From contig JACRFI010000015.1 in the NCBI GenBank assembly GCA_016217965.1, forward strand, positions 16,366-80,365: a DNA stretch of 64,000 nucleotides, in the 5' to 3' direction. The stretch comes from Candidatus Kaiserbacteria bacterium. Lineage in GTDB: Bacteria > Patescibacteriota > Minisyncoccia > Phycocordibacterales > UBA2100. Of this stretch, positions 1-64,000 are shown piece after piece (the stretch's first letter is position 1; each line of letters begins with the position of its first letter). Below the pieces are notes generated by a model. That model saw only the letters and a list, made by a program, of their open reading frames with translations, was not told the origin of the DNA and searched no databases. Position numbers and translations under genes: made by a program.

Positions 1-33
1 TTCAGGCTATCGCGTTCGAAAATAGGATTATTT

Positions 34-744
34 TTGGACTGCCCTCGCTGTTTCTACATCGATAACAAGCTCGGCACTGCGCGCCCGCCTGGATTTCCCT
101 TTAACCTCAATAGCGCAGTTGATGCACTCCTCAAAAAGGAGTTCGACATCCATCGCAGTGGAAAGACAACGCACCCTTTGATGAAAGAATATGGCGTTGA
201 TGCGGTTCCGTTCGACGATCCGCGCATGGATGAGTGGCGTGATTCTTTGAAACGGGGAATTTGCCACAAGCATTCGACCGGATTTATGGTCTGTGGAGGC
301 GTGGACGATGTGTGGGAAAATCCGAAAGGCGAATTGATCATCGTGGACTACAAAGCGACGAGCAAAGACGAGACCATTACAGTATTAGACCAAGAGTGGC
401 ACGATGGCTACAAACGGCAGATGGAAATATACCAATGGCTGTTCCGCCAGAATGGGTTCAAGGTGTCGGATACTGGTTACTTTGTGTACGCGAATGCAGA
501 CAAAGATAAAAAAGCGTTTGACGGGCAACTTGAATTTGAAGTGACATTGGTGCCCTATACGGGGAATGATTCGTGGATTGAAGGCACACTGAAGGAGATC
601 AAGCGGTGTCTTGATAGCGGCGAGTTGCCTGGCGCTGCAGACGACTGTGACTATTGCCGGTATCGGGAAGCTGTCGGAAAGAAAATGCTTGCATTCGCAC
701 CGAAAAAAACGGGAGCAAAGGCGCAAGGATCTCTCGGCTTGTAG
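34..744 (+). CDS. PD-(D/E)XK nuclease with Cys cluster (Cas4/RecB-like); N-terminus may lie upstream of the window
   Basis: IVDYKAT core motif; N-terminal CPRC plus C-terminal C...CDYC, four Cys as in Cas4/AddB Fe-S nucleases; frame is open back to window start. Confidence 0.5.
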   Translation: MDCPRCFYIDNKLGTARPPGFPFNLNSAVDALLKKEFDIHRSGKTTHPLMKEYGVDAVPFDDPRMDEWRDSLKRGICHKHSTGFMVCGGVDDVWENPKGELIIVDYKATSKDETITVLDQEWHDGYKRQMEIYQWLFRQNGFKVSDTGYFVYANADKDKKAFDGQLEFEVTLVPYTGNDSWIEGTLKEIKRCLDSGELPGAADDCDYCRYREAVGKKMLAFAPKKTGAKAQGSLGL

Positions 745-877
745 CCGAATAACCAAATTCCAAGAGACAATAACCAAACAAGTTTCAATAACCAACTTTG
801 AAGTTTGTGATTTGAATATTGTCTGGAGCTTGTGTCTTGGTTATTGGTTATTATTACTGTCATTATGTTACACTCGA
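745..877. repeat. 'AATAACCAA x3 ... TTGGTTATT x2' hairpin element upstream of the MGMT gene
   Basis: Three direct AATAACCAA (747, 768, 786) and two inverted TTGGTTATT (837, 844); shares 15-mer ACAATAACCAAACAA with 29752..29836. Confidence 0.6.
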
Positions 878-1138
878 ATGATGAAATCATTTCGCGATAA
901 GGTTCTCGCTATTGTCAAACGCATCCCCAAAGGCGGTTCAATGACGTACAAACAGGTCGCGACGAAGGCGGGGAATCCTAGAGCGGCTAGAGCAGTAGGC
1001 GCAATCATGCGTACGAATTACGACCCGTCGATACCGTGCCACCGCGTTGTTCGAACCGATGGGCAGATTGGGAATTACAATCGCGGAGGAACCGCGCGAA
1101 AAATTGAACTTCTGCGTGACGAAGGTGCAATACGGTGA
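878..1138 (+). CDS. ogt: methylated-DNA--protein-cysteine methyltransferase, DNA-binding/active-site domain only (86 aa)
   Basis: PCHRVV active-site motif and surrounding MGMT C-domain; likely start is the ATG at 878 inside the longer ORF 611..1138. Confidence 0.7.
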   Translation: MMKSFRDKVLAIVKRIPKGGSMTYKQVATKAGNPRAARAVGAIMRTNYDPSIPCHRVVRTDGQIGNYNRGGTARKIELLRDEGAIR

Positions 1139-1268
1139 ACATGGCGAAACTCTTTCTCGACAGACATTTTGTCAACCACGAAAAATTTCTGCTAAAATTT
1201 TTTTCTGTCCGTCGCCGCCGCTCCTCCCAAGGGTTTCCTGAACGCCTGCCTTCGACGAGTTTCTTCCT

Positions 1269-2315
1269 ATGAGACGTACGACGCTTCCCGGAACGGACGT
1301 GAATATCTCTACACTTTGCCTAGGCACGATGAATTTTGGGCAGCAATGCACCGAGGCTGACGGACATGAGCAGTTGGATTTTGCTGTCGCAAACGGCATC
1401 AATTTTTTTGATACGGCGGAGATGTATCCAGTGCCGCCCGAAAAAGAAAAGCAAGGGCAGACGGAAACGTATATTGGGAACTGGTTAAAAAAGCGAGGCA
1501 AACGTGATGATCTCGTTATTGCAACTAAAGTGTCGAGCCGAAACCAAGCAACAACGATGGGTACGCGAGATGCGACCAAAGGACTCACTCGTGAATCAAT
1601 CTTTGAAGCCATCGAAGGAAGCCTGGGCCGGTTGCAAACTGAGTACGTAGATCTGTACCAGGTTCATACCCCAGAGAGGCACACGAATTTCTTTGGGCGG
1701 CGCGGTGTTGAATCGCTCGACAGTGATGATGGCGTACCCATTGAAGAAACACTTTCGGCTCTTGGAGAGTTGGTGAAAGCGGGCAAAGTTCGATATGTGG
1801 GGGTGTCGAACGAAACGCCCTGGGGCGTCATGGAATATCTACGCCTTTCTCGCGAGGAAGGCCTGCCCCGCATTGTGACGATACAGAACCAGTACGGTAT
1901 CTTGAGCCGCGGATTTGAAGTGGGGCTTTCTGAAATGTGCATGCGCGAGAACGTGGGATTGTTACCGTATTCAATACTGAACAGGGGAGTGATATCAGGG
2001 AAATATCTAGGAGGAGCGCAGCCGCCGGGTGCTCGGTTCACGCGCTGGGAGAGGGACCGAGAAAGATATAATCCTTCGCGTGTGCAAGAGCCGGTGCGCA
2101 GATACATTGAGCTCGCACAGAAATTTGGCATGGATCCCACACAAATGGCTATCGCGTTCGTTTCGTCACGCCCATTCGCTCCGTCCACAATCATTGCTGT
2201 GACAAATATGGAGCAACTAAAATCTAACATCGCCGCCGATGATATTCAACTCTCCGCTGAAATTCTCGCGGAGATACACAAACTCTACACAGAAATGCCT
2301 GATCCTACGTGTTAA
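1269..2315 (+). CDS. tas: aldo/keto reductase (Tas-like NADP-dependent oxidoreductase)
   Basis: N-terminal LGTMNFG...FFDTAEMY and overall AKR family pattern, 348 aa. Confidence 0.8.
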   Translation: MRRTTLPGTDVNISTLCLGTMNFGQQCTEADGHEQLDFAVANGINFFDTAEMYPVPPEKEKQGQTETYIGNWLKKRGKRDDLVIATKVSSRNQATTMGTRDATKGLTRESIFEAIEGSLGRLQTEYVDLYQVHTPERHTNFFGRRGVESLDSDDGVPIEETLSALGELVKAGKVRYVGVSNETPWGVMEYLRLSREEGLPRIVTIQNQYGILSRGFEVGLSEMCMRENVGLLPYSILNRGVISGKYLGGAQPPGARFTRWERDRERYNPSRVQEPVRRYIELAQKFGMDPTQMAIAFVSSRPFAPSTIIAVTNMEQLKSNIAADDIQLSAEILAEIHKLYTEMPDPTC

Positions 2316-2320
2316 CAATT

Positions 2321-2632
2321 ATGGTGAAAGAAGGATTTGAACAAGCGACCTTTGAAACAGCACAGCTCGCGTTTATGAAATCTTTTGAGTTGCTTGAGGA
2401 AATGCATTCGGAAAAAAGGCCATTTTCCGGGCCAGAAACGACGAAGCAAGGCGTAATTGAATTACACCTTCCAACATTGAAAGCGTGCTGGAATGCTCTT
2501 GTTCTAATGCGAATGCTGGCAAAAAACGACGCACAAAGAGGTGACGCTGAAAGGCATCACAAGATTTTTTGGCATTTTATGGATGAAAAGAAAATTTCCG
2601 GGCATTTGGTCGTCAATCCGCTGAAAGAGTAG
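2321..2632 (+). CDS. hypothetical protein
   Basis: ORF after the tas stop; no recognisable motif. Confidence 0.3.
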   Translation: MVKEGFEQATFETAQLAFMKSFELLEEMHSEKRPFSGPETTKQGVIELHLPTLKACWNALVLMRMLAKNDAQRGDAERHHKIFWHFMDEKKISGHLVVNPLKE

Positions 2633-2635
2633 CCT

Positions 2636-3226
2636 ATGTCGAAATACGACGAGATGAAAAAAATACGTGATGAGGTCATTGCGCTTGAGGAAGGCGAGCT
2701 GTCAAAATTCCGCAAAGAAAATAACTATCATGCAGTGTTAGGAGAGGGAAGCCACGACTCCAAAATAATGTTCATTGGAGAGGCCCCGGGGAAAAATGAA
2801 GCAATGACGGGCCGCCCTTTTTGTGGCGCAGCTGGGCGAATACTTGACGAGCTGTTAGCATCGGTGGAGATACCGCGGACCGAGGTGTATATAACAAACA
2901 TCGTGAAGGACCGACCTCCGGAAAATAGAGATCCGCTTCCAAGCGAGATAGAACTCTATGCACCATTTCTCGATCGGCAGATTGACGCGATTGAGCCGAA
3001 AGTCATTGCAACCCTCGGCCGTTTCTCGATGGAATACATCATGCGAAAAATGGGCCTTTCATTTGAGCTAGAACCGATTTCACGCGCGCATGGAAAAGTG
3101 TACGATGGAAAAGCAGGATTCGGCCCTGTCAAAGTTGTGCCGCTCTACCACCCAGCCGCAGCGATTTATAACCAATCGCTCAAAGATACACTCAAGAAAG
3201 ATTTTCAGACATTAAGAAACTTGTAA
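2636..3226 (+). CDS. uracil-DNA glycosylase, family 4
   Basis: GEAPGxxE...GRPFCGAAGRILDELL motifs typical of family-4 UDG. Confidence 0.8.
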   Translation: MSKYDEMKKIRDEVIALEEGELSKFRKENNYHAVLGEGSHDSKIMFIGEAPGKNEAMTGRPFCGAAGRILDELLASVEIPRTEVYITNIVKDRPPENRDPLPSEIELYAPFLDRQIDAIEPKVIATLGRFSMEYIMRKMGLSFELEPISRAHGKVYDGKAGFGPVKVVPLYHPAAAIYNQSLKDTLKKDFQTLRNL

Positions 3227-3233
3227 TCACACC

Positions 3234-3974
3234 ATGACCGAAAAGTTGAGACACGGCCCATTCCCGATACCCGATCAGGAGGAAGGATTTGCAGAGACTC
3301 CGGTGGGCAAAATGCAGTTTGAAGAGATTGTCGGAATGGACGAGCCTGCTGTAGATATGCGCTTGAGGCTCCACATGAAAGGAGAATCAATTTTCAAGGA
3401 CCGATCATTTATGAGCCACAATGACACTCGACGATTAGAGATAAAACGCATATTCTTGGCTGCCTTGGAAGGCTATGGCCCTGCCAATCCGGTTTTTTTA
3501 AATTGGTACGGGCGTATCAGGAAATCCAGGCATGCCGAATCCGGAGATGAACTTGAAAATGTTGCTAACTCACTCGCGGTCCTGGTAAGCCAACGAGCAT
3601 CAGATGCCTACAAGAAACGTGTCGTAGTGGTGAGGAAGGAAATCATTCCAGAAATGCAGCTTAGCCATCTCGACGGCGAAAGCAGTCGCACGTTGAATGA
3701 AATCAACGCGAAATTGCAGATGTTAAGAATGTCCCCATTGTCAGCTCGCGATATATTCAGAAGAACTCGCGTCAGAGGCCGATTCGATTCAGACGAATGG
3801 AACACCGCTCGAATGCTACACATGCTGCAATTATCTCTTACGCTATCTGTGGGTGAAGTCGCCGAACGCCTTCATACTACGAAAGGCATGGTTCATCTGG
3901 TGCGCAGGCGGTATTTTCGCCAGGAAATCGTAGACATGATTCATCGGCTTACCGGCCGCAAGGCATCTAAGTGA
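3234..3974 (+). CDS. hypothetical protein with C-terminal helix-turn-helix-like segment
   Basis: C-terminal LSVGEVAERLHTTKGMVHLVRRRY resembles sigma-70 region 4/LuxR-type HTH; otherwise unrecognised. Confidence 0.35.
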   Translation: MTEKLRHGPFPIPDQEEGFAETPVGKMQFEEIVGMDEPAVDMRLRLHMKGESIFKDRSFMSHNDTRRLEIKRIFLAALEGYGPANPVFLNWYGRIRKSRHAESGDELENVANSLAVLVSQRASDAYKKRVVVVRKEIIPEMQLSHLDGESSRTLNEINAKLQMLRMSPLSARDIFRRTRVRGRFDSDEWNTARMLHMLQLSLTLSVGEVAERLHTTKGMVHLVRRRYFRQEIVDMIHRLTGRKASK

Positions 3975-3984
3975 TCGTGGGAAT

Positions 3985-5259
3985 TTACCGGGATTTGAGT
4001 AGTCGCGACAATTTCTCGGAATCCTTTCGCGGGCCGATGATGGCGAGGTTTAGTGCATCGGTCCGGAATATATCTTTTGCGACACGCTGCACGTCAGCCG
4101 CTGATACGCTATCGATTCCTTTTATCATTTCATCGAGGGCTCGGATTCGGCCTAAGTTTATAAGAGATGTTGCCGCGTGTTCTGCCACAGCATCACTTGT
4201 TTCCAGGCGAAGTGCGGCAGTACCTTTCATATACTGCTTTGCTTTCTTTAATTCTGCATCGGATACCTTCACTCGCTTAATCTTCCGCAATTCGTTCAGA
4301 ATAGTCGTGATAGTCTTTTCCAATTTGGCGTGTTCAACGCCAGCTTGCACGGCAAAGTAACCGGTATCGGGGTAGCGCTCTGCCCATGCATGGACGGAAT
4401 AGGCGAGCCCTCGTTTCTCTCGCACTTCCATAAAAAGCCGGCTAGACATGCCTTCTCCCAGAATGGTAGTGAGGACCAGAAGTGCGTACTCATCCTGATG
4501 CAGGTAGGGATATGCAGGTACGCCGAGAATAAAATGCGTCTGGTCGGTCTTCTTTTCCTTGATTGCGACGCGTGGTGTGTCCTGCTCAGGTGTGAATGGG
4601 ATGAAATTTGGGGGATTGCCGTGTTTTAATTGTCCGAATTCTCGGGTTATCTTTGCGAGCACCTTTTCTTCCGAGAAATTACCCGCGACGCACACCACGG
4701 TGTTCACCGGAGTGTAATTTCTCTTGAAGTATGCAGCGAAATCTTTGCGGGAGAATGCCCGGATATTTTCTTTCGGCCCGAGGATAGTGCGCCCTAAGGG
4801 GTGACCAGTGCCGTATATGAGCGCATCAAAGACGTTATCAACGGTGCGCATCGGCATGTCTTCGTACATGTCGATCTCTTGGATGACCGCCCCGCGCTCT
4901 TTTGTAATTTCTTTTGTTGGCAGCGTTGAATTGAGAAATATGTCACTGATGACATCGAGTGCAGTGTCGAGGTATCGAGAAGAGACTTTCGCATAATATG
5001 CTGTGCGCTCCTTTGCCGTGAATGCGTTGTACACGCTACCCGTTGCATCCAATTCTTCACTGATGGCGCGAGCGCTGGGGCGCTTTTTTGTGCCCTTGAA
5101 GAACATATGCTCGAGGAAGTGGGCGAGACCGTTCTCCTTGTCATTTTCATACCGCGACCCTGTGCCGGTCATCGCGATTACGGTTGCAGTCTCGGTCCCA
5201 GGCATTGGTGCAAGCACAATCCGTAAGCCGTTCTTCAGGGTGCGGATGTTGTATTTCAT
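3985..5259 (-). CDS. M16 family zinc peptidase (pitrilysin/insulinase-like)
   Basis: HFLEH inverted zinc motif; ORF extends to 5325, internal start MKYNIRTLKNGLRIV preferred. Confidence 0.8.
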   Translation of the reverse strand: MKYNIRTLKNGLRIVLAPMPGTETATVIAMTGTGSRYENDKENGLAHFLEHMFFKGTKKRPSARAISEELDATGSVYNAFTAKERTAYYAKVSSRYLDTALDVISDIFLNSTLPTKEITKERGAVIQEIDMYEDMPMRTVDNVFDALIYGTGHPLGRTILGPKENIRAFSRKDFAAYFKRNYTPVNTVVCVAGNFSEEKVLAKITREFGQLKHGNPPNFIPFTPEQDTPRVAIKEKKTDQTHFILGVPAYPYLHQDEYALLVLTTILGEGMSSRLFMEVREKRGLAYSVHAWAERYPDTGYFAVQAGVEHAKLEKTITTILNELRKIKRVKVSDAELKKAKQYMKGTAALRLETSDAVAEHAATSLINLGRIRALDEMIKGIDSVSAADVQRVAKDIFRTDALNLAIIGPRKDSEKLSRLLKSR

Positions 5260-5318
5260 TGCGGCATAGTAGTCTCCTCTCGTTGCATAGTCAAAAAGGT
5301 GATAGCCTGGAGGTAGCA

Positions 5319-5474
5319 ATGACAAGTGCGGTCTTGTGGATCGCGGTCGAACCTTCCGCTATCTTTTGGACGGCTCTGTTCGTGCTTGGCACGGGCTCCG
5401 CTATCTGGAAGTGGTGGAAGGATCGGCAAAAACGGTCGCAAGACCGGACGGTCCACCATCCCTCGAGCCAATGA
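5319..5474 (+). CDS. possible small membrane protein (51 aa)
   Basis: ATG preceded by GGAGG at 6-nt spacing (rare in this window); one hydrophobic helix followed by a basic tail; no homology evidence. Confidence 0.25.
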   Translation: MTSAVLWIAVEPSAIFWTALFVLGTGSAIWKWWKDRQKRSQDRTVHHPSSQ

Positions 5475-5543
5475 GCGTTATGCTGTTGGGACGAGGGATG
5501 AGCTATTTGCAGACTGTACGGAGAGACGCTATTCTTCAAATCC

Positions 5544-7457
5544 ATGACCCTTAACGAGATCCGCTCGAAATATCTCGCTTTTTTTAAGGCCCAGGGCCAC
5601 ACAATTATTCCCTCAGCTCCTGTCGTTCCTGAGAACGATCCGACGACACTATTTACCGGCAGCGGCATGCAGCCATTGGTGCCGTATCTGCTAGGGAAAG
5701 ATCATCCGTCCGGAAAGCGGCTTGTGAATTCCCAAAAAAGTTTCCGCGCGATGGATATCGAAGAAGTGGGAGACAACAGGCATACGACATTTTTTGAAAT
5801 GCTCGGGAATTGGTCTTTGGGTGATTATTTCAAGAGAGAGCAATTACCGTGGTTCTTCGAATTTCTCACAAAGGTGGTAGGGCTCGATCCTGCAAGATTG
5901 TATGTGACCGTCTTTCTCGGTGATGAGAAAAATAACGTGCCGCGCGATACAGACTCTGCTGAAATATGGAAAAACATATTCTCCAGCGTCGGCATAGATG
6001 CAAAAGACGTATTAATTGGCTCAGAAGAGGAGGGATACAAGAAGGGAATGCAAGGCGGGCGCATCTTTTTCTACGATGCGAAGAAAAATTGGTGGAGCCG
6101 TGCCGGAGTTCCGGAAAATATGCCGGCAGGGGAGCCGGGTGGACCTGATTCTGAGGTGTTTTACGACTTCGGGACGCCTCACGATGAGAAGTTCGGAAAC
6201 AACTGCCACCCAAATTGCGATTGCGGCAGATTCCTCGAGATAGGAAATTCTGTCTTCATGCAGTACATAAAGAAGGATGACGGCTCCTTCGGGCTCTTAC
6301 CAAAACAAAATGTTGATTTTGGAGGCGGACTTGAGCGCATCTCGGCTGCATCAATAGGGAACTCGGACGTTTTCAGAACGGATGTATTCGAGGAGGCAAT
6401 ACTGCTTCTTGAAAAATTCTCAGAAAAAACGTATGGCGATGCGAAATTCACGCGTTCATTCAGGATAATTCTGGACCACATTCGGGCAGCAACGTTTATG
6501 ATCGCGGACGGAGTGCGGCCGTCGAACACCGAGAGAGGGTATGTACTTCGCCGGCTTATTCGGCGCGCCGTACAGCATGCGAACAAGCTGGGGGTGGCGG
6601 AAGATCCGACGGACGATACGATACTAGTACGGTGTGCGACGCTTTTTACGGAAGAATACGGAGATGCCTATCCGGAGTTGAACGACGAGGTGGTGTGGAG
6701 TGCCATCAAAGAAGAGATAGCAAAAGAAGAAAAACAATTCCAACAAACACTCCAGAAAGGCCTTCGTGAATTTGAGAAAATGATCTCCGGAGATATCACG
6801 GGAGAGCAGGCCTATCTTCTTTTTACATCGTATGGGTTTCCATTCGAAATGACGATGGAACTCGCGAAAGAAAGGAACGTCTCGATTGATGAAGCCGGTT
6901 TCAGGGAGTACATGAAAAGACATCAGGAGCTTTCTCGCGCAGGCGCCGAGCAGAAATTCAAAGGCGGGTTAGCGGATCATTCGGAAAAAACGACGCGGCT
7001 TCATACCGCGCACCACCTTCTTCTCAAAGCATTGCAACTTGTTCTAGGCGTCCATGTAAAGCAGCGTGGTTCGAACATAACACAAGAGCGATTGCGCATA
7101 GATTTCTCGCATGGAGAGAAGATGACCAAGGAGCAGATTGCAGAAGTGGAGAGGATAGTTAACAAGAAAATACACGAAGAGCTTCCAGTGACTCGCAGCA
7201 TACTCCCCAAAGAAAAAGCGGAAAGCTTGGGTGCGGAGCATGAGTTCGGCGCGAAATATCCTGACATGGTCTCGGTATATTCCGTCGGTCCCGCCGACGC
7301 TTCTGAATCGGATCCGCAATTTGATAAAGCGTTTTCGATAGAATTTTGTGGTGGACCACATGTTGAGAACACGAGCGAACTCGCGGGGACATTCAAGATA
7401 CAGAAGGAAGAAGCTGTCGCCTCCGGCATCCGCCGCATCAAAGCTATCCTTCAGTAG
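5544..7457 (+). CDS. alaS: alanine--tRNA ligase, short form lacking C-Ala domain
   Basis: N-terminal AlaRS catalytic motifs (FTGSGMQP, FFEMLGNWS), editing-domain HxxxH (HTAHHLL) and CGGPH; 637 aa only. Confidence 0.85.
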   Translation: MTLNEIRSKYLAFFKAQGHTIIPSAPVVPENDPTTLFTGSGMQPLVPYLLGKDHPSGKRLVNSQKSFRAMDIEEVGDNRHTTFFEMLGNWSLGDYFKREQLPWFFEFLTKVVGLDPARLYVTVFLGDEKNNVPRDTDSAEIWKNIFSSVGIDAKDVLIGSEEEGYKKGMQGGRIFFYDAKKNWWSRAGVPENMPAGEPGGPDSEVFYDFGTPHDEKFGNNCHPNCDCGRFLEIGNSVFMQYIKKDDGSFGLLPKQNVDFGGGLERISAASIGNSDVFRTDVFEEAILLLEKFSEKTYGDAKFTRSFRIILDHIRAATFMIADGVRPSNTERGYVLRRLIRRAVQHANKLGVAEDPTDDTILVRCATLFTEEYGDAYPELNDEVVWSAIKEEIAKEEKQFQQTLQKGLREFEKMISGDITGEQAYLLFTSYGFPFEMTMELAKERNVSIDEAGFREYMKRHQELSRAGAEQKFKGGLADHSEKTTRLHTAHHLLLKALQLVLGVHVKQRGSNITQERLRIDFSHGEKMTKEQIAEVERIVNKKIHEELPVTRSILPKEKAESLGAEHEFGAKYPDMVSVYSVGPADASESDPQFDKAFSIEFCGGPHVENTSELAGTFKIQKEEAVASGIRRIKAILQ

Positions 7458-7482
7458 CCACGAATTCGCGAGCCGCGAAGGC

Positions 7483-7569
7483 TTAAGTATTTTGCCGTCT
7501 TCGCAGGCCTGACGAGGCCGAGACCGAGCGCTGGCGCAGCAGCGCCAGATAGCGACGGCAAAATACTTA
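7483..7569. repeat. ~87-bp palindromic element with 16-bp perfect terminal inverted repeats (copy A)
   Basis: TAAGTATTTTGCCGTC...GACGGCAAAATACTTA termini plus internal palindrome CTGGCGCAGCAGCGCCAG; near-identical inverted copy at 37424..37508. Confidence 0.8.
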
Positions 7570-7612
7570 TGCCGAGAAAAGGCTTGCGAATTTATGCGCT
7601 ATACTACCCACA

Positions 7613-8785
7613 ATGCTGTCGTTCTTTGGGCGAAGCACAAAAGGGAAGCCAGTGGTTATAGCAGATGTCGAGGGCAGCTCGGCAGCTGTTGCTGTTGCGC
7701 TTCTACACGGCGACAAACAGGTGGAGATACTGGTGAGTGAACGGCAGGCAATTCCTAATTCTGGCTCCGACCCTTCTACGGTTTCGGCCTCTATCCCAAC
7801 AGTACTGAAAGAAGTATCCGAGCGGGTCCTTAAAAAATACACTGAGCAAGATGGGATAAAAAAATACGGCGCTCCCAAAGCGGTGCACGCAACACTTGGT
7901 TCTCCATGGGCGCACGCAAGGACGGCGCGGGCAGAAACGTCTTTTCCGGAGGCGCGAAGTATCAGCAAGCAGGCCATCCAAGCCTTGGCTCAAGAAGCGA
8001 TAAAACAGCCCTCCGACCTGCAACAACCGATCCTTGAAACGAACGTCATGCGCGTGCACATCAATGGCTACCCAACAGCAAAACCAGTGGGAAAAAAAGG
8101 AAAAGAACTTGCTGCCACTATTTTCCAAAGCGACGCGGCACAGCAGCCAAAGCAAGCAATTGAATCCGCACTGTCTGCGCAATTTCCGGGAAGGGCCATA
8201 GATGTCCGATCTGGGGTGCGCGCGCTCATGAGTGTCATCAACGAGCGTGCGCACGAGCATAATTATTTTGTTTTGCTCGTTGGGAGTGAATCGACTGAGT
8301 GCATTGCTATCCGGAAGGAGGCAATCGCAGAACATGCGACAGTGCCAGAAGGAATGAATACCATTATCAGGCGCATAGCAGGAGAGAAAGGCCTGCCGGA
8401 AGAAAAGACAACTCTTCTTCGCATGCTGGCCTCTGACACGTGCTCTGCAGAAGAGTGCGAAGTCTTAAAGCAAGGGTTGGCTAAAGCGGAGCCCGACCTC
8501 ACAAAACTCTTCGGGGACGTGTTCGGAAAACTTGCTGCGTTGCGCCGCTTGCCTAACACATGCATTCTTTTTGCACACGCAGACCTCTCGCCGTGGCTTG
8601 AACATTTTTTTAACCGCCTTGATTTTTCTCAATTCACAGTAACGACGCAGCCTTTTGTCGTGCAACCCGTTACCCAGGAACATATGCAAAGTTTCGTTTC
8701 GTGGCAGGCCGGCGTGCGGCAGGATACGGGAATAGGCATCGCTGCGGCATTCGCAAGCCTTGGTATGAAAGGTGATGATTCGTGA
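7613..8785 (+). CDS. hypothetical protein, possibly actin-like (ASKHA) ATPase
   Basis: Weak phosphate-1/2-like segments (VVIADVEGSS, VLLVGSESTECI); 390 aa. Confidence 0.35.
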   Translation: MLSFFGRSTKGKPVVIADVEGSSAAVAVALLHGDKQVEILVSERQAIPNSGSDPSTVSASIPTVLKEVSERVLKKYTEQDGIKKYGAPKAVHATLGSPWAHARTARAETSFPEARSISKQAIQALAQEAIKQPSDLQQPILETNVMRVHINGYPTAKPVGKKGKELAATIFQSDAAQQPKQAIESALSAQFPGRAIDVRSGVRALMSVINERAHEHNYFVLLVGSESTECIAIRKEAIAEHATVPEGMNTIIRRIAGEKGLPEEKTTLLRMLASDTCSAEECEVLKQGLAKAEPDLTKLFGDVFGKLAALRRLPNTCILFAHADLSPWLEHFFNRLDFSQFTVTTQPFVVQPVTQEHMQSFVSWQAGVRQDTGIGIAAAFASLGMKGDDS

Positions 8786-8805
8786 TATCAGGACCTGTGG
8801 AATAG

Positions 8806-10209
8806 TTGCCTGGTATTGCCGTTCATGGTGTATACTTGGCTGAAGTTCTCATGGCAAAAGATTTTTTTGAAGATATTGATGTGCATCCTGAAGCAGGGGG
8901 GGCGCAGAGCAAGCAGCCTTTTTCAGCTGCACCACCCGCCTCTGCCGCGCCTGAGCGCTCGATTCGCAATATCAGTGTCCCTTCTCGTCGCATTCCGGTG
9001 CGTGAGAAACCAATAGATATGAGGCAGGACATGGACATGCCACAACCGCCCCGCCCACGGCGGACACGTTTCGCAATTTGGGTGCTCGCGGCTCTCGCGG
9101 TCCTCCTACTTGGAGGAGCAATCGCATATTTCACATTCTTCAGCAAGACATCAGTCGACGTTACTCCTAGAACTCACCAGGTTACGTTCGATGAGTCAAC
9201 GCAATTTACGGCATATCCTGCAGCGGATGCAGCGAGTGGGACCATAACGTACACCTTGCAGACGACGACCATCGAAGATTCCACAAGCGTAAAAGCCACG
9301 GGCGTGGAGAAAACAGAGGATAGGGCAAGCGGTACCATCACGGTATATAACGAGTACTCGACTTCCCCCGTGCGGCTCATAAAGAACACGCGGTTCCAAA
9401 CGCAAAATGGCCTTGTGTATAGAATCCCAGCGTCCGCCGAAGTGCCTGGAATGAAAGGGGCGCAGCCTGGGCAAGTGACTGTGACAGTGATTGCCGACCA
9501 GCCGGGCACTGAATACAATGTCGGCCCCCAGGATAAATTTACGCTGCCCGGATTAAAGAGCACTCCGCCGATGTATGCGGGAGTGTATGGCCGATCGAGT
9601 GCGGCGATGTCCGGAGGATTCGTTGGCGATAAACCATCTGTCTCAGAGGGCGACCTCGAGAATGCACGCTCTCAGTTGCGCGCACAGCTTCTAGAAAAGG
9701 CGCGTGCAGCAGCGCTTGCATATGCGAGCGGCGGTGCGCTCGTATTTCCTGAACTTGTAAAGATCACGTACGAATCACTTCCTACCGCAGCTGATGGCGC
9801 GGGTGCAGCGAAGGTCACAGAGAGGGCGATTGTCGAAATACCGGTATTTTCTGAGGACAATTTCTCGCAATCCGTAGCGCAGGCGGTAAGTGCTGACGCA
9901 TCAGAAAGCAAAGTACAATTCGTGCCGAATGAGGGATTTGCGGTTTCTCCTGCCGGAGAAGCACAAGTCATAGGAACCGACCCTATCGCGTTCAAAATGA
10001 TTGGAAGCGCGCTCTTGGTGTGGGAGGTCGACGCCAGTGCCTTAAAACAGGCGCTTGTGGGTAGAGACCAGGGAGCGTTTGAGACGGTAATCAGCGGATT
10101 TTCGGGCGTTGAAAAAGCGGAAGCGCATATCGCCCCATTCTGGAAAAAACAATTTCCGCAGGATCCGGATGACATCATGCTTACAATCCTCGAGCCAGTT
10201 GCGCTCTAA
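8806..10209 (+). CDS. hypothetical bitopic membrane protein
   Basis: Pro-rich N-terminal region, single TM ([21 protein letters not shown]), long extracytoplasmic domain; start uncertain. Confidence 0.4.
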
Positions 10210-10268
10210 GAAGGGCGCAAATATTGACTCTTTTGTTAACAACTGTTACTGTACGCGGCGCAGAACAT

Positions 10269-10475
10269 ATGGCGGAACCGGAGATCGCGGAAGGAGTAGT
10301 CGACGAGGCTCTCCCTAATGCTCTCTTTCGCGTGAAGCTTAAGGACGGAGAGGTCGTGCTCGCATACCTCGCCGGCAAAATGCGTCTGCATCGCATAAAA
10401 GTGCTTGTTGGCGACAGGGTCAGTTTGCAGCTGGATCCGTACGGCGGCAGGGCGCGCATAGTGCGAAGGAGTTAG
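10269..10475 (+). CDS. infA: translation initiation factor IF-1
   Basis: S1-like IF-1 sequence ...[36 protein letters not shown]...; internal start chosen within ORF 10224..10475. Confidence 0.85.
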
Positions 10476-10482
10476 AGAAGCC

Positions 10483-10596
10483 ATGCGTGTCAAATCTTCC
10501 CTTAAGAAAATGTGCCTTCATTGCCGCCACGTGAGGCGGCGCGGTAAATTGTGGGTCATTTGCAAGAATCCACGGCATAAGCAGAGGCAGGGGTAG
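10483..10596 (+). CDS. rpmJ: 50S ribosomal protein L36 (37 aa, not in ORF track)
   Basis: Hand translation [37 protein letters not shown], classic L36 with C..C..C..H zinc ribbon; sits between infA and rpsM as expected. Confidence 0.85.
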
Positions 10597-10696
10597 CTTC
10601 TAGTGCTGAGCTTCTAGCTTCTAGGAAACTGGAAACTGGACGCTCCGCAGCAGGAGCATTAATGAATCAAAGCTAGAAGCTAGTACCTAGAAGCTA
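10594..10696 (+). promoter_or_regulatory. two-helix stem-loop bridging rpmJ stop codon and rpsM start codon
   Basis: 10594-10603 TAGCTTCTAG pairs with 10687-10696 CTAGAAGCTA; 10609-10618 AGCTTCTAGC pairs with 10672-10681 GCTAGAAGCT; ~53-nt loop contains GAAACTGGAAACTGGA. Confidence 0.5.
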
Positions 10697-11076
10697 TGAG
10701 AATTGCAGGAATCACAATCCCGGACACAAAGCGCCTTGAAATAGGCCTTACCGCCATTTATGGTGTTGGCCGCCCCCGCGCCCTCTCTACTTTAAAAGGC
10801 CTCGGCATTGATCCAGGTAAGACCGCAAAAGACCTTACACCGCAACTTGAGACTGCACTTCGCGAGCAAATTGAAAAATTTCGCGTCGAGGGAGAACTAC
10901 GGAGAAGCATCTCTGCAAATATTCGTCGCTTGAAGGACATAAAGTCCCATCGCGGCACCAGACACGCAAAGAAGTTGCCAGTGCGGGGCCAGTCAACAAA
11001 GACAAACTCCCGCACAGTGCGTGGCAACGTCCGAAAAACGATGACTTCTGGAAGACGCAAACTTGAAAAGACATAA
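10696..11076 (+). CDS. rpsM: 30S ribosomal protein S13
   Basis: MRIAGITIPDTKRLEIGLTAIYGVG... canonical S13. Confidence 0.9.
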   Translation: MRIAGITIPDTKRLEIGLTAIYGVGRPRALSTLKGLGIDPGKTAKDLTPQLETALREQIEKFRVEGELRRSISANIRRLKDIKSHRGTRHAKKLPVRGQSTKTNSRTVRGNVRKTMTSGRRKLEKT

Positions 11077-11079
11077 ACC

Positions 11080-11514
11080 ATGGGAAAAAAACGAATCATC
11101 CGAAAATCCGGCGGTACGGTCGACCAAGGGCTTAAGTCCCGCTCACTTTCTCGTACAGCAAAGCGCACCATCGCTGCAGGCACGCTTCATATCCATGCAA
11201 CGTACAACAACACGAAGGTGCTTCTTTCCGATAAAGAAGGCAATACGGTGGCGTGGTCTTCATCCGGCGCGCTTGGATTCTCTGGCGCTAAGAAAGGTAC
11301 GCCTTTTGCTGCGGCAAAGGTAGGAGAACTGGTGGGAGAAAAAGCAGCAATGATGGGCGTAAAAGAAGTCGATGTAGTTATCCGGGGGGTCGGTGCGGGC
11401 AGAGAGTCTGCTCTGCGCGCGTTCGCGGGAAAGGGAATCGAAGTTTCAAAGATAGCGGATGATACGCCTGTGCCGCATAATGGCCCTCGGCCGCCGAAGC
11501 CGCGACGAATATAA
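11080..11514 (+). CDS. rpsK: 30S ribosomal protein S11
   Basis: ...HIHATYNNTKVLLSDKEGNTVAWSSSGALGFSGAKKGTPFAAA... canonical S11. Confidence 0.9.
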   Translation: MGKKRIIRKSGGTVDQGLKSRSLSRTAKRTIAAGTLHIHATYNNTKVLLSDKEGNTVAWSSSGALGFSGAKKGTPFAAAKVGELVGEKAAMMGVKEVDVVIRGVGAGRESALRAFAGKGIEVSKIADDTPVPHNGPRPPKPRRI

Positions 11515-11515
11515 T

Positions 11516-12118
11516 ATGCTTCCAATTAAATCCAAATATAAAATAGGGAAGAGGCTCGGCCCTGCAGTCTTTGAGCAATGCCAGACTCAAAAATTTGCTC
11601 TCTCGGAAGCACGCAGCGTGAAAAAGCAGAGACGTGCTCCGTCAGATTATGGCCGGCAACTTCTTGAGAAACAGCGCGTGCGCTATACATATGGGCTCAC
11701 TGAAAAAAGCCTCGCAACGTATGCAAAAAAAGCATATGAAGAAGAGAATCCGTCTTTGTCACTACACATGGCGCTCGAGAGCAGATTGGACAGCGTCGTG
11801 TATCGCGCAGGGTTTGCGCTTACGCGCCGTGCTGCGAGGCAGATGGTTTCCCATGGTCATATAAAAGTGAACGATGCGAGGACTACGGTGCCATCACGCT
11901 CTCTCAAAAAAGGCGATGTATTTTCAGTTCGTGATGGTAGCCGCACGAGCCCCCTTTTCGGGCACTTAGGGAATCCTGAAGCGCCTGCGCGCGCTGTTCC
12001 AAACTGGCTTACTGTGGATGCTTCACTTATGCGAGGGGAAGTGAGTGGCGTGCCGCCATATTCTGCGACGGAAACATCACTCGACTACCCAGCTGTATTC
12101 GAATTTTATAGCAGGTAG
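11516..12118 (+). CDS. rpsD: 30S ribosomal protein S4
   Basis: S4 N-terminal and SDYGRQLLEKQRVRYTYG motifs; start moved to the ATG directly after the rpsK stop. Confidence 0.85.
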   Translation: MLPIKSKYKIGKRLGPAVFEQCQTQKFALSEARSVKKQRRAPSDYGRQLLEKQRVRYTYGLTEKSLATYAKKAYEEENPSLSLHMALESRLDSVVYRAGFALTRRAARQMVSHGHIKVNDARTTVPSRSLKKGDVFSVRDGSRTSPLFGHLGNPEAPARAVPNWLTVDASLMRGEVSGVPPYSATETSLDYPAVFEFYSR

Positions 12119-12286
12119 GGCATTTGGCTGTTTACGCGAGTAAGATGTAATAAAAATTCATGTAATTTCCTGTCCACAGATGATCCCTTGCCAAATTACT
12201 GGTAACGGGGTATATTGTTTCGCGTTTTTGACTATTCTTAATTATTCGCATTTTATTCAGTTTTTTAGCGCCTGTTCCCCCTATTT

Positions 12287-13255
12287 ATGCTTGATTACCA
12301 TATTGCCCTCCCATCCAAGCCTCGCATCGTCTCTGAAGATGAGCGAAGCGGAGTGTACGAGATAGACGGCTTGTATCCGGGCTATGGCTATACTCTCGGT
12401 AACTCGCTGAGACGGATCATCCTTTCTTCCCTTCCTGGGGCTGCTGTTACGCACGTGAAAGTTCCCGGTGTTGCCCATGAATTTTCCACTATTGAAGGTG
12501 TGCAAGAAGACATGGTAACCGTTCTTCTCAACATTCGTCGCGTTCGTTTGAAATTTTTGACCGACGAGGCGCAGACTCTTACTCTTTCAGTGAAAGGCCC
12601 AGCATCGGTGACCGCAGCGGATCTCAAACTGCCAGGGCAGGTGGAAGTATTAAATCCCGAACAGCACATAGCGGAAATAGTAGGAAAAACAAATTTGGAA
12701 ATGGAGGTTCACGCAGAGCGGGGGCTCGGATATGTGCCGAAAGAAGTGCACCAAAAGGAGCGCGTCGAAGTTGGCACCATTGCTCTCGATGCGATCTTTT
12801 CTCCTATTCGCCGCGTGAACTACGAAGTCGAGAACATGCGCGTGGGGGACAGGACTGATTTCAATAGGCTTCGCATAATCATCGAGACAGATGGCACTAT
12901 CTCGCCTCACGAAGCGCTCGAGTCTGCTATCGAAACGATGATCCATCAGTTGCGAGCGATCGTTGGATTTAAGGAAGAAAAAAACGCCGATCACGAGACG
13001 GTATCTCCCGAAGCGAGCGCACACCAAGGTGAGAGAGGAGGTGCTGACGCAGAAATGTTAAAAACCCGCATCACAGAACTCAAGCTGCCGTTGCGAGTGG
13101 AGGCCGCTCTTGATAATGCCTCCATTCGAACAGTCGGCGGGCTTGTAAGGAAGCGCGAAGACGACCTCTTGTCTATCGAGGGTCTTGGACAGAAGGGCCT
13201 TCAAGATATCAAGCGCTCACTCTCGAACCTTGGACTTACGCTCAGGACTCAGTAA
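12287..13255 (+). CDS. rpoA: DNA-directed RNA polymerase subunit alpha
   Basis: N-terminal domain motifs (GYGYTLGNSLRRIILSSLPG) and C-terminal domain; 322 aa. Confidence 0.9.
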   Translation: MLDYHIALPSKPRIVSEDERSGVYEIDGLYPGYGYTLGNSLRRIILSSLPGAAVTHVKVPGVAHEFSTIEGVQEDMVTVLLNIRRVRLKFLTDEAQTLTLSVKGPASVTAADLKLPGQVEVLNPEQHIAEIVGKTNLEMEVHAERGLGYVPKEVHQKERVEVGTIALDAIFSPIRRVNYEVENMRVGDRTDFNRLRIIIETDGTISPHEALESAIETMIHQLRAIVGFKEEKNADHETVSPEASAHQGERGGADAEMLKTRITELKLPLRVEAALDNASIRTVGGLVRKREDDLLSIEGLGQKGLQDIKRSLSNLGLTLRTQ

Positions 13256-13282
13256 TATAGCGAGCGCACGATTTACATTTAC

Positions 13283-13639
13283 ATGAGGCACCATAAATCG
13301 ACACGGACACTCGGAAGAACAAAGCGGCAACGCGTCGCGCTTCTTCGTGATCTTGCTCGTTCGCTCGTATTAGAGGAGGGAATAACGACGACTATCGCAA
13401 AGGCGAAAGAGCTTCGCCCGTTTGTTGAGAGGCTTGTGACCGCAAGCAAAGCAAATACGTTGCAGTCGAAACGCTTTGTCACTATGAAATTAGGGAATCG
13501 CAAAGATGCGGCACGCAAATTGCACGAAACACTGGCGCCGCGGTATATTTCGCGCGCTGGCGGATACACACGGATTGTTCGGCTGGGCAGAGTCGGAAAG
13601 CGTGTTGGAGAGGCGGCGCGTATCGAATTCGTGAAATAA
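13283..13639 (+). CDS. rplQ: 50S ribosomal protein L17
   Basis: MRHHKSTRTLGRTKRQRVALLRDLARSLV... canonical L17. Confidence 0.9.
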   Translation: MRHHKSTRTLGRTKRQRVALLRDLARSLVLEEGITTTIAKAKELRPFVERLVTASKANTLQSKRFVTMKLGNRKDAARKLHETLAPRYISRAGGYTRIVRLGRVGKRVGEAARIEFVK

Positions 13640-13640
13640 T

Positions 13641-13994
13641 ATGTCGCAAATTGAACACACAATTGATGCGAGCGGAGAGAGGCTTGGGCGCGTTGCATCG
13701 CGTGCGGCAAAAATTCTAATGGGAAAGTCTTCTGCAGGATACACGCCGCATATTCCCGCGGACCTTACGCTTACGATTTCGAATGCATCGAAAATGCACA
13801 TCGCGCAAAAGAAGCGGTTGCAGAAGACGTACACAGAATATTCTGGGCATCCCGGAGGGTTAAAGCGCGAGTCACTGTCTCATCTCGCAGCGCGAAAGGG
13901 CCACAAAGAGGTGCTACGCCAAGCGATTGAAAGGATGCTTCCGAGAAATGCGATGCGCGCGAAACGATTGAAAAGTTTGAAGATAAGCGATTAG
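13641..13994 (+). CDS. rplM: 50S ribosomal protein L13
   Basis: L13-like ...IDASGERLGRVASRAAKILMGK...; short 117-aa form. Confidence 0.8.
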   Translation: MSQIEHTIDASGERLGRVASRAAKILMGKSSAGYTPHIPADLTLTISNASKMHIAQKKRLQKTYTEYSGHPGGLKRESLSHLAARKGHKEVLRQAIERMLPRNAMRAKRLKSLKISD

Positions 13995-14011
13995 AAGCTA
14001 TAGTCTAGAAT

Positions 14012-14404
14012 ATGGCGGAAAAAAAATATACTGAAGCAGTGGGACGAAGGAAGACCGCATCAGCGCGAGTGAGGCTTGTCGGCGCAAAATCAACCACGCT
14101 CATGGTGAATGATAAAGATGCACACGCCTATTTTCCCATTCCTCTCATGGTTGATACGGCACAGTCGCCGCTGAAGGCTGTGGGTGTTGCGTACGCTGTT
14201 ACCGCGAAAGTGAAGGGCGGTGGCCACAAAGCTCAGGCGGAGGCTGTACGACACGGAATCGCACGAGCCCTCGTTGAGATTGAGCACTCGTATCGAAAGG
14301 ATCTGAAGCAGCGAGGATTTCTAAAGCGCGATCCGCGAGCAAAAGAACGCAAGAAATTCGGGCTCAAAGCTGCACGACGCGCACCGCAATGGAGCAAACG
14401 CTAG
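14012..14404 (+). CDS. rpsI: 30S ribosomal protein S9
   Basis: C-terminal ...KERKKFGLKAARRAPQWSKR canonical S9. Confidence 0.9.
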   Translation: MAEKKYTEAVGRRKTASARVRLVGAKSTTLMVNDKDAHAYFPIPLMVDTAQSPLKAVGVAYAVTAKVKGGGHKAQAEAVRHGIARALVEIEHSYRKDLKQRGFLKRDPRAKERKKFGLKAARRAPQWSKR

Positions 14405-14602
14405 TTTGGCGAACATTGAGGTTGTGAGGGGGTCGGGGAACGGGAGTTCCCCGTGGAGGAATGCAGCGAGTACGCCAATTTGGCGGACGAGCGTTGAGAA
14501 CCGAGGGTTCTTAAGGAGCGTAGCGACCCGTAGTGGTGCAAGTGCTAATTTTTGCTATTAAAAAAATCGGGGCGCGTGGTCTCTTTTTTTTGTTCGTGAA
14601 AT

Positions 14603-15187
14603 TTGCTATACTCTCGCTGTATGCATGGAACACGCGATGATGAAAAGCGAGTTCCTGAAGAAGGACTCGTGGATGTGGACTACTCCTCCGAAGAAGAATT
14701 CGGAGATGTTGCATCTGCAAAGTCGAAGTTAAAAAACCTCCGCGATGAGCTCGAAGCCGTAAAAAAGGAGAAGCAAGAGTACTTAGACGGCTGGCAGCGA
14801 TGCAAAGCGGACGCGGTGAACCAAAAAAGAGACCTAGAGGCATCGTACGGGCGCGCCGCGAGTGCAGCATCTGCAGATTTGATAGAATCACTTCTTCCTG
14901 CGCTTGATAGTTTCGAGATGGCAATGGGAGGAGTGGGATGGCAAACAGTTGATGCGGCATGGCGAAGGGGGGTAGAGAGCATTTGGAGCCAGCTCCTTGC
15001 TGCGCTTTCCGCGGTTGGTGCCGTTCGCTTTGGAACAACGGGAGAGGCGTATGACCCAATCTTGCATGAGATCCTTCAGGAAGAGGATAGTGATGGAGAG
15101 TCAGGTAGTATTTTGCGCGTTGTGAGGAGTGGGTGGAAGATACAAGGTAAAATTTTACGTCCAGCGCAAGTAATTGTTGCGAAATGA
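14603..15187 (+). CDS. grpE: nucleotide exchange factor GrpE
   Basis: Coiled-coil N-terminus, GrpE core (DLIESLLPALDSFEMA), directly upstream of dnaK. Confidence 0.8.
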   Translation: MLYSRCMHGTRDDEKRVPEEGLVDVDYSSEEEFGDVASAKSKLKNLRDELEAVKKEKQEYLDGWQRCKADAVNQKRDLEASYGRAASAASADLIESLLPALDSFEMAMGGVGWQTVDAAWRRGVESIWSQLLAALSAVGAVRFGTTGEAYDPILHEILQEEDSDGESGSILRVVRSGWKIQGKILRPAQVIVAK

Positions 15188-15268
15188 TCAGCGAAAGGCT
15201 TGACACACTGAATTATAATTGTATATAGTTTCGGCACTTTCATTACCAAAAATAGCTCTTTCATCACT

Positions 15269-17119
15269 ATGGGAAAAATTCTTGGAATAGACCTGGGTAC
15301 AACGAACTCGGCGATCGCGATAGTCAAAGGCGGTGAGCCAGAGATCATCGAGAACGCGGAGGGTGCTCGTACAACTCCATCGGTCGCCGCGGTTTCGAAA
15401 ACCGGGGAGCGGCTCGTCGGGCTTCTTGCAAAACGCCAAGCAGTCACCAATCCGAAAAATACGATCTACCAAATAAAGAGGTTCATTGGACACGCGTTTG
15501 ATGAGCCAGCGGTGGAAAAAGACCGAAAAGCGGTACCATTCGAGATGCGAAAAGCCGCAAACGGCGGCATTGAAGTGCAGATCGGCGACAAATGGCATCG
15601 CCCGGAGGAAATTTCCGCCATGATACTGCAGAAGTTGAAGCAGGATGCGGAAGCAAAACTTGGCGAGCCCATCACAGAAGCGGTCATAACCGTTCCTGCG
15701 TATTTCAACGACTCGCAGAGGCAGGCAACAAGGGACGCCGGGAAGATCGCTGGGCTTGATGTGAAGCGAATCATCAATGAGCCAACTGCTGCGGCTTTGG
15801 CCTATGGATTCAATAAGAAAAAAAACGAGAAGATTGTCGTGTTCGATTTTGGCGGAGGCACGTTCGACATATCAGTCTTGGAAGTTGGAGATGATGTGAT
15901 AGAAGTTCGCTCTACAGATGGCGATGCGCACCTCGGCGGAAAGGATCTGGACCAGAACATAATGAATTGGATCGCCGATGAGTTCAAAAAAGAGTCCGGT
16001 ATCGACGTGAGGAACGATCCGCTTTCGAGGCAACGCTTGGATGAGGCGGCCGAGAAAGCGAAGATAGAATTGTCGAGCGCAGTTGAGACTGAAATAAATA
16101 TTCCGTTCATCACATCGGATTCTTCCGGGCCTCGCCACCTTCTGATTAAGATGTCTCGCGCCAAACTTGAGGACCTCTCAAGCGAATTCGTAAAGCGGGC
16201 GATGGACATCACAAAGCGGGCGATGGACGCATCGCCGTTTAAAATTCCTGACATAAACGAAGTCATCCTCGTCGGCGGTCAAACGCGAATGCCGGCGATA
16301 CAAAAAGCGGTGCAGGATTTTTTCAACAAAAAGCCTCACATGGGCGTCAACCCGGACGAAGTAGTGGCGATGGGGGCCGCAATACAGGGAGGCATATTGC
16401 AGGGAGACGTAAAAGACGTGCTGCTCCTCGATGTGATACCGCTTTCATTCGGCATAGAGACGCTTGGCGGAGTTGCCACTAAATTGATAGAGCGAAATAC
16501 CACCATACCGACATCGAAGTCGCAGGTGTTCTCTACTGCGTCGGATAATCAGCCATCGGTTGAGATACATGTGGTGCAGGGAGAGAGGCCAATGGCAGCG
16601 GATAATAAATCGCTTGGCCGCTTTAATCTTGATGGTATTCCGCCATCTCAGAGGGGCATCCCGCAGGTGGAAGTGACATTCGATATAGATGCGAATGGGA
16701 TTCTTTCAGTGAAGGCAAAAGAGAAAACAACAGGCAAGGAGCAATCTATTCGCATCGAGGCGCGCAGTGGGCTTACTGATGCGGAAGTGGAGAAGATGCG
16801 AGCTGATGCTGACGCGAATGCCGAGGCTGATAAAAAGAAGAAGGAGCTTGTGGAAGCGCAGAACGGTGCGGACCAATTGACGTATGCTGCAGAAAAAGCG
16901 TTACAAGAACATGGGTCTAAAGTGAGTGAAGAAGTGAGAAAAAATGTCCAAGAAAAAATAGATGCACTTAAAGCTGCGCGGGGTGGCAATGACGTATCAG
17001 CCATACAAAGCGCTTCGACTGCGCTCTCGAGCGCCATGAGTGCAATAGGGGAGGCCATGTCTAAAGGCCAGGGACAGCAGCCGCCTCAAGATGCTCAACC
17101 AAATCCAGAGCAAAAGTGA
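15269..17119 (+). CDS. dnaK: molecular chaperone DnaK (Hsp70)
   Basis: [20 protein letters not shown] and all Hsp70 signatures; 616 aa. Confidence 0.95.
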
Positions 17120-17127
17120 AGAAAAGG

Positions 17128-17238
17128 AAACCCGAGCTTCTAGAGAACATCGCGCCGCGAAGAAAGAAACGTAAAGAAAGTTCGCAGTACCTCAGAGGAT
17201 AGAAGCGTGCAGAGGGTTCGCGTTCGGTGCGAAGCTCG
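17128..17238. repeat. long-range inverted repeat downstream of dnaK (10-bp arms, ~85-nt spacer)
   Basis: CCCGAGCTTC at 17131 and GAAGCTCGGG at 17225 are reverse complements; 5' arm includes the GAGCTTCTAGAG motif. Confidence 0.5.
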
Positions 17239-17367
17239 GGATTTCCTGCTGAAATTTCATGAAGAAAACTATCCACAATCCGGCGGCGCTTGTTAAGAGT
17301 TTATCTCACGGGGTATACTGAAGACCAGATGAATTCAGTTTTAACAATGTAAAACCTAGGCATCTCT

Positions 17368-18423
17368 ATGAAAGACTACTATCAAATATTAGGCATCCAA
17401 AAATCCGCCAGCGAGGATGAAATTAAGAAGGCGTTCCGATCATTAGCACACAAGTACCATCCCGATAAAAAAGGAGGTGATGAGGCGAAATTTAAAGAGG
17501 CAAGCGAAGCGTATGCCGTGCTTTCTGACAAAAAGAAGCGGGCAGAATATGATGCGTATGGCAAAACATTCTCAGGGGCGGGCGGGCAAGGATTCGGTGG
17601 CTTTGATTTCTCAAATTTTGCCGGATTTGAGAATGGCGTCGAGTTTGACATAGGCGATATTTTTGGGGAATTTTTCGGCGGGGGAGGCGCAAGGAAACAG
17701 AGAAGGGGCCGGGATATTTCGATTGACATTGAACTGCCGTTCAGGGATGCAATATTTGGTACCGAACGTCGCGTGATGATTTCTAAAGTAACGACATGCG
17801 ATGTGTGTTCCGGCACTGGTGCGAAGAAAGGCACCGCTATGCGTTCTTGCAAGACATGCAACGGGAAAGGCCAGATACACGAGGCGCGAAATTCGTTTTT
17901 TGGGTCCTTCACATCGGTGCGCGCATGTCCGGAATGCCATGGACGGCGTGAGGTGCCGGAGTCTCCTTGTGCGGAGTGCCAAGGGGAAGGGGTTGCGAAA
18001 AAACAAGAAGAGATACGAGTTAATGTGCCAGCGGGTGTCGAAAATGGCGAGATGATACGAATGCCCGGGAGAGGTGAAGCGGCTCCGGGGATCCCCGCGG
18101 GTGACTTGTACGTTAAATTGCATGTCAAAACGGACAAGGTATTCACACGTGACGGTACGAACCTTGTCATGTCGCTTCCTGTGAAGCTCACAGACGCACT
18201 TCTTGGCGCAGAATATCGCATCCATACCTTGGACGGAGAAACAACGGTCAGCGTCCCTCAAGGTGTCGCACACGGCGAATTTATACGAGTGCGTGGCAGG
18301 GGTGTGCCGTCAGGGCGTGGTCAGAGAGGAGACCTTCTCGTGCGCGTATCGATAGAGTTCCCCAAGAAACTTTCAAGAGGAGCAAAAAGTGCCATCGAGG
18401 AACTTCGAAAAGAAGGCCTCTAG
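17368..18423 (+). CDS. dnaJ: molecular chaperone DnaJ
   Basis: J domain (HPD: KYHPDKK), G/F region, four CxxCxGxG zinc-finger repeats. Confidence 0.9.
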   Translation: MKDYYQILGIQKSASEDEIKKAFRSLAHKYHPDKKGGDEAKFKEASEAYAVLSDKKKRAEYDAYGKTFSGAGGQGFGGFDFSNFAGFENGVEFDIGDIFGEFFGGGGARKQRRGRDISIDIELPFRDAIFGTERRVMISKVTTCDVCSGTGAKKGTAMRSCKTCNGKGQIHEARNSFFGSFTSVRACPECHGRREVPESPCAECQGEGVAKKQEEIRVNVPAGVENGEMIRMPGRGEAAPGIPAGDLYVKLHVKTDKVFTRDGTNLVMSLPVKLTDALLGAEYRIHTLDGETTVSVPQGVAHGEFIRVRGRGVPSGRGQRGDLLVRVSIEFPKKLSRGAKSAIEELRKEGL

Positions 18424-18512
18424 TGCATGCCAGGAGTCCTGCCACTTTTGCAATTCCACAGGTGGGGCATTCTTGCGCTTTTATCTAGCTCTACAATGCT
18501 AGACTGAACGTA

Positions 18513-19004
18513 ATGGAACTGGGCACAGTCACAAATTTTTTCTCCGGGGTTCCGGCGGACTGGATCATTATTGCGTGTATTGCTGCAGTGTTTCTCATTG
18601 ACGCGTTGCGAGTGGGGAGCGGCAGGATAGCAGCGTTCGGCATTTCAGCCACGCTGGCGGTGCAAGTCTCTGCAGCGCTCGGCGGCGCAGCATTTCTTGG
18701 CGCGCTTTCAACACAATTTTCAACGCCCGTCCTACAGGCTGCACTTTTTGTCGTTATCCTCATAGCAGTATTTCTTCTCATAAGGCGTATCGCTATGGAT
18801 TACGGGGAAACAGGAGGCCAGCCGATACAAGCGCTCTTTGCGGCAGTGGCAGCGTCCGCGCTTGTACTTCTCGCATGGGTGCAGGTGCCAGCGCTACACT
18901 CTGTGTGGGATTTCGGAGGGGGTGTTAAATCTATGTTCGGCGAGGCGTATCGATTCTGGTGGCTTATCGGCTCTCTTGCAGCGCTCGCGTTCTCTAAAGC
19001 ATGA
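18513..19004 (+). CDS. hypothetical polytopic membrane protein
   Basis: 4-5 predicted hydrophobic helices, no motif. Confidence 0.4.
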   Translation: MELGTVTNFFSGVPADWIIIACIAAVFLIDALRVGSGRIAAFGISATLAVQVSAALGGAAFLGALSTQFSTPVLQAALFVVILIAVFLLIRRIAMDYGETGGQPIQALFAAVAASALVLLAWVQVPALHSVWDFGGGVKSMFGEAYRFWWLIGSLAALAFSKA

Positions 19005-19008
19005 GCGC

Positions 19009-19599
19009 ATGGTGAGCATGCACTCGCGGGCACATGAATGGCTCCTGCGCCACAAGAAACGAATAGGGCTCGTGTTCATAGGGCACTCGGCAAAACGGAT
19101 AGAAGAATACTTGTTCGACTGGCTGCTATACGGTGTGGTTGTTGGGCTCTGCACTGCAACGTATGGCGCAGCGTGGGGATACTTCATAGCCTTTTTCATC
19201 ATGGCTCCGCTTTCAGCTTTGGCATGCTATGCGTACATTCGTTTCTATGATTGGGCAAAGAAGGATTGGCTTGGGTTTGAAACAATAGAGGAGTTACGCG
19301 AAAAAGAGGCATCGGCAAGCTGGCTGATGCGGTATATTCTCAGGGTCGCAAAAAAGGGTGACATCGCAATGTTCTTTGTACTATCATTTTACGGCGACCC
19401 CTTTATGACCACCGTATATTTTCGCCGCGGGTCGCATCAATATAACGGTCTATCGAAGCGGGATTGGAAGATTTTCTGGACCAGTGTTTTTGCATCGAAT
19501 GCATATTGGACATTGCGCTGGACGGTCATATTCTTGATTCTTGTTCCTCTGTGGCAACATTTTTTAAAGCCAACGTTTACTGCTGCAGGATTGTTGTAG
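19009..19599 (+). CDS. hypothetical membrane protein
   Basis: Start reassigned to ATG 19009 just after the upstream stop; several TM segments. Confidence 0.4.
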   Translation: MVSMHSRAHEWLLRHKKRIGLVFIGHSAKRIEEYLFDWLLYGVVVGLCTATYGAAWGYFIAFFIMAPLSALACYAYIRFYDWAKKDWLGFETIEELREKEASASWLMRYILRVAKKGDIAMFFVLSFYGDPFMTTVYFRRGSHQYNGLSKRDWKIFWTSVFASNAYWTLRWTVIFLILVPLWQHFLKPTFTAAGLL

Positions 19600-19690
19600 G
19601 AATCAACAGCAACGCCTGGCTCTGACGAGAGGGACCAGCTATACTTGCAGCGTGGGTTTGTTAACACCCTAGAGTACGCATCAAAGCGGT

Positions 19691-20065
19691 ATGTTCGATG
19701 CATATAAAAATCCACGAATGAAAAATGAACATGAGGCAAATGCGGTCACTTTTATACTCTTAGGAAGTGCCATTCTCGCTGTCGCTGCAAGTTTTTACCT
19801 GAATTTTTTCACGAAACAATTCGAGTATCTGGTAGAAGCCCCCTGTAACTCGACAAAAGAAGAGTGCTACGTGCGAGATTGCGACGCGGAAGAATGTCCG
19901 CCGAATGGGCTTAGCGAATATGCACTATATGCAGTACAGGCACGCCATTTTCAGGCATGCACAGATAACTCATGCACGAACGTATGCGAGGCCACAGGCC
20001 AATGCACCCCAATCCTCTGTAGTGAGCAATCTGAGGTTGAATGTAGCACCGGAGGAGTTCTTTGA
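19691..20065 (+). CDS. hypothetical Cys-rich membrane-anchored/secreted protein
   Basis: N-terminal TM then ~14 Cys in 90 aa (EECYVRDCDAEECP...CTDNSCTNVCEATGQCTPILC). Confidence 0.35.
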   Translation: MFDAYKNPRMKNEHEANAVTFILLGSAILAVAASFYLNFFTKQFEYLVEAPCNSTKEECYVRDCDAEECPPNGLSEYALYAVQARHFQACTDNSCTNVCEATGQCTPILCSEQSEVECSTGGVL

Positions 20066-20074
20066 GTTACGGAT

Positions 20075-20887
20075 ATGAGTCTGATCAAATCGCTAATTGC
20101 CTCTGCTATTGATGCCTTTACAGAGCATCAGTATGATCATTTATTCACCTCTGATGAAGCAGCAGTGCAAGAGCTTTTGCGGCGCAGGCAAAATCATGCG
20201 CTAGAAAGATCTGTGCATGAATCGTTGCACAACTCCGATGAACTTTTGAAGCGCCTGGAACGGCCTACTGCTATCCTATTTAGGCAGCTTGCGAGCCCCA
20301 CCCACGAGATACTGCATTTTCTTGAGACGGCTAAGCGCCTGTCACTGCAGCCGCTCATCCTAGAATACTACGATGACAAGTTCGTGGGCGCGGGAAATCC
20401 ATACAAGCGGACACTTGGCAAACTGCCATTATTCCAGCATGTCGGCTCTGATGGCCGCGACATGGTGCGCTATGTCCGGGTAATTGATTTTAATCTGTTC
20501 ATGGGCAAAAAAATCGGAGATGTGTGTTGCATTTCTGGAAAGACCCTTGTGGAGTTCCACCACGATTTATTACAGAAGACTGCAAATATTGAACCATCAG
20601 AACTCTGTTTCAACGCCTCGCCTTGGTTTCAGGCGCACGGAAGCTCGGCGGTCCACTATTACACGCCACTCATGTCTCTTTTTGTCCGCGACGCTATTTT
20701 GTTTGAGAATTTTGAAGAAACACCCGAGCTGCTGCCTTTCATGCGTGACATTGTTATCCCAGCATACGAACACACAGAAAAACAATTCCTTCACAACCCC
20801 ATTATTGTCAGACTTATTCCGAAGCGAGATGAACAGCGGTTATACTGGTATTCGTACCCCAAGCAAATAGAGAATTTGCTACCGTAG
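20075..20887 (+). CDS. hypothetical protein
   Basis: 270-aa ORF, no recognisable motif. Confidence 0.4.
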   Translation: MSLIKSLIASAIDAFTEHQYDHLFTSDEAAVQELLRRRQNHALERSVHESLHNSDELLKRLERPTAILFRQLASPTHEILHFLETAKRLSLQPLILEYYDDKFVGAGNPYKRTLGKLPLFQHVGSDGRDMVRYVRVIDFNLFMGKKIGDVCCISGKTLVEFHHDLLQKTANIEPSELCFNASPWFQAHGSSAVHYYTPLMSLFVRDAILFENFEETPELLPFMRDIVIPAYEHTEKQFLHNPIIVRLIPKRDEQRLYWYSYPKQIENLLP

Positions 20888-20891
20888 ATCC

Positions 20892-22505
20892 ATGGATGTA
20901 AATACGTGTCTGGCGACGACAGAAGCATATCGCGACCTCGCGCTCTATTCCCATCTCATCCCAGCACTCGCCACATTCATTTTGGGGCTGTTTGCATATA
21001 TTCGTGCTGAACACCGTGCGATGGCGCTTTATTTTCTGGCATTTTCCACCGCATTCACGGCGTGGCTCATTGCGGATCTCGTCGTATGGACAGCGAATGA
21101 CTACAACGTTGTTGCCGCGTTTTGGGAGCCACTCGATTATATTGAAATACTATTTTTCCTCCTTCTCTTTGGGTTTATTGCCACAGACTTATTTGCAAGA
21201 GCGGCTTCGTGGCTGCGTCCTATCCTCATTCTCTGCGCACTCGTTCCTTTTTATATAACATTCACCGGCCGCGCGGTTTTAGAAATGTATCAGCCGACAT
21301 GCGAAATGGTCGGGAATGATTTTCTCGCACATTACAAAGTATGGCTTGAGACGGCGATACTTGCTGCTACTTTGATTCTGGGAATCTATAGAGCCGGGAG
21401 ACGCGGTATTCCTTTGAATGAACGGATCCGCGTAGGGCTCATCACTACCGCCGTAGTCCTTTTTATGGGAATTTTCTCGTGGTCTGAATTCATTGCCACC
21501 ACGACAGACGTGTTCGAGATAAATCTGTACGCACTTTTTACCCTTCCGATATTTGTAGCGCTCCTAACTATCGCGATTACAAGCTATGGCACGTTCAAGT
21601 TAGGGGACGCAGCGGTCAAAGCGTTGTTTTATGTATTTCTTGTCCTCGCTGCTACACAGTTTTTCTTTGCTGGTGATGTCACAGAATTCATGCTTGCAGC
21701 GATGAGTTTTGCTGTTGTATTCACGCTCGGCATCATGCTGTTCTTCACGTCCGAGCGGGAAATAAAATTGCGGCACGTCGTGGAGAAGCAGGCAACGGAG
21801 CTCGAGGCAGCAAATAAGCAGCAAGAGAGCCTCCTTCACTTCATAAGCCACGAAGTGAAGGGGTATCTCACAAAGAGCGAAGCAGGGTTTGCAGGCATTG
21901 TTGAAGGAGATTTTGGAGCAGTGCCGGAAACTCTCAAGAATATGGCAGGGTCGGCACTTGCCGATACGCGTAAAGGTGTTGCGACAGTGATGGAGATCCT
22001 TTCAGCATCCAACATGCAAAAGGGCACAGTGCAATATAAAAAAGAAGATTTTGACCTGACGGCAGCCGTTAAGGAAGAATTGTCGATACTTGAAAAAAGC
22101 GCAAAGGAACGCGGCGTGTCGCTCGTTGCTTCAATACCAGATGAGTCATTCCGGATCATGGGAGATACGCACAAAATTGCCGATCATCTTATTCGGAATC
22201 TTATCGACAACGCGATTAAATATTCTCCAAAGGGTTCTGTGCGTGTTACGTTGTCCCGCACGGACGGGCATGTGCGTTTCTCTGTGAAAGATACAGGTGT
22301 GGGCCTCTCAGAGGACGATAAGAAGACACTTTTCACCGAGGGAGGGAAAGGAAAAGATTCGCTCAAAGTGAATGTCGATTCGACAGGATACGGGCTCTAT
22401 ATTGCAAAACAGGTGGTTGAAGCGCACGGTGGCAAGATATGGGCCGAATCGGAAGGGAGGGGGAGGGGCTCTCTGTTCGTGGTCGAGTTACCTGTCAAGG
22501 AATAA
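20892..22505 (+). CDS. sensor histidine kinase with multi-TM N-terminal sensor domain
   Basis: ~8 TM helices, H-box HFISHEVKGYL, N/G1/G2 boxes (NLIDNAIKYS, DTGVGLS, GYGLYIAKQVVEAHGG); no response regulator adjacent. Confidence 0.8.
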   Translation: MDVNTCLATTEAYRDLALYSHLIPALATFILGLFAYIRAEHRAMALYFLAFSTAFTAWLIADLVVWTANDYNVVAAFWEPLDYIEILFFLLLFGFIATDLFARAASWLRPILILCALVPFYITFTGRAVLEMYQPTCEMVGNDFLAHYKVWLETAILAATLILGIYRAGRRGIPLNERIRVGLITTAVVLFMGIFSWSEFIATTTDVFEINLYALFTLPIFVALLTIAITSYGTFKLGDAAVKALFYVFLVLAATQFFFAGDVTEFMLAAMSFAVVFTLGIMLFFTSEREIKLRHVVEKQATELEAANKQQESLLHFISHEVKGYLTKSEAGFAGIVEGDFGAVPETLKNMAGSALADTRKGVATVMEILSASNMQKGTVQYKKEDFDLTAAVKEELSILEKSAKERGVSLVASIPDESFRIMGDTHKIADHLIRNLIDNAIKYSPKGSVRVTLSRTDGHVRFSVKDTGVGLSEDDKKTLFTEGGKGKDSLKVNVDSTGYGLYIAKQVVEAHGGKIWAESEGRGRGSLFVVELPVKE

Positions 22506-22526
22506 TACAGACTACTTCTATTTTTT

Positions 22527-23507
22527 ATGGGCTCGCTGGACTCATCAAGAGGGAATGACTCAAAGAATGAGCGCGATAGACTGTTGATTAATGGTATTGA
22601 GTACTCGCATGTGAAAAATCGACTCACTGGAGGTGCAATATATACAAACCAAGACAAGAGCGTCTATGTTAAAACAGGTAGACGATCCGATGTTCTGAAA
22701 GAGATGGCGATTTCTAAAGATTTGTTGAAGAGAGGTTTTCAGGTTCCTCGAATAATTGATGAAGGTGGAACTCTCCCTAGCGGGGAATGGTTCTACATCG
22801 AGGAAAGCATCGGGGACCGGATATTTGGGGATATTTTCAAAGAAGAAACAATCGCGAATGGTCAGGTAGGTGAAGACTCTCTCAATGATTTTGTCACAGT
22901 GATTGAAAATTATTGTCGGGCGCAATTTGATCCTACAAATCATTTGCCGCCAGATAGAGCAGCTCTCGATAAAATGGCTGCTCTTGACAATGTCATGATC
23001 TACAATCCGCCCTCAGAGACGACAAGGGTGGCCTTCGCAACGGCCTATGGGCAGGCGGCAGAGAAAGTGCAGCGCATACCATGGGGCTACGTACAATCCG
23101 ATCTAAATGTTTTTAATATGTTACGCGGAGGAGTTATCGACTTTGAACTTGCGGATCACGGTCCGATAGGCTACGACACTATCTCCTGCTTGTATTTTGG
23201 AAGGATGTGGCCAGCAAAACAGGTAGCGTATCATATGACCGATGATCAAATTAAGCGCTGCGTTGCAGCAATCGATGCGGAGGCAGTCAAACACGGCCTG
23301 AGTCCGTTAAGCGATCTTTCGGAAGAATTCCTCGTAATCAAGTCGATTTGGGGCACTGCCAAAAAGAAAAAGTCATCACAGGAAGACCCAGAAAAGTACA
23401 AGGATTTCTGGACGTGGCGGGTAAAAGTTCGTGATTGGTGCATCGAGCGATATCTAAAAGGGAAAAAGATAGATTCAAACTTGTTCGATGACATAGGTTC
23501 GAGTTGA
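22527..23507 (+). CDS. protein-kinase-fold phosphotransferase (APH/choline-kinase-like)
   Basis: Catalytic-loop-like QSDLNVFNML and DFG-like VIDFELADHG. Confidence 0.4.
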   Translation: MGSLDSSRGNDSKNERDRLLINGIEYSHVKNRLTGGAIYTNQDKSVYVKTGRRSDVLKEMAISKDLLKRGFQVPRIIDEGGTLPSGEWFYIEESIGDRIFGDIFKEETIANGQVGEDSLNDFVTVIENYCRAQFDPTNHLPPDRAALDKMAALDNVMIYNPPSETTRVAFATAYGQAAEKVQRIPWGYVQSDLNVFNMLRGGVIDFELADHGPIGYDTISCLYFGRMWPAKQVAYHMTDDQIKRCVAAIDAEAVKHGLSPLSDLSEEFLVIKSIWGTAKKKKSSQEDPEKYKDFWTWRVKVRDWCIERYLKGKKIDSNLFDDIGSS

Positions 23508-23519
23508 TGATTTCCCTCC

Positions 23520-24785
23520 ATGGAACGAACTAGTATAGGTCTAGAAAATTTATTCGAAGCAGTACTTCGAACTGACACCTTACTTCCAGAAAATCTTGAG
23601 AGTAAAAGATTGCAAGTACCAGTGTACGATGCGCTGCACGTAAAAGGTAGGAATGATGCTAAAGACTTCAGGCACTTTTCTCGTAAAAGAGATGCACAGG
23701 ATGAGTATGAAGATTTTCTTGGGATGTCACGTCCGTTTTTATTGCAAGAGGTTGCAGCAAAGGATACTGAACCAGTGTTCCTTATGGACAAGTTAACGCC
23801 ACACTCTTTGTATGAAGTGATGATCATGTCTGCGTCAGTAGAACGCAAATCGAGCATTCTAGATCACGACGCAGCGACCCGGAGACTGATTTTTAATCTT
23901 ATGTCAAAATTCCCTGAGTACGCACATTCTCGCGGACTGTATCCCTATCTTGCGTTCAATTATGACCCCTTAACTCAGGACAGGGAAAGTGGACAAGCTG
24001 AAAAGCGATTCCACGCGCATCTTATAGGAAGAACATCGGACGAATTGGCTGAGATTACTGAGCATCAGCAACCATTGGGAAAGATTTCTCCGATGGTAAG
24101 GAGGCGATTAGTTGACGAAACAAGTATACTTGGATCTTTGATCGCGTTTGATTATTTTAAGGAAACTCCTTTTAGAACCATTGAGATTGCCCCTCCTTTG
24201 CAACAGAAGAATGGACCGCTTTTAGAGTTTGTGTTGAAAAAAGGCTGGGATGATTTAAGTACGCGTGAATTTGAAGCTGACTTCTGCCAAATTCACTCTG
24301 GGCTAGAGAAATTGTACGAGCTGCTTGTTAGCGGCGTGGCCGAAGGACAATCTGGCGAATGGAAGCGACCTCAGCTGCGACTGGCAACTGACTTACCATT
24401 GGAACAATCTCTTCGCGAAATGAAATGGCTGTCTCCTGAGTCGAGAAGCGCGTTTCTCCATTTCGTGAAGCACTTAAAATCTTCAATTCTTGAGAAGACA
24501 CACCTATTTCGTAATCCAAAATACAGAAACATTACGACGCACGTATATCCGCTAGCGGGGTTATGTTACTCAGTCGGTTTTTGTGAAGATAATAGTCATG
24601 TCAAGATGGTTATCAAACCCCAGATCTTTTCCGACTTTGGAGGCGCAGGTCTCGAAAAATTGAACGGCATTATTACCAGAATTCGCAGAGGGGTCGGCAC
24701 TTTTGATGACAAAGAAATGGCGGAGCGAAAGAAATTTCAGAGTGGTTTTGTTGAACGAATTGAGCAATCAATGGCAAATAAATAA
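23520..24785 (+). CDS. hypothetical protein
   Basis: 421-aa ORF; weak H-x-H (RFHAHLIG) segment only. Confidence 0.35.
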   Translation: MERTSIGLENLFEAVLRTDTLLPENLESKRLQVPVYDALHVKGRNDAKDFRHFSRKRDAQDEYEDFLGMSRPFLLQEVAAKDTEPVFLMDKLTPHSLYEVMIMSASVERKSSILDHDAATRRLIFNLMSKFPEYAHSRGLYPYLAFNYDPLTQDRESGQAEKRFHAHLIGRTSDELAEITEHQQPLGKISPMVRRRLVDETSILGSLIAFDYFKETPFRTIEIAPPLQQKNGPLLEFVLKKGWDDLSTREFEADFCQIHSGLEKLYELLVSGVAEGQSGEWKRPQLRLATDLPLEQSLREMKWLSPESRSAFLHFVKHLKSSILEKTHLFRNPKYRNITTHVYPLAGLCYSVGFCEDNSHVKMVIKPQIFSDFGGAGLEKLNGIITRIRRGVGTFDDKEMAERKKFQSGFVERIEQSMANK

Positions 24786-24789
24786 GCGT

Positions 24790-25356
24790 ATGACCATTCC
24801 CCCGGTGTGTATCTTCCTCGACCTGGAATACTGCTACCCAGGCATGGGAGAGGGCGCGGGTCGTCCGACAGCGGCGGATCAGCGGCAGATCGTGCAAATA
24901 GCCGCCATTAAATACGACACCATCGAATGCAAAGAGCTTGGCGCACTCGACCTGCTCGTAAAACCGCTCTTCACACCTCGGGTGCCAATTTTTTTCGAAA
25001 AGCTGACTGGTATCTCGCAAGTTGATATTGACGCTCGTGGAATTGACCTAGTGAATGCTCTGAAACACTTGGAGCAATTTTGCGAAGGTATTTCTATCGT
25101 AACATTCAATCAAGATTGGTACGTGATCGGTCAAAACTACGGCTATCTGGAACTACCAAATCCGTTTTCGGAATTCATTCGCGTCAAAGCACTTTTGCCC
25201 GGATGGGGTGTTGATCCAGACAAGTACTCCAGTGGAACGCTCCATCAAGCCGTTGGTATAACCATGGACGGCCATGTTCATAACGCTTTACACGATGTAC
25301 GCAGTATGTCGCTCGCGGTCAGCGTGCTCAGTCGCAACCATCAAAACGATCGCTGA
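24790..25356 (+). CDS. DEDDh-type 3'-5' exonuclease (DnaQ/RNase T-like)
   Basis: Exo I FLDLEYC (D-x-E) and Exo III HNALHDV motifs; start at the ATG directly after the upstream stop. Confidence 0.6.
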   Translation: MTIPPVCIFLDLEYCYPGMGEGAGRPTAADQRQIVQIAAIKYDTIECKELGALDLLVKPLFTPRVPIFFEKLTGISQVDIDARGIDLVNALKHLEQFCEGISIVTFNQDWYVIGQNYGYLELPNPFSEFIRVKALLPGWGVDPDKYSSGTLHQAVGITMDGHVHNALHDVRSMSLAVSVLSRNHQNDR

Positions 25357-26492
25357 TATCTGCCCGGTGGGAATATCATTCTGCGTGGGTAAGCGTTCAG
25401 GTAATGTGCGTGTTCATTAAACACGCGTTCGTCTTTGGCCCTCTGCTGCATATGGGATGAGAATTGACGCATTACTTGGGCAGTTGCCTCATCTTTGGCA
25501 TGCACGAGGAGTGGCTCCGGCAGAAGGAGACACTGATAGAGGCCTGGATAATACCGCCCATTTATGATGCGATACGAAGGCATCTGAGTAATGCAACCAT
25601 TCTCGACCCGCGTCTGAATTACATCATTTGAATTAATGTCGCCGCCGAAGCCGTAAAATGCGCATTTATCGCGCGCAAATGCCGAAGATCTGTAATCGGC
25701 GACATACGCGTCTATATCGGATGTTTTTCTCATGACTTCGTATAGGTCGTCGCCGTAAACCCTACCGAATGCTTCAGGTGTAAAGAAATGCGCGCTCATA
25801 TTGAAATGTTCCCTCGAATCCCAGAAACGTTGGCTCAATACTTCAGCCTGGCCCTTTTCGAGCAGAGAGCGGAAATCTTCCATGCGCGCCAAGAACTCAT
25901 GTTTGTCTGACGGTCTAAGCATGCGATCGTTCACAAGTGAGTTCCATGGTTCTCTATCCAGGAAGCTATCGTCAACTACCATGACCACATCGATGTCCGA
26001 GGCATCATCTCCAGATCTCACGTTAAAGAACGGGCCATAACTCATAGACCCGCCTACAACTATGCACTTCACCCTATTTCCAAACGCAACAGATAGATTT
26101 TCAATAAATTCATATCGTTCCAGGGTGGCGTTGATACTTTCCGCTAGTCCCGGCTGTCGTCCATGTGGCAGAGTTACAAGCTGATCTTGCGAGTCAATGG
26201 TTTCGGGAAGTCCAGTTCTTTCCAATATTTCAGTGATCATCTCCCTGTACTGTGCAGCATTTTTTCCAAAAACGTAATATCCCCGTTCCAAAACTGACGC
26301 TATTTCTGCCTTGGCACGTCGCTCGTGACCTGACTCCATCTCTTTTGCGCGTTGTATAGTTTTCGTTAATCGGGATTCAAAGTTTTCTGCAGTTAATTCA
26401 GTGTGCACGTCTGTACTCCGATCACTCGTGATGGTCTGTAACCTGAGAGTGCCACCTATAGGAGGAGTGGACTCTGACTCAGGCATAGACAA
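25341..26492 (-). CDS. nucleotidyltransferase-fold protein (Pol-beta superfamily), function unknown
   Basis: hG[GS]...DhDh signature VGGSMSYGPFFNVRSGDDASDIDVVMVVDD near residue 145 of 383. Confidence 0.45.
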   Translation of the reverse strand: MSMPESESTPPIGGTLRLQTITSDRSTDVHTELTAENFESRLTKTIQRAKEMESGHERRAKAEIASVLERGYYVFGKNAAQYREMITEILERTGLPETIDSQDQLVTLPHGRQPGLAESINATLERYEFIENLSVAFGNRVKCIVVGGSMSYGPFFNVRSGDDASDIDVVMVVDDSFLDREPWNSLVNDRMLRPSDKHEFLARMEDFRSLLEKGQAEVLSQRFWDSREHFNMSAHFFTPEAFGRVYGDDLYEVMRKTSDIDAYVADYRSSAFARDKCAFYGFGGDINSNDVIQTRVENGCITQMPSYRIINGRYYPGLYQCLLLPEPLLVHAKDEATAQVMRQFSSHMQQRAKDERVFNEHAHYLNAYPRRMIFPPGRYQRSF

Positions 26493-26574
26493 TCATTGTC
26501 TAGGATGACTATTGTTTGTCAATCAGTGAGCGGGACCATTTGAGAGACGCGTACTCTCTGATAGGATATCAAAG

Positions 26575-27510
26575 ATGCAGCGGCTTTTGACAGGACTCCA
26601 ACCTTCTGGTGTATTGCACATCGGGAATTATCTCGGTGCTTTGAAGCCTTTTTCTGAAATGTATTCACAGTACGAAAGTTTCCTGATGGTCGCTGATTAC
26701 CATGCCCTGACTTCGCTTCGGGATCCTGAGGCTCTGCGGGCAAATATTCGCGACATCGTGCGAAGCTATGTTGCGGCAGGCGTTGACCCAAAAAAGGCTG
26801 TGATATTTCAGCAGTCGAGAGTCCAGGAGCATACAGAGCTTGCTTGGATATTCGAATGCCTCGTTACGGTCCCATTCCTGGAACTCTCGCACGCGTACAA
26901 AGACAAAGTGGCAAAAGGACTAGAGGCGAACGCGGGACTCTTTAACTATCCGATGCTAATGGCAGCGGACATTCTTCTTTACGATACTGATGTCGTGCCA
27001 GTCGGTGCGGACCAGAGGCAGCATTTGGAGTATGCGCGTGAGGCGGCAGCAAAATTCAACAACTCGTACGGCGATGTTTTAAAAGAACCCCAGGCAAAGA
27101 TATTGGAATCAGTTGCAGTTGTGCCTGGCACCGATGGAAAGAAAATGAGCAAGAGTTATGGAAACACAATTCCTCTGTATGAGCCGAAAGATGTTCTTGT
27201 GAAAGCGGTCATGTCCATTGTCACAGATTCGTCCGGAGAATTGCCTCAGAATGTGTACGAGATACATAAGCATTTCAAGAGCAAAAAAGAGCTTGACGCA
27301 CTGTACGAATCAAACAAGGGAAAGTATAAAGTATTGAAAGAAGCCCTTATCGATGACATTGAGAAAATTGTCGCTCCGATGAGAGAGATATACGAGAGCA
27401 TTACGGACGCGGATGTGGAGCGCATCCTTAAAGAGGGGAGTGATAGGGCGCGTGAGTATGCGGCCGCAAAGATGAAAGCGGTGCGCAGCAGCATTGGCGT
27501 CACTATATGA
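26575..27510 (+). CDS. trpS: tryptophan--tRNA ligase
   Basis: TGLQPSGVLHIGNYLGA (HIGH) and KMSKS; 311 aa. Confidence 0.9.
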   Translation: MQRLLTGLQPSGVLHIGNYLGALKPFSEMYSQYESFLMVADYHALTSLRDPEALRANIRDIVRSYVAAGVDPKKAVIFQQSRVQEHTELAWIFECLVTVPFLELSHAYKDKVAKGLEANAGLFNYPMLMAADILLYDTDVVPVGADQRQHLEYAREAAAKFNNSYGDVLKEPQAKILESVAVVPGTDGKKMSKSYGNTIPLYEPKDVLVKAVMSIVTDSSGELPQNVYEIHKHFKSKKELDALYESNKGKYKVLKEALIDDIEKIVAPMREIYESITDADVERILKEGSDRAREYAAAKMKAVRSSIGVTI

Positions 27511-28904
27511 AAAACAGAGTCTATATCAATCAACTGCGGGAACATATTGGTAATACCGTGATCATTGCCGGTTGGGTATCCGTTCGTCGTGATCAGGGCA
27601 AGATGGTCTTTTTTGATATACGTGACATGACGGGAACGGTGCAAACAGTAGTTCTCACAAAGAGCCCAGCGCTGGAGAGTGCGAAACAAACAAGCAGGGA
27701 ATCCGCAGTAGCTATCACGGGTATTGTGAACAAACGGCCGGAAAAGAATGTGATGGCAGGTGTGCAAAACGGAGATATAGAAGTTTCTGTCGAAAAAATC
27801 GAGATACTGGGAGCCTCCGACGCACCGCCTTTTGAAATAATAGAAGACACGTCGATGATAAGCGAAGAAGTGCGCCTCACCTACAGATACTTGGACCTCA
27901 GGAGTGAGAGGATGCAGAGAAACATACGCTCGCGCAGCGAATTTGTGCGCCTCTGCCGCGAGTATCTTTTCAATGCTATGTTCACTGAAATAGAAACACC
28001 GCTTCTTACCGAATCAACGCCCGAAGGCTCCCGCGATTTCGTCGTTCCCTCGCGCTTGCATCCGGGTTCTTTTTACGCGCTCCCGCAATCTCCGCAACAG
28101 TACAAGCAACTTTTAATGGTGGCGGGGATGGAACGATATTTCCAAATTGCTCGGGCAGTGCGAGACGAAGACTTGCGAGCCGATAGGGGGTTCGAACATT
28201 CACAAATTGACATTGAGATGTCCTTTGTCGAGCAGGAAGATGTCATGGCGCTTGTTGAGACGATGATAATCGAGGTTGCCGAAAAGATGGGGAAAGTTTT
28301 AAAGCAAAAGCCATTCCCGCGCTTTACATACGCGGAAGCGATGGAAAAATTCGGCGCGGATAAATTCGACCTAAGAGATGATGAAGAAAAATCGAAGGGA
28401 ATTCTCGCATTCGCGTGGGTGCACAGATTTCCGTTCTTTGAAAAGACGGATGGCGGTGATTGGACGTTCACTCATAACCCATTCTCAATGCCGCTCTCCG
28501 AGCACATTGATGATGTGCTAGCGGGAAAGAATACAGAGAACATCCTCACTGCCCAATACGATCTCGTATGCAACGGACATGAGACAGGCGGAGGTTCCAT
28601 CCGTTCACATCGGCCGGACATTCTGAGAGCCGTATACAAGACCATGGGGTATGACGATGCTCGGATAGAACAGAGCGTCGGCCACATGCTGGAAGCCTTC
28701 AGGTATGGCGCCCCGCCGCATGGAGGGATAGCGATCGGAATAGAGAGGATGTTGATGACCGTCATGGGGGAGAATTATTTGCGTGAAGTACAAGCGTTCC
28801 CGATGACACGCGGAGGGCAAACTGCTGTCATGAAAGCACCGAAGCCGCTGAGTGACAAACAGCTGTCCGAACTTGGGCTCGAGATAAAGAAGAAAACAAA
28901 ATGA
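27507..28904 (+). CDS. aspS: aspartate--tRNA ligase, short (archaeal/non-discriminating type)
   Basis: Class IIb OB-fold N-terminus, LPQSPQQYKQLLMVAG (AspRS-type), motif 3 GAPPHGGIAIGIERMLM; ATGA overlap with trpS stop. Confidence 0.8.
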   Translation: MKNRVYINQLREHIGNTVIIAGWVSVRRDQGKMVFFDIRDMTGTVQTVVLTKSPALESAKQTSRESAVAITGIVNKRPEKNVMAGVQNGDIEVSVEKIEILGASDAPPFEIIEDTSMISEEVRLTYRYLDLRSERMQRNIRSRSEFVRLCREYLFNAMFTEIETPLLTESTPEGSRDFVVPSRLHPGSFYALPQSPQQYKQLLMVAGMERYFQIARAVRDEDLRADRGFEHSQIDIEMSFVEQEDVMALVETMIIEVAEKMGKVLKQKPFPRFTYAEAMEKFGADKFDLRDDEEKSKGILAFAWVHRFPFFEKTDGGDWTFTHNPFSMPLSEHIDDVLAGKNTENILTAQYDLVCNGHETGGGSIRSHRPDILRAVYKTMGYDDARIEQSVGHMLEAFRYGAPPHGGIAIGIERMLMTVMGENYLREVQAFPMTRGGQTAVMKAPKPLSDKQLSELGLEIKKKTK

Positions 28905-28905
28905 T

Positions 28906-29021
28906 CCCGTTAGAAGTCGTGAGCGCGTCTATCTATCCGCGAATTCTCTGATAGACTTTTATATATGAGCAGTAGCCGAATTTGGCGTAAACCAAGTGTC
29001 TGCGTCCGATTTCTAACGGGA
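28906..29021. repeat. long-range inverted repeat downstream of aspS (10-11-bp arms, ~95-nt spacer)
   Basis: CCCGTTAGAAG at 28907 and CTTCTAACGGG ending 29021 are reverse complements. Confidence 0.45.
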
Positions 29022-29755
29022 TGACGGCGTTCTCTTTAGAAACGAGCGGCTATACGGGCCCACTGGACGCGCTGTTGACGCTCATCGAAGACAGAAAGCT
29101 CTCGATATCGGAAGTCTCGCTTGCTGAAGTAACTGACGCGTACCTTTCGTATGTGGAAAGCCTTCCCCAGCTCCCTTTGGGCGAGACGGCTCAATTCATT
29201 CTCATTGCGTCCACGCTTCTACTCATAAAATCTCGCACCCTTCTTCCTAGCGTTGACCTAACGGAAGAGGAGACTCAAAGCATAGAAGAGCTCGAACGCC
29301 GCCTCGCACGGTATGCGCTTATAAGAAAGTGTGCAAAAGTGCTGCGCAACAAGTGGGGCAGTGCGCCGCTTCGATTTCCGAAGCGCCAACCGTCTCCCGA
29401 ATACGCGGCAGGCAGGGAGGCGTCATTCAATCCTGGGGAAACGACGCTTGCTCTACTGTTGCGTGCTGCACAATCACTCCTCAGCACTCTGCCAAAGCCG
29501 GAGAAGCTTGCAGAGGCGACAGTCGCACCGGTATTGAAACTTGAAGAAGTTATCAGCAATCTCCGCACCAGGCTTGCCTCATCGATACGCACCAAATGGA
29601 GCGAACTAACTAATACATCTGGTAAGTACGAGATGATAGTCCATTTTCTTGCAATATTGGAACTGGTTCGAAGTGGCTCTGTTAGTGCCACACAAGAGAA
29701 ACTTTTCAGTGATATCCTATTGGAAACAGAGGCCCTGGGGGCACCACGTTACTAA
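29021..29755 (+). CDS. scpA: segregation and condensation protein A (kleisin)
   Basis: N-terminal YTGPLDALLTLIEDRKL motif typical of ScpA; 244 aa. Confidence 0.7.
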   Translation: MTAFSLETSGYTGPLDALLTLIEDRKLSISEVSLAEVTDAYLSYVESLPQLPLGETAQFILIASTLLLIKSRTLLPSVDLTEEETQSIEELERRLARYALIRKCAKVLRNKWGSAPLRFPKRQPSPEYAAGREASFNPGETTLALLLRAAQSLLSTLPKPEKLAEATVAPVLKLEEVISNLRTRLASSIRTKWSELTNTSGKYEMIVHFLAILELVRSGSVSATQEKLFSDILLETEALGAPRY

Positions 29756-29836
29756 TTACCAAGATACAAGATACAATAACCAAACAAAATACAAAGAATT
29801 CCTCGTTTGTGTGCTGTTTCTTGGTGATTGGTTATT
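29752..29836. repeat. 'AATAACCAA...TTGGTTATT' hairpin element immediately 5' of scpB
   Basis: Shares ACAATAACCAAACAA and TTGTGT...CTTGGT(T/G)ATTGGTTATTA with element at 745..877; arms are reverse complements; ends at scpB ATG. Confidence 0.6.
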
Positions 29837-30415
29837 ATGAACCCACTTGATCTCGCGTCAAAAATACAAGCGCTTCTTTTTGCCGAAGGGGACTCCTTGG
29901 CTATTAAAAAAATTGCGCAGCTGCTCGAGTCCGAACTGCCGGCTGTAGAAGCCGCTTTGATGGAACTTTCGGAGCGCTTGAAAGGCGGACCTCTCGCGCT
30001 CATTCTGACGGATAAGGAAGCGGCGCTCGCAGTATCTTCGGATGCCAAGGATACCGTTTCTTCTGCGAGAGCAAAACTTGAGGAGCGCGAAATAGGCGAC
30101 GCTGGGCTCGAGGTTTTGACGATATTGCTATACGAAGGCCCCTCGACTCGCGCCGATATTGATTACATAAGGGGGGTAAATTCTTCTTCTACGCTGCGTA
30201 CGCTTCTCCTGCGCGGCCTTGTTGAACGCAGCGGCAACCCTGAGGACGGCAGAGAATACATCTACCGCCCGACAGTCGAGCTCCTCGCTCACCTTGGAAG
30301 CCCGTCTCAGAAAGATTTGCCAGAGTATGATACAATCGCGCGCGAACTCTCAGCATTCAAGGCATCGAACGATGTCTTTAAAGAGAACAACAATGGAACC
30401 GGAGAAGGAATTTGA
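29837..30415 (+). CDS. scpB: segregation and condensation protein B
   Basis: IQALLFAEGDSLAIKKIAQLL and winged-helix pair typical of ScpB. Confidence 0.75.
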   Translation: MNPLDLASKIQALLFAEGDSLAIKKIAQLLESELPAVEAALMELSERLKGGPLALILTDKEAALAVSSDAKDTVSSARAKLEEREIGDAGLEVLTILLYEGPSTRADIDYIRGVNSSSTLRTLLLRGLVERSGNPEDGREYIYRPTVELLAHLGSPSQKDLPEYDTIARELSAFKASNDVFKENNNGTGEGI

Positions 30416-31343
30416 ACAACGTAAGGTGAAAAGATGGCTTATTGTCGGCACTCTTTCCCTCGCTAGCCTACTGGCGATGGGTGCGTATTCGATGTACTCG
30501 TACGTTGGAGATGCGCGGGGTGTCGAATATGCCGCTGCGGCGAGTTACGACCCGTATGCTTCGCTCTCTCTCGAGGCGAAAAGCGCATATGTTCTCGACC
30601 TCTCAATGAACAGCGTTGCATACGAGAAAAACGCCGATATGCAGCTTCCACTCGCCTCATTGACGAAAGTGCCGCTCGTCCTTGCAGTCAGCGAAGTCCT
30701 GAGTGTTGATGAGTTGGTGCAGGTATCTCGAGGAGCAGTCGAGAGAGGGGAAGGAGGTGGGCTCGGGACAGGGGACACGTGGCGTGTTGGTGATTTGATA
30801 GATTTTACTTTGACAGCATCATCCAATGCCGGCGCAGAGGTTCTGGCTGAATCGGCCGACACGCGCCTCCGCGCGATATACCCGGATGCGCCGATAGGCG
30901 GAGCCGCGGTGTGGCGCATGAACAAACTTGCTGATGAGCTGGGGCTTACCGAGACATATTTTTTGAATCCGAGCGGACTTGATATGAGTGAGACACAACC
31001 CGGGGCTATGGGTTCGGCGCGAGAGTTTAGTGTATTTCTGGCAGGCGCGCTCAAAAAATTGGATCTGTTTGACGGAACTGCACGCACGGACCCATACCTT
31101 GGTCCTCTGAATGGCGATAAAAAAGGCACAGAGAACACGAACGACGCCATTCCGGCGATACCTGGCCTCTTGATCGGGAAAACGGGGTATACGGATCTTG
31201 CAGGAGGGAATCTGGCGATTGTCTTTGAACCTGAAATAGGCAAACGCTATGTTGCGGTAGTTATGGGCTCAAGTTATGAAGGCAGATTTCGTGATATGGA
31301 GGCGTTATTGGAGGCGGTACGGGTGGGTTCCAAGGCTCGCTAG
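30372..31343 (+). CDS. D-alanyl-D-alanine carboxypeptidase (S11/PBP5-like)
   Basis: SxxK (SLTK), SxN (SSN) and KTG motifs; signal anchor; start chosen at first ATG of the TTG-initiated ORF. Confidence 0.7.
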   Translation: MSLKRTTMEPEKEFEQRKVKRWLIVGTLSLASLLAMGAYSMYSYVGDARGVEYAAAASYDPYASLSLEAKSAYVLDLSMNSVAYEKNADMQLPLASLTKVPLVLAVSEVLSVDELVQVSRGAVERGEGGGLGTGDTWRVGDLIDFTLTASSNAGAEVLAESADTRLRAIYPDAPIGGAAVWRMNKLADELGLTETYFLNPSGLDMSETQPGAMGSAREFSVFLAGALKKLDLFDGTARTDPYLGPLNGDKKGTENTNDAIPAIPGLLIGKTGYTDLAGGNLAIVFEPEIGKRYVAVVMGSSYEGRFRDMEALLEAVRVGSKAR

Positions 31344-31355
31344 AGGCAGTGTACA

Positions 31356-32432
31356 ATGGCAATGATGCTCTCAGATACAGTGCGTATTTTAGTGCCAGCC
31401 GCTGTAACATTCGTTGTCGGGATGGCGCTGACGCCTATCCTCACTCACTACTTGTACGCGTATAAGGTTTGGAAGAAAACTCCGGGCAAAAATGGATTGG
31501 ATGGCAAAAAGGCTGAGGAATTCAACCGAATCCACGAATTGAATGAAGTCCGCGCGCCTCGAATGGGTGGCATCGTCGTGTGGGGAAGTGTACTTATCAC
31601 GATACTTGGGTTCGCCGCCGCCGCAGTTTTTTTTGACAACCCCATCATAGATAGTCTCGCGTACCTTTCACGCAGCCAAACATGGGTGCCACTTGCGGCG
31701 CTCATTATTGGAGCTGCTGCGGGATTTATTGATGATCTTCTCGTAGTAAAGCCGGGTGGAGAGGGGTTGCAGCTTTCAATCAGGCTTTCCGTCGTTGTCG
31801 CGCTTTCTCTTATTATTGGCACATGGTTCTTTACGAAGCTTGATGTCACGGCTATCAATGTGCCTTTTAGCTCTCCGATTGAACTTGGCTGGCTTATCGT
31901 TCCGTTCTTTGTCGCACTTTCACTGGGACTGTATGCATCCGGTGTCATTGATGGCATAGATGGGCTATCGGGAGGTGTATTCATGTCGGTATTCGCTGGC
32001 TACGCCGTCATTGCTTTCGCGCAGAACCAAATCGACATAGCAGCCTTTACTGCCTCCATTGTCGGCGGCCTTCTTGCCTTCTTGTGGTTCAATATTCCGC
32101 CGGCACGGTTCTATATGAGTGATACAGGCACGATGGCGCTAACATTGTGTCTTGCCGTTATCGTGTTTATGACCGACAGCCTTGGGGAAGGCGTCGGAGT
32201 ATTTGCGCTGCCGGTTATTGGAGCACTTCTTGTTGTGACTGTCGCGTCGAATGTCATTCAAGTTGTATCAAAACGCTTTTTTGGAAGGAAGGTATTCCGC
32301 GTTGCGCCGCTCCACCATCATTTTGAGGCCATAGGCTGGCCCGCGTACAAAGTTGCGATGAGGTATTGGATCCTTTCGATAGTGTTTGCTTTTTTAGGCG
32401 TTATCCTGGCATTGTCGGCGATTGTGCCATGA
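31356..32432 (+). CDS. mraY: phospho-N-acetylmuramoyl-pentapeptide transferase
   Basis: 10 TM helices, DDLLVV and VAPLHHHFE MraY motifs. Confidence 0.9.
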   Translation: MAMMLSDTVRILVPAAVTFVVGMALTPILTHYLYAYKVWKKTPGKNGLDGKKAEEFNRIHELNEVRAPRMGGIVVWGSVLITILGFAAAAVFFDNPIIDSLAYLSRSQTWVPLAALIIGAAAGFIDDLLVVKPGGEGLQLSIRLSVVVALSLIIGTWFFTKLDVTAINVPFSSPIELGWLIVPFFVALSLGLYASGVIDGIDGLSGGVFMSVFAGYAVIAFAQNQIDIAAFTASIVGGLLAFLWFNIPPARFYMSDTGTMALTLCLAVIVFMTDSLGEGVGVFALPVIGALLVVTVASNVIQVVSKRFFGRKVFRVAPLHHHFEAIGWPAYKVAMRYWILSIVFAFLGVILALSAIVP

Positions 32433-32517
32433 TTCGCTTCATCGCCGCAGGGTATTTTGACGGAGGAATGGCTCATACCGTCAAAATACCCTGCGGCGAC
32501 TCCGCTATTATTGGAAC

Positions 32518-33615
32518 ATGAAATCCGCAAAAATAGATAAACCGCTAGCAATCACGCTCGCCATATTGGTTGTGGGCGGCATGGGGATTTTTACGTCCGC
32601 TGCATTCGGTCTCCTTGCTCGGGGTGCTTCGCACATATCATCCGTAGTTTTCAATCATCTTGTGCTCGGTGTCGGCATGGGACTCGCCGCTTTTTCCGTC
32701 GCGTATTTCATTGAATATCGGACATGGAGATGGCTGGCACCGTACCTTTTTGGGCTTGCACTTATCGCGACCGCGCTCGTCTTTGTCCCGCACATCGGTT
32801 TTATGCACGCGGGTGGAAGGCGATGGATAGACATTTTCGGGTTCACGTTTCAGCCATCGGAGGCGTTAAAGATAGCGACCGTTCTTATGATGGCGTCATA
32901 CTTTTCTTCGCTAAAGGAAAAAGTCGGATCATGGCATGGGCTTGCAGCTTTTCTTGGCATCATCGCGCTTCCATCCCTTCTTCTCGTTGCGCAACCAGAT
33001 ATTGGCACGCTCGGCGTTATATGCATTTCCGCTCTCGCTGTATATGCGGCGGCTGGTGCACGTCTCCGGGATATTGCCATTATCGCGGTGGTTGGACTAA
33101 TGCTGCTCGCATCTCTCGCATATCTGCGCCCGTACATGCTTGATAGGGTAACGACATTCATTAATCCGGCGCAAAATCCGCATAGTGAAGGCTATCAGAT
33201 AAAGCAGTCACTTATCGCCGTAGGATCAGGCGGACTTTTGGGCCGCGGATTCGGGCAGGGCGTGCAAAAATTCACCTATCTGCCTGAGCCGATGGGGGAT
33301 TCGATATTCGCCGTAGCTGCAGAAGAGCTTGGTTTTTTTGGGGGACTCACGATAATAGGGCTTTTTCTGATTCTCGCGCTACGGGGCATGAATGTTGCAA
33401 CGCATTCACCGGACCTTTTTGGAGCGCTAGCTGCCGTAGGGATTTCAACTTATTTTGTCGGTGAGGCATTCATAAATATCGCCTCTATGCTTGGGATAGC
33501 GCCTCTCACGGGCATTCCGCTGACGTTCATAAGCCAGGGCGGAAGCGCGATGCTCATCTCACTTGGGACCGCCGGGATACTTCTCAATATTTCGAGAAAT
33601 AGGGCAAAAAAGTAG
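32518..33615 (+). CDS. ftsW: SEDS-family peptidoglycan glycosyltransferase FtsW/RodA
   Basis: SEDS consensus segments; position between mraY and murG favours FtsW. Confidence 0.8.
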   Translation: MKSAKIDKPLAITLAILVVGGMGIFTSAAFGLLARGASHISSVVFNHLVLGVGMGLAAFSVAYFIEYRTWRWLAPYLFGLALIATALVFVPHIGFMHAGGRRWIDIFGFTFQPSEALKIATVLMMASYFSSLKEKVGSWHGLAAFLGIIALPSLLLVAQPDIGTLGVICISALAVYAAAGARLRDIAIIAVVGLMLLASLAYLRPYMLDRVTTFINPAQNPHSEGYQIKQSLIAVGSGGLLGRGFGQGVQKFTYLPEPMGDSIFAVAAEELGFFGGLTIIGLFLILALRGMNVATHSPDLFGALAAVGISTYFVGEAFINIASMLGIAPLTGIPLTFISQGGSAMLISLGTAGILLNISRNRAKK

Positions 33616-33640
33616 CTCGCGCCATGGTAAAATCCAACCC

Positions 33641-34783
33641 ATGCGCATAGTGTTCACGGGAGGGGGAAGCGGCGGGCATTTTTACCCCCTTATCGCAGTT
33701 GCTGAACATATAGAGGATATCGTGCACGAGAAGAGGCTCATTTCTCCAGAATTATATTATATTGGCCCACCGCCATTCGATGAAAGTGCGCTATTGGAGC
33801 ACGATATTGAATACAGAGCGAGCCCAGCGGGCAAGATGCGCCAATACCGCAGCATCATGAATATTTTGGACATGTTCAAAACAGGGTGGGGGATAGTGCA
33901 GTCCATTTTCCAACTTTTTTCTATCTACCCAGACATCATTGTCTCTTCCGGCGGATACGCCGCCTTTCCTACGCTGTATGCTGCGCGCATTCTGAAGATC
34001 CCTGTTGTTGCATATGACGCCGATGCGAAACCTGGGCGCGTATCGTTGTGGTCAGCAAAATTTGCACGTTGGATAGCGCTTGCCCATCCGGACGCTGCCA
34101 AAAAATTCTCGCCGAAGCTTCAAGAGCGGACCGCGATCATTGGGCACCCAATTAGGAAAGAGATAGAAGAGCCGTCGGCCGAAGGTGGACATGAATTCTT
34201 GAAGCTCGACGCGGGCGTCCCGACACTTTTTTTTCTGGGCGGCTCGCAGGGTGCCCAGAAAATTAACGAAGTTCTTCTGGATTCACTGAAAGAGCTTGTG
34301 ACCCGGTATAATGTCGTGCATCAAGCGGGAAAGGCGAATCTTCAAGAGGTTCAGGGCATTGCAGGTGTCGTGTTGCGAGATTCGCCACATAAAGAGAGGT
34401 ACAGAGCGTTTGCCCTGCTCAATACGCTGGCGCTCAGAATGACTGCGGGCATTACATCGCTCTGTATAGCGCGCGCTGGAAGCGGCACGATATTCGAGCT
34501 CGCGTCGTGGAAACTACCGTGTATTTTGGTGCCACTCCCCATCGACGTTTCGCATGATCAGACTGAGAACGCATTTACATTCGCCCGTGCTGGAGCGGCA
34601 GTTGTCATTGAGCAGAAGAACCTCTCACCACATGTTCTGATTGCCGAAATAGACCGAATAATGGGCGATGCAGCCTTGCGCGGAAAACTTGGAGAAGCGG
34701 CAAGCAAATTTGCCAGGCGCGATGCGGGAAGAAAATTGGCGACGATTGTGTTAGAGACCGCGCTCGAACATGAGCCAAAGTAA
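33641..34783 (+). CDS. murG: UDP-GlcNAc:undecaprenyl-PP-MurNAc-pentapeptide GlcNAc transferase
   Basis: FTGGGSGGHFYP glycine-rich loop and GT-B fold pattern; internal ATG start 33641. Confidence 0.85.
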   Translation: MRIVFTGGGSGGHFYPLIAVAEHIEDIVHEKRLISPELYYIGPPPFDESALLEHDIEYRASPAGKMRQYRSIMNILDMFKTGWGIVQSIFQLFSIYPDIIVSSGGYAAFPTLYAARILKIPVVAYDADAKPGRVSLWSAKFARWIALAHPDAAKKFSPKLQERTAIIGHPIRKEIEEPSAEGGHEFLKLDAGVPTLFFLGGSQGAQKINEVLLDSLKELVTRYNVVHQAGKANLQEVQGIAGVVLRDSPHKERYRAFALLNTLALRMTAGITSLCIARAGSGTIFELASWKLPCILVPLPIDVSHDQTENAFTFARAGAAVVIEQKNLSPHVLIAEIDRIMGDAALRGKLGEAASKFARRDAGRKLATIVLETALEHEPK

Positions 34784-34800
34784 TATTCAGATTATTTCGT

Positions 34801-36138
34801 ATGTCCATACGTGTTCGTTTCCCCCCAAGTCCCACTGGCTACTGCCACGTTGGCACTGCACGAATGGCAATAGTGAACTATTTGTTCGCAAAGAAAAATG
34901 GCGGGCAGATAGTATTTCGCAGTGAAGATACGGATAAGGAGCGTAGCAAAAAAGAATTTGAAGCTGACATTATCGAGCAGCTTCACTGGCTGGGGCTCGG
35001 TTGGGATGAGTTTTATCGCCAATCGGAGCGCACGGAGATATATAGAAAGGCAATCCATGACCTGATAGGGGAGGGTAAGGCGTATGTTTCCGAAGAAGAG
35101 AGCAAGAAAGAGCCCGGCAAAATGGCGCAAGTCATTCGCCTAAAGAATCCGGGTCGGACCATCACTTTTACAGATGTCGTACGCGGCGACATTACGTTCG
35201 ACACGACGGAGCTTGGCGATTTCGCGATAGCGCGAGCAGAGGATGACCCGCTGTATCATCTCGCGGTTGTCGTGGACGACGCGGACATGGGCATCACACA
35301 TGTCATTCGCGGCGAAGACCATATTTCTAACACCCCGCGACAAATCCTCATCCAGGAAGCGCTGGGTGCATCGCGGCCCGTCTATGCGCACTACCCGTTG
35401 CATCTTTCAGCTGACCGCTCCAAGCTCTCAAAGCGAAAGGGCGATGTAGCAGTTCGAAGTTACCGCGAGAAAGGATTCCTTTCGCAAGCGCTGCTGAATT
35501 ATCTTGCGGCATTGGGATGGACCCCACCGTCTGGGAAAGAGATACTTTCGCTTACGGAAATGATTGCGGAATTCAAACTTGAAGATCTACACAAAAGCGG
35601 AGCTGTTTTCGATACTGAAAAACTCCGATGGTTCAACAGAGAGTACCTTGTTCAACTGAGCGACGATGAATTTACGCCTATCGCAATGGAATGGCTTAAA
35701 AAATCTCACACACACCTCTCTTGGAATGAATCGATCGCCGCGAAGATCATTCCCAGCCTGCGAGAACGCATATCCGTCTGGAGTGATATCGAGACGCTTG
35801 CCTCCGAGGGTGATCTTGATTATTTCTTTACCGCGCCAACATTGTACGGGAAGTCGATACCGATGAAGAAAATTGATATCGAGACAACTCAGCGGCACTT
35901 ACAGCATATCGTTTCGGTTCTCCAGAATATGCCGGCGCAATTTAGTGCGGAAGAGATAAAGAGCGCACTATGGGATTACGCCACTACAGAGGGCAGGGGA
36001 GCTGTCTTGTGGCCTCTCAGGTACGTACTCAGCGGCAAGGACAAATCGCCCGACCCGTTCTTTATCGCGTCAGTTATTGGTAAGGATGAGGCACTGGAGC
36101 GCGTCAACACTGGTATATCGGCGCTTCTTTCATCATGA
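34801..36138 (+). CDS. gltX: glutamate--tRNA ligase
   Basis: RFPPSPTGYCHVGTAR (HIGH variant) and KLSKR; 445 aa. Confidence 0.9.
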   Translation: MSIRVRFPPSPTGYCHVGTARMAIVNYLFAKKNGGQIVFRSEDTDKERSKKEFEADIIEQLHWLGLGWDEFYRQSERTEIYRKAIHDLIGEGKAYVSEEESKKEPGKMAQVIRLKNPGRTITFTDVVRGDITFDTTELGDFAIARAEDDPLYHLAVVVDDADMGITHVIRGEDHISNTPRQILIQEALGASRPVYAHYPLHLSADRSKLSKRKGDVAVRSYREKGFLSQALLNYLAALGWTPPSGKEILSLTEMIAEFKLEDLHKSGAVFDTEKLRWFNREYLVQLSDDEFTPIAMEWLKKSHTHLSWNESIAAKIIPSLRERISVWSDIETLASEGDLDYFFTAPTLYGKSIPMKKIDIETTQRHLQHIVSVLQNMPAQFSAEEIKSALWDYATTEGRGAVLWPLRYVLSGKDKSPDPFFIASVIGKDEALERVNTGISALLSS

Positions 36139-37397
36139 TGTTTCGGTACGCTGTATATTTTTTTGCGGTAGCTCTCGCCGTAACCCCATCATTGGTTGTG
36201 TCTCAAACGCCGCAGGAACTGCAAAACCAGATCTCTGTGCATAGCGCGCAAATAGAGGCATTGAACAAAGAGATAGCAGCCTTTGAAAAACAGCTTCAAG
36301 AAGTCGGGGCCAAAAAACAAACCCTCCAGAATACGGTCGCAACACTGGATCTGCAACGTAAGCAGCTTTCTGCAAAAATTAATGTCACGAAGAATAATAT
36401 CGCGACCACTGAACTCGAAATAAAACGCCTGGACGGCTCTATAGGCGACAAGGAAACTGCAATAGAGAAGGACGAGATGGGGCTTGCACAGGCGATACAA
36501 TCGCTTGATCAGGCGGAGACGGGCTCGCTTATCGAACATGTCCTCAATAACGATTCCGTTGCCGAATTTTGGGATGCTGTCGAATCGAACCAGGTATTTC
36601 AGAGTGCGGTCAATGAACACATAGGCTCTCTCCAATTAATAAAGCAAGAGCTTACGGTATCGCGCGACGAGTCTGATAAAAAGCGCGTAGAGTTAGAAAA
36701 ACAGCGTCAGACGCTCGCTTCACAGCAAGGCTCTCTCGATGTGACGAGAAGGGAACAGAACAGCCTGCTTGCACAGACGAAGTCGCAAGAGGCAAATTAT
36801 CAGACGCTCTTGGAAACGAAACGTGCCGCGAAGCAGGCATTCGAACAGGCACTGAATGAACTCGAATCCAAATTGCAGTACACACTGGACCCGTCCCATA
36901 TTCCTTCAGCGGGAAAAGGAATTCTACGCTGGCCACTCGACTCAGTGCATGTCACGCAGTATTTCGGCAACACCGAATTTGCGAGGAGCGGCGCGTACAG
37001 CGGCAAAGGGCATAATGGTGTCGATTTTCGCGCCGCTGTAGGCACTCCCGTTAAAGCGGCGCTTTCTGGAACAGTAATAGGTAGCGGCAACTCTGATTCT
37101 GTAAAGGGGTGCTATTCGTACGGGAGATGGCTCCTCATCAAGCATGGAAATGGTATTTCGACGCTGTATGCGCACCTATCACAAGCGAACGTGTCACAGG
37201 GCCAGCAAGTGACCACAGGGCAGGTCATAGGCTATTCGGGGAACACTGGCTACGCTACAGGCCCACACCTTCACTTCAGCGTCTATGCCTCGGACGCAGT
37301 GCAGGTACGGCAGCTTGGTACCAACACTCCGTGCGGCAAAGCGGTAATACCTGTTTCCGCCCTCGGAGGGTATTTAAATCCGATGGACTATTTGTAG
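36135..37397 (+). CDS. M23 family metallopeptidase with N-terminal coiled coil (EnvC-like)
   Basis: Signal peptide, long coiled coil, C-terminal GHNGVDFRAAVGTPVKAALSGTVI...HLHFSV LytM motifs. Confidence 0.8.
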   Translation: MMFRYAVYFFAVALAVTPSLVVSQTPQELQNQISVHSAQIEALNKEIAAFEKQLQEVGAKKQTLQNTVATLDLQRKQLSAKINVTKNNIATTELEIKRLDGSIGDKETAIEKDEMGLAQAIQSLDQAETGSLIEHVLNNDSVAEFWDAVESNQVFQSAVNEHIGSLQLIKQELTVSRDESDKKRVELEKQRQTLASQQGSLDVTRREQNSLLAQTKSQEANYQTLLETKRAAKQAFEQALNELESKLQYTLDPSHIPSAGKGILRWPLDSVHVTQYFGNTEFARSGAYSGKGHNGVDFRAAVGTPVKAALSGTVIGSGNSDSVKGCYSYGRWLLIKHGNGISTLYAHLSQANVSQGQQVTTGQVIGYSGNTGYATGPHLHFSVYASDAVQVRQLGTNTPCGKAVIPVSALGGYLNPMDYL

Positions 37398-37423
37398 ATC
37401 GCGCGAAACTCCCTCTCGGCATA

Positions 37424-37508
37424 AATTTTTTGCCGTCGCTATCTGGCGCTGCTGCGCCAGCGCTCGGTCTCGGCCCCGTCGGGCCTGCGAAGACGGCAAA
37501 AAACTTAC
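37424..37508. repeat. palindromic TIR element copy B (inverted relative to copy A)
   Basis: Reverse complement matches 7483..7569 with ~2 core mismatches over ~75 bp; immediately downstream of the M23 peptidase gene. Confidence 0.8.
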
Positions 37509-38206
37509 GCCTTCGAAGAGTTTCGTTTTGTCTGAGGCTGATTGAGCCATTCAGTAATTTTTATTGCTTTCAATTCCACAATAGACGCTTTTCGCAAATG
37601 TCTTATGGCCGCAGCTGGCGCGATGTCGTAATACTTTGTCTTCGACAATCTTTCCATAAGCCAATCGAGCGATTGCTCGGTCGTTATCCATTTTTCAGGA
37701 GGGAATCGAGAAAGATCGAATGGCGCTGAGTAGCCGCGGAGGGATTTTCTTCCGTCCCACATGTAATATTCGTGGAAATAGGACATCGCGAGTTCGCGAG
37801 GCGTTTTGTAAACCGCGTCACGATATCTGAGGACCGCGTGATTTGTTTTGCTGATTGCTCCCCATAGGCCGCTTTCTTTAAATAGCGCGACTGCGTGATC
37901 TTCGTCATCATACGCTGTCGCGAAATCCATAAGCAGCGGTTTTTTTCCGTGGTACGCCAGCGCTGCGGCAGCAAATACAGCGCCTTCAAAACAATGCGCC
38001 TTCCCTACTTTTAACACCAAAAGAGGGGAGTGGTTGGTTTCTCCGCCTACCTCAAAATTGATCGGTACAGTGTCCAGAAAATTCTGGATCTTTCGTGGGG
38101 AAGAGAGGCGCGAAAATATTTTATGCATGGCCGGAGGCAACGAGGCGCGTACAGAATCCGCGTACATAGGACAATTATAGCGATTAAAAAAGAGACCGAT
38201 CTGCAA
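37505..38206 (-). CDS. hypothetical protein
   Basis: 233-aa ORF, no confident motif. Confidence 0.4.
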   Translation of the reverse strand: MQIGLFFNRYNCPMYADSVRASLPPAMHKIFSRLSSPRKIQNFLDTVPINFEVGGETNHSPLLVLKVGKAHCFEGAVFAAAALAYHGKKPLLMDFATAYDDEDHAVALFKESGLWGAISKTNHAVLRYRDAVYKTPRELAMSYFHEYYMWDGRKSLRGYSAPFDLSRFPPEKWITTEQSLDWLMERLSKTKYYDIAPAAAIRHLRKASIVELKAIKITEWLNQPQTKRNSSKA

Positions 38207-38234
38207 AATGGGCTCTGTGCAGTTTGAGAGGTAT

Positions 38235-38268
38235 ATAACTGAGTATTAGAGATATTATACTCAGTTAT
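38235..38268. promoter_or_regulatory. perfect 12-bp inverted repeat (ATAACTGAGTAT-N10-ATACTCAGTTAT) in the divergent promoter region upstream of the recombinase gene
   Basis: Read directly; arms are exact reverse complements; overlaps a TATATA element. Confidence 0.6.
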
Positions 38269-38318
38269 CCACATTGCACTTCCCTCACCTCTGTCAAATT
38301 GTAGTAGGCTAGAAGCGT

Positions 38319-39281
38319 ATGGCAAATAAGGACAAAAGCACCAATTCCGTCCCTCATGCCGACGATTTCCTCTTACATATCCAAGCCAATAATTATTCTG
38401 AGGAGACTCTGTACAACTACGAGCGAGATCTTGAAGTATTCTCGAATTTTCTCAAGAACGAGTTGGGCTCCTTCCCTTTCGAGAAGGTTGATAAGCGTAC
38501 TGTTGAACACTTTAAGGCGTATCTGAATTCCAGCGATCGGCAGACGGCTAAGCAGCAGGTGGCTGAACATAAGCTATCGAGTGGCACGATAAACAGGAAT
38601 CTAACGTCATTGCGGCGATATCTTGCGTATTTAATCGATATGGATCTTCCGTGCCCACTCGAGCCGAGCGCCATCAAATTACTTAGACGCGAGAAAAAAC
38701 ATCCCCAAGTATCCGAATTGAACGAGCTCATTCGGCTTATCGAGTCTCCCATGAAATTCGAGAAAGATAAGTCTGTTGCGCTTCGCAATCGTGCGGCGCT
38801 CGAGACCTTATTTGCGAGCGGTATGCGTATTTCGGAGCTGATCAACCTCAAAAGGAATCAATTGGATAACACCGGTCGGATCTTTATTCAGGGGAAAGGA
38901 AAGAAACAGCGATTCATCTACCTGACTGAGCGAGCGAAGAAACACATCGCTGAATACTTAACGGAACGAACGGATGACTTCCCCTACCTCTTCATCGCGA
39001 AGAGCGGCTCCAATGCTGCTGACAAGACTAAGCATATTTCTGCGAATTATTTGCAGATGAAAATAAAGAAATATCGCGAGCTTCTTGGTATCAACGTTCC
39101 TACGAGTGCGCACTCTTTGAGACACGGCTTCGCCACGTATCTCGCCGAAGAAGGCGCTAACCCGGCAGCGATACAAGTACTTCTTGGCCACGAGTCATTG
39201 GATACGACCACGCGATATGTGCATGCCTCGGACAGATATGCAGAAGACTCGCACCGTAAATTTCATCCTTTAAAAGAATAA
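38319..39281 (+). CDS. tyrosine site-specific recombinase (XerC/XerD family)
   Basis: N-terminal core-binding domain; catalytic box I (ALRNRAALETLFASGMRISEL) and box II (HSLRHGFATYLAEEGANPAAIQVLLGHESLDTTTRYVH). Confidence 0.8.
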   Translation: MANKDKSTNSVPHADDFLLHIQANNYSEETLYNYERDLEVFSNFLKNELGSFPFEKVDKRTVEHFKAYLNSSDRQTAKQQVAEHKLSSGTINRNLTSLRRYLAYLIDMDLPCPLEPSAIKLLRREKKHPQVSELNELIRLIESPMKFEKDKSVALRNRAALETLFASGMRISELINLKRNQLDNTGRIFIQGKGKKQRFIYLTERAKKHIAEYLTERTDDFPYLFIAKSGSNAADKTKHISANYLQMKIKKYRELLGINVPTSAHSLRHGFATYLAEEGANPAAIQVLLGHESLDTTTRYVHASDRYAEDSHRKFHPLKE

Positions 39282-39285
39282 TGTT

Positions 39286-39918
39286 ATGCGAAAATCATGG
39301 ACAGTCGGAGAGATAAAGAGGGGCTTTGAGCGTTTTTTAAATACACATGGCCGACTCCCGAAGGCACTGGAGATCGATGAAATAGCGTACCTACCCACTT
39401 CCCGCTTTATCCAATACAGATTCGGTGGCCTGGAGAAATTACGTCACGCATTAGGTTATGGTGATACACATTTTGGCAAAGGCAGATTTAGGAGCGTAAT
39501 AGCGTCACGGGTAAACATCAGAGGTCGTGCGGAAGAATTGACGTTGCAGAACATTTTGCATGAACGTTTTGGTGAAATGTTCGTGCATTCTGAAAAGATA
39601 TTCGATAAGTCCAAAAACCGTGTTGATTTCTTCGTATATTCGCCAGACGGAGACTTCGGGGTCGATGTATTCTACACGGAATCTATGCATTTCCTTCAGT
39701 CCATCATCAATATCAAGCGCAAGAAATACCAGAATTTCACTGCAGATCTATTCTTAGCGGTCGCTAACAAAAGCTTCTCTCAGTCCGTGCTCGACAAGTA
39801 CGCTGCAAGTAAGGTCAAACCACTTCCGCATCGCGCCAAATTAGTAACTCTCGGTACATTCCTAGCGTATATCCAGCGCAAATTGGCCTACGATATACCT
39901 GGTGTAAGACAGGGTTAA
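39286..39918 (+). CDS. hypothetical protein
   Basis: 210-aa ORF immediately after recombinase; no motif. Confidence 0.4.
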   Translation: MRKSWTVGEIKRGFERFLNTHGRLPKALEIDEIAYLPTSRFIQYRFGGLEKLRHALGYGDTHFGKGRFRSVIASRVNIRGRAEELTLQNILHERFGEMFVHSEKIFDKSKNRVDFFVYSPDGDFGVDVFYTESMHFLQSIINIKRKKYQNFTADLFLAVANKSFSQSVLDKYAASKVKPLPHRAKLVTLGTFLAYIQRKLAYDIPGVRQG

Positions 39919-40664
39919 CTTTTTCCCAATTTGTCTAGTGCTCTCAACACTTCTAGAGGCACAGCGAACACGATGGTGTTCGATTGATCCGACGAAATAT
40001 CGTTGATGGACTGCAGCGTACGCAGGTGCAATGCTCCTGGGGCTGCAGCGAGCGTATGCGCCGCCTTAGCCATGTTTTCGGCCGATATCACTTCCCCTTC
40101 AGCGCGAATGATAACTGCGCGTTTTTCTCGTTCAGCCTCTGCTTGTTTTGCGATTGTGCGTTCCATATTCTCTGGAAGCGCGATGTCTTTCAATTCGACA
40201 GTAGAGACTTTAATTCCCCACGGATCGCTCGCTTCATCGACAACTTTACTTATGCGTGCAGAAATCTTGTCGCGCTCCGCGAGAAGGTCATCAAGCTCTA
40301 CTTCACCCACTGCATTTCGCATCGTTGTTTGTGCGAGCTGGCTCATGGCGTACACATAGTTCTCTACTTCGAGGACTGCTTTGGCGGCGTCAGATACTTT
40401 GTAGTAAATAACTGCATTCACTCCAACCGAAATGTTGTCTTTTGTGATGGCTTTTTGTTCTGGCACATCCACCGCCTTCACCCGCATGTCTACCTTTTTC
40501 ATTTGTTGGAATATCGGTATGACGATCCTCCATCCCGGCGCTTTGACGCCTACGAACCTTCCCATCGTGAACATGACTCCCCCTTCGTATTGATTAACCT
40601 GTCGAAGAATCAGGACAAGGATGACTATGACAACGGCTGCGCCAGCGAGTATTTCAAAAAACAT
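39915..40664 (-). CDS. SPFH/band-7 family protein (stomatin/prohibitin-like)
   Basis: N-terminal TM, SPFH core, C-terminal AKQAEAEREKRAVIIRAEGE coiled segment. Confidence 0.75.
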   Translation of the reverse strand: MFFEILAGAAVVIVILVLILRQVNQYEGGVMFTMGRFVGVKAPGWRIVIPIFQQMKKVDMRVKAVDVPEQKAITKDNISVGVNAVIYYKVSDAAKAVLEVENYVYAMSQLAQTTMRNAVGEVELDDLLAERDKISARISKVVDEASDPWGIKVSTVELKDIALPENMERTIAKQAEAEREKRAVIIRAEGEVISAENMAKAAHTLAAAPGALHLRTLQSINDISSDQSNTIVFAVPLEVLRALDKLGKS

Positions 40665-40696
40665 ACTTACAGTATGCCATAAGGCATTATTCTGCG

Positions 40697-41233
40697 CTAT
40701 TCTAGGCGATTTTTCGGAAAAGCGAATATCCGAAATGCCTCAGTGTATTGCGCTAAAAACATTTCCCATGCCGTTTCAATACTCGGAAAGTCTCGAGGAA
40801 CATGTTTTTTTTCGAAAAGTGTATCTTTTTTGGATATAAACCAGGTTAATATTTGATCTTTAATAATATCTTCAATTTTCTGAGAAGGCACATTAGGAAT
40901 CTTTTGCTTTGTCGATTTTGCTACCAACTCAGCAAGCCGTCGCACTTCTTTTAGATCTTTGAGTGATTCAGTTTGGGACAAAGGTGGTTTCATTGTGTAT
41001 TGAAAGCACATCAAAGCCATTTCGGTCGCCTGCGTGACTCGATCTTCAAGGGGTAGTGCCAATATGCGTTCATCCTCAATGCGTTGAGCCACCATTTGCT
41101 TGGCAATTTCAGCGAGAAGTGCATCTGCCTGCCTTTTTTTTGATCGTGCTGCTGCCTTCAATATCATTTGTTTTATATCATCGAGAGAAAATTTATCCGT
41201 ACGCCCAAACGCTCCATCTTCATCCATCGACAT
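40697..41233 (-). CDS. hypothetical protein
   Basis: ORF runs to 41296; internal start chosen to avoid overlap with the upstream gene. Confidence 0.35.
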   Translation of the reverse strand: MSMDEDGAFGRTDKFSLDDIKQMILKAAARSKKRQADALLAEIAKQMVAQRIEDERILALPLEDRVTQATEMALMCFQYTMKPPLSQTESLKDLKEVRRLAELVAKSTKQKIPNVPSQKIEDIIKDQILTWFISKKDTLFEKKHVPRDFPSIETAWEMFLAQYTEAFRIFAFPKNRLE

Positions 41234-41240
41234 AACAAAT

Positions 41241-41840
41241 TTATGCATTCCAAGGAATATGGAATTGATCAAATTCGGGAAGCAATTTGCGCCCATACAG
41301 CAGCCTGGAAATCACCTCTGCATGCGACAGTGCACCAGTAAGTGCATTGTGGGGCTCAGGCTCGTTCGGGATGCCACAGTAGTTGAGCACGGCATCAAGG
41401 TCGAGCGCTGAACGGCGATGCTTCGGGTCAACGGGTGGCTGCAATCCCCGATGTATCATATGCATCCAGCACATGGTATGCGTGTCGAGAGTGCGATATG
41501 CAAAAGGCCAATCCGTATGCCCCGCTCTTTGCGAGGCGTATTTCAAAAAATCACGATCGAAAGAAACATTCTGACCCGCGAGTGTTCTGTCTTTTAGATC
41601 TTCACTCCAGGCCAAAAATTTGTGGACAAGATCGGCTTCGGACAACTTGTTTGCATCGGTGATCTGTTCTCTCGTGAAGCCGTTGACTGCTAGAGCCTCA
41701 TCCATGATATGCGCGCCATCCCACACGCGGCATTCTTCATAAAAACGATTTGTAGGATTCGAAAGGTCCAGTGCCCCAAGTGAGACGATCGAATGTTTAT
41801 GTGCTTCTGTACCTGAAGCTTCGACATCAACGACGAGCAT
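41241..41840 (-). CDS. DEDDh-type 3'-5' exonuclease, second copy
   Basis: MLVVDVEASG (Exo I), ...FDRDFL (Exo II-like), HNALTGAL (Exo III-like); ORF extends to 41924. Confidence 0.55.
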   Translation of the reverse strand: MLVVDVEASGTEAHKHSIVSLGALDLSNPTNRFYEECRVWDGAHIMDEALAVNGFTREQITDANKLSEADLVHKFLAWSEDLKDRTLAGQNVSFDRDFLKYASQRAGHTDWPFAYRTLDTHTMCWMHMIHRGLQPPVDPKHRRSALDLDAVLNYCGIPNEPEPHNALTGALSHAEVISRLLYGRKLLPEFDQFHIPWNA

Positions 41841-41928
41841 AGAGAACAGTCTACAGTCACGAGTCACAAGTGTACAGAAAAAACTCAGGAAACTATATCG
41901 CTTATGACTTTTGACTTGCGACAATTAA

Positions 41929-42291
41929 CTACTTCAGTCCTTTGCAGTTCCCCGCTGGCTTATAACCCGCCGCGCGCGCCGCAGCTTCGTCCTTGAACCA
42001 GATCTTATTTGCCTCTTTCATTGTTGCAGCTCCGGGGCACCAGGGATAGTGATACGCGTTTCCCGATCGTGATGCCACGACTTGACCTCCGATCCTTATC
42101 ATCTGCGTGGCTTCGGTAACCATTGCGGCTTGCGTCACAGTAACTATCGGCTGCACTGCTTCTTCTGCGGAAAGCCTGCCGAGCCCAAACGACGCCAACC
42201 CGACGAACACAACGATAATTGGAATACCCCACTCCCCTACCCCCCTGTCAAGCACCCCCTTGATTCTGCCAATGCTCTCTTGTATACTCAT
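41929..42291 (-). CDS. hypothetical membrane-anchored protein with C-terminal H/C-containing domain
   Basis: TM near N-terminus; C-terminal YHYPWCPG...GNC segment. Confidence 0.4.
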   Translation of the reverse strand: MSIQESIGRIKGVLDRGVGEWGIPIIVVFVGLASFGLGRLSAEEAVQPIVTVTQAAMVTEATQMIRIGGQVVASRSGNAYHYPWCPGAATMKEANKIWFKDEAAARAAGYKPAGNCKGLK

Positions 42292-42319
42292 GCAGCTTCA
42301 ATAATAGCTCGGATTTTGG

Positions 42320-42365
42320 CTTTATCTAGAAGCTAAAACTAGTAGCTAGAAGCTATTCAAAAAAT
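42320..42365. promoter_or_regulatory. tandem CTAGAAGCTA motifs upstream of rpmA
   Basis: CTAGAAGCTA at 42326 and AGTAGCTAGAAGCTA at 42341, ending 10 nt before the rpmA ATG. Confidence 0.5.
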
Positions 42366-42638
42366 ATGGCATCAACAAAAGCCGGTGGAACAGCGAAAAA
42401 CCTGAATGACTCAAATCCGAAGTATCTCGGCGTTAAACGATCGGACGGCTCAAAAGTTAATATCGGTGAAATAATCGTCCGCCAGCGCGGCACGAAGATT
42501 CTCCCGGGCGCGAATATTGGGCTTGGCAAAGACCACACGCTCTTCGCGCGCATCCAAGGTGTAGTCAAATTTGCATCAACTCGAAAAAGGAATTTTGACG
42601 GAAAGACGTTCGTCCGCCGCATCGTTTCGGTCGTTTAG
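42366..42638 (+). CDS. rpmA: 50S ribosomal protein L27
   Basis: [28 protein letters not shown]... canonical L27. Confidence 0.85.
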
Positions 42639-43081
42639 GACTCCCTTTCTACGAATACTGTGAACGGCACTAGCTTGCCACCAAGCTCTAGTTCTATATC
42701 AGCACGGCCTAGTGATTTAATAGGTTTTATATCTCGTAGTGCGTCTTCGGCGATATGCACGCCCAGCTCTTTGCCGATGCGCTCCAGTATCGCCTTATGC
42801 GAGAGTTGCTGGTACAACTGGCCCTTCTGATTTGCGTCGGTACGTACTGTAACCGAGGCGTTAAGGAGTCGCGCCGCCTGCTCTTTCCACGCGGATAATT
42901 GCGAGACTTTTATTGCCTCAGCCTCGGCACGTTTTTTCTCTAGTTCTTCGATCTTTTGAGAAGTTGCCATTTCCGCTTGTTTATGCGGAATGAGAAAATT
43001 CATTGCATATCCGTCCGAGACGCTTTTTACACTGCCTTTTTGCCCTACCCCTGGAATATCCTTCAACAATATGACCTGCAT
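42635..43081 (-). CDS. rplI: 50S ribosomal protein L9
   Basis: [32 protein letters not shown] canonical L9 N-domain. Confidence 0.85.
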
Positions 43082-43082
43082 G

Positions 43083-44348
43083 TCATCTACTGTTTACCAT
43101 CTCTATCGCTTTGTCTAGCTGTGGGTCCTTCCCCGCCGTTATGTCATCCTCTGTCCGATCTATCTCCACATCGGGCACAATGCCGGAGTGGGGGATGTGC
43201 TCTCCATTTGGCCCTAGCCACCTTGCAACCGTGAGTTTTAGTCCGGTATCTGGTGTTATTTCTATCAACTCTTGCACCGAACCTTTGCCGAAGGTGGTTT
43301 TTCCTACCAGTGTCGCTTCCCCATGACTTTTAAGGGCCAAAGCAAGAATTTCTGATGCCGATGCCGAGCCTTTGTCGACAAGAATCACGAGGCGTAAATT
43401 GTCATTAAAAATGTCGTAGCCTCGGCTTCGGTGCGTGACGTTCTCATTATTTCCGGCATAGTCTTCTACAACAACCACTTTTCCCGTAGGAAGGAACCAG
43501 CTCGCCATATCCACCGCTGCATCCAGGTAGCCTCCAGGGTTTCCTCTGAGGTCAATAATAAGGCGCGTGAGCCCTGAATCTACAAATTCGCGGAGGGCAT
43601 CTCGGAAAAGCGCCGGCGAATTTGCCGTAAAGCTGGCAAGGGTGACGATAAAGACACCATCTTTTTTCTCGGTTGTAACGATAGGAACATTGATCACGTC
43701 TCGAACCACCGATATATCTTTCGGTTCGGTCCAGCCTTCCCTCACTATTGAGAATGTAACAGTGCTCCCCTTCGGGCCTCGTATTTTCTGTACCGCGGTT
43801 GAAATATCCATTCCCCTCGTATCTTCACCCGCTATCGAGAGCACTTTGTCACCAGCGCGAAGGCCGGCACGCTCGGCGGGAGTTCCTTTTAGTGGCGAAA
43901 TTATCGTCAAGATCTCATCGCGGACCGCTATTTCCATGCCAACGCCTTCAAACGCACCAGTCATGTCATCTTCAAATTGCTTCTGCTCAGCCGGAGGTAG
44001 AAAATATGTGTATGGGTCATCAACTGAGGCAGCAAGGCCTTCTATCATTCCCCAGACCCGCTTCTGCGTAGGGTCTGTTGTTGATGCAGCGGCAAGGCTA
44101 GTTGTGGAAACAGCAGCTGGGACGAACTTCTCATCCATCACCTGCCAAGCCTTCCAGACCGGAGAAAAGTCGACGCCTTCTGGCGCATCATTCCCGAACA
44201 ACGTGCCCGTGGCATACGTCTTGCTGCCAGCCAATAAACCTCCGCCAAATCCAAGCGCCCCGACGAGCACGGCAATTGCGATAACTGCACTTTTCTTTAC
44301 GCCATGTATTTCGCCTTGTTCAAACATGCTTTTCATTCGCCCATCCAT
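43083..44348 (-). CDS. ctpA: carboxyl-terminal processing protease (S41)
   Basis: PDZ domain plus S41 catalytic region (LVILVDKGSASASEILALALK...GKTTFGKGSVQ); internal start chosen to avoid divergent overlap. Confidence 0.8.
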   Translation of the reverse strand: MDGRMKSMFEQGEIHGVKKSAVIAIAVLVGALGFGGGLLAGSKTYATGTLFGNDAPEGVDFSPVWKAWQVMDEKFVPAAVSTTSLAAASTTDPTQKRVWGMIEGLAASVDDPYTYFLPPAEQKQFEDDMTGAFEGVGMEIAVRDEILTIISPLKGTPAERAGLRAGDKVLSIAGEDTRGMDISTAVQKIRGPKGSTVTFSIVREGWTEPKDISVVRDVINVPIVTTEKKDGVFIVTLASFTANSPALFRDALREFVDSGLTRLIIDLRGNPGGYLDAAVDMASWFLPTGKVVVVEDYAGNNENVTHRSRGYDIFNDNLRLVILVDKGSASASEILALALKSHGEATLVGKTTFGKGSVQELIEITPDTGLKLTVARWLGPNGEHIPHSGIVPDVEIDRTEDDITAGKDPQLDKAIEMVNSR

Positions 44349-44391
44349 CTGGGCGATTATCACATACTTTCCCCAATCCATCCATGAATAG

Positions 44392-46110
44392 ATGGTAGAA
44401 TTGCGAGAATCATTCATGGGCCTTTTTGCAGAATTAAGCACGATGATTGTGGTCGCTGCCCTGATGGCAACCATCATGCGGCTCCTCAAGCAGCCCTTAA
44501 TCATCGGGCACATTCTTACCGGTCTCATCGTGGGGCCGTTCGTTCTTGATGTTGTCCGCTCTACTGAAACACTTGCGCTTCTCGGGGAAGTTGGCGTAGC
44601 GATACTCCTCTTTACGGTTGGGCTTCATCTTTCGCCCGCTATTGTCCGCCAATTCGGCAGAGTCTCCATCATTACCGCAATTGGGCAGGTGTTTGTCGCA
44701 TCTGTCGCGGGCTATGCGATTGGCATTTGGTTCGGCTTTTCACCGCTTGCGGCGTTTTATATTTCCGTATCGCTCGCGTTCTCAAGCACCATCATAGTCC
44801 TTAAATTTATCTCCGACAAAGGAGACTTGGAGGTCCTGTATGCGAAGATCGCGATAGGATTTCTCCTGGTCCAAGACCTCATTGCGGTACTTCTTCTCAT
44901 CGCTATTCCTATCTTCTCTGCGACCGATACATCGATCTCGCGCGTACTGTACCTTCTTGCCGCAGCCGCGGGGCTGGTACTGTTCGTCTATCTTGCCTCG
45001 AGACTTTTGGTATCAAGGACTTCTTCATTCCTTTCGGAATCCCAGGAATTTCTCTTCCTTTTTTCTATCACGTGGGGTATTGGTGTTGCGGCACTATTTC
45101 AAAGATTCGGGTTCTCATTGGAAAGCGGAGCACTGATAGCAGGCATCGCCCTATCCACCCTTCCGTCTCGGCTTGAGATAAGCGCCCGTCTCACGCCGCT
45201 TCGCGATTTCTTTATCATCATCTTTTTTATATACCTCGGCTCCCAACTGCATCTTGCAGATATCGTCGATCTTTTGCCGCTCGCGTTCCTACTCTCTACC
45301 TTTGTTCTCATAAGCAACCCACTCATCGTGATGGCTCTCCTTGGGTACCTTGGCTACAAGAAGAAAACGGGCCTCCAGACGGGGCTCACCGTGGCTCAGA
45401 TAAGCGAATTTTCGTTGATACTCGTGGCACTTGGCGCTCAGCTTGGGCACGTAGACAACCGTGTCCTCTCGCTCGTAACGCTGGTCGGTATCATTACGAT
45501 ATTTGGCTCCACGTATCTTGTGCAATACTCCGGTGCCATTTATAGAATACTCTCTCCGTATTTGAATATATTTGAACGTGCGCACATCAGCGAACCGCGT
45601 CGGCTGAAGAACTCGGCGGAAATGATTCTTTTTGGGTGCAATCGCATTGGATATGATTTTCTGGACGCGCTGAAAAAGTTGGACCGCTCGCTCTTGGTCG
45701 TGGACTACGACCCTGATGCTGTTGCTGATATGGAGAAAAAAGGCATCGAGAGCGAGTTCGGCGATGCAGGTGATATTTCTTTTCTGGAGTCGCTCGATTT
45801 CTCGAAGGCGCAGTTGGTCGTGTCCACTATTCCCGATCCAGAGACAAACGCGCTCATTCATCGCGTGGTCGGTGCGCAGAACCCTGAGGCAGTGGTGATG
45901 GTTGTCGCCCACAAAATACACGAAGCCCTTTCTCACTATGGCGAGGGAGTTGATTACGTGATCCTCCCCCACTTCCTCGGAGCGAAGCACGCTGCGGAAT
46001 TAGTGCTCAAATTTAGAGACAACAAAAAGAAGTACGAGGAATTGCGCGAGGAGCATATAGAACATCTTCAATTGCGTGTTTCTATCGGGCATGAGCATCC
46101 GCATGCATAG
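44392..46110 (+). CDS. monovalent cation:proton antiporter-2 (Kef-type) with C-terminal RCK/TrkA-N domain
   Basis: 12-13 TM helices then Rossmann segment ILFGCNRIGYDFLDAL...VVDYD. Confidence 0.75.
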   Translation: MVELRESFMGLFAELSTMIVVAALMATIMRLLKQPLIIGHILTGLIVGPFVLDVVRSTETLALLGEVGVAILLFTVGLHLSPAIVRQFGRVSIITAIGQVFVASVAGYAIGIWFGFSPLAAFYISVSLAFSSTIIVLKFISDKGDLEVLYAKIAIGFLLVQDLIAVLLLIAIPIFSATDTSISRVLYLLAAAAGLVLFVYLASRLLVSRTSSFLSESQEFLFLFSITWGIGVAALFQRFGFSLESGALIAGIALSTLPSRLEISARLTPLRDFFIIIFFIYLGSQLHLADIVDLLPLAFLLSTFVLISNPLIVMALLGYLGYKKKTGLQTGLTVAQISEFSLILVALGAQLGHVDNRVLSLVTLVGIITIFGSTYLVQYSGAIYRILSPYLNIFERAHISEPRRLKNSAEMILFGCNRIGYDFLDALKKLDRSLLVVDYDPDAVADMEKKGIESEFGDAGDISFLESLDFSKAQLVVSTIPDPETNALIHRVVGAQNPEAVVMVVAHKIHEALSHYGEGVDYVILPHFLGAKHAAELVLKFRDNKKKYEELREEHIEHLQLRVSIGHEHPHA

Positions 46111-46148
46111 CTTGTAGGTTGTAGCTCGTAGCTGATAGGATATGGCGC

Positions 46149-47663
46149 ATGGGCGCCTTTCTCGAATTCCTTGCAAGCATGTATGCGCTTGCTATTGATC
46201 CTCTTGGCGCGTGGGGGCAGGCTCGCACAGAGTCCGAGTACCATGCAAGGAGACTGCGTTTTTTCAATACGCTTACTGGGAAAAAAGAAGCATTTTCTTC
46301 ACTCGAAAAAAATGTAGTAAAAATGTACAACTGTGGGCCTACGGTGTACGGCTTGCAACACATCGGCAATCTTTCAATGTTCGTATTCGTGGATATTCTC
46401 CGCCGCACGCTGGAATACAACAATCTCCATGTAAAACAAGTCATAAATTTTACGGACGTTGGGCACCTATCTTCTGACGCTGATGAAGGCGAAGACAAGA
46501 TGGTAAAAGGGCTCACGCGCGATGGGTTAGCGCTCACACTGGATAACATGCGCGCCTTGGGCAAGAAATATGCTGATCTTTTTCTAGCGGACCTCTCCAC
46601 TCTGAACATTAATACGAAAGGCACTGCATTTCCGCGGGCGTCTGACTACATTCCGCAACAAATTGAGATGGTTACGGCACTTGAGCAAAAAGGATTCGCA
46701 TATAAAGGTGAGAGCGGCGTGTACTTCGACACGTCGAAATTTTCTGAATATGGCGCACTCGGCAATATAGATCTGAGGGGCATACGCGAAGGTGCGCGCG
46801 TATCCGCAAGTTCAGAAAAACGTAGTCCTACAGATTTTTTACTTTGGAAGCTGAGCGGTAAGGACGGATTGGGATGGGAAAGCCCGTGGGGCAAGGGCTA
46901 TCCTGGTTGGCACATTGAATGTTCCGCGATGAGCCGCGATATTTTGGGCGATCAGATAGATATTCATACCGGTGGCATCGAGCACATCCCCATCCATCAC
47001 AACAATGAGATAGCGCAATCGGAATCTGCGACAGGCAAGAAACCTTTCTCGCGTTTCTGGCTGCATAGAGCCCACCTGCAGATCGAAGGAGGGAAAATAG
47101 CAAAATCGACCGGCAACACGGTGTTCCTTTCCGAAATTATCGACCGCGGCTTCCCTGCCCTCGCACTCCGGTACCTCCTCCTGGGTGCACATTACCGAAC
47201 TCCAGCGAGCTTTACGTGGGAAGGCATGAAAGCCGCACAAACCTCCCTGTATCGCCTCTATAACGCGTACGACACCTTTAAACATGCAGACACCTCTGGC
47301 GGCGAGAGTGCCAGCGGATACCGTGCGCGCTTCATAGAACGCATCAATGACGATTTGGATACGCCCGGCGCGCTGGCCGCGGTCTGGGAAATGGTGAGAG
47401 ACGAGAAAATTTCGGCAGCGGAAAAGAAAGATGCGCTAGAATCATTTGACTCGGTATTAGGGCTCGGCATTGCAGAGGGCGCTAACTCACAATCAGTCGC
47501 ACTGGAAAGCATGCCCGAGCAAGTCCGCGCCCTTATAACGGCGCGTGAGGACGCAAGAAAAACAAAAGATTGGTCGAGAGCAGATGAACTTCGCGTCAAA
47601 ATCGATGCTGCCGGATTCGCGGTGAAAGACAGCGAGAAGGGGCCTATTGTTACGAAGAAGTAA
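46149..47663 (+). CDS. cysS: cysteine--tRNA ligase
   Basis: CGPTVYGLQHIGN (HIGH), zinc-binding Cys/His pattern, KIAKSTGN (KMSKS-like). Confidence 0.85.
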   Translation: MGAFLEFLASMYALAIDPLGAWGQARTESEYHARRLRFFNTLTGKKEAFSSLEKNVVKMYNCGPTVYGLQHIGNLSMFVFVDILRRTLEYNNLHVKQVINFTDVGHLSSDADEGEDKMVKGLTRDGLALTLDNMRALGKKYADLFLADLSTLNINTKGTAFPRASDYIPQQIEMVTALEQKGFAYKGESGVYFDTSKFSEYGALGNIDLRGIREGARVSASSEKRSPTDFLLWKLSGKDGLGWESPWGKGYPGWHIECSAMSRDILGDQIDIHTGGIEHIPIHHNNEIAQSESATGKKPFSRFWLHRAHLQIEGGKIAKSTGNTVFLSEIIDRGFPALALRYLLLGAHYRTPASFTWEGMKAAQTSLYRLYNAYDTFKHADTSGGESASGYRARFIERINDDLDTPGALAAVWEMVRDEKISAAEKKDALESFDSVLGLGIAEGANSQSVALESMPEQVRALITAREDARKTKDWSRADELRVKIDAAGFAVKDSEKGPIVTKK

Positions 47664-47692
47664 GCCCGGGCACTTTCCTATAGTGCTTGGGC
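47664..47692. terminator. shared stem-loop between convergent cysS and leuS
   Basis: GCCCGGGCACT / AGTGCTTGGGC 11-bp stem (two G-U pairs) with 7-nt loop; no clear U-tract; 3' arm overlaps the leuS C-terminal codons. Confidence 0.35.
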
Positions 47693-50605
47693 AATGACGA
47701 GGTTTACGATTCGTCCCTTCACGTAAATCACTTTTAGTACCTGCCTACCCTCTAGCCATTTTGCCCCAGCTTCGATCGCTTTCGTTTTCGCACTCTCTTC
47801 ACTCTCTTCAGGAGAAATAGATATTTGAGTGCGAGTCTTGCCATTGATTTGAACAGCAACTGATACCGTGTCAGCCACTAGTTTCCCTGCTTTAAATGCT
47901 GGCCATTTTTCAAGATGAATTGATTTCTTGTGGCCGAGCTCGGCCCATAGTTCGTCCGCGATATGTGGCGCGAAAGGCGATAAAAGCCGAAGTACTATTT
48001 CGAATTGGGCCTTTGAAATTCCGGCGCGCTCGGCTTCGTTCAGGAACGACATCATCTGTGCTATTGCGGTATTGAATTTCAAAGCCGGAATGTCTTCTGA
48101 GACTTTCTTGATCGTCTTGTGAAGAGAGATTTCGATCTCTTCGCCTCCTTTTCCTATCTTTTCGCGTAGTCGCCACACGCGCTCTAAAAAGCGCCGGACT
48201 CCTACAACACCATCCGGGTTCCATGGATACGTCGAGACCTCGTTGTACGGACCCACGAACGCGAGGTACATGCGCACCGTATCAGCGCCAAGCTGTGCAA
48301 CTACAGAGTCCGGGTCGATGACATTTCCTCTCGATTTCGACATCTTCTGGCCATCAGGCCCCAGAATGAGCGAACGGTTCATGCGCCGCGTGTACGGTTC
48401 AGGATCCATTGCCAGCTTGAGGTCGAAAAGTGCTTTCTGCCAAAACCGCGAATACAGGACGTGCATTGTGGTGTGTTCGGCGCCGCCCGAGTATAGATTG
48501 ATAGGCATCCACGCTTTTTGCTTTTTTGGTTCTGAGAACAGTTTCTTATTTTTCGGATCAATGTAGCGGAGGAAATACCAAGAAGAATCGACGAAGGTGT
48601 CGAGTGTATCTGTCTCGCGTTCTGCATGCCCTTTGCATTTCGGACACTTCACATTCACCCACTTGCGTACCTTTGCAAGTGGCGAGCGGCCGCTTCCATC
48701 CGGCAGGTAGTCTTTGACCTCCGGCAACTTCACGGGAAGATCTTTATCTGGCACTGCAACTTGGCCGCAAGTTTTGCAGTGGATTATCGGAATGGGAACT
48801 CCCCAGTACCTCTGGCGGGAAACTATCCAGTCACGCAGTTTGTACGTCTTCTTCTGCGTGCCGAACTCTGTAGTCATTTTTGATCGCGCCTCTTTGCTGT
48901 CTATTCCGGAGAAGTTCGCCGAATTCACAAGCCTTCCCTCTCCTGTATATGTACCTGTCTCAATTTTTCCTGATGAAATAACGTCACGGATCGGCAAATT
49001 AAACTTCTTTGCAAATTCGAAATCACGTTCATCGTGAGCAGGTACCGCCATGATGGCGCCAGTGCCGTAGTGCGCCAGCACATAATCGGCGACGTATATT
49101 GGTATTTTCTCGCCCGTTGCAGGATTTATCGCCTCGACTCCTCCCAATCTGACCCCGGTCTTTTCTTTCTGTTCAGCCATCCTCTCTAATTCTGTCTTCT
49201 TCGCCGCCTGATCAACGTACGCTTGCACTTCTGCGTTGTTTTGCAGAACTGTTTTATGGCTGAGTGCGAGCGTTACCCATTGATGCTCGGGTGCAAGCAC
49301 AAGATACGTGGCACCATAGAGCGTATCAGCCCGCGTCGTAAATACACGAATTGTAGGACGAATCCACATAAGAAAATCAGGCTCTCTGTCGGCAGTAAAG
49401 TGCTCTTGGATCGCGTTCGTCTCAACTAGTTGCGCGTCTATAGTTTTAGCGAGCTCTTGTAAATAGGGAGCACGCGCTTTTTCCTGAAGATCGGAAAGAA
49501 CCAAACGGGAGTCTGTGTTCTGCTTGATTTTCTGCACATCGAGCTTCCAATTGAAATCTTTCCAAAACGGCCGTCGAATAGCCGTAGGAAAATTTGGGTC
49601 TACTGCTGGTGCTATGACAACAAGTCGTGCAATTTTGCGCTTCAATTTTTCCGCAACCTTCATCGCGACAAGTCCGCCAAGGCTATGCCCAACAACAATC
49701 GTATTTTCATCGTAGGTTGTAGCTGATAGCGCCGTTGCAACTTGTTCCGATTCTTTTGGGGTATCAGTGTTGGGCAACGCGGGAATGACCACTTCATGCC
49801 CCAATTCTTCTAACTTCTTTTTGACCCACTGCCAACGTGGTCGATTCGGATTACTTTTATAGCCGTGCAAAAGCACAAACTTGTATTTCTTTCCAAGATC
49901 AAGACCAAAATCAATCTCGGCGCCTTCGCTGCGACCTATCCAATTGCGTTGGGATTCTTTTATTTGCTCTGGCCAGTCCAGTTCTTTCAGGTCATCGACA
50001 AGCCGGTCAGCATATTTTGTGATCCTCAGATTCCACTGCAGCATCTGTTTCTGGATCACCTCCGTCTTACAGCGCTCGCAGCGCCCATCCACAACCTGCT
50101 CGTTCGCAAGCACAGTTTTGCACGACGGGCACCAGTTCACTGCCGTTTCCTTCCGATATGCCAGTCCATTCTTGAAGAATTGGAGAAACTGCCACTGAGT
50201 CCATTTGTAATATTCGGGATCACACGTGATGACTTCCCGAGACCAATCGAAGGATGCTCCCATGGACGCCATCTGTTTTTTCATGTAGGCGATATTGCCA
50301 TACGTCCACTTTCTGGGGTTCAGTTTGTTTTTTATCGCGGCATTCTCTGCCGGAAGCCCAAATGCATCGAAGCCGATCGGATACAACACATTTTTTCCTT
50401 GCATCCGCAAATGGCGCGTCAAAATGTCAGGCACCGAGAATGCGTACCAGTGGCCAACGTGGAGATTTCCCGAAGGGTATGGGAATTCTGTAAGAAGGTA
50501 GTAATTTTTCTTTCCTTTTACCGTATCTGCAGTCTTGTAGAGCTTCGCTTTCGCCCATTTTTGTTGCCATTTCTTTTCTATTTTGCGATGGTCATACTTT
50601 CGCAT
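47678..50605 (-). CDS. leuS: leucine--tRNA ligase with an inserted alpha/beta-hydrolase (RBBP9/YdeN-like serine hydrolase) domain
   Basis: HVGH and KMSKS class-I motifs, CP1 editing domain (TTRADTLYGATY...), anticodon-binding C-terminus; residues ~234-420 form an extra GHSLGG hydrolase domain; 975 aa. Confidence 0.85.
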   Translation of the reverse strand: MRKYDHRKIEKKWQQKWAKAKLYKTADTVKGKKNYYLLTEFPYPSGNLHVGHWYAFSVPDILTRHLRMQGKNVLYPIGFDAFGLPAENAAIKNKLNPRKWTYGNIAYMKKQMASMGASFDWSREVITCDPEYYKWTQWQFLQFFKNGLAYRKETAVNWCPSCKTVLANEQVVDGRCERCKTEVIQKQMLQWNLRITKYADRLVDDLKELDWPEQIKESQRNWIGRSEGAEIDFGLDLGKKYKFVLLHGYKSNPNRPRWQWVKKKLEELGHEVVIPALPNTDTPKESEQVATALSATTYDENTIVVGHSLGGLVAMKVAEKLKRKIARLVVIAPAVDPNFPTAIRRPFWKDFNWKLDVQKIKQNTDSRLVLSDLQEKARAPYLQELAKTIDAQLVETNAIQEHFTADREPDFLMWIRPTIRVFTTRADTLYGATYLVLAPEHQWVTLALSHKTVLQNNAEVQAYVDQAAKKTELERMAEQKEKTGVRLGGVEAINPATGEKIPIYVADYVLAHYGTGAIMAVPAHDERDFEFAKKFNLPIRDVISSGKIETGTYTGEGRLVNSANFSGIDSKEARSKMTTEFGTQKKTYKLRDWIVSRQRYWGVPIPIIHCKTCGQVAVPDKDLPVKLPEVKDYLPDGSGRSPLAKVRKWVNVKCPKCKGHAERETDTLDTFVDSSWYFLRYIDPKNKKLFSEPKKQKAWMPINLYSGGAEHTTMHVLYSRFWQKALFDLKLAMDPEPYTRRMNRSLILGPDGQKMSKSRGNVIDPDSVVAQLGADTVRMYLAFVGPYNEVSTYPWNPDGVVGVRRFLERVWRLREKIGKGGEEIEISLHKTIKKVSEDIPALKFNTAIAQMMSFLNEAERAGISKAQFEIVLRLLSPFAPHIADELWAELGHKKSIHLEKWPAFKAGKLVADTVSVAVQINGKTRTQISISPEESEESAKTKAIEAGAKWLEGRQVLKVIYVKGRIVNLVIAQAL

Positions 50606-50645
50606 TAAAAGACAGTATCACGAAGAAAACCTGTATACTAGCCGC

Positions 50646-50897
50646 ATGTGGCAGGATTGGATCATCAGTGTCGTGCAGTGGGGGTTCATCCTTGCGAACG
50701 TACCGACTATTCTGGACAAGCACCAGAAACCAGCGCTTCTCACATCAATCGCCTCCGCAGCCGGTCTTTATATCTTTACCGCCACATACATCACACTCGG
50801 TCTTTGGGCAGCCGCTGCGTCGTCTTTCATCCTAGCGACCGAGTGGGCGCTGCTCGCCTACCAGCGCTGGCAGTTAGACAAATCTAATTCGTCTTAG
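50646..50897 (+). CDS. hypothetical small membrane protein
   Basis: Two to three hydrophobic helices; start uncertain (ORF begins 50583, overlapping leuS start). Confidence 0.3.
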   Translation: MWQDWIISVVQWGFILANVPTILDKHQKPALLTSIASAAGLYIFTATYITLGLWAAAASSFILATEWALLAYQRWQLDKSNSS

Positions 50898-51842
50898 CTA
50901 TTCGCGTACGGGAATTCCCTTCGGATACACCGGGTATAAGTCGGGGTCGATAGTTCTGTCGAAACAGTGTTCGCCTTGCCCATGCAACCAGTTATCCGCG
51001 CTCGTTCCATATTCAGGATACGCAACTTGCATGCCCTTGGTTTCTTCTGTGACTTCGAAGTTAAATGTCGCACAGAGCTTGAACGACATATCCCCCGTCT
51101 TTTGATACGTATATGCTTGTTCATTCTGTGGATCTATGGGTGCCTTCCAACCAGAGATAGGATCTTCAAGTTGCCCGAGTGACGCTGGAAGAGATTCTTT
51201 CTGCTGCCAATAATTGACAACCTGCCACTGGATATTCTGAAGGTCGGAGATTTTTTGTGTGTCATACCGCATGAGGCGCACGTCGCCCGGCGTACCCATG
51301 ATAAAGAATCCTGCAATTATCGTGAGTAGAACAGCGGCGCCTGCTCCATAGCCGACCATCTGAGCGCTGCCTCGATTGGCAGTCCAGTATCCGCGCAGGT
51401 CAGCAAGAAAGTGAAGGAACGCTGCGCCCGCGACCAAAAGCAACACGACGACTTTGAGAAGGAATGGAGTAGTAAGATCTCCACCCAAGAATGAATTTAT
51501 AAGCGCGATTAGGTCGCCGATGACTGCAGCCCCAGCAATGAATACCGTGAGTACGAGCGCCCAGCGGCGTATCCACAAGTCATTTTTCTCAGGCGTTCGC
51601 GCGATGTCCGAGCGGATATAGCGCATTAAGAGAAGTGTCACAGGGACAAGCACAATGAGGGTTGCCATCGCAAAGCGCATGCTTCCTGAGAACGGATCGG
51701 AATAGTAGTACGTCAGAGGATCCGGGTATGCGTAGTTAATGTATTGGAATAGAAGCGTAATAAAAGAAATGACGCTGCCATAGAGCGCCACCATCGCACC
51801 TGCCCAGAGAAAGAAATCTTTCGGAGTTACCTTTGGTTGCAT
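50898..51842 (-). CDS. hypothetical polytopic membrane protein with C-terminal soluble domain
   Basis: ~6 TM helices then ~110-aa hydrophilic domain; no motif. Confidence 0.45.
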   Translation of the reverse strand: MQPKVTPKDFFLWAGAMVALYGSVISFITLLFQYINYAYPDPLTYYYSDPFSGSMRFAMATLIVLVPVTLLLMRYIRSDIARTPEKNDLWIRRWALVLTVFIAGAAVIGDLIALINSFLGGDLTTPFLLKVVVLLLVAGAAFLHFLADLRGYWTANRGSAQMVGYGAGAAVLLTIIAGFFIMGTPGDVRLMRYDTQKISDLQNIQWQVVNYWQQKESLPASLGQLEDPISGWKAPIDPQNEQAYTYQKTGDMSFKLCATFNFEVTEETKGMQVAYPEYGTSADNWLHGQGEHCFDRTIDPDLYPVYPKGIPVRE

Positions 51843-51918
51843 AATATTATTTATATTGTGTAATGCGTTAAGTATAACACAGCGCTACTGTGTATCCGAC
51901 GCAGGTCAACATCTTCGC

Positions 51919-53334
51919 TTACCAACCGAATTGTCTCCCTACCTCCTCCGGCGTTTCTCGTTTTCGTACCACTTTTATCTCGCCGTTTGATGCCATCAAT
52001 TTTAGAGGAGACGACAGCAAGCAGTGGTGCGACGAAAGAGAATCTTGGTACGCTCCCGTGTCAAAAAATGCGACGAATAGTTCCTCGACGTCCGTTAGAC
52101 GTGGCAACAGCACATATGAGCCGCCGTTCGTATATTTATCATCACTGTCGCACGAGCTGCCCGCAAGCCAAACTCTGTCGAGTTTTGAATAGTTCATGTT
52201 GTTGACCGGGACAACGTGCCACTTCTGCTTCAAGGCCCATGTGTCCGTGAGGTCGTTCATAAAACTGCCGTCCACGACGTACCATTTGTTACCGCCTTTA
52301 TTAAGCACCTTTTTTTCTGCAAGGACCTTGTAGATAGTAATCTGTGCAGGAGCCACGACATATCTTCCCCATTCTACGATAAGGTTCGGATGCCGAATTC
52401 CAAGAGAGTCGCATTGTGTCTTTGCGGTCTTTACCAGTTTTTGTATGAGATTCTTTCCAGAATAAAAACGTTTGTTTTTGTTGTAAGGCACGCCAGCACC
52501 GCCGCCGATATCTAACGTATCCAGCCCAGGATTCTTTTCTTTCACTTTTGCATAGAGCTGTAGTGCTCGTTTCAAAGGTTCTACGAGCCCATTCACGTTC
52601 TCTATTTGGCTAGAAATGTGGTAGTGGAGGACGGATAAGTTCCGTATCTTACCCAGATCCAATATTTCCTGCTCCGTAAAGCCAAATCTATTGAATTTTT
52701 TATCCCAATGGCTTTTTACTTTGACGTTTAAGTCCACGCGAATTCCGACTGGTCCTTTGAATTTTTGCATTCTCTCCAATTCCACGGGGTCCTCGATAAT
52801 TGGAACGACTGTCAGGCCCTTGCCACGAAGCTCCTCGATAAGATCCATGTATCGCTCGGTTTTCGGCCCGTTGCAGATGACCCGCATTTTGCTGTGGAAT
52901 TTTTCCTGCTCTAGCATTCTCTTGACGAGGAACAACTCGTTTGCACTTCCAACATCAAGGTTAGAGCCCTCAGCGACCGCCGGAAGGACGAATTCGCGGT
53001 TCTGATTCACCTTCATTGGATAGTGGTAGTAGAACTTTCCTTTATAGCCGAGAACTTTTATGTATGCGTTAAATGTTTCTATGAGGTCACGCACCCTGTT
53101 CTCAACGATGGTTGGGAAAAATAACTCTGTTCCTGTACCGTACTTTTTGACGATATCGAAAATATTGTATTGATAGTTACCTTCACGCACAGTAAGTTCG
53201 CCGTCCGCGCTAATGTCGAACGCACTCGTATTCTGGTCCTCCATTCCGAGGCGCCAGAATTTTTTGAACCCATTTTTCTTCTTTTTCCTTGTTACTTTTT
53301 TGCGCTTGGAATGTGATGACTCATCTGTACCCAT
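51919..53334 (-). CDS. speA: PLP-dependent decarboxylase, fold III (SpeA-like arginine decarboxylase)
   Basis: YHYPMKVNQ (PLP-Lys), DIGGGAG glycine loop, SCDSDD Cys motif; Lys-rich N-terminal extension; same locus as agmatinase. Confidence 0.6.
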   Translation of the reverse strand: MGTDESSHSKRKKVTRKKKKNGFKKFWRLGMEDQNTSAFDISADGELTVREGNYQYNIFDIVKKYGTGTELFFPTIVENRVRDLIETFNAYIKVLGYKGKFYYHYPMKVNQNREFVLPAVAEGSNLDVGSANELFLVKRMLEQEKFHSKMRVICNGPKTERYMDLIEELRGKGLTVVPIIEDPVELERMQKFKGPVGIRVDLNVKVKSHWDKKFNRFGFTEQEILDLGKIRNLSVLHYHISSQIENVNGLVEPLKRALQLYAKVKEKNPGLDTLDIGGGAGVPYNKNKRFYSGKNLIQKLVKTAKTQCDSLGIRHPNLIVEWGRYVVAPAQITIYKVLAEKKVLNKGGNKWYVVDGSFMNDLTDTWALKQKWHVVPVNNMNYSKLDRVWLAGSSCDSDDKYTNGGSYVLLPRLTDVEELFVAFFDTGAYQDSLSSHHCLLSSPLKLMASNGEIKVVRKRETPEEVGRQFGW

Positions 53335-53480
53335 TTCTGATGTACCTTACCGATGCCTCTCTTCCCCTGGCAGTATTCGGATAGACAAGTGTTATACCAC
53401 GTTTTCCAAAAAATGCACGTTTTTCGCATGAACCTGGGGACAAGCCGATCTAAAAAGCATTCATGGTTTACACTTTCCTC

Positions 53481-53909
53481 ATGCAGTCATGGAAGATATT
53501 CGCTGTCCTCTACACTCTCGGGATTACGGGATATGCACTTGCCGCTAAGTTTAGTGGCGGAAAGATCTCTCCTCTTTTCGGAGCAATGCTAATGACGGCA
53601 TGCTCCCTCTCAATAATTACGTGTTTCTTTCTCTGGTATAGGGTGCACGGAGGTGAATTCACATACACAAGGTATGGTGTTGCAGCAGCTGCGCTAGCTG
53701 GTATTTCAATCGCTCTTGCCGATATAGCACTTTTCTTCATGTATGCACGCGGTGCGCAATTAAGTGTCGCGGCACTTCTCACGGAAGTCATTTCTATCGC
53801 CGTTGTCACCCTGATTGGACTGCTCTTGTTGAAGGAACCGTTTTCGTGGACAAAGGGCCTTGGCATCCTGTTCTCAGCTATTGGCATACTTTTATTATTT
53901 GAGGGATGA
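53481..53909 (+). CDS. EamA-like (DMT superfamily) small membrane protein
   Basis: Four TM helices with EamA-like periodicity. Confidence 0.4.
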   Translation: MQSWKIFAVLYTLGITGYALAAKFSGGKISPLFGAMLMTACSLSIITCFFLWYRVHGGEFTYTRYGVAAAALAGISIALADIALFFMYARGAQLSVAALLTEVISIAVVTLIGLLLLKEPFSWTKGLGILFSAIGILLLFEG

Positions 53910-53918
53910 TCGTGGCAT

Positions 53919-54752
53919 ATGGCACTGCGTGAACAACCAGAAAAACCAGCGGCTGAATCTTTCTGGAAGCTGCATGGACTTAAGGGTGCATTTGTAAATG
54001 AGACCTCGGCGCAGGATGCCATTTTATCCGTATCAAATAAGGGCGAGTGGGATAAGAATCTGTCAAAGTTGCAAAGTTTATTCTGGCCACTTATTAAAGA
54101 GGTCTATTCTCGCTCAGACGAAGAAGTCGCGAGACAGTTGGAGATCACGTTCGAAAATGTTGATAAAGTTTTTATAAAAACCGACGGCTCAAAAATACTT
54201 GGGTTCCTTTGCATCGAGAAGGGCGCCCCTAAGGTCGCAATAATCCGAGACGTCATAGTTCGAAAGGAATTCCAAAATTCCGGCATTGGAAAAGAGCTAT
54301 ATGCGTCATTATTCGCAGAGCCAGAATTCGATGCAGTTATTAGTGCCACAACAACACTTGCCGCTGAAATTAATCGATTCAATGTTGGCAACGAAAACGG
54401 ATTCGATAGCTTTTACGGCACTATGGGTACAGGAAATCCCGAAGTAGAGCGTCTCCGAGCGCTCGATACGGATTATTTGGCAAAAACGGATGTGCTATCC
54501 GAAGATCAATCTTTGTTACCTTCTGATAGCAGCGGATTCGTCCTGACGAAAGGGGACTATATCCCGCGCCTTGAATCCGCGGAAGTTACAGAATTACGAG
54601 AAAGAGCAAGAAAGCAATCAATACCTAGACAAATAGTAGAACAAGCAGACAAGATTTTGGGACTACAACGTGACCTTGACGAAAAACTAGGCAAGAATAA
54701 AGCGCCTGTAGTTGCTGGTCATTTAATTAGCATTCGAAGGCAAAACGAATAG
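53919..54752 (+). CDS. GNAT-family N-acetyltransferase domain protein
   Basis: Motif A-like VRKEFQNSGIGKELY; C-terminal ~120 aa unassigned. Confidence 0.45.
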   Translation: MALREQPEKPAAESFWKLHGLKGAFVNETSAQDAILSVSNKGEWDKNLSKLQSLFWPLIKEVYSRSDEEVARQLEITFENVDKVFIKTDGSKILGFLCIEKGAPKVAIIRDVIVRKEFQNSGIGKELYASLFAEPEFDAVISATTTLAAEINRFNVGNENGFDSFYGTMGTGNPEVERLRALDTDYLAKTDVLSEDQSLLPSDSSGFVLTKGDYIPRLESAEVTELRERARKQSIPRQIVEQADKILGLQRDLDEKLGKNKAPVVAGHLISIRRQNE

Positions 54753-55008
54753 TCACAACACTAAACTACTAGCCAAAATCGAAAAGCAAGTTCAATTATC
54801 CCCTCCCTGTAGAACTTCCAACGCTTTAATCTTCTTAGGATCACTCGCTATTATTTTGGCGAGAGATTTTAATTCCTCGTGAGACAACTCTGCAATCTGG
54901 TGCAACATTCTTTCCGCTTCTGTCAGTTTATCATTCATATTTGCAATGATACCACAACCTTGCATGCGCAGCGGAAAGGCTATTGCACCTGAAGATATTT
55001 GATATACA

Positions 55009-56265
55009 GTGAACGCGATGAAAGGAACGGTTTTGATAATTGGAGCGGGAGGGGTGGGACACGTGACGGCGCATAAGTGTGCGAGAAATAAAAACGTGTT
55101 TAAGAAAATTCATCTCGCTAGCCGAACAATCGGTAAGCCGAACGCGATAAAAAAGGATGTAAAAAAGCGCTGGGGCGTGAATATATCGACCCACGTCGTT
55201 GATGCGGACAAAGCAAGAGATGTCGCAGCACTCATCCGCAAGACGCAGCCGGAGGTAGTTATCAACGTCGCACTTCCCTACCAAGACCTAGCCATCATGG
55301 ACGCGTGTCTTGCAACGAAAGTCCATTATATCGATACCGCGAACTATGAGCCAAAAGATGAGGCGCATTTCGAATACAGCTGGCAGTGGGCATACCAAAA
55401 ACGCTATAAGGATGCGGGTATCATGGCGGTCCTCGGCGCAGGCTTCGACCCGGGAGTTACGAACGCCTACATCGCGTATCTCGCAAAGAAATATTTCGAC
55501 AAGATAAAATACGTAGATATCCTTGATGCGAATGCAGGAAGCCACGGCAAGTCATTTGCGACGAATTTCAATCCTGAAATAAATATCCGCGAGGTCACGC
55601 AGGAAGTGAAGCACTGGAACAAGGGCAAGTGGGTCAAAACGCCGCCCATCATGGACCCTAAGAGCGTACATTTTAAATTCAACTATCCTATCGCAGGCCC
55701 TTGGGAAAGTTACATGCTATATCACGAGGAAATGGAATCGCTCGTCAAGCACTTCCCCTCTGTCGAGCGGATGCGCTTCTGGATGACGTTCGGTGAGAAT
55801 TACCTTACGCATCTTCGAGTAATGGAAAGTATCGGCATTTCTCGCATCGACCCAGTTATGCATGATGGAAAGAAAATAATCCCGATTCAATTCTTGAAAT
55901 CACTTCTTCCCGACCCTGCATCTCTCGCGACTGGCTACAGCGGAAAAGCGGTCATTGGATGCATCGTGACTGGCGTTCCAAAAGGCTCGAAGCTTGAAGC
56001 TAGAAGCCAGAAGCTAATTACGAAGTACATCTATAACGTCACCGACCATGCAAAATGCTTCAAAGAGCTGGGTTCACAAGGAATTTCGTATACAGCCGGC
56101 GTTCCGCCGGTGATTGCTGCCATGATGGTCATGAAAGGCATCTGGAAAGGCGCGGGTGTATTCAATGTCGAACAGCTCGATCCCGAACCATTCCTTAGTA
56201 CCCTCGCTAAGAACGGCTTGCCTTTCAAGGTCATCAACTACAAACCGCTTCCAGCAAAGATTTAA
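55009..56265 (+). CDS. carboxy(nor)spermidine dehydrogenase (saccharopine-dehydrogenase family)
   Basis: N-terminal IIGAGGVGHV NAD(P)-binding loop, ~415-aa SDH-like architecture, adjacency to NspC-like gene. Confidence 0.65.
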   Translation: MNAMKGTVLIIGAGGVGHVTAHKCARNKNVFKKIHLASRTIGKPNAIKKDVKKRWGVNISTHVVDADKARDVAALIRKTQPEVVINVALPYQDLAIMDACLATKVHYIDTANYEPKDEAHFEYSWQWAYQKRYKDAGIMAVLGAGFDPGVTNAYIAYLAKKYFDKIKYVDILDANAGSHGKSFATNFNPEINIREVTQEVKHWNKGKWVKTPPIMDPKSVHFKFNYPIAGPWESYMLYHEEMESLVKHFPSVERMRFWMTFGENYLTHLRVMESIGISRIDPVMHDGKKIIPIQFLKSLLPDPASLATGYSGKAVIGCIVTGVPKGSKLEARSQKLITKYIYNVTDHAKCFKELGSQGISYTAGVPPVIAAMMVMKGIWKGAGVFNVEQLDPEPFLSTLAKNGLPFKVINYKPLPAKI

Positions 56266-56269
56266 ATAA

Positions 56270-56857
56270 ATGGAGCTAAAAATTGCCCTCGGTGCCACTG
56301 CGGTACTGTGCGAAGTAATAAGCGCAGCTCTTTATTTGACTGACATTTTTCGTGGAAACACGAAACCACATTTGTATACCAATCTTGTGTGGTCGGTCGT
56401 CATGAGCATCGCATTTGCCGGCATGATAATCGGAGGCGGCGCTGCCGGGACGTGGGCGACCGGTGCATCACTCCTTCTTATACTCATAACTCTTGTACTT
56501 TCACTTAAATGGGGAACCACTGATATTACTCGTTCCGACAAAGCGTTTCTTGGTGCGGCGTTATTAGCAATTGTTCCATGGGCTATTACAAAAAACCCCC
56601 TCGGTTCGGTCATACTCGCCAGTGCCATAGATGCGTGTGGCATCGCTCCCACGATCCGTAAAACATGGCGAGCGCCCCTCTCTGAATCATTGGCAGCATG
56701 GATATTCGCGCTATTGCGAACAGGGTTCCAAATCGCAGCATTAGCCGTGTACACGCCATTAACAGTGTTATATTTGGCGGAAGTAATGGTTGCAGATGTG
56801 TTATTACTAACGGTCATTCTCTATCGGAGGTCGACTAGCGAGAGGAAAATTCCATAA
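56270..56857 (+). CDS. hypothetical polytopic membrane protein
   Basis: 6 predicted TM helices. Confidence 0.4.
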   Translation: MELKIALGATAVLCEVISAALYLTDIFRGNTKPHLYTNLVWSVVMSIAFAGMIIGGGAAGTWATGASLLLILITLVLSLKWGTTDITRSDKAFLGAALLAIVPWAITKNPLGSVILASAIDACGIAPTIRKTWRAPLSESLAAWIFALLRTGFQIAALAVYTPLTVLYLAEVMVADVLLLTVILYRRSTSERKIP

Positions 56858-56860
56858 CAT

Positions 56861-57772
56861 ATGTGGCAACTCTTTAGCCTCAGCGCGATATTTTGTAACA
56901 CGCTTGAGGAAACAATAGATAAGGCGGCGATGCTTGGTTCGAGCGCACTCGACACATTTGTCGCAGCATTGATTCGGAACATCATCGTGCTTGGTATTGC
57001 GATCGCAGTGGCATTTCTCATCTACCGATCAGTGCCAGAGATAATCTTCTCTCTTCCGATAATCTGGTGGGGCTTCGTATATGCGATACAGGCCATCTCC
57101 TATACGTGGATATTGAAGTACATAGAAATAACGGCAGCCAGCGTAACGTTCGCGCTTCTTCCTCTTGTATTCTTGCCCATAGATATCTTTTTCCGGCACG
57201 AGTCGCTTACTCTGATGCAGATAGGAGGAGTCGGGACATTGGTTATTGGCGGACTTGTTTTCTTTGCACGCAAGGATCTGTCAAAAAGACTCTCAAATGC
57301 CAAATACATATTGATGATGCTTGGCGTTTTGGTTTTTGATGCGATCGTCATTGGTTCAGAAGGATATATTTTCAAGAGTTATTACGAGCAGTATGAGATA
57401 GCGCCCGCTTCTTTCCTTGTAAGCGGAATGCTGTACATGTGCGCCTTTCTTGCAGTAATGCTTGCTATCCGTTTCGCATGGGCCGGCAAGGGTATACAGT
57501 TGCAGGGGGCGCTTTCCTACGCTCGCGGAGCGTCTCTTGCGAAACTAGCGGATTATGGGAATATCTTTTTCACATTGCATGCCCTTACTATTGTGACCGT
57601 TACACAAGTCGCTGCGATGAAAGTTGTCCATCCGTTGATATTGCTGATAATCACGATGTTCGCTCAACAGAAATTCAAAATTGATCTTGAAGAAGTATTC
57701 ACGAAGGAAACCGTCATTCAAAAATGCGCCGGAATCCTGCTTGTGGTCATGGGCTCTTTTCTCGTTGCTTAG
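56861..57772 (+). CDS. hypothetical polytopic membrane protein (transporter-like, ~9-10 TM)
   Basis: Hydropathy only. Confidence 0.4.
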   Translation: MWQLFSLSAIFCNTLEETIDKAAMLGSSALDTFVAALIRNIIVLGIAIAVAFLIYRSVPEIIFSLPIIWWGFVYAIQAISYTWILKYIEITAASVTFALLPLVFLPIDIFFRHESLTLMQIGGVGTLVIGGLVFFARKDLSKRLSNAKYILMMLGVLVFDAIVIGSEGYIFKSYYEQYEIAPASFLVSGMLYMCAFLAVMLAIRFAWAGKGIQLQGALSYARGASLAKLADYGNIFFTLHALTIVTVTQVAAMKVVHPLILLIITMFAQQKFKIDLEEVFTKETVIQKCAGILLVVMGSFLVA

Positions 57773-58281
57773 AGACGCTGCGATTCATGTTCTGCGGCGT
57801 ATTTCTCTGCCGCAGCGATGTCCATCGCTTGGTGCTCACCGTCTAGTTCTTTCTTATACGCCGCCAACGCGCGAGGATGCATAACCCAGACATCCATACC
57901 CTCAACTTTGAGTTTTAATTTTCTAGAAATCTCACTTAGATATGGAATCCACTCTGTCCTCGCTTGGTTGCTGATGCGAGGATCATTGTCTATGCCGCTT
58001 AAATCCATCTCCTGCCCCTGATAATTCAGTGTGATCATATCCATATCCCATTTCCCATCTTTAAAACGAGCGGGACCAAATGTTATATATTCTGATATTT
58101 CAGGTACTATCGTTGGAAATGACTTTACTGATAGGTCAATATCAATATCGTTAAGTGACCTAGGAGATCCGTATATTTTTGCGGCAAAACCACCAGTCAT
58201 TTGATATTCAACCTCATTCCTTTGTAAAAGTTCTAGAATCCAACGTAGCGCGCGCATCGTTTTTTCTTCCATAAGGACCAT
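57769..58281 (-). CDS. minimal nucleotidyltransferase family protein (Lnu/LinB-like)
   Basis: MTGGFAAKIYGSPRSLNDIDIDL matches GGx..GxxRxxxDIDI of Lnu-type NTases; ORF extends to 58416. Confidence 0.5.
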   Translation of the reverse strand: MVLMEEKTMRALRWILELLQRNEVEYQMTGGFAAKIYGSPRSLNDIDIDLSVKSFPTIVPEISEYITFGPARFKDGKWDMDMITLNYQGQEMDLSGIDNDPRISNQARTEWIPYLSEISRKLKLKVEGMDVWVMHPRALAAYKKELDGEHQAMDIAAAEKYAAEHESQRL

Positions 58282-58330
58282 TCTACACCGAGCATCTCGC
58301 GAATCGGATATAATGTAGTACATTGCTCGT

Positions 58331-59551
58331 ATGCGGAAGCGACCAGCATCGACTATCGACCCATCGAAGATCCAGACTGCCGCATTTGTGATCGAAGAAG
58401 AATTGCTACGGCACAATCTAGGTGTTCTTAAATACGTGATGGATAAGACGGGTGTAAAAATGTATCAGGCACTGAAGACGTGGGCAACATGGCCACTGTT
58501 CCCTATCACGCGAGAATATCTAGACGGAACCGAGGTGAGCTCGTTGAATGAGGCGCGGCTTGGATACGATGAGTTCAATCATGAGGTGCACATGTATGCT
58601 CCTGCATACAAAGACGAGGAATTCGCCGATATTCTTAAGTATTGCAGCACCATCATTTTCAATTCTTTCGAGCAGTGGAAGAAATTCAAGCCGCTTGTCG
58701 AGCAATTCGTCAAAGATACGGGAATGAAGCGAGAATGTGGTCTACGCATCAATCCTGAATACTTAGGCAAAGAAGAAAGTGGAGGTCTGTGGACGCCGTG
58801 CGCTCCAGGATCTCGGCTAGGTATTCGTATCAGTGAATTCAAGGCGACACTCAAAGAAAATCCAAAAGCACTTGATGGGATAAGCGGTTTTCATTTCCAT
58901 ATTTTCTGGGACAAAACGTTCGATGAACTGCAAGACGCTGTCGAGGTTGTTGAGAAGAATTTCGGCGACTATTTTGCGCAGGTACAATGGATCAATTTCG
59001 GAGGCGGGCAGAAGATATCCGACGATGACTACGATGTTGAAGGTCTTGTCAAACTGGTGAATAGTTTCCAGAAAAAGCACGATGTTATTGTGCACATGGA
59101 ACCAGGAGCCGCGATTGTCAAAAATGCCGGAGCGCTTGTCGCGAGTGTACTCGATGTCGTCTATCGAGATGACGTGGACTACAAGATCGCCATTCTCGAC
59201 ATGTCATTCAACGCGCATACGCCAGATTTTCTTCTCAGTGGTGAACTGGACATGCCAGTCACCGGGGCAAAAATAATCCATGACGAAAAAGAACTTAAGA
59301 ATTATAAAAATGTGTACCAGCTGGCGGGCGGTACATGTGTGACCGGAGACAAACTTGGGCATTTCCATTCATTCGCGAAACCATTAAAAGCTGGTGACAA
59401 AGTGATCATGGAGGACGGCATCCAATACAACCTGGTGCAATGCACCATGTTCAACGGCGTGCAGCACCCTAGCATCGTTCTGTGGAAGGGTGGCAAATCG
59501 GAGATGATCCGAGAATTCACCTACGAGGACTACAGATCCAGAATGGGCTAA
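58331..59551 (+). CDS. nspC: carboxy(nor)spermidine decarboxylase (NspC-like, PLP fold III)
   Basis: ~400-aa alanine-racemase-fold decarboxylase pattern (GLRINPEY..., GFHFH..., FGGGQ..., CVTGDKLG). Confidence 0.65.
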   Translation: MRKRPASTIDPSKIQTAAFVIEEELLRHNLGVLKYVMDKTGVKMYQALKTWATWPLFPITREYLDGTEVSSLNEARLGYDEFNHEVHMYAPAYKDEEFADILKYCSTIIFNSFEQWKKFKPLVEQFVKDTGMKRECGLRINPEYLGKEESGGLWTPCAPGSRLGIRISEFKATLKENPKALDGISGFHFHIFWDKTFDELQDAVEVVEKNFGDYFAQVQWINFGGGQKISDDDYDVEGLVKLVNSFQKKHDVIVHMEPGAAIVKNAGALVASVLDVVYRDDVDYKIAILDMSFNAHTPDFLLSGELDMPVTGAKIIHDEKELKNYKNVYQLAGGTCVTGDKLGHFHSFAKPLKAGDKVIMEDGIQYNLVQCTMFNGVQHPSIVLWKGGKSEMIREFTYEDYRSRMG

Positions 59552-59554
59552 CGT

Positions 59555-60190
59555 ATGGTCATGGACTTCGACTCGCTCACGAAAGCAAGTGCCTTGAGGA
59601 GCACACTTCGTGCGCTGGATGATGATAATAAGATTGGAGATCGTGTTCTCGACATTGGATCTGGCCCTTTGCCAGTCTCCACGTTTCTTCTGAGGAAAAA
59701 AACATCGCGCAAAATAGTAAATATGGACGTTGCGGACTTTGGCGACGATCCACGCGGCAACCTTAATCTTCGCTATAACGTCAACAATGCCGACGATCCG
59801 AACGCCTATTCTACGAAAAAAACTATCTTTACAGCCGCGCAACACTTTGGCGTCGATCTAAGCCTCTCGCAAGGTACAGAGCAGGTGGATACCATGATTT
59901 TTTCCGAGCTACTGAATTACGTTGATTTTAGAAGTGTTTTATCGAGTTATGCGCGCTATCTTAAGGCAGGCGGACGATTCATCATTCTCAATAAACCAGG
60001 CCATCATCCGCGTAACAAAGCCGATCTACTCCATCCCAAAGGTGTTCAAAACAACGCTGAATTGATAGATTTTTTGCAAAATGACTTTGTTATCGAGCAA
60101 AAAACATTCCCTTTTAGGCGCGAAGAAGGCCTCGATGATGCGCGGAGCGAGGGGGACGCAATGATGCTTCTCGTTGCGCGCAAGAAGTAA
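59555..60190 (+). CDS. class I SAM-dependent methyltransferase
   Basis: Motif I VLDIGSGP and downstream acidic motif. Confidence 0.5.
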   Translation: MVMDFDSLTKASALRSTLRALDDDNKIGDRVLDIGSGPLPVSTFLLRKKTSRKIVNMDVADFGDDPRGNLNLRYNVNNADDPNAYSTKKTIFTAAQHFGVDLSLSQGTEQVDTMIFSELLNYVDFRSVLSSYARYLKAGGRFIILNKPGHHPRNKADLLHPKGVQNNAELIDFLQNDFVIEQKTFPFRREEGLDDARSEGDAMMLLVARKK

Positions 60191-60208
60191 TGCGCTAGGA
60201 TTGCAATC

Positions 60209-61252
60209 ATGTCGATGCAAGATTTTGATCCTAATGGTGTGGGCCAAGAAGGTTCGGGCATTTTTGGACTTCCCTATGCACCAAACGATGCTCAAGTGGT
60301 GCTCATTCCGGCTCCATGGGGCGTTACGGTCTCGTACGGAGGCGGTACGCATGATGGGCCCAAGGCGATATACGAAGCGTCCCCGCAAATAGATTACGAC
60401 CATCCGAGCTATGGTGCAGACTCCTGGAAGATTGGAATTTCAATGCTCCCCCTTGGAGAGTGGGATAATGCATACAAAGAGGGTGTAGCGTTGCGCGAAA
60501 AAGCGAAAGCGCATATCGAGGAGCTAGAACACGGCAAAACAGAACCCGCACCTCAAGAAATCAATGATGCGTGCGAAAGATTCCATGCTCGCATTGAGAC
60601 AACTGCGACGGAACTCTTGAATAAGAATAAGCTGGTGGGACTTATAGGCGGCGACCATTCTACGCCCTTGGGGCTCATCCGAGCACTTGCCGCAAAGCAT
60701 GGCGACTTTGGCATCCTGCAGATAGACGCGCACCACGACCTCCGCGAGTCATACGAAGGCTTTACCTATTCCCATGCTTCAATCATGTGGAACTCCCTTA
60801 AATTGCCAGCCGTTAAAAAACTCGTTCAAGTTGGAATTCGAGATTATTCCGCTGGCGAGACAGAGTTTGTTAAAAACTCGAATGGCCGAGTCGCGGTATT
60901 CTACGACGAGGAAATGAAATCACGGCAGTACAATGGGGAAACATTTGCACAAATCGTTAAAAATATTGTAGACGTTCTACCCAAGAAGGTATACATAAGT
61001 TTCGATATCGACGGTCTCGATCCTGCACTTTGCCCGAATACAGGTACTCCGGTTCCTGGGGGCCTCCAATTTCAGGAAGCTGTGTACCTTATCCGCGCCG
61101 TTGCGGAATCGGGCAAGACAATCATCGGTTTCGATGTGAACGAAGTCAGTCCTTCAAAAGATTCAGAATGGAACCAGAATGTCGGAATGCGAGTTCTCTG
61201 GAACCTCGCGATGTGGGCAGCGAAGTCAAATGGTCTACAGCCAAAAGCTTAG
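60209..61252 (+). CDS. speB: agmatinase (arginase/ureohydrolase family)
   Basis: GGDHS, DAHHDL and SFDIDGLDP manganese-binding motifs. Confidence 0.75.
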   Translation: MSMQDFDPNGVGQEGSGIFGLPYAPNDAQVVLIPAPWGVTVSYGGGTHDGPKAIYEASPQIDYDHPSYGADSWKIGISMLPLGEWDNAYKEGVALREKAKAHIEELEHGKTEPAPQEINDACERFHARIETTATELLNKNKLVGLIGGDHSTPLGLIRALAAKHGDFGILQIDAHHDLRESYEGFTYSHASIMWNSLKLPAVKKLVQVGIRDYSAGETEFVKNSNGRVAVFYDEEMKSRQYNGETFAQIVKNIVDVLPKKVYISFDIDGLDPALCPNTGTPVPGGLQFQEAVYLIRAVAESGKTIIGFDVNEVSPSKDSEWNQNVGMRVLWNLAMWAAKSNGLQPKA

Positions 61253-61776
61253 TGCAGATTGCCTACAGAATCATCGAAAAGCGGAGGTTTGTTCAACATC
61301 GCAGCAGCTTGATTTAACTCAAGCGCATACGAGGCGAGAGCACGGGAATTTTGACGGTAGGCATCAGTAATCTCCTTCCAGTCAAATCCTGCTTCTTCAA
61401 GAAAAGATAGTTGATGATAACCCCATTGAACATAAAATTTCTTTTGCTCCGACAAAGGCAAATCTTTCGAATAACTGCGTATCAAAGTTTGTAGTTTCAA
61501 CAGGTGTCTTTGTAATGGATTTTTGTTTTCGACGATTTTCAATCTTCCTTCAGTAATGCTGTGCAAAAGCTCTCCGAAGACCAGAATCACGCCCTGAAGC
61601 CCCACTTTTTGTGAAAGTGTGAACGTATCATTTTCATTAATTGCGACCACGACCTTATCGATCAAATTAATATCTTCATGGCCAAGAGGCCTGCGAGTTG
61701 CCGGTGTGTAAAACTGGTCGCCACCGGGAAATATGCCCGATTCTTCTCTACGATCAGCATTGTATTCAAGTACCAT
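61249..61776 (-). CDS. hypothetical protein
   Basis: 175-aa ORF, no motif. Confidence 0.35.
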   Translation of the reverse strand: MVLEYNADRREESGIFPGGDQFYTPATRRPLGHEDINLIDKVVVAINENDTFTLSQKVGLQGVILVFGELLHSITEGRLKIVENKNPLQRHLLKLQTLIRSYSKDLPLSEQKKFYVQWGYHQLSFLEEAGFDWKEITDAYRQNSRALASYALELNQAAAMLNKPPLFDDSVGNLH

Positions 61777-61790
61777 ATCGGTGTCAGATT

Positions 61791-62891
61791 TCAGCTGTGC
61801 CTAAACTCCAGAACATCCCCATCCTGAACAATATATTCCTTCCCCTCGGTACGCAGTATACCTTTGTCACGAGCCGCACTCCATGAGCCCACTTCCAAAA
61901 GCTTGTCCCATTGGATAACGTCGGCACGAATAAATTTGTCGCGGAAATCAGAGTGTATTGCGGCGCCAGCGTGTGGTGCAGTGGAGCCGCGTTTAATCGT
62001 CCAAGCGCGTGATTCTTTTTCTCCTGTCGTAAAGAATGAGATCAGGTCGAGGAGTTCATATCCGCCCTTGATGAGGTCGTCAATTCCGTCGCTCGACACG
62101 CCCAATTCGCGACGAAAATCCATGCGTTCTGCATCCCCCACGTCATTAAGTTCGTTTTCGACGCCGGCATCTACGAACACGTACTTGGATCCGGATGAGT
62201 CGAGAAAATTCTTCAACTCCCTCCATCTATTACCATTCTCGGCATCCATATTTACTGCCCCACTCTTGCGGTTCAAAATGTAAAGTATGGGCTTCATAGT
62301 GAGGAGATGGAATCCTTTCACCACCTCCTTTTCTTTTTCCGTCAGCTCGACTTCGCGAGCCGCTTTTCCGGCATTCAGAACGGGTACGATCTTCCGAAGC
62401 GCATCCCTCTCCACGATAATGTCCTTGTCTCCTCCTTTCGCATCACGCTCAACTCTATCGAGTCGTTTCCCTGCAGTTTCTTGATCTGCAAGCACAAGCT
62501 CCAGGTTAATAACCTCGATATCGCGAAGGGGGTCCACTTCTCCGTGCACGTGGTGAATATCTTCGTCGTCAAAAAGTCGCACAACCTCAGCAATGGCATC
62601 GGTCTCTCGAATATTCGTGAGGAACTGATTTCCCAGTCCCTCTCCTTCCGAAGCGCCTTTCACGAGCCCTGCAATATCCACAAATTCCACAATGGCGGGC
62701 ACTGTTTTTTCCGAGTGCGACATTTCAGAGAGACGTGTAAGCCGGTTATCTGGTACCGCGACGACTCCCACGGATGGATCAATGGTCGCAAAGGGATAAT
62801 TCGCGATGAGAACGTCCTTTTTTGTGAGCGCCTTAAATAGAGTGGACTTGCCGACGTTCGGAAGTCCTACGATACCGATTGATAGTCCCAT
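61791..62891 (-). CDS. ychF: ribosome-binding ATPase YchF (Obg-family)
   Basis: GIVGLPNVGKSTLF P-loop, NxxE instead of NKxD, C-terminal TGS domain. Confidence 0.9.
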   Translation of the reverse strand: MGLSIGIVGLPNVGKSTLFKALTKKDVLIANYPFATIDPSVGVVAVPDNRLTRLSEMSHSEKTVPAIVEFVDIAGLVKGASEGEGLGNQFLTNIRETDAIAEVVRLFDDEDIHHVHGEVDPLRDIEVINLELVLADQETAGKRLDRVERDAKGGDKDIIVERDALRKIVPVLNAGKAAREVELTEKEKEVVKGFHLLTMKPILYILNRKSGAVNMDAENGNRWRELKNFLDSSGSKYVFVDAGVENELNDVGDAERMDFRRELGVSSDGIDDLIKGGYELLDLISFFTTGEKESRAWTIKRGSTAPHAGAAIHSDFRDKFIRADVIQWDKLLEVGSWSAARDKGILRTEGKEYIVQDGDVLEFRHS

Positions 62892-62980
62892 GACGGGACA
62901 CTATACCCTATGCGCTTGATTCGAGCGACATCACGAGTGACTTTGCAGACTTATATTGAGATACTGCTATATCTTATAAT

Positions 62981-63391
62981 TTGTCTGATAACTCTATGAG
63001 CGAATCGTTTGAGAAAGAATTACATCCGGAAAAGAAAACGCTGATTCTGATGCCTCTACAAGAGTGGGTACAGGGCATCAAATTGAAATATCCGTCACAA
63101 AATCAGAAAAGGTTGGCTCACACGATCTTAAGCTTTCGGCGGACAAAGCCGACAACGGTAGCTCAGGCCAGACTGTTTGAGAGAGGAAAATTATACCCGT
63201 GGCTTCGCGACACATGCGGAATAATTGAAGTCCAAACGGTCGGAGATTTATTGAAGGTATTTCAAAACGCCCCCACGCGCAACGCAGTCGACGCGCCGTG
63301 GGTGTGGTTTACTCGCTTCAGCCACAGTCCATCATATCAACGAAGGATTGATATGACAGAGGCAGCGCTAAAGGACGAGGGGCTACTTTGA
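62981..63391 (+). CDS. hypothetical protein
   Basis: 136-aa ORF. Confidence 0.35.
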   Translation: MSDNSMSESFEKELHPEKKTLILMPLQEWVQGIKLKYPSQNQKRLAHTILSFRRTKPTTVAQARLFERGKLYPWLRDTCGIIEVQTVGDLLKVFQNAPTRNAVDAPWVWFTRFSHSPSYQRRIDMTEAALKDEGLL

Positions 63392-63405
63392 TTCGAATTT
63401 GTTCA

Positions 63406-63840
63406 CTAGAACATCCAGATGGCGATCGTCGCCGCGGCAAACCAGCTGAAGACAGATACTGCTCCGCTCACCATGAGCGACAGCTTTTCGTGCCCCGTAA
63501 GTGCCGCAAACGGTTTCGTGAGTGCCAAGTTCATCAAGCGGCCGATGAGTATCGCATTCACCACCAATATCCCGACGAACAGCAGCTTCACGTCGAACCA
63601 CAGGTTCGTGAGCAGGAAAAGCCGCATCGGGTAGAACAAGTAGGCTCCGCTTACGATGAGCGCAAGAAGGCCAAGCCAGATGAGCGCAAGAAGGCCAAGC
63701 CAGATGAGCGCGTGGTACGTGAGAAGCGTCTTTTTTTCGAGTGTCGTTTTCTTCCCTCGAAGCCAAGCGAACGCATCTTTATCAGCGATCGCAGTCACAC
63801 CCAGAACAAACCCAAATGACAGAATATGAAGTACTAGCAT
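63406..63840 (-). CDS. hypothetical membrane protein containing an in-frame 24-nt tandem duplication
   Basis: 4 TM helices; duplicated LIWLGLLA segment encoded by the repeat at 63657..63712. Confidence 0.4.
   Translation of the reverse strand: MLVLHILSFGFVLGVTAIADKDAFAWLRGKKTTLEKKTLLTYHALIWLGLLALIWLGLLALIVSGAYLFYPMRLFLLTNLWFDVKLLFVGILVVNAILIGRLMNLALTKPFAALTGHEKLSLMVSGAVSVFSWFAAATIAIWMF
63657..63712. repeat. 24-nt perfect tandem repeat (2 full copies plus partial) inside a CDS
   Basis: TGAGCGCAAGAAGGCCAAGCCAGA x2 then TGAGCGCG. Confidence 0.8.
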
Positions 63841-63846
63841 GCGCGA

Positions 63847-64000
63847 TTATTTTGCTACCACCCCGATCTTGTATTGCGCGAGAACCGATGCCGGAGTCCC
63901 CTGCCCGCCATGCTGCCCATTGAACGCCGCAGTCCCATCAACACCACACATCGATTTAATTGCTGTTTGTCCGCCTGGGTGTAGTGCTGCGAAGGATGTC
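63847..64000 (-). CDS. 3' end of a minus-strand gene continuing beyond the window
   Basis: Open frame ending ...ALHPGGQTAIKSMCGVDGTAAFNGQHGGQGTPASVLAQYKIGVVAK then TAA. Confidence 0.3.
   Translation of the reverse strand, partial: TSFAALHPGGQTAIKSMCGVDGTAAFNGQHGGQGTPASVLAQYKIGVVAK

What the first reader, a model, noticed from the sequence alone, without database searches (positions are those of the whole stretch)
745..877. Conserved 'AATAACCAA...TTGGTTATT' stem-loop element immediately upstream of two unrelated genes (MGMT and scpB)
Both copies (745-877 and 29752-29836) share ACAATAACCAAACAA, a TTGTGT box and CTTGGT(T/G)ATTGGTTATTA. The AATAACCAA direct repeats are the exact reverse complement of the downstream TTGGTTATT repeats, so a hairpin can form. 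The element ends at the scpB ATG, and 25 nt before the MGMT ATG. It could be a cis-regulatory RNA structure, a binding-site array for a regulator, or a small mobile repeat.
Basis: seen in the sequence. Interest (0 to 1): 0.5.

Follow-up and report, generated by a model that had tools for sequence, protein, structure and literature searches.

The report
Mobile heptamer-repeat hairpin, IVS-protein family
The two look-alike stem-loops are not switches for the genes beside them: they are gene-less copies of a small palindromic element, built from 7-base repeats, that has inserted into this genome, occurs in at least eight bacterial phyla, and elsewhere forms the two arms around a small gene otherwise known from the intervening sequences of ribosomal RNA.

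Summary
AATAACCAA occurs 8 times in the window against 0.42 expected, and 7 of the 8 lie in two intergenic hairpins: E1 (748-852) and E2 (29754-29836).

Neither is a regulator of the MGMT-like gene or of scpB. Both sites are empty in the closest syntenic relatives. The same left-arm 22-mer occurs at more than 119 loci, next to unrelated genes, in Omnitrophota, Patescibacteria, Chloroflexota, Planctomycetota, Saganbacteria, Elusimicrobia and others.

The family is a 58-257 bp imperfect palindrome (most copies about 100-150 bp) with sharp ends: AATAACCAA...TTGGTTATT. Its arms are degenerate 7-nt units, nnnnCAA on the left and TTGnnnn on the right. There is no target-site duplication. Copies usually start right after the stop codon of the gene upstream.

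In five Patescibacteria loci the same arms enclose or flank a 113-125 aa PF05635 gene (23S rRNA intervening-sequence protein, also called S23p, Avd-like). Of 74 loci chosen only by that protein, 85% have in-phase heptamer arrays on both sides, against 0 of 98 controls. Eight plasmid loci from cyanobacteria, Bacteroidota and Chloroflexota also have period-7 arrays on both sides.

E1 and E2 are therefore ORF-less copies of a selfish element resembling an rRNA intervening sequence. I infer, but have not shown, that they are tolerated as self-contained RNA hairpins cut by RNase III. How they move is unknown.

The parts
748..852 (.). E1: complete ORF-less heptamer-repeat hairpin element (105 bp)
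   Evidence: The family's left boundary is AATAACCAA and its right boundary is ...TTGGTTATT. E1 folds at -38 kcal/mol, z = -6.96. The site is empty in relatives L207 and L206.
748..797 (+). E1 left arm: CAA-type heptads, with AATAACCAA at 748, 769 and 787; contains the 22-mer CCAAGAGACAATAACCAAACAA at 760-781
   Evidence: Periodic CAA array found.
802..852 (+). E1 right arm: TTG-type heptads, ending CTTGGTTATTGGTTATT
   Evidence: Periodic TTG array found.
742..744 (+). Stop codon (TAG) of the PD-(D/E)XK nuclease gene, 3 nt before E1
878..1138 (+). Small PF01035 (MGMT DNA-binding-domain) gene downstream of E1. ATG codons at 878 and 881; the gene caller used 881.
29754..29836 (.). E2: complete ORF-less heptamer-repeat hairpin element (83 bp) that fills the scpA-scpB spacer
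   Evidence: The site is empty (4, 9 and 6 nt spacers) in L121, L122 and L123.
29751..29776 (+). E2 left arm (AATTACCAAGATACAAGATACAA...), paired in the predicted fold; overlaps the scpA stop codon
   Evidence: A 28-30 nt stretch is 100% identical to arms directly upstream of PF05635 genes in L173 and L139.
29807..29836 (+). E2 right arm (TTGTGTGCTGTTTCTTGGTGATTGGTTATT); it ends one base before the scpB ATG
29753..29755 (+). scpA stop codon (TAA), at the 5' foot of the E2 stem
29837..29839 (+). scpB start codon, 5 nt beyond the 3' foot of the E2 stem

Best explanation
**What they are.** E1 and E2 are two non-autonomous (ORF-less) copies of a widespread selfish palindromic element. Its two arms are inverted arrays of degenerate heptamers: nnnnCAA on the left and TTGnnnn on the right, here TAACCAA, GATACAA and similar. 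In full-length relatives the same arms enclose a small PF05635 gene. That gene encodes the four-helix-bundle 23S rRNA intervening-sequence protein, also called S23p, which is Avd-like. The architecture matches the ORF-bearing intervening sequences (IVSs) of 23S rRNA, but here it sits between protein-coding genes.

**Shown.**
- Both window copies are lineage-specific insertions.
- Each lies directly after the stop codon of the upstream gene.
- There is no target-site duplication.

**Inferred.**
- When the operon is transcribed, each copy folds into a self-contained imperfect stem whose arms are about 26 nt (E2) and about 41-50 nt (E1) long, which loops the insert out.
- By analogy with rRNA IVSs, the stem is a likely RNase III substrate.
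- In E2 the scpA stop codon lies in the 5' foot of the stem and the scpB ATG lies just past the 3' foot. A ribosome finishing scpA would therefore melt the stem and expose the scpB start, so the translational coupling seen in relatives (4-9 nt spacers) could survive the insertion.

**What they are not.** They are not gene-specific regulators.

**Unknown.** The DNA-level mobility mechanism. The leading candidate partner is the PF05635 protein acting in trans.
For: **Family membership**
- Conservation starts and stops sharply at AATAACCAA and TTGGTTATT.
- All 39 tested copies fold with z < -3; the median z is -8.

**Insertion**
- The scpA-scpB spacer is 4, 9 and 6 nt in three syntenic relatives, against 81 nt in the window.
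- The spacer between the PD-(D/E)XK and PF01035 genes is 17 nt and an unrelated 54 nt in relatives whose nuclease is 81% and 86% identical, against 133-136 nt in the window.
- None of these relatives has a heptad array at either site.

**Link to PF05635**
- The arms enclose or flank the gene in L038, L043, L084, L095 and L096 (Pfam E about 1e-15).
- Among 74 loci selected only by the protein, 85% have in-phase CAA arrays upstream and TTG arrays downstream, against 0 of 98 controls. 91% have inverted-repeat score >= 30, against 0% of controls.
- Tandem Repeats Finder finds arrays of period 7, 14 or 21 in 81 of 88 loci.
- E2's left arm is 100% identical over 28-30 nt to arms directly upstream of PF05635 genes in L173 and L139.
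- An arm pairs better with its own partner than with arms from other loci: 48.6 against 35.7.

**Analogy to rRNA IVSs**
- The Coxiella 23S IVS is described as a selfish 428-nt element. It has a stem formed by terminal inverted repeats and cut by RNase III, an S23p ORF in the loop, and tandem heptamers (GACAGAT) of variable number directly upstream of the ORF (PMC4990558).
- CPR bacteria retain the RNase III gene rnc (PMC12641178).
- PF05635 ORFs occur in insertions within CPR rRNA genes (PMC11270868).

**Position**
- 24 of 39 copies lie within 30 nt of the upstream stop codon.
Against: - No transcript or cleavage data exist. RNase III processing and the coupling model are inferences.
- No PF05635 gene lies in the window or in the 7 kb upstream of it. 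A trans-acting partner in this genome is therefore unverified.
- No strand asymmetry was found: 136 G-U against 119 A-C mismatches, and sense versus antisense folding energy p = 0.16. Nothing favours an RNA-level over a DNA-level palindrome.
- PF05635 has no known nuclease or recombinase activity, and no transposase was found.
- Only two copies can be seen in about 71 kb of this genome.
- The context statistics rest on crude longest-ORF gene calls.
Confidence: 0.65

Rival explanations
1. Gene-specific cis-regulatory element: an RNA structure or operator array controlling the MGMT-like gene and scpB.
For: Two similar hairpins sit directly upstream of two genes. E2 abuts the scpB ATG.
Against: - Both sites are empty in syntenic relatives.
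- The same element lies beside unrelated genes at more than 119 loci in many phyla.
- The family pattern is adjacency to the upstream stop codon, not to start codons.
- No Rfam family matches.
- No sigma-70-like promoter was found on the coding strand.
Confidence: 0.03
2. Classical MITE: a deletion derivative of a DDE-transposase insertion sequence, moved by cut-and-paste through its terminal inverted repeats.
For: - Terminal inverted repeats, a size of about 85-150 bp, intergenic location, many copies, and empty sites in relatives.
- A Logan contig breaks inside E2.
Against: - There is no target-site duplication at any length from 1 to 8 nt; observed counts equal the shuffled expectation.
- The arms are variable-number heptamer arrays, not fixed terminal repeats.
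- The only longer relatives carry PF05635, not a transposase.
Confidence: 0.08
3. REPIN/RAYT-like or IS200/IS605-like system: hairpin doublets mobilised as single-stranded DNA by a Y1 (HUH) transposase encoded once per genome.
For: No target-site duplication, about 100 bp symmetric hairpins, an intergenic position close to gene 3' ends, and tens of copies per genome. This is how REPINs look (my own knowledge of Bertels and Rainey's work).
Against: - No Y1 transposase homologue was found in 1.28 Mb of fetched loci. This is a weak test, because the query sequence was recalled from memory.
- The ends lack the conserved GTAG/CTAC-type REP motif.
- REP sequences are lineage-specific, whereas this 22-mer is identical across phyla.
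- The consistent partner gene is PF05635.
Confidence: 0.1
4. In-situ simple-sequence expansion, like cyanobacterial STRR heptamer repeats: the heptamers grow locally by replication slippage and the elements never moved.
For: - The number of heptads varies between copies.
- L144 carries about 14 tandem GATACAA units upstream of its PF05635 gene.
- The heptamer copy number varies between Coxiella strains (PMC4990558).
Against: - Identical 22-30 nt blocks and sharp boundaries are shared across phyla.
- Two independent sites in one genome acquired the same ends, while close relatives have short unrelated spacers.

Slippage explains length variation after insertion. It does not explain the origin.
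Confidence: 0.05
5. Host-beneficial 3' hairpin: the copies are retained because they act as mRNA 3'-end stabilisers, terminators or cistron separators, as proposed for REP elements. This does not exclude a selfish origin.
For: - 24 of 39 copies begin within 30 nt of the upstream stop codon.
- The hairpins are strong.
- The base after the element is T in 24 of 36 copies.
Against: - There is no G+C-rich stem with a U-tract, and no terminator-like site in either region.
- E2 lies inside the scpA-scpB pair, where termination would be harmful.
- Adjacency to the stop codon could equally reflect where insertions are tolerated, because the element brings its own TAA codons.
Confidence: 0.12

Closest known systems
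ORF-bearing intervening sequences (IVSs) of 23S rRNA (Coxiella burnetii, Leptospira, Haemophilus, Brucella; PMC4990558)
   Same: - Terminal inverted repeats form a long stem.
- A PF05635/S23p ORF sits in the loop.
- Tandem heptamers of variable number lie directly upstream of the ORF.
- Distribution is sporadic and attributed to horizontal transfer.
- The Coxiella IVS is described as selfish.
- ORF-less short IVS hairpins also exist (Salmonella type).
   Different: - The elements here lie between protein-coding genes, not in 23S helices 9, 25 or 45. No rRNA motifs lie near 80 PF05635 loci.
- E1 and E2 lack the ORF.
- The heptamer sequence differs: TAACCAA and GATACAA here, GACAGAT in Coxiella.
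- RNase III excision has not been tested here.
- Solo copies far outnumber ORF-bearing ones.
REPIN-RAYT systems and REP/BIME elements of proteobacteria
   Same: Symmetric hairpins of about 100 bp, intergenic and close to gene 3' ends, with no target-site duplication and tens to hundreds of copies. A single protein family is the proposed partner.
   Different: The partner gene is a four-helix-bundle PF05635 protein, not a Y1 transposase. The arms are heptamer arrays. The same sequence is shared across phyla rather than being lineage-specific.
Cyanobacterial STRR heptanucleotide repeats, and the TAACTGA heptamer repeats of Beggiatoaceae, Cyanobacteria and Bacteroidetes (PMC4679880)
   Same: - Intergenic tandem heptamers of unknown function.
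- A cross-phylum distribution with no evident transfer mechanism.
- Arrays lying next to start codons.
- Related unit sequences: TGACCAA is the reverse complement of STRR2 TTGGTCA (the STRR2 sequence is from my own memory), and TAACCAA resembles TAACTGA.
- In plasmids of Nostoc, Planktothrix, Anabaena and Bernardetia, such heptamer arrays flank PF05635 genes as inverted arms.
   Different: Those repeats were described as direct repeats, with no partner gene and no hairpin unit. The element here is a bounded palindrome with conserved non-repetitive ends.
Bacterial MITEs (for example Correia, RUP, Nezha)
   Same: Small, with inverted-repeat ends, intergenic, multi-copy, and polymorphic between relatives.
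   Different: There is no target-site duplication, no transposase-bearing parent, and the arms are built from variable numbers of heptamers.

Membership tests
23S rRNA intervening sequence (S23p/PF05635 type) | Inserted in a 23S rRNA helix (9, 25 or 45) | tested here: not met
   E1 and E2 lie between protein-coding genes. No conserved rRNA motifs were found in 80 PF05635 loci. Only L072 holds a 23S gene, and the element lies outside it.
23S rRNA intervening sequence (S23p/PF05635 type) | Terminal inverted repeats that form an extended stem-loop | tested here: met
   E1 has 41-nt arms that are 76% complementary and z = -6.96. E2 has z = -4.59. Across the family the median z is -8.
23S rRNA intervening sequence (S23p/PF05635 type) | PF05635 ORF in the loop (long form) | tested here: not met
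   E1 and E2 have no ORF, and there is no PF05635 homologue anywhere in the window. The feature is met by sister copies L038, L084 and L096 (ORF inside the arms) and by L043 and L095 (ORF flanked by arms), and by 74 loci selected through the protein.
23S rRNA intervening sequence (S23p/PF05635 type) | Tandem heptameric repeats in the stem, next to the ORF | tested here: met
   CAA and TTG recur at 7-nt intervals in E1 and E2. Arrays of period 7, 14 or 21 occur in 81 of 88 PF05635 loci. In Coxiella the heptamer is GACAGAT (PMC4990558).
23S rRNA intervening sequence (S23p/PF05635 type) | Excision of the stem-loop from the transcript by RNase III | not testable with these tools
   No transcript data are available. 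CPR bacteria retain rnc according to PMC12641178. A tblastn search for RNase III (E. coli sequence recalled from memory) found no homologue in the window or in any fetched locus, which is uninformative.
MITE (non-autonomous DDE transposon) | Terminal inverted repeats, under 300 bp, multi-copy | tested here: met
MITE (non-autonomous DDE transposon) | Target-site duplication flanking each copy | tested here: not met
   Among 36 well-bounded copies, matches between the two flanks equal the shuffled expectation for every length from 1 to 8 nt.
MITE (non-autonomous DDE transposon) | A parent insertion sequence with the same ends and a transposase gene | tested here: not met
   Arms more than 330 bp apart enclose only PF05635 genes. 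This test is limited to 8-kb loci.
REP/REPIN-RAYT | A RAYT (Y1 HUH transposase) gene associated with the repeats | tested here: inconclusive
   A tblastn search with an IS200 TnpA sequence recalled from memory found nothing in 1.28 Mb. No whole genomes were searched.
REP/REPIN-RAYT | A short (20-40 nt) imperfect palindrome with a conserved GTAG/CTAC-type end, specific to one lineage | tested here: not met
   The ends are AATAACCAA and TTGGTTATT, and they are identical across phyla.
STRR / TAACTGA-type heptamer repeats | Intergenic tandem direct repeats of a heptanucleotide | tested here: met
   Each arm holds degenerate 7-nt units. Here they are also arranged as two inverted arrays with conserved ends.
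Intrinsic (Rho-independent) terminator | A G+C-rich stem followed by a U-tract | tested here: not met
   No terminator-like site was found in either region.
Any curated RNA family (Rfam 15) | A match at or above the family's gathering score | tested here: not met
   The window has no hit at gathering thresholds. With permissive settings, only generic hairpin matches (microRNA precursors and similar) appear, far below threshold.

The most novel reading that the evidence does not exclude
PF05635 proteins form toroidal, Avd-like homopentamers and have had no assigned function since the 1990s. Under this reading they are the sequence-specific partners of heptamer arrays, with each subunit reading one 7-nt unit.

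Protein and repeats together would form a pan-bacterial selfish system analogous to RAYT-REPIN. That one system would unite four things:
- rRNA intervening sequences;
- cyanobacterial STRR repeats;
- TAACTGA-type repeats;
- the solo hairpins of CPR and Omnitrophota genomes, such as E1 and E2, which the protein would maintain or mobilise in trans.
Probability: 0.3. Interest if true: 0.85.

Novelty: new variant of a known kind. Interest (0 to 1): 0.66.

Why it matters
**For this genome.** The result removes a false lead. The two hairpins are recent insertions, not a shared regulon signal.

**More widely.** It connects three old unexplained observations:
- where rRNA intervening sequences come from;
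- what the S23p/PF05635 "four helix bundle" proteins do;
- why heptanucleotide repeats litter cyanobacterial and some other genomes.

The connecting rule is testable: PF05635 genes sit in the loop of a hairpin whose arms are inverted heptamer arrays, and the arms alone disperse as solo elements. The searchable literature describes this only for the single Coxiella IVS.

**Practical points.**
- Identical 22-30 nt blocks across phyla point to a strong sequence-specific constraint or to recent horizontal spread. Either makes these elements useful markers of gene flow among groundwater CPR, Omnitrophota and Chloroflexota.
- The elements may also break assemblies: one Logan contig starts inside E2, and MacGregor notes contigs ending within heptamer-repeat regions (PMC4679880).

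Tried and rejected
- **Rfam.** Gathering thresholds over the whole window gave nothing. Permissive settings over 700-900 gave only generic hairpin hits far below threshold.
- **Promoter and terminator scans.** Nothing on the coding strand.
- **Viral contigs.** No match to the 22-mer in 2.9 million contigs, so the element is not phage-borne.
- **Target-site duplication.** None.
- **Strand-specific RNA selection.** G-U against A-C mismatch counts and sense against antisense folding energies both showed no asymmetry.
- **Elements inside rRNA genes.**
  - Rfam on 10 loci found only tRNA and tmRNA genes.
  - A conserved-motif scan of all loci found one 23S gene (L072), with the element outside it.
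- **Y1 transposase and RNase III.** tblastn searches over all fetched DNA found nothing. Both queries were recalled from memory, so these are weak tests.
- **Literature search by sequence strings.** Only primer matches came back.
- **L123 TTG array.** A periodic TTG array at L123 3128-3232 proved to be coding sequence by chance.
- **Exact-protein look-up.** The MGMT-like protein starting at the first ATG (878) was not on record.
- **Artefact or contamination.** I considered this because the 22-mer is shared by many MAGs. I rejected it because copies differ in their centres, sit precisely between real genes, and occur on contigs of 0.4-2 Mb with consistent taxonomy.
Full report
**1.

AATAACCAA occurs 8 times in the window, counting both strands, against 0.42 expected. 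Seven of the eight lie in two intergenic stretches. One-mismatch copies at 29754 and 29821 complete the second stretch.

The two stretches align over their ends and differ in their centres. On the left they share AATWACCAA-N12-ACAATAACCAAACAA, and on the right CTTGGTKATTGGTTATTAT.

Both fold as long hairpins far better than shuffled sequence. E1 gives -38 kcal/mol, z = -6.96. E2 gives -25.4 kcal/mol, z = -4.59.

- E1 begins 3 nt after the TAG of a PD-(D/E)XK nuclease gene and ends 25 nt before the ATG of an 85-86 aa PF01035 (MGMT DNA-binding domain) gene.
- E2 begins inside the scpA TAA and ends one base before the scpB ATG.
- A scan for CAA or TTG recurring at 7-nt intervals finds only these two places in 64 kb.

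**2. They are insertions, not conserved regulatory sequence**

The window comes from a Candidatus Kaiserbacteria genome (Patescibacteria/CPR); source names are.

- **scpA-scpB site.** Three relatives keep the same gene order around scpA and scpB, with ScpB 65-68% identical. Their scpA-scpB spacers are 4, 9 and 6 nt, against 81 nt here, and none has either 9-mer in about 20 kb.
- **Nuclease-PF01035 site.** Two relatives keep the nuclease-PF01035 gene pair, with the nuclease 86% and 81% identical. Their spacers are an unrelated 54 nt and 17 nt, against 133-136 nt here.

Both copies were therefore gained in this lineage. That rules out a conserved cis-regulator of either gene.

**3. The element belongs to a very widespread family**

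The left-arm 22-mer CCAAGANACAATAACCAAACAA was scanned against one genome per species of bacteria and archaea.

The hits come from:
- Omnitrophota, with 11 loci in a single MAG;
- many Patescibacteria lineages;
- Chloroflexota, Planctomycetota, Saganbacteria/WOR-1 and Elusimicrobia;
- a few bins labelled proteobacterial.

Several hits are on contigs of 0.4-2 Mb, so mis-binning cannot explain the spread. The 22-mer is absent from 2.9 million viral contigs.

Anatomy, from aligning the 124 hits:
- Conservation starts abruptly at AATAACCAA, 12 nt before the 22-mer, and ends abruptly at ...CTTGGTTATTGGTTATT.
- Complete copies are 58-257 bp, mostly about 100-150 bp.
- They are imperfect palindromes, and all 39 tested fold with z < -3 (median -8).
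- The arms are degenerate heptamers. In the left arm CAA recurs every 7 nt (TAACCAA, GATACAA, GAAACAA, TGACCAA, ATTCCAA), with one 4-nt phase shift at ACAA. The right arm mirrors this with TTG.
- There is no target-site duplication at any length from 1 to 8 nt.

Position, using crude longest-ORF gene calls:
- 39 of the 45 copies with both neighbouring genes called, and not inside a called ORF, lie between co-directional genes.
- Of those 39, 24 start within 30 nt of the stop codon of the transcriptionally upstream gene. Often the stop is the element's own TAA.
- Only 10 of the 39 lie within 30 nt of the next start codon.

Both window copies follow the stop-codon rule.

**4. The arms belong to a gene**

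In L038, L084 and L096 the two arms lie about 370-420 nt apart and enclose a 113-125 aa ORF (truncated at its C-terminus in L084). In L043 and L095 the same kind of ORF is flanked by arms and a complete hairpin. All five loci are from Patescibacteria.

[quoted passage not shown] The ORFs of L084 and L095 are 64-69% identical to those of L096 and L043. The nearest solved structure is 2RLD, deposited with five chains. The family resembles the DGR accessory protein Avd (PMC10053308).

To remove the bias of seeding with the 22-mer, I searched metagenome contigs with the protein alone. That gave 590 relatives, of which the best 80 were kept.

| Test | PF05635 loci | Controls |
|---|---|---|
| At least 2 in-phase CAA pairs upstream and at least 2 in-phase TTG pairs downstream | 85% of 74 | 0 of 98 windows in the same loci |
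| Arms mutually complementary (score >= 30) | 91% | 0% |
| Mean score, arm against its own partner versus arms of other loci | 48.6 | 35.7 |
| Array of period 7, 14 or 21 in at least one flank (Tandem Repeats Finder) | 81 of 88 | not computed per locus |

Other findings from this protein-selected set:
- An arm's own partner is the best of 74 in 14% of cases.
- Period 7 is the commonest best period: 67 of 152 flanks, with a further 28 at period 14. In control windows period 6 dominates.
- E2's left arm is 100% identical over 28-30 nt to the arm directly upstream of PF05635 genes in L173 and L139.
- The gene points the same way as both neighbours in 49 of 64 cases and never opposes both.
- Arms of about 85 nt fill the gaps to the neighbouring genes.
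- No rRNA motifs lie nearby.

The rule extends to finished plasmid sequences. All eight PF05635 genes examined have period-7 arrays on both sides. They come from Nostoc punctiforme, N. flagelliforme, Planktothrix, Anabaena cylindrica, Gloeocapsa, Pseudanabaena, Bernardetia (Bacteroidota) and Candidatus Chlorohelix (Chloroflexota). In the clearest cases the arrays are perfect inverted arms, for example (CAATTCG)4 ... (CGAATTG)4 in N. punctiforme.

The heptamer sequence differs between lineages. The 7-nt period and the inverted arrangement do not.

**5. Comparison with what is known**

*rRNA intervening sequences.* The architecture matches the ORF-bearing intervening sequences of 23S rRNA. The Coxiella IVS is described as a selfish 428-nt element (PMC4990558). 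Its terminal inverted repeats form a stem cut by RNase III, an S23p (PF05635) ORF sits in the loop, and tandem GACAGAT heptamers of variable number lie directly upstream of the ORF. PF05635 ORFs also occur in insertions in CPR rRNA genes (PMC11270868).

E1 and E2 fail two defining features of an rRNA IVS: they are not in rRNA, and they have no ORF. I therefore do not file them as IVSs. They are ORF-less members of the same kind of element living in protein-coding operons.

*MITEs and REPINs.* They resemble MITEs and REPINs in how they sit in genomes. They lack the target-site duplication and transposase parent of a MITE. They also lack the Y1 transposase and lineage-specific REP motif of a REPIN, although the transposase test was weak.

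*Heptamer repeats.* They share the heptamer building blocks of cyanobacterial STRR repeats and of the TAACTGA repeats of Beggiatoaceae, cyanobacteria and Bacteroidetes. For the TAACTGA repeats, horizontal spread "with no evident mechanism" was proposed (PMC4679880).

*Literature gap.* I found no paper in the searchable library linking heptamer repeats to PF05635 beyond the Coxiella case. That library omits most subscription journals.

**6. How it most likely works**

Shown:
- It is a dispersed element, bounded and palindromic, and gained by insertion.
- It carries no target-site duplication.
- It sits preferentially just after stop codons.
- Its arms are identical to those of PF05635 cassettes.

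Inferred:
- On transcription the copy folds into a self-contained stem, which makes the insertion nearly neutral, as an IVS is in rRNA.
- A stem of this length is a plausible RNase III substrate, and CPR bacteria retain rnc (PMC12641178).
- In E2 the scpA stop codon lies in the 5' foot of the stem and the scpB ATG lies 5 nt past the 3' foot. A terminating ribosome would melt the stem and free the scpB start, which would preserve the tight coupling seen in relatives.

Not resolved:
- *RNA or DNA.* There is no strand asymmetry: 136 G-U against 119 A-C mismatches, and sense against antisense folding energy p = 0.16. The data do not say whether selection acts on RNA or DNA. E2 alone is 6 kcal/mol more stable in the sense strand, through two G-U pairs.
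- *Mobility.* The mechanism is unknown. Heptad numbers clearly drift by slippage: L144 has about 14 tandem GATACAA units. Slippage cannot explain identical 22-30 nt blocks across phyla.

**7. Verdict**

The element is a new variant of a known kind, an IVS-like heptamer hairpin outside rRNA. The wider rule it exposed is that PF05635 genes sit in heptamer-array hairpins and their arms disperse alone. That is the interesting part, and it makes the function of a long-unexplained protein family directly testable.

Noticed in passing
L208-L215 (plasmids of Nostoc, Planktothrix, Anabaena, Gloeocapsa, Pseudanabaena, Chlorohelix, Bernardetia): In finished plasmids, PF05635 'four helix bundle' genes sit inside defence operons. 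They lie between drmD and an MmeI-type enzyme (DISARM, Planktothrix), between cas2 and cas1 (Anabaena cylindrica), next to cas1 (Pseudanabaena), and between DUF1156 and a Swt1-family HEPN gene in both Gloeocapsa and Chlorohelix.
   Followed up: partly
L144:1330-1500: About 14 tandem GATACAA/GGTACAA heptamers lie directly upstream of a PF05635 gene. This is a microsatellite-like expansion of one arm unit.
   Followed up: no
L003, L120, L074, L103, L035, L039 (loops or arms of the elements): Other small G+C-rich palindromic repeats are nested inside the hairpins, for example ccgcctctggcgg and gggcccgttccccgaacgggccg. The loops may be landing sites for a second repeat family.
   Followed up: no
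L001:1-80 (window 29759-29838): The only other assembly carrying this exact ScpB protein, a Logan contig from SRR12113407, starts inside E2. That fits an assembly break at a repeat. The Logan contig covering E1 (L205) is not broken.
   Followed up: partly
L111:1815-1945 and 1966-2309: A complete hairpin element lies about 20 nt upstream of a tmRNA gene in a Nealsonbacteria MAG.
   Followed up: no
L149 and L154, around 1501-1833: A PF05635 cassette sits just upstream of rplK. The upstream gene, which looks like nusG, was not checked. The position is inside a core ribosomal-protein gene cluster (identified by reading the flanking sequence, not by a search).
   Followed up: no
window 57239-57247: An isolated ninth copy of the 9-mer (minus strand) lies inside ORF 56861-57772. 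It has no partner or heptad array nearby and is most likely chance.
   Followed up: yes
window 1-744 and L205:7168-7968: The first gene of the window is cut by the window edge. It is a 266 aa PD-(D/E)XK (Cas4/RecB-like) nuclease with a C-terminal cysteine cluster, well conserved (70-86% identity) in Kaiserbacteria and other Parcubacteria.
   Followed up: partly
L121:9996-10000, L122:9991-10000, L123:9994-10000: In relatives the scpA-scpB spacers are 4-9 nt with no Shine-Dalgarno-like sequence. This suggests that scpB is translated by coupling or re-initiation in this clade.
   Followed up: no

What the first reader, a model, noticed from the sequence alone, without database searches (positions are those of the whole stretch)
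7483..7569. 87-bp palindromic element with 16-bp perfect terminal inverted repeats, copy A (downstream of alaS)
TAAGTATTTTGCCGTC...GACGGCAAAATACTTA flanks a GC-rich core that itself contains the palindrome CTGGCGCAGCAGCGCCAG. A second copy lies at 37424..37508 in inverted orientation, with ~2 core mismatches over ~75 bp. Both copies sit within 30 nt of a stop codon (alaS; M23 peptidase). This is a dispersed, highly structured intergenic repeat. It could be a MITE- or REP-like element, or a family of strong terminator hairpins. Its conservation at 64-kb spacing suggests mobility or selection.
Basis: seen in the sequence. Interest (0 to 1): 0.5.

Follow-up and report, generated by a model that had tools for sequence, protein, structure and literature searches.

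The report
Structured mobile intergenic repeat in Kaiserbacteria
The two palindromic sequences are recently duplicated copies of an unannotated, roughly 110-base intergenic repeat that folds into a conserved three-armed structure, is scattered through the tiny genomes of one group of candidate-phyla-radiation bacteria, and behaves like a mobile element that settles at the ends of genes.

Summary
The repeat is 102 nt (7476-7577 on +; 37414-37515, equivalent strand is -), 94% identical, and the copies lie 30 kb apart, not 64 kb. All six differences preserve base pairing.

It is not a two-copy oddity. One genome scan, one metagenome scan and a covariance model found 75 distinct copies, all in Kaiserbacteria-like Patescibacteria contigs. 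There were none in viral, phage or plasmid collections, no Rfam match and nothing in the literature.

All copies share a long, variable outer helix with a conserved G/A-rich internal loop near its base. This helix carries a nearly invariant three-way junction with two short hairpins (loops GACG and ANNA). Of paired cells, 97-98% are canonical and 27-28 pairs show compensatory changes.

G-U pairs outnumber A-C pairs and the internal loops are purine-rich, so the fold is selected on one strand (+ for copy A, - for copy B).

Both window sites are empty in relatives with 76-79% identical flanking proteins. A and B are each other's closest relatives, and assemblies break at the element. It is therefore mobile.

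Removing the 102 nt in silico leaves terminator-like hairpins after alaS and after the M23 peptidase gene.

I read it as a structured REP/ERIC-like mobile repeat sitting inside terminators. What the conserved junction does is unresolved, and a new functional RNA class is not excluded.

The parts
7476..7577 (+). Copy A, the whole duplicated unit: base motif CGAA...GAGA, outer helix P1 and the three-way-junction core.
   Evidence: 102-nt, 94% match to 37414-37515. Covariance model R1 gives 121 bits, E = 5e-32. Fold -61.3 kcal/mol, z = -7.2.
7480..7499 (+). Copy A, P1 5' arm. The inner CCG is 7495-7497.
   Evidence: Pairs with 7554-7573 (I19). The P1 columns covary across 75 copies.
7506..7519 (+). 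Copy A, hairpin 1: GGCCU-GACG-AGGCC.
   Evidence: All 5 pairs have compensatory changes in the family. The GAC of the loop is invariant. Copy B has C-G where copy A has U-A.
7520..7530 (+). Copy A, conserved junction strand GAGACCGAGCG. G7526 covaries with C7499.
   Evidence: C-G in 64 copies and G-C in 8 at alignment columns 40/68. Mutual-information scan.
7531..7548 (+). Copy A, hairpin 2: CUGGCGC-AGCA-GCGCCAG.
   Evidence: All 7 pairs have compensatory changes. Loop consensus is ANNA.
7554..7573 (+). Copy A, P1 3' arm.
   Evidence: I19.
7463..7474 (+). Left arm of the outer helix P0 around copy A (AATTCGCGAGCC). It is local sequence, not part of the duplicated unit.
   Evidence: Pairs with 7581-7592. 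The whole region folds at -80.3 kcal/mol. With the element removed, it forms a 12-bp hairpin with a GAAA loop followed by UUUAU (-18.9 kcal/mol, z = -4.2).
7581..7592 (+). Right arm of P0 around copy A (GGCTTGCGAATT), followed by TAT.
7600..7605 (+). TATACT -10-like box, 7 nt before the ATG (7613) of the next gene. That gene therefore has its own start signal after the element.
   Evidence: Read from the sequence. The same TATACT-N7-ATG arrangement occurs in L078 and L079, which lack the element, and after copies in L010, L024 and L070.
37414..37515 (-). Copy B, the whole duplicated unit. The structured strand is the - strand.
   Evidence: I1. R1 gives 115 bits. Fold -63.1 kcal/mol on -, against -51.0 on +.
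37505..37507 (-). TAA stop codon of the 233-aa ORF (37505-38206, -), supplied by copy B.
   Evidence: Orthologues end 4-5 residues after the TEW motif. The window protein runs 13 residues further, into P0 and the element.
37404..37411 (+). Left arm of the outer helix P0 around copy B (CGAAACTC).
   Evidence: Pairs with 37518-37525 (I5).
37518..37534 (+). Right arm of P0 around copy B (GAGTTTCG), followed by TTTTGTCTG. On the + strand this is a terminator-like tail for the M23 peptidase gene.
   Evidence: With the element removed in silico, the flanks fold as GCGAAACUC-CCAA-GAGUUUCG followed by UUUUGU.

Best explanation
Copies A and B belong to a family of non-coding, structured, dispersed repeats of about 105-125 nt. 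The family has so far been found only in a Kaiserbacteria-like clade of Patescibacteria.

On one particular strand each copy folds into three parts:
- a long outer helix (P1) whose sequence varies between copies but whose pairing is kept;
- a conserved G/A-rich internal loop near the base of P1;
- an almost invariant three-way junction carrying two short hairpins.

The unit (base motif + P1 + core) is copied as a whole to new intergenic sites. No gene of its own is present, so copying depends on a factor supplied in trans that has not been identified. The unit settles at the ends of genes and can persist there for a long time, with pairing kept by compensatory change.

In this genome A and B are products of a recent duplication. 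Each sits in the loop of a local outer helix (P0) with a U-rich tail. It is therefore transcribed as part of the 3' end of alaS (copy A), and of both the 233-aa gene and the M23 peptidase gene (copy B). There it most likely serves as the very stable hairpin of a terminator or 3'-end protector.

The conserved junction is inferred to be the recognition surface for the factor that copies or processes the element.

Status of each step:
- Shown: the family exists, the fold, the strand bias, presence/absence at both window sites, and the recent common origin of A and B.
- Inferred: the mode of copying, the terminator or stabiliser role, and the role of the junction.
For: Family and fold
- An exact 20-mer scan of species-representative genomes found 7 true copies, all in Patescibacteria MAGs.
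- A degenerate pattern found 64 metagenome loci.
- Model R1 then found 76 matches, 75 of them distinct, including divergent subfamilies.
- On that alignment 97-98% of cells form canonical pairs and 27-28 pairs have changes on both sides. None of 500 shuffles reached this, and slid controls gave 29-47% pairing.

Strand
- G-U against A-C counts are 22:8 in the outer stem and 9:1 in the inner helices, and 22:8 in canonical copies.
- The conserved internal loops are purine-rich on that strand.

Mobility
- The alaS-to-next-gene spacer is 28 nt in L078 and 51 nt in L079. There is no model hit in about 50 kb of syntenic sequence from three relatives.
- The M23 gene and the convergent gene overlap by 4 nt in L082 and in L083/L084.
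- A and B are 93% identical to each other, against 82% or less to any other copy. In the variable P1 they are 86% identical, against a median of 47% for all pairs.
- Other non-orthologous pairs also share P1.
- The pheS/GT2 spacer is filled by two different subfamilies in some genomes and empty in L013 and L021.
- Short-read contigs from the source sample end inside the copies, and they reveal a third, diverged copy about 7.2 kb upstream of the window.

No independent gene
- No conserved promoter lies upstream.
- One pair of copies lies head to head, 3 nt apart.

Terminator context
- Removing the 102 nt in silico leaves a 12-bp GAAA-loop hairpin plus UUUAU after alaS.
- It leaves a 9-bp hairpin plus UUUUGU after the M23 gene.
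Against: - No transposase, reverse transcriptase or other mobilising gene was found next to any copy.
- The Y1_Tnp genes in L063 and L077 are flanked by a different palindrome. The integrase next to copy B accompanies no other copy.
- No target-site duplication was found.
- The centre is conserved and the ends are variable. This is the reverse of classical MITEs and looks more like a functional RNA.
- One pair (C7499-G7526 in copy A) covaries outside the simple helices, which hints at a compact three-dimensional fold.
- The outer helices P0 are absent from the relatives examined. 'Insertion into a pre-existing terminator' is therefore not demonstrated; P0 could have arisen with or after the insertion.
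- Most canonical copies elsewhere lie antisense to their neighbouring genes. The right-hand neighbour is convergent in 32 cases against 13, and the flanks have negative GC skew on the structured strand in 35 of 45 copies. A terminator role does not explain this.
- Those canonical copies have no U tract after them.
- Retrieval used sequence patterns, so invariance at the pattern positions is partly by construction.
Confidence: 0.5

Rival explanations
1. It is a new class of functional, compactly folded RNA whose conserved three-way junction does the work. Candidate roles are a self-cleaving or RNase-directed processing signal, or the binding site of a conserved protein. Under this view the many copies exist because the host uses them between genes, and spread by duplication is secondary.
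For: - The strand-specific G-U excess is 31:9 overall.
- Purine-rich internal loops (tandem G/A) are conserved at two places.
- The junction strands GAGAYYGAGCG and AYA and the loops GACG and ANNA are almost invariant, while all helices covary.
- Columns 40/68 covary outside the nested helices.
- Divergent subfamilies keep the architecture with quite different helix sequences.
- Orthologous copies differ by compensatory pairs, for example L024 against L070.
- The strand lengths around the junction (1, 11 and 3 nt) have the same layout as a type III hammerhead.
Against: - There is no Rfam match even at E = 10.
- The hammerhead core (CUGANGA, GAA, A-U closing pair) is absent.
- There is no conserved promoter, and one head-to-head pair lies 3 nt apart.
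- Most copies are antisense to the surrounding genes, so it is unclear how the structured strand would be transcribed.
- Close relatives do without the copy at both window sites and show no model hit in about 50 kb of the alaS-syntenic region.
Confidence: 0.3
2. The copies are ordinary intrinsic terminators that resemble each other through common descent or convergence. They have no mobility and no special fold.
For: - Both copies lie at gene 3' ends and are extremely stable hairpins.
- U-rich tails follow the outer helices.
Against: - The 102-nt unit is not followed by a U tract. The simple terminator scan reported no terminator at copy B. At copy A it reported only a small alternative hairpin (GAGCC/GGCTT, 7470-7484), not the element.
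- Seventy-five copies share near-invariant unpaired nucleotides, which a terminator does not need.
- Some copies lie between divergent gene starts: L010, L024, L041 and L070.
- Most copies are antisense to the gene that ends next to them.
Confidence: 0.05
3. It is a folded single-strand DNA recombination site (attC-like or Xer/IMEX-like) used by the tyrosine recombinase encoded 0.8 kb from copy B.
For: - A Phage_integrase/Xer-like gene lies at 38319-39281.
- Copy B lies where gene orientation and GC skew change sign.
- The fold is strand-specific, and G-T and sheared G-A pairs are also stable in DNA.
- As with attC sites, the element abuts stop codons and its structured strand is often antisense to the gene.
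Against: - The recombinase has no homologue near any of the other copies in about 70 loci.
- L080 has the recombinase but carries a different, AT-rich palindrome at that junction.
- There are no attC R'/R'' core sites.
- The neighbouring genes are housekeeping genes, not cassettes.
Confidence: 0.05
4. It is an assembly or chimera artefact that duplicated one sequence.
For: Short-read contigs break inside the copies.
Against: - The copies differ at six positions in a structure-preserving way.
- They have unrelated flanks.
- They belong to a family seen in many independent assemblies.
Confidence: 0.01

Closest known systems
REP / REPIN elements with RAYT (Y1, HUH) transposases
   Same: - Extragenic, palindromic and multi-copy.
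- Often located at gene 3' ends.
- Long-lived in a lineage, with occasional duplication.
- Copies occur as inverted doublets (L031).
- RAYT-like Y1_Tnp genes exist in related contigs.
   Different: - REPs are 20-40-nt simple hairpins with a conserved GTAG-type head. This element is 105-125 nt with a three-way junction.
- The Y1_Tnp genes seen here are flanked by another palindrome (CAAGTCTGACTT...), not by this element.
ERIC / IRU (enterobacterial repetitive intergenic consensus)
   Same: - About 100-130-nt imperfect palindrome in transcribed intergenic regions.
- Found in either orientation.
- The centre is conserved between species while locations differ.
- Copy number varies greatly between genomes.
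- Thought to act on mRNA as a hairpin. This comparison rests on my own knowledge of the ERIC literature.
   Different: - No similarity to ERIC was tested here, and none is expected.
- Different host phylum.
- ERIC is a long bulged hairpin, not a three-way junction.
- ERIC has been described with TA duplications; none is seen here.
Correia elements (Neisseria) and other bacterial MITEs (RUP, BOX, RPE)
   Same: - Non-autonomous, about 100-150 nt, with terminal inverted repeats.
- Presence/absence differences between strains.
- Co-transcribed with neighbouring genes.
- Can add processing or terminator functions.
   Different: - Classical MITEs have conserved terminal repeats matching an IS, plus a target-site duplication.
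- Here the ends vary, the centre is invariant, and no duplication or parent IS was found.
Small self-cleaving ribozymes spread as repeats (for example type III hammerhead)
   Same: - Three helices around a junction with strand lengths in the order short, long, 3 nt.
- Covarying helices with invariant junction nucleotides.
- Many copies in varied genetic contexts.
   Different: - None of the hammerhead core nucleotides is present.
- No Rfam ribozyme model matches.
- No cleavage has been shown.

Membership tests
Classical MITE | Terminal inverted repeats that are conserved among copies and match those of an autonomous IS. | tested here: not met
   The ends pair within each copy but are the least conserved part. 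Median P1 identity is 47%, whereas the core is nearly invariant. No IS with matching ends occurs in any locus.
Classical MITE | Target-site duplication flanking each copy. | tested here: not met
   There is no direct repeat at the homology boundaries 7476/7577 and 37414/37515. Canonical copies have AA on the left and GC/CC on the right. The AAGGCTT that occurs twice near copy A lies partly inside the element and partly in the P0 arm.
Classical MITE | Presence/absence differences at orthologous sites and near-identical copies within a genome. | tested here: met
   Sites are empty in L078, L079, L082, L083/84, L013 and L021. A and B are 93-94% identical.
REP/REPIN-RAYT system | A short (20-40 nt) imperfect palindrome with a conserved 5' tetranucleotide head. 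| tested here: not met
   The unit is 102-125 nt with two internal hairpins.
REP/REPIN-RAYT system | A cognate Y1 (PF01797) transposase gene flanked by the repeats. | tested here: not met
   The Y1_Tnp genes in L077 (20112-20834) and L063 (7398-8048) are flanked by a different palindrome. None occurs in the window. Whole genomes were not available.
Intrinsic (Rho-independent) terminator | A G+C-rich hairpin immediately followed by a U tract on the transcribed strand. | tested here: inconclusive
   The 102-nt unit has no U tract. The outer helices P0 do: UUUAU after copy A, and UUUUGU after copy B on the + strand. Canonical copies elsewhere lack both.
Any Rfam 15 family (including hammerhead, twister, pistol, hatchet, SRP, 6S, 5S, riboswitches) | A score at or near the family's gathering threshold. 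| tested here: not met
   There were no hits at gathering threshold in the window. No relevant hit appeared at E up to 10 around copy A or at E up to 1 in three loci with seven copies. No tRNA was found.
Integron attC site | R''/R' core sites (RYYYAAC / GTTRRRY), cassette ORFs and an adjacent IntI integrase. | tested here: not met
   No such core sites occur in the consensus. Neighbours are groEL, rnc, smc, pheS, murJ and alaS. The recombinase near copy B is not linked to other copies.
Free-standing small RNA gene | Its own promoter and terminator at conserved distances. | tested here: not met
   The 5' flanks aligned on GCGAG show no conserved -10/-35. One head-to-head pair is 3 nt apart. Expression itself is not testable with these tools.

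The most novel reading that the evidence does not exclude
The element is a previously undescribed class of compactly folded RNA specific to candidate-phyla-radiation bacteria. Its invariant three-way junction would carry a biochemical activity, such as self-cleavage or directing a conserved RNase or RNA-binding protein. That activity would punctuate transcripts in these very compact genomes, and the element would propagate as a mobile unit. This would make it a bacterial counterpart of ribozyme-bearing or tRNA-like repeats.
Probability: 0.2. Interest if true: 0.85.

Novelty: new variant of a known kind. Interest (0 to 1): 0.6.

Why it matters
Patescibacteria have some of the smallest and most tightly packed bacterial genomes. 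A repeat that occupies more than 100 nt per copy and reaches three copies within 4-15 kb in some contigs therefore needs explaining.

The family is absent from Rfam and from the searchable literature. It has unusually clean covariation and combines features that usually occur separately:
- mobility, shown by empty sites and recent duplicates;
- a strand-specific, junction-centred fold with invariant unpaired nucleotides, as in functional RNAs.

Practical consequences:
- It explains contig breaks in assemblies of these organisms.
- It gives a ready covariance model for annotating them.

Biological consequences:
- It offers a handle on how transcription units are ended or processed in an uncultivated lineage.
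- It is a candidate substrate for an unknown mobilising or RNA-processing enzyme.

Tried and rejected
- **Rfam.** Searched at gathering and permissive thresholds; nothing relevant. tRNA/tmRNA scan found none.
- **Hammerhead and other ribozyme cores, SRP, 5S, 6S, group II domain V, guanidine-II loops.** Compared by eye. The defining nucleotides are absent, so these were rejected.
- **Viral contigs, phage and plasmid collections.** No match.
- **Literature.** Seven searches, including literal sequence strings. Nothing relevant.
- **Independent promoter.** No sigma-70-like site near either window copy. No conserved box in aligned 5' flanks.
- **Association with a mobilising enzyme.** The Y1_Tnp genes found are tied to another palindrome. 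The integrase beside copy B is not linked to other copies. Ten further window ORFs contain no transposase.
- **'Conserved across several classes'.** This was my first reading, based on MAG names (Kaiserbacteria, Paceibacterota, Saccharibacteria). I rejected it because flanking proteins of all loci are 60-96% identical. For example, SMC of the 'Saccharibacteria' MAG is 82.5% identical to that of L007. This is one clade.
- **'P1 is the stem of the target hairpin rather than part of the element'.** Rejected because non-orthologous copies share P1.
- **First G-U/A-C count.** It treated the two pair types asymmetrically. I redid it symmetrically.
- **Junction pairing.** Two models (P2 UCGC/GCGA, or arm extensions with C40-G68) both fit the counts. 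I could not choose between them.

Full report
**1. The observation**

The perfect 16-nt arms are at 7484-7499 and 7554-7569. They extend to 20 nt with one mismatch (I19). The inner palindrome is at 7531-7548.

The second copy is inverted and matches over 102 nt at 94% (7476-7577 against 37414-37515, I1). Two probes of 20-21 nt occur only at these two places and in none of 100 shuffles.

The copies differ at six positions, and every difference keeps a pair: U-A to C-G in the first inner hairpin, and A-U to U-A, G-C to G-U and U-U to G-U in the outer stem.

The folds are far more stable than shuffled sequence: -61.3 kcal/mol with z = -7.2 for copy A on +, and -63.1 kcal/mol with z = -6.3 for copy B on -. 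The copies are 29.9 kb apart, not 64 kb.

**2. Setting in the window**

The window comes from a Candidatus Kaiserbacteria MAG. Its AlaRS is identical to an NCBI protein of that name.

Copy A lies between alaS (5544-7457, +) and a 390-aa gene (7613-8785, +). That gene is preceded by TATACT-N7-ATG.

Copy B lies between the M23 peptidase gene (36135-37397, +) and a convergent 233-aa ORF (37505-38206, -). The TAA stop of that ORF lies inside the element. A Xer-like tyrosine recombinase gene follows at 38319-39281.

The genome is compact. The 155-nt and 107-nt spacers holding the copies are larger than most of the 68 intergenic gaps, though several are longer.

**3. It is a family**

An exact 20-mer from the 3' half, scanned against one genome per species, gave 11 loci. 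Seven are true homologues, all in Patescibacteria MAGs. The other four are chance matches.

A degenerate pattern from the 5' half gave 64 metagenome loci and no viral contigs. A covariance model built from 46 copies found only the two copies in the window. In the loci it found 76 matches, 75 of them distinct, including divergent copies the patterns had missed.

Some loci hold three copies within 4-15 kb (L040, L031, L065). One pair lies head to head, 3 nt apart (L031).

Short-read contigs from the source sample end inside copies A and B. One of them begins inside a third, diverged copy about 7.2 kb upstream of the window.

Rfam gives nothing. Phage and plasmid collections give nothing. Seven literature searches give nothing.

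I first took the MAG names to mean conservation across several classes. However, the flanking proteins of the loci are 60-96% identical to each other. For example, SMC of a 'Saccharibacteria' MAG is 82.5% identical to that of L007. The sample therefore comes from one Kaiserbacteria-like clade.

**4. The fold**

All copies share the following parts:
- an outer helix P1, about 17 bp without gaps on average, which varies in sequence;
- a conserved motif at its base, 5'-GCGAG-N ... CGAGC-3' in most copies and CGAA ... GAGA in the window copies, which can form tandem G-A pairs;
- a nearly invariant core, CCG-NNU-UCGC-A-[hairpin 1, loop GACG]-GAGAYYGAGCG-[hairpin 2, loop ANNA]-AYA-GCGA-CGG.

On the 75-sequence alignment 97-98% of cells are canonical pairs and 27-28 pairs have changes on both sides. 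None of 500 shuffles reached these values. Sliding the partners by 1-3 columns drops pairing to 29-47%.

Two junction models fit. One pairs UCGC with GCGA. The other extends the two arms and pairs the C after CCGU with the G of YYGAGCG. That last pair covaries cleanly (C-G 64, G-C 8). Divergent copies add a C-G to U-A change in the same arm. I could not decide between the models; both may form.

One caveat applies. Positions fixed by my search patterns are invariant partly by construction. However, each half was left free in one of the two scans, and the model-only hits keep the architecture.

**5. Which strand**

With a symmetric count, G-U pairs outnumber A-C oppositions 22:8 in the outer stem and 9:1 in the inner helices. 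The ratio is 22:8 in canonical copies and 12:9 in the rest.

The conserved internal loops are purine-rich on the same strand; on the other strand they would be pyrimidine mismatches. The selected strand is therefore + for copy A and - for copy B.

**6. Mobility**

In relatives whose AlaRS is 79% and 76% identical, the alaS-to-next-gene spacer is 28 nt and 51 nt. The model finds no copy in about 50 kb of syntenic sequence.

In relatives whose M23 peptidase is 76% identical, the two convergent genes overlap by 4 nt. A 79% relative has a different, AT-rich palindrome at that junction.

The window's 233-aa protein has a C-terminal extension that reads into the inserted sequence.

A and B are each other's closest relatives: 93% identical overall, against 82% or less to any other copy. 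In the variable P1 they are 86% identical, against a median of 47%.

Other non-orthologous pairs also share P1, so P1 travels with the core. The pheS/GT2 spacer is occupied by canonical copies in L010, L024 and L070, by a window-like copy in L041, and is empty in L013 and L021.

Some positions recur across genomes, with compensatory differences between the copies. Examples are after rnc, after groEL, and on both sides of a small divIC-like gene. Copies can therefore persist for a long time.

**7. What it does here**

Each window copy is enclosed by a further local helix (P0) that is not part of the duplicated unit. With P0, copy A folds at -80.3 kcal/mol.

Removing the 102 nt in silico leaves AAUUCGCGAGCC-GAAA-GGCUUGCGAAUU followed by UAU after alaS. 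On the + strand it leaves GCGAAACUC-CCAA-GAGUUUCG followed by UUUUGU after the M23 gene.

Both copies thus sit in the loops of terminator-like hairpins and must be transcribed with the genes that end there. The best-supported local role is as part of a very stable terminator or 3'-end protecting hairpin. This is inference. The relatives examined lack these outer helices, so I cannot show that the terminators came first.

**8. What remains unexplained**

Elsewhere, canonical copies are mostly antisense to their neighbours. The gene on the 3' side is convergent in 32 cases against 13, with its stop codon 0-7 nt away. The flanks have negative GC skew on the structured strand in 35 of 45 copies.

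Four copies lie between divergent gene starts. There is no conserved promoter.

One reading is that the structured strand is active in RNA, for example by terminating or being cleaved. Sense copies would then survive only at the ends of transcription units, as in this window, while antisense copies are tolerated inside operons. I could not test this.

No mobilising enzyme was found. The RAYT-like genes in L063 and L077 are flanked by another palindrome. The recombinase near copy B is not linked to other copies.

**9. Comparison and verdict**

The element works like REP, ERIC or Correia-type intergenic repeats, but it fails the defining tests for each:
- against classical MITEs, it has no target-site duplication and no conserved ends;
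- against REPs, it is not a short hairpin and has no cognate RAYT.

The unit alone is not an intrinsic terminator, and it matches no Rfam family. Its conserved, strand-specific three-way junction is unusual for a mobile repeat and leaves open that it is a new functional RNA.

I rate it a new variant of a known kind, with interest 0.6. I put a 0.2 probability on the more novel reading, a new RNA class with its own activity.

Noticed in passing
window 32441-32499: A perfect 22-bp hairpin (TCGCCGCAGGGTATTTTGACGG / CCGTCAAAATACCCTGCGGCGA) with a 14-nt loop fills the spacer between the ORF ending at 32432 and the FtsW-family gene starting at 32518. Its inner stem (TATTTTGACGG) resembles the inner P1 of the element (TATTTTGCCG). 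It scores only 12 bits with the model and has no core.
   Followed up: partly
window 748-854 and 29754-29838: A second dispersed repeat, AT-rich and itself palindromic (AATAACCAA...CAATAACCAAAC / TCTTGGTTATTGGTTATTAT). It has two copies 29 kb apart in intergenic gaps.
   Followed up: partly
L080 4267-4388 (relative of the window; junction of the M23 peptidase gene and the convergent gene): At the site where the window carries copy B, this relative carries a different, AT-rich 122-nt palindromic spacer (TTTACAATTTTCAA ... TTGAAAATTGTAAA). Two other relatives have no spacer at all. This junction seems to be a repeated landing place for hairpin elements.
   Followed up: partly
L077 20058-20870 and L063 7340-8139: Y1_Tnp (PF01797, IS200/RAYT-like) genes sit between housekeeping genes; in L077 the gene lies between grpE and dnaK. 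Each is flanked on both sides by the same palindrome: GTGCAAGTCTGACTTGCAC in L077, and a 38-nt perfect palindrome ACACAAGTCTGACTTCCGT|ACGGAAGTCAGACTTGTGT in L063. This is a REP/RAYT-style arrangement in Patescibacteria and is unrelated to the element studied.
   Followed up: partly
window 47678-50605 (-): The leucyl-tRNA synthetase ORF (975 aa) carries an alpha/beta-hydrolase-like segment (residues about 243-418) inserted within the catalytic domain, ahead of the editing domain.
   Followed up: no
window 38319-39918: The Xer-like tyrosine recombinase gene is absent from the syntenic region of two relatives (L082, L083) and present in a third (L080). No homologue of the following 210-aa ORF was found in any of these loci. 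The recombinase lies where gene orientation and cumulative GC skew change sign, at about 38-40 kb, possibly the replication terminus.
   Followed up: partly
window 63655-63702: A perfect tandem duplication of a 24-nt unit (GATGAGCGCAAGAAGGCCAAGCCA) lies inside an ORF near the end of the window.
   Followed up: no
window 7600-7615; L078 2346-2363; L010, L024, L070 downstream of the element: Several genes start 7 nt after a TATACT box, often preceded by TGN, with no Shine-Dalgarno sequence. This suggests leaderless transcripts are common in this clade.
   Followed up: no
L063 9066-9177: A further 24-bp inverted repeat separated by 64 nt (GGAGGCGGGAATCTTCCGCTGAAC / GTTCATCGGAAAATTCCCGCCTCC) has the same overall size as the element. 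The model did not detect it.
   Followed up: no

What the first reader, a model, noticed from the sequence alone, without database searches (positions are those of the whole stretch)
10594..10696. Two-helix hairpin built from TAGCTTCTAG/CTAGAAGCTA motifs bridges the rpmJ stop and the rpsM start
The rpmJ stop codon TAG (10594-96) is the first triplet of TAGCTTCTAG. Its complement CTAGAAGCTA (10687-96) ends exactly at the A of the rpsM ATG. A second 10-bp helix (10609-18 with 10672-81) stacks inside, and a ~53-nt loop carries the direct repeat GAAACTGGAAACTGGA. A structure that sequesters both a stop and the next start codon is a plausible translational-coupling or autoregulatory element. It is reminiscent of r-protein leader structures.
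Basis: seen in the sequence. Interest (0 to 1): 0.55.

Follow-up and report, generated by a model that had tools for sequence, protein, structure and literature searches.

The report
Heptamer-repeat hairpin between rpmJ and rpsM
The hairpin between the L36 and S13 ribosomal protein genes is real and very stable, but it is one copy of a generic seven-base-repeat palindrome scattered between genes in this bacterial group, not a dedicated ribosomal-protein control element.

Summary
The 97-nt rpmJ-rpsM spacer (10594-10696) folds into a ~26-bp, nearly perfect stem (-51 kcal/mol, z = -5.1). The rpmJ stop UAG and the rpsM AUG sit at its base.

- The organism is a Candidatus Kaiserbacteria (CPR) bacterium.
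- Its closest relatives have 9-45-nt spacers here.
- Among 83 related loci, spacers of 60 nt or more are about equally common at four neighbouring junctions.
- The most similar copy of this element (85%) sits at rpsK-rpsD in a sister genome.
- The same heptamer recurs at four or more other sites in the window.
- No Rfam family matches.

The arms are tandem heptamers, (TAGCTTC)n and (GAAGCTA)n. Seven-base periodicity dominates such spacers in Kaiserbacteria, with different heptamers in different genomes. The same TAGCTTC arrays occur in Acidobacteriota operons. Inverted intergenic heptamer arrays are already described in Xanthomonas.

In this copy only, the rpsM start is strongly sequestered (about 12 kcal/mol to open, against 3-5 for neighbouring genes). 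A ribosome stopping at rpmJ is predicted to lower this to about 4. Obligate translational coupling is therefore a plausible local consequence, but it is not conserved in the family.

Verdict: new member of a known kind, with modest interest.

The parts
10483..10596 (+). rpmJ (ribosomal protein L36, 37 aa). Its stop codon TAG (10594-96) is the first triplet of the repeat element.
   Evidence: ORF list and translation. L36 homologues found by tblastn in 78 of 80 related loci.
10594..10696 (+). Whole palindromic heptamer-repeat element. It fills the spacer exactly, from the rpmJ stop to the A of the rpsM ATG.
   Evidence: Fold of -51 kcal/mol, z = -5.1. Inverted repeat I6. Homologous copies in L028, L056, L077, L002 and L070.
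10594..10624 (+). Left arm (segment 1): tandem heptamers, TAGCTTC TAG-tgctg-AGCTTC TAGCTTC TAG. It contains the 17-mer GAGCTTCTAGCTTCTAG (10608-10624), which is invariant in all six family members.
   Evidence: Tandem Repeats Finder: period 7, 4.4 copies. Invariant columns in alignment A2.
10624..10640 (+). Internal (GGAAACT)2.4 repeat (segment 2), a degenerate purine-rich complement of the left arm. In the other five family members it reads (GGAAGYT)2 and is the preferred pairing partner of the left arm.
   Evidence: Tandem Repeats Finder. RNAalifold consensus. Constrained folds.
10642..10657 (+). Mini-hairpin GCTCC-GCAGCA-GGAGC in the loop. In the family consensus fold these bases pair with the 5' part of the left arm instead.
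   Evidence: MFE structure. Conserved GCTCC...GG(A/G)G(C/T) in A2. Alternative pairing.
10670..10696 (+). Right arm (segment 3): AAGCTAG AAGCTAG TACCTAG AAGCTA. It is the Watson-Crick complement of the left arm and abuts the rpsM start codon.
   Evidence: Tandem Repeats Finder: period 7, 3.9 copies. Pairing. 81% of cells paired across the family, with no significant covariation.
10696..11076 (+). rpsM (ribosomal protein S13, 126 aa). Its AUG lies in the last base pairs of the outer helix, and no Shine-Dalgarno (SD) motif or -10 box lies upstream.
   Evidence: ORF list. 100% match to Candidatus Kaiserbacteria S13. Opening energies. SD and -10 scans.
13991..14000 (+). Solo motif TTAGAAGCTA at the rplM/rpsI junction. 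The rplM stop TAG (13992-94) lies inside it.
42326..42355 (+). (CTAGAAG)-type array, 4.4 units, ending 10 nt upstream of the rpmA (L27) start. It has a degenerate complementary segment upstream (42292-42312).
46108..46133 (+). Variant array (TAGNNNN)x3.7, TAGCTTG TAGGTTG TAGCTCG TAGCT, between the Na+/H+ exchanger stop (its first TAG) and cysS. A fifth TAG follows at 46136-38.
55985..56016 (+). (GAAGCTA)-type array inside the carboxyspermidine dehydrogenase gene. It coincides with an 8-residue insertion relative to PDB 8DEB.

Best explanation
The rpmJ-rpsM spacer is occupied by one copy of a dispersed, palindromic repeat element. Its arms are inverted arrays of a tandem heptamer, (TAGCTTC)n and (GAAGCTA)n. 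It is a lineage-specific insertion into a junction that is normally only 2-45 nt long, not an element that evolved to control this operon.

The element is transcribed inside the spc/alpha ribosomal-protein mRNA (inferred from operon layout). There it folds into a ~26-bp hairpin that loops out the 97 inserted bases and leaves the rpmJ UAG and the rpsM AUG side by side at the stem base (shown by folding).

This genome hardly uses Shine-Dalgarno (SD) sites, and internal cistrons normally sit within 20 nt of the preceding stop. The likely consequence, which is inferred, is as follows:
- De novo initiation at rpsM is blocked.
- S13 synthesis becomes dependent on ribosomes finishing L36.
- A terminating ribosome melts the outer helix, frees the AUG region and can reinitiate.

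The tandem arrays most likely arise and are kept by replication slippage of 7-nt units. Hairpin-templated copying or transposition may also contribute. All of this is inferred and the mechanism of spread was not resolved.
For: Repeat nature:
- The 10-mer occurs 6 times against 0.04 expected, and arrays lie at 13991, 42326, 46108 and 55985.
- Both arms have period 7.

Insertion:
- Relatives with S13 87-90% identical have spacers of 9, 11, 12, 44 and 45 nt.

Not junction-specific:
- Spacers of 60 nt or more occur 21, 20, 33 and 16 times at infA-rpmJ, rpmJ-rpsM, rpsM-rpsK and rpsK-rpsD among about 82 loci.
- Homologous copies lie at rpsK-rpsD in L002 and L070.
- The window copy is closest to the L002 copy: 85% overall and 87% in the internal part, against 74-76% to same-junction copies.
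- L045 has four copies of its own element in four consecutive spacers.

Class property:
- Lag 7 or 14 is the best periodicity in the arms of 42 of 88 long spacers. Mean autocorrelation at lag 7 is 0.377 against about 0.26 at other lags.

Hairpin and coupling:
- MFE is -51 kcal/mol, z = -5.1.
- Opening the rpsM start region costs 12.1-12.6 kcal/mol. This falls to 4.1-4.5 with a ribosome on the stop covering 9-12 nt beyond it; with 15 nt covered it falls only to 7.9.
- SD-like motifs precede only 7 of 65 genes, and 25 of 48 co-directional gene pairs are 20 nt or less apart.
- The elements supply neither a -10 box (4 of 89) nor an SD (3 of 89) to the downstream gene.

Known kind:
- Heptameric repeats are over-represented in bacterial intergenic DNA.
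- They form convergent inverted pairs between co-oriented genes in Xanthomonas (PMC4692102).
- Heptamer arrays lie just upstream of start codons, including inside r-protein operons, in Beggiatoaceae (PMC4679880).
Against: - Only one full two-armed copy lies in the 64-kb window, so multi-copy status in this genome rests on partial arrays and on relatives.
- No target-site duplication or transposase could be established. The TA flanks are suggestive only.
- Sequestration of the start is not conserved. Median opening energy is 4.3 kcal/mol for 88 long spacers against 3.8 for short ones, and the window copy is in the top 2%. Coupling may therefore be an accident of this copy.
- Register-shifted re-pairing of the repeats keeps the AUG region partly paired even with a ribosome on the stop. 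Mean unpaired probability stays at about 0.24.
- The 17-mer core is invariant in six copies from genomes whose S13 proteins are only 70-86% identical to the window's.
- In Acidobacteriota the arms are more conserved than 4-fold degenerate sites. Both observations hint at a sequence-level function that a purely selfish or slippage model does not explain.
- There are no expression data.
Confidence: 0.6

Rival explanations
1. The element is a dedicated autoregulatory leader of the alpha operon. A ribosomal protein (S4, S13 or L36) binds the structure and represses rpsM translation, as S4 does on the E. coli rpsM leader pseudoknot.
For: - The position is the same as that of the E. coli alpha-operon S4 site. 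This rests on established knowledge of Rfam RF00140 (Alpha_RBS), not on a test here.
- The start codon is sequestered.
- rpsD lies in the same operon.
Against: - No Rfam match, even at E up to 10, in 10400-10800 or at gathering score in the whole window.
- The structure is absent from orthologous spacers of the closest relatives and from 58 of 78 related loci.
- Homologous copies lie at rpsK-rpsD.
- The same heptamer occurs upstream of rpmA and cysS and inside a metabolic gene.
- The arms differ completely between genomes, whereas r-protein binding specificity is conserved.
Confidence: 0.03
2. The element is an RNase III processing or mRNA-stability element. The ~26-bp duplex is cut by RNase III, or blocks 3' exonucleases. 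This separates the spc-type transcript (ending in infA-rpmJ) from the alpha-type transcript (rpsM-rpsK-rpsD-rpoA) and sets their relative stabilities.
For: - The near-perfect duplex of 15 + 11 bp exceeds the ~20 bp that RNase III needs (established knowledge).
- Similar hairpins fill many intercistronic spacers in Kaiserbacteria. In 17 of 88, one outer helix bridges stop and start.
- Correia/NEMIS and ERIC elements are precedents for co-transcribed palindromic repeats that are processed (own knowledge).
Against: - dsRNA-specific processing would tolerate covariation. Yet the arms are conserved in sequence, and mismatches recur at the variable position of each heptamer.
- Across 88 long spacers the sense strand is not more stable than the antisense strand: 46 against 41, p = 0.88.
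- No rnc gene was seen in the window by a signature search. This is uninformative for a 64-kb piece.
- There are no RNA-end data.
Confidence: 0.12
3. The element is a binding platform for a sequence-specific factor that reads a motif repeated every 7 nt, such as CUAG/UAG in RNA or CTAG/AGCT in DNA. This would place rpsM, rpsI, rpmA and other array-bearing genes in one post-transcriptional or transcriptional regulon.
For: - (C)TAGAAGC motifs lie 0-12 nt upstream of the starts of rpsM, rpsI, rpmA and a recombinase gene.
- The 17-mer core is invariant in six diverged copies.
- In Terriglobia rpsH-rplF orthologues the arms are 0.9-1.0 identical, including the order of variant units. Their 4-fold degenerate sites are 0.59-0.72 identical and their loops 0.3-0.8.
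- A similar proposal was made for TAACTGA repeats (PMC4679880).
- UAG-N4 spacing resembles HutP sites (own knowledge).
Against: - Related Kaiserbacteria use entirely different heptamers in the same architecture, including GTATCAA, TTTTCAA, TAGCCAC and CGAAATC. No single conserved factor can be responsible.
- No candidate binding protein was identified.
- No terminator follows the array, as a HutP-type antiterminator would need.
- One array lies inside a coding sequence.
Confidence: 0.1
4. The element is a purely selfish or neutral DNA palindrome with no RNA-level consequence. Translating ribosomes and helicases melt the hairpin, and S13 is made normally.
For: - The elements appear and disappear freely across the tree.
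- They occur in either folding orientation.
- In general they leave the downstream start accessible: median opening energy 4.3 against 3.8 kcal/mol.
- A stop-hairpin-start geometry is the trivial result of inserting a palindrome into a 2-20-nt spacer.
Against: - In this copy the start region costs about 12 kcal/mol to open. That is top 2% of long spacers and top 0.6% of all junctions.
- This is hard to ignore for an essential, highly expressed gene in an organism without SD-assisted initiation.
Confidence: 0.15

Closest known systems
Inverted pairs of intergenic heptameric simple-sequence repeats: Xanthomonas GGGAATC and Nostoc GGGGAYT arrays (Rehm et al. 2015, PMC4692102), and the heptamer-rich 'long SSRs' of Mrazek et al. 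2007 as cited there and in PMC4679880
   Same: - Tandem 7-nt units.
- Two arrays in convergent orientation close together, able to form a stem-loop.
- Mostly intergenic, between co-oriented genes.
- Many sites per genome.
- Length and sequence vary between relatives while the site and type can persist.
- Transcribed.
   Different: - The heptamer is different (TAGCTTC, not G-rich, no quadruplex potential).
- The host is a CPR bacterium.
- The element fills an intercistronic spacer of a ribosomal-protein operon exactly from stop to start.
- It has a conserved internal segment (GGAAGYT)2-GCTCC-N6-GGAGC shared by copies at different junctions, which is more MITE-like than SSR-like.
TAACTGA heptamer direct repeats of marine Beggiatoaceae, Cyanobacteria and Bacteroidetes (MacGregor 2015, PMC4679880)
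   Same: - Heptamer arrays lie within a few nucleotides upstream of start codons.
- They occur in genomes and at genes that lack SD sites.
- Some lie at positions internal to ribosomal-protein operons.
- The same heptamer appears in unrelated phyla.
- The unit contains stop codons.
   Different: - Those are almost all direct repeats in one orientation: 169 direct sets against one indirect.
- Here two inverted arrays form a long hairpin.
Co-transcribed palindromic intergenic repeats: REP/BIME, ERIC/IRU and Neisseria Correia (NEMIS) elements (own knowledge; general classes reviewed in PMC3184786 and PMC3733652, abstracts only seen)
   Same: - About 100-nt imperfect palindromes dispersed in intergenic and intercistronic DNA.
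- They fold in mRNA and can affect stability, processing or translation of neighbouring cistrons.
- They are genome- or clade-specific in sequence.
   Different: - The arms are built from tandem heptamers rather than a unique terminal inverted repeat.
- There is no GTAG or CGTC tag.
- No transposase (RAYT or IS) partner was identified.
- No clear target-site duplication was found.
E. coli alpha-operon S4-binding leader (Rfam RF00140 Alpha_RBS) and other r-protein leaders
   Same: - It occupies the same genomic position, immediately upstream of and overlapping the rpsM start.
- The structure occludes the initiation site.
   Different: - There is no sequence or structure match.
- It is not conserved in orthologous spacers.
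- It is present at unrelated junctions and genes.
Mycobacterial MIRUs in intercistronic regions (own knowledge)
   Same: These are repeat units that sit between genes of an operon with their ends overlapping the flanking stop and start codons, so translational coupling is kept.
   Different: MIRUs are 40-100-bp direct tandem units that encode small ORFs. They are not heptamer palindromes.

Membership tests
Ribosomal-protein autoregulatory leader (e.g. Alpha_RBS RF00140) | Match to a curated covariance model | tested here: not met
   No Rfam hit at gathering score in the window. No relevant hit at E up to 10 in 10400-10800.
Ribosomal-protein autoregulatory leader (e.g. Alpha_RBS RF00140) | Conserved at the orthologous position in related genomes | tested here: not met
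   Closest relatives have 9-45-nt spacers. 58 of 78 loci have spacers of 48 nt or less.
Ribosomal-protein autoregulatory leader (e.g. Alpha_RBS RF00140) | Specific to the regulated operon | tested here: not met
   Homologous copies lie at rpsK-rpsD. The same heptamer arrays lie at rpmA, cysS, rplM/rpsI and inside a carboxyspermidine dehydrogenase gene.
Ribosomal-protein autoregulatory leader (e.g. Alpha_RBS RF00140) | Bound by the cognate r-protein / mimics its rRNA site | not testable with these tools
   Needs binding assays. The 16S rRNA of this organism is not in the window.
Inverted intergenic heptameric SSR pair (Xanthomonas type) | Head-to-tail repeats of a 7-nt unit | tested here: met
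   Tandem Repeats Finder gives period 7 with 4.4 and 3.9 copies. Lag-7 identity in the arms is 0.55.
Inverted intergenic heptameric SSR pair (Xanthomonas type) | Two arrays in convergent orientation close together, able to pair | tested here: met
   Arms 10594-10620 and 10670-10696, 49 nt apart. MFE -51 kcal/mol.
Inverted intergenic heptameric SSR pair (Xanthomonas type) | Intergenic, between co-oriented genes, and several sites per genome with the same unit | tested here: met
   The element lies between rpmJ and rpsM on the same strand. Further arrays lie at 13991, 42326, 46108 and 55985.
Inverted intergenic heptameric SSR pair (Xanthomonas type) | Unit number varies between relatives | tested here: met
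   L028 has one more left-arm unit than the other five copies, and the right arm is degenerate in L056.
MITE (non-autonomous transposon) | Terminal inverted repeats | tested here: met
   TAGCTTCTAG ... CTAGAAGCTA at the extreme ends.
MITE (non-autonomous transposon) | Target-site duplication, with filled versus empty sites | tested here: inconclusive
   TA flanks both ends. The relatives lacking the element are too diverged (S13 88-90% identical) to define an empty site. DNA of the 98% relative could not be fetched.
MITE (non-autonomous transposon) | Several near-identical full-length copies per genome | tested here: inconclusive
   There is one full copy in this 64-kb window. Copies at two junction types occur across genomes, and a different family has four copies in L045.
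MITE (non-autonomous transposon) | Cognate transposase with matching ends | not tested
   No systematic annotation of the window for transposases was done.
REP / REPIN | 20-40-nt imperfect palindrome with a GTAG or CGTC tag, plus a RAYT gene | tested here: not met
   The sequence shows CTAG/AGCT-containing heptamer arrays and no terminal GTAG or CGTC tag. The RAYT gene was not searched for.
RNase III substrate | About 20 bp or more of near-continuous dsRNA | tested here: met
   15 + 11 bp with one 1x1 mismatch.
RNase III substrate | Cleavage in vivo | not testable with these tools
   Needs RNA-end mapping.
HutP-type antiterminator site | Three UAG spaced by 4 nt, upstream of or overlapping a terminator | tested here: not met
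   UAG-N4 spacing is present. No terminator-like site lies on the + strand in 10000-11200, and other genomes use heptamers without UAG.

The most novel reading that the evidence does not exclude
In SD-poor, leaderless-rich CPR bacteria, 'stop-hairpin-start' elements such as this one may be selected devices rather than junk. The hairpin would loop out the insert so that a ribosome terminating at the 5' base can reinitiate at the AUG on the 3' base, a bacterial analogue of ribosome shunting.

Alternatively, or in addition, the heptamer arms may be read by a 7-nt-periodic nucleic-acid-binding factor. That would explain two observations:
- The TAGCTTC arms are held invariant at ribosomal-protein, nuo and atp operon junctions of Acidobacteriota while neighbouring synonymous sites and loops diverge.
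- The same heptamer recurs in an unrelated phylum.
Probability: 0.1. Interest if true: 0.75.

Novelty: new member of a known kind. Interest (0 to 1): 0.35.

Why it matters
For this locus the practical point is negative. The hairpin should not be annotated as a ribosomal-protein leader.

More broadly, Kaiserbacteria have about 1-Mb genomes that are assumed to be streamlined. Yet they carry several families of structured palindromic repeats inside their most highly expressed operons. These repeats are often built from 7-nt units and often fill the spacer exactly from stop to start.

The organism appears to initiate translation without SD sites, using leaderless first genes and tightly coupled internal genes. 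Such insertions are therefore natural experiments on how reinitiation copes with distance and structure.

The strong conservation of the same heptamer arms in Acidobacteriota r-protein operons suggests that at least some heptamer arrays are functional. The function of bacterial heptamer repeats has been an open question since they were first noticed as over-represented.

Tried and rejected
1. Known RNA family. Rfam searches of the window, of the 400-nt region at E up to 10, of 20 Acidobacteriota loci and of 12 Kaiserbacteria loci found only tRNAs.
2. Promoter or terminator in the element. There is no sigma-70-like site in the spacer and no + strand terminator.
3. Elements as mobile promoters for leaderless transcripts. 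Only 4 of 89 long spacers have a -10 box at the leaderless distance, which is background level.
4. Elements supplying an SD. Only 3 of 89 do so.
5. RNA-level selection seen as sense-strand G-U excess. Over 88 elements the split was 46 against 41, p = 0.88. The TAGCTTC family is sense-favoured in 6 of 6 copies, but these copies are homologous.
6. Covariation. With six sequences, neither the arm1:arm3 helix nor the consensus arm1:segment2 helix exceeds the shuffle controls.
7. Three-frame stop cassette (UAG every 7 nt). This holds for the TAGCTTC heptamer but not for several other heptamer families seen by inspection, so it is not a class property.
8. HutP-like or TIGR-array readings. There is no terminator, and the units and layout do not fit (PMC12045711 abstract).
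9. Empty-site analysis. The 98%-identical relative's DNA was not retrievable, and the 88-90% relatives are too diverged.
10. Exact-sequence literature search for the array found nothing. There were no papers on such repeats in CPR or Acidobacteria. Mrazek 2007 is not held.
11. RNase III signature in the window: none found. This is uninformative for 64 kb.
Full report
**1. The observation**

- rpmJ runs 10483-10596, with its stop TAG at 10594-96. rpsM starts at 10696.
- TAGCTTCTAG (10594-10603) and its complement CTAGAAGCTA (10687-10696) flank the spacer.
- AGCTTCTAGC (10609-18) pairs with GCTAGAAGCT (10672-81).
- GAAACTGGAAACTGGA lies at 10625-40.

- It has 15 bp (10593-10607 with 10683-10697), a 1x1 mismatch, then 11 bp (10609-19 with 10671-81).
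- Two small inner hairpins also form.
- MFE is -51 kcal/mol against -33.7 +/- 3.4 for shuffles (z = -5.1; 0 of 200 shuffles fold as well).

The 10-mer occurs 6 times in the window against 0.04 expected. Tandem Repeats Finder shows that both arms, and the loop repeat, are period-7 tandem arrays.

**2. Organism and surroundings**

S13 is identical to a protein of Candidatus Kaiserbacteria (Parcubacteria/CPR). The gene order is infA-rpmJ-rpsM-rpsK-rpsD-rpoA-rplQ-rplM-rpsI.

The genome appears to initiate translation without Shine-Dalgarno (SD) sites.
- An SD-like 4-mer precedes 7 of 65 genes, against 4 of 65 at control positions.
- 17 of 66 genes have a -10-like box ending 4-10 nt before the ATG, against 4% of random positions. 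This suggests leaderless transcripts.
- 25 of 48 co-directional neighbours are 20 nt or less apart.
- In related genomes the 20 nt before internal r-protein cistrons are A/U-rich with 12-13% G.

**3. It is a generic repeat, not an rpmJ-rpsM device**

(a) The same heptamer array recurs at several sites in the window.
- At 13991-14000, where the rplM stop lies inside it.
- At 42326-42355, ending 10 nt before rpmA.
- At 46108-46133, a variant between an exchanger gene's stop and cysS.
- At 55985-56016, inside carboxyspermidine dehydrogenase, where it coincides with an 8-residue insertion relative to PDB 8DEB.

(b) The closest relatives lack the element. Spacers are 12 nt (L081, S13 88% identical), 45 nt (L084), 11 nt (L205, 90%), 9 nt (L206, 90%) and 44 nt (L207).

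(c) The rpmJ-rpsM spacer could be measured in 78 of 80 species-level relatives.
- It is 2-48 nt in 58 of them, and at most 37 nt in 56.
- It is 74-230 nt in 20.
- The long ones are nearly all inverted pairs of short tandem repeats, but with different units. Examples are GTATCAA, TTTTCAA, ATGTTGN, TAGCCAC, CGAATAC and CGAAATC.

(d) The junction is not special. Spacers of 60 nt or more occur 21, 20, 33 and 16 times at infA-rpmJ, rpmJ-rpsM, rpsM-rpsK and rpsK-rpsD.

(e) Six homologous TAGCTTC elements exist.
- Four are at rpmJ-rpsM (window, L028, L056, L077) and two at rpsK-rpsD (L002, L070).
- The window copy is most similar to the L002 copy at the other junction (85%, against 74-76% to same-junction copies). 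L077 is most similar to L070.
- In a crude S13+S11+S4 tree, L002 and the window genome are neighbours, and carriers are scattered.
- Copies therefore group by host, not by junction.

(f) Other findings show that palindromic repeats are common in these genomes.
- L045 carries four copies of its own TAGCCAC element in four consecutive spacers. Each fills the gap from stop to ATG.
- The window holds other palindromic repeats: 7480-7573 and 37404-37525 are the same element in opposite orientation. Others lie at 32443-99, 748-852, 28905-29020 and 54896-54992.

**4. Seven-base periodicity is the class signature**

In the outer 40 nt of 88 long spacers, mean self-identity at lag 7 is 0.377 against about 0.26 at other lags. 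Lag 7 or 14 is best in 42 of 88, against 28 of 340 coding controls.

**5. The same heptamer in another phylum**

A metagenome scan for the invariant 17-mer GAGCTTCTAGCTTCTAG returned 120 loci, and 26 of them have inverted (TAGCNNC)n/(GNNGCTA)n arrays.
- One of the 26 is a Kaiserbacterium. The other 25 have 50-63% G+C. For the four junctions checked by protein look-up (rpsH-rplF, nusG-rplK, rpsM, rplR-rpsE), exact or 90%-cluster matches are named Terracidiphilus, Candidatus Sulfotelmatobacter and Candidatus Acidoferrales, all Acidobacteriota.
- They lie at nusG-rplK, rpsH-rplF, rplR-rpsE, rplC-rplD, after rpsI, before rpsM, at nuoL-nuoM, near atpE and serS, and at other sites.
- No Rfam family covers them.

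In four rpsH-rplF orthologues the pattern of conservation is uneven.
- The left arm is 100% identical over 35 nt, of which only 17 were fixed by the search.
- The unsearched right arm is 0.71-0.97 identical.
- 4-fold degenerate sites of rplF are 0.59-0.72 identical and the loops 0.29-0.80.
- The arms are therefore constrained or driven there.

The apparent enrichment at r-protein junctions is confounded. A few IMG/VR contigs with 57-67% G+C carry the arrays too.

**6. Structure within the family**

- It returns a 27-bp hairpin between the left array and the internal segment (GGAAGYU)2-GCUCC-N-GGAGC.
- 91% of cells are paired, many as G-U pairs, and three pairs show double changes.

The arm1:arm3 helix is 81% paired. 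Neither helix beats the shuffle controls with six sequences.

Constrained folding shows that arm1:segment2 alone is worth -31 to -36 kcal/mol in every copy, and in L056, L077, L002 and L070 it is the arm-1 pairing of the MFE fold. L028's MFE is a composite in which its extra outer heptamers pair with arm 3. Only in the window, where segment 2 has mutated to GGAAACU, does arm1:arm3 fully win (-49.4 against -34.4).

All six copies fold better in the sense strand. Over all 88 long spacers, however, sense and antisense are equal (46 against 41, p = 0.88). This argues against general selection for an mRNA structure.

**7. Consequence for rpsM**

Opening positions -12..+5 of rpsM costs 12.1-12.6 kcal/mol. 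The same measure is 2.7-5.0 for rpmJ, rpsK, rpoA, rpsI and rpmA.

With a ribosome footprint on the rpmJ stop covering 9-12 nt beyond it, the cost falls to 4.1-4.5. With 15 nt covered it falls only to 7.9. Register-shifted re-pairing of the repeats keeps the site partly paired.

This is not a class property.
- Median opening energy is 4.3 for 88 long spacers and 3.8 for 229 short ones.
- The six family members range from 3.6 to 12.6.
- The window copy is in the top 2% of long spacers.

17 of 88 long spacers have a single outer helix that bridges stop and start. This is the geometry expected when a palindrome lands in a 2-20-nt spacer. The elements provide neither -10 boxes (4 of 89) nor SD motifs (3 of 89).

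**8. Interpretation**

- *Shown:* a real, very stable hairpin; a repeat element; an insertion; not junction-specific; heptamer periodicity; no Rfam family.
- *Inferred:* the element is co-transcribed; rpsM initiation is blocked in the free mRNA and rescued by ribosomes terminating at rpmJ (obligate coupling); the arrays arise by slippage of 7-nt units.
- *Not resolved:* how copies move; whether the arms are bound by a factor; whether RNase III cuts the stem.

**9. Comparison with the literature**

- Heptameric repeats are the most over-represented long SSRs in many bacteria. Polymerase slippage on a ~7-nt footprint has been proposed as the cause (Mrazek 2007, as summarised in PMC4679880 and PMC4692102).
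- In Xanthomonas, GGGAATC arrays are 89-93% intergenic and mostly lie between co-oriented genes. In 70-75 cases per genome they form convergent inverted pairs that could make stem-loops. The type of repeat is preserved between species, and most are transcribed (PMC4692102).
- In Beggiatoaceae, TAACTGA arrays sit within a few nucleotides of start codons that lack SD sites, including positions internal to r-protein operons. They are shared with unrelated phyla, and a translational role was proposed (PMC4679880).

The present element is therefore a new member of a known kind, in two phyla (CPR and Acidobacteriota) for which I found no description.

**10. Verdict**

- The 'r-protein leader' reading is rejected.
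- The 'translational coupling' reading is kept as a plausible local consequence.
- Interest is modest (0.35).
- A minority reading deserves follow-up: selected stop-hairpin-start reinitiation devices, or a 7-nt-periodic binding factor. The reasons are the conserved arms in Acidobacteriota and the SD-less biology of the host.

Noticed in passing
window, whole (examples 7585-7612, 14593-14620, 38168-38195 on the - strand): The genome looks SD-poor and rich in leaderless transcripts. An SD-like 4-mer precedes 7 of 65 genes, against 4 of 65 at control positions. A TAnnnT box (at least 4 of 6 matches to TATAAT) ends 4-10 nt before the ATG in 17 of 66 genes, against 4% of random positions (for example TTGCGA-N17-TATACT-N7-ATG at 7613). 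25 of 48 co-directional gene pairs are 20 nt or less apart.
   Followed up: partly
window 7480-7573 and 37404-37525 (also 32443-32499): A second palindromic repeat family of about 95 nt has arms GGCTTAAGTATTTTGCCGTC / GACGGCAAAATACTTATGCC. Two copies are present in opposite orientation, in the alaS-downstream spacer and in another spacer. Related arms lie at 32443-99. Folds reach about -0.5 kcal/mol per nt.
   Followed up: partly
window 748-852: Another inverted heptamer-array element with a different unit, (AATAACC/TAACCAA) ... (TTGGTTA)2.3. It folds to -38 kcal/mol.
   Followed up: no
window 55985-56016, inside ORF 55009-56265: A (GAAGCTA)-type array lies inside the carboxyspermidine dehydrogenase gene. 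It coincides with an in-frame 8-residue insertion in the segment SKLEARSQKLIT relative to PDB 8DEB. A heptamer array has been tolerated in a coding sequence.
   Followed up: partly
window 46108-46138: A single-orientation array with UAG every 7 nt, TAGCTTG TAGGTTG TAGCTCG TAGCTGA TAGGAT, fills the gap between the Na+/H+ exchanger gene and cysS. The exchanger's stop is the first TAG. The array places stop codons in all three frames.
   Followed up: no
L005 723-956; L007, L011, L056 and L077 rpsM-rpsK spacers; L058 and L070 infA-rpmJ and rpsM-rpsK spacers; L069 and L079 rpsK-rpsD spacers; L069 rpsM-rpsK spacer: A different 130-230-nt, strongly structured intercistronic element ('family B') recurs at several r-protein junctions in about nine Kaiserbacteria genomes. 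It begins TAA(A/G)G..., carries long perfect hairpins (for example CCCACAAAATCAGTGCATC...; ACCCAGCACC...GGTGCTGGGT) and ends in a conserved tail...CTCG..TAAGAAAA(A/T)CTAACATG. There is no Rfam match.
   Followed up: partly
L045 1116-2590: Four consecutive spacers (infA-rpmJ, rpmJ-rpsM, rpsM-rpsK, rpsK-rpsD) each hold a copy of a ~125-nt TAGCCAC-heptamer palindrome running from stop codon to ATG. Two copies are nearly identical along their full length. All four fold better in the antisense strand.
   Followed up: partly
L098, L105, L106, L127, L131, L142, L146, L156, L158, L162, L175, L182, L191, L192 and others (metagenome contigs): Acidobacteriota (Terriglobia) carry inverted (TAGCNNC)n/(GNNGCTA)n arrays at nusG-rplK, rpsH-rplF, rplR-rpsE, rplC-rplD, rpsI, rpsM, nuoL-nuoM and other junctions. 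At rpsH-rplF the arms are 0.9-1.0 identical, while 4-fold degenerate sites are 0.59-0.72 identical and the loops 0.3-0.8. There is no Rfam family and I found no literature.
   Followed up: partly
L209, L212, L215, L232 (IMG/VR contigs): The same inverted TAGCTTC-type arrays occur on contigs classed as viral, with 57-67% G+C. Whether these are phage genomes, prophage flanks or misclassified host DNA was not examined.
   Followed up: no
L207 2966-3000: A close relative of the window genome (S13 88% identical) has a one-orientation (AATTTTC)n heptamer array, with no inverted partner, in its 44-nt rpmJ-rpsM spacer.
   Followed up: no
window 63655-63711: A perfect 24-nt tandem repeat (GATGAGCGCAAGAAGGCCAAGCCA, 2.4 copies), probably inside an ORF.
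   Followed up: no
window 13985-14011: The rplM/rpsI junction motif TTAGAAGCTA overlaps a promoter-like arrangement, TTGAAG-N16-TATAGT, that ends 7 nt before the rpsI ATG. rpsI may therefore also be made from a leaderless transcript.
   Followed up: no
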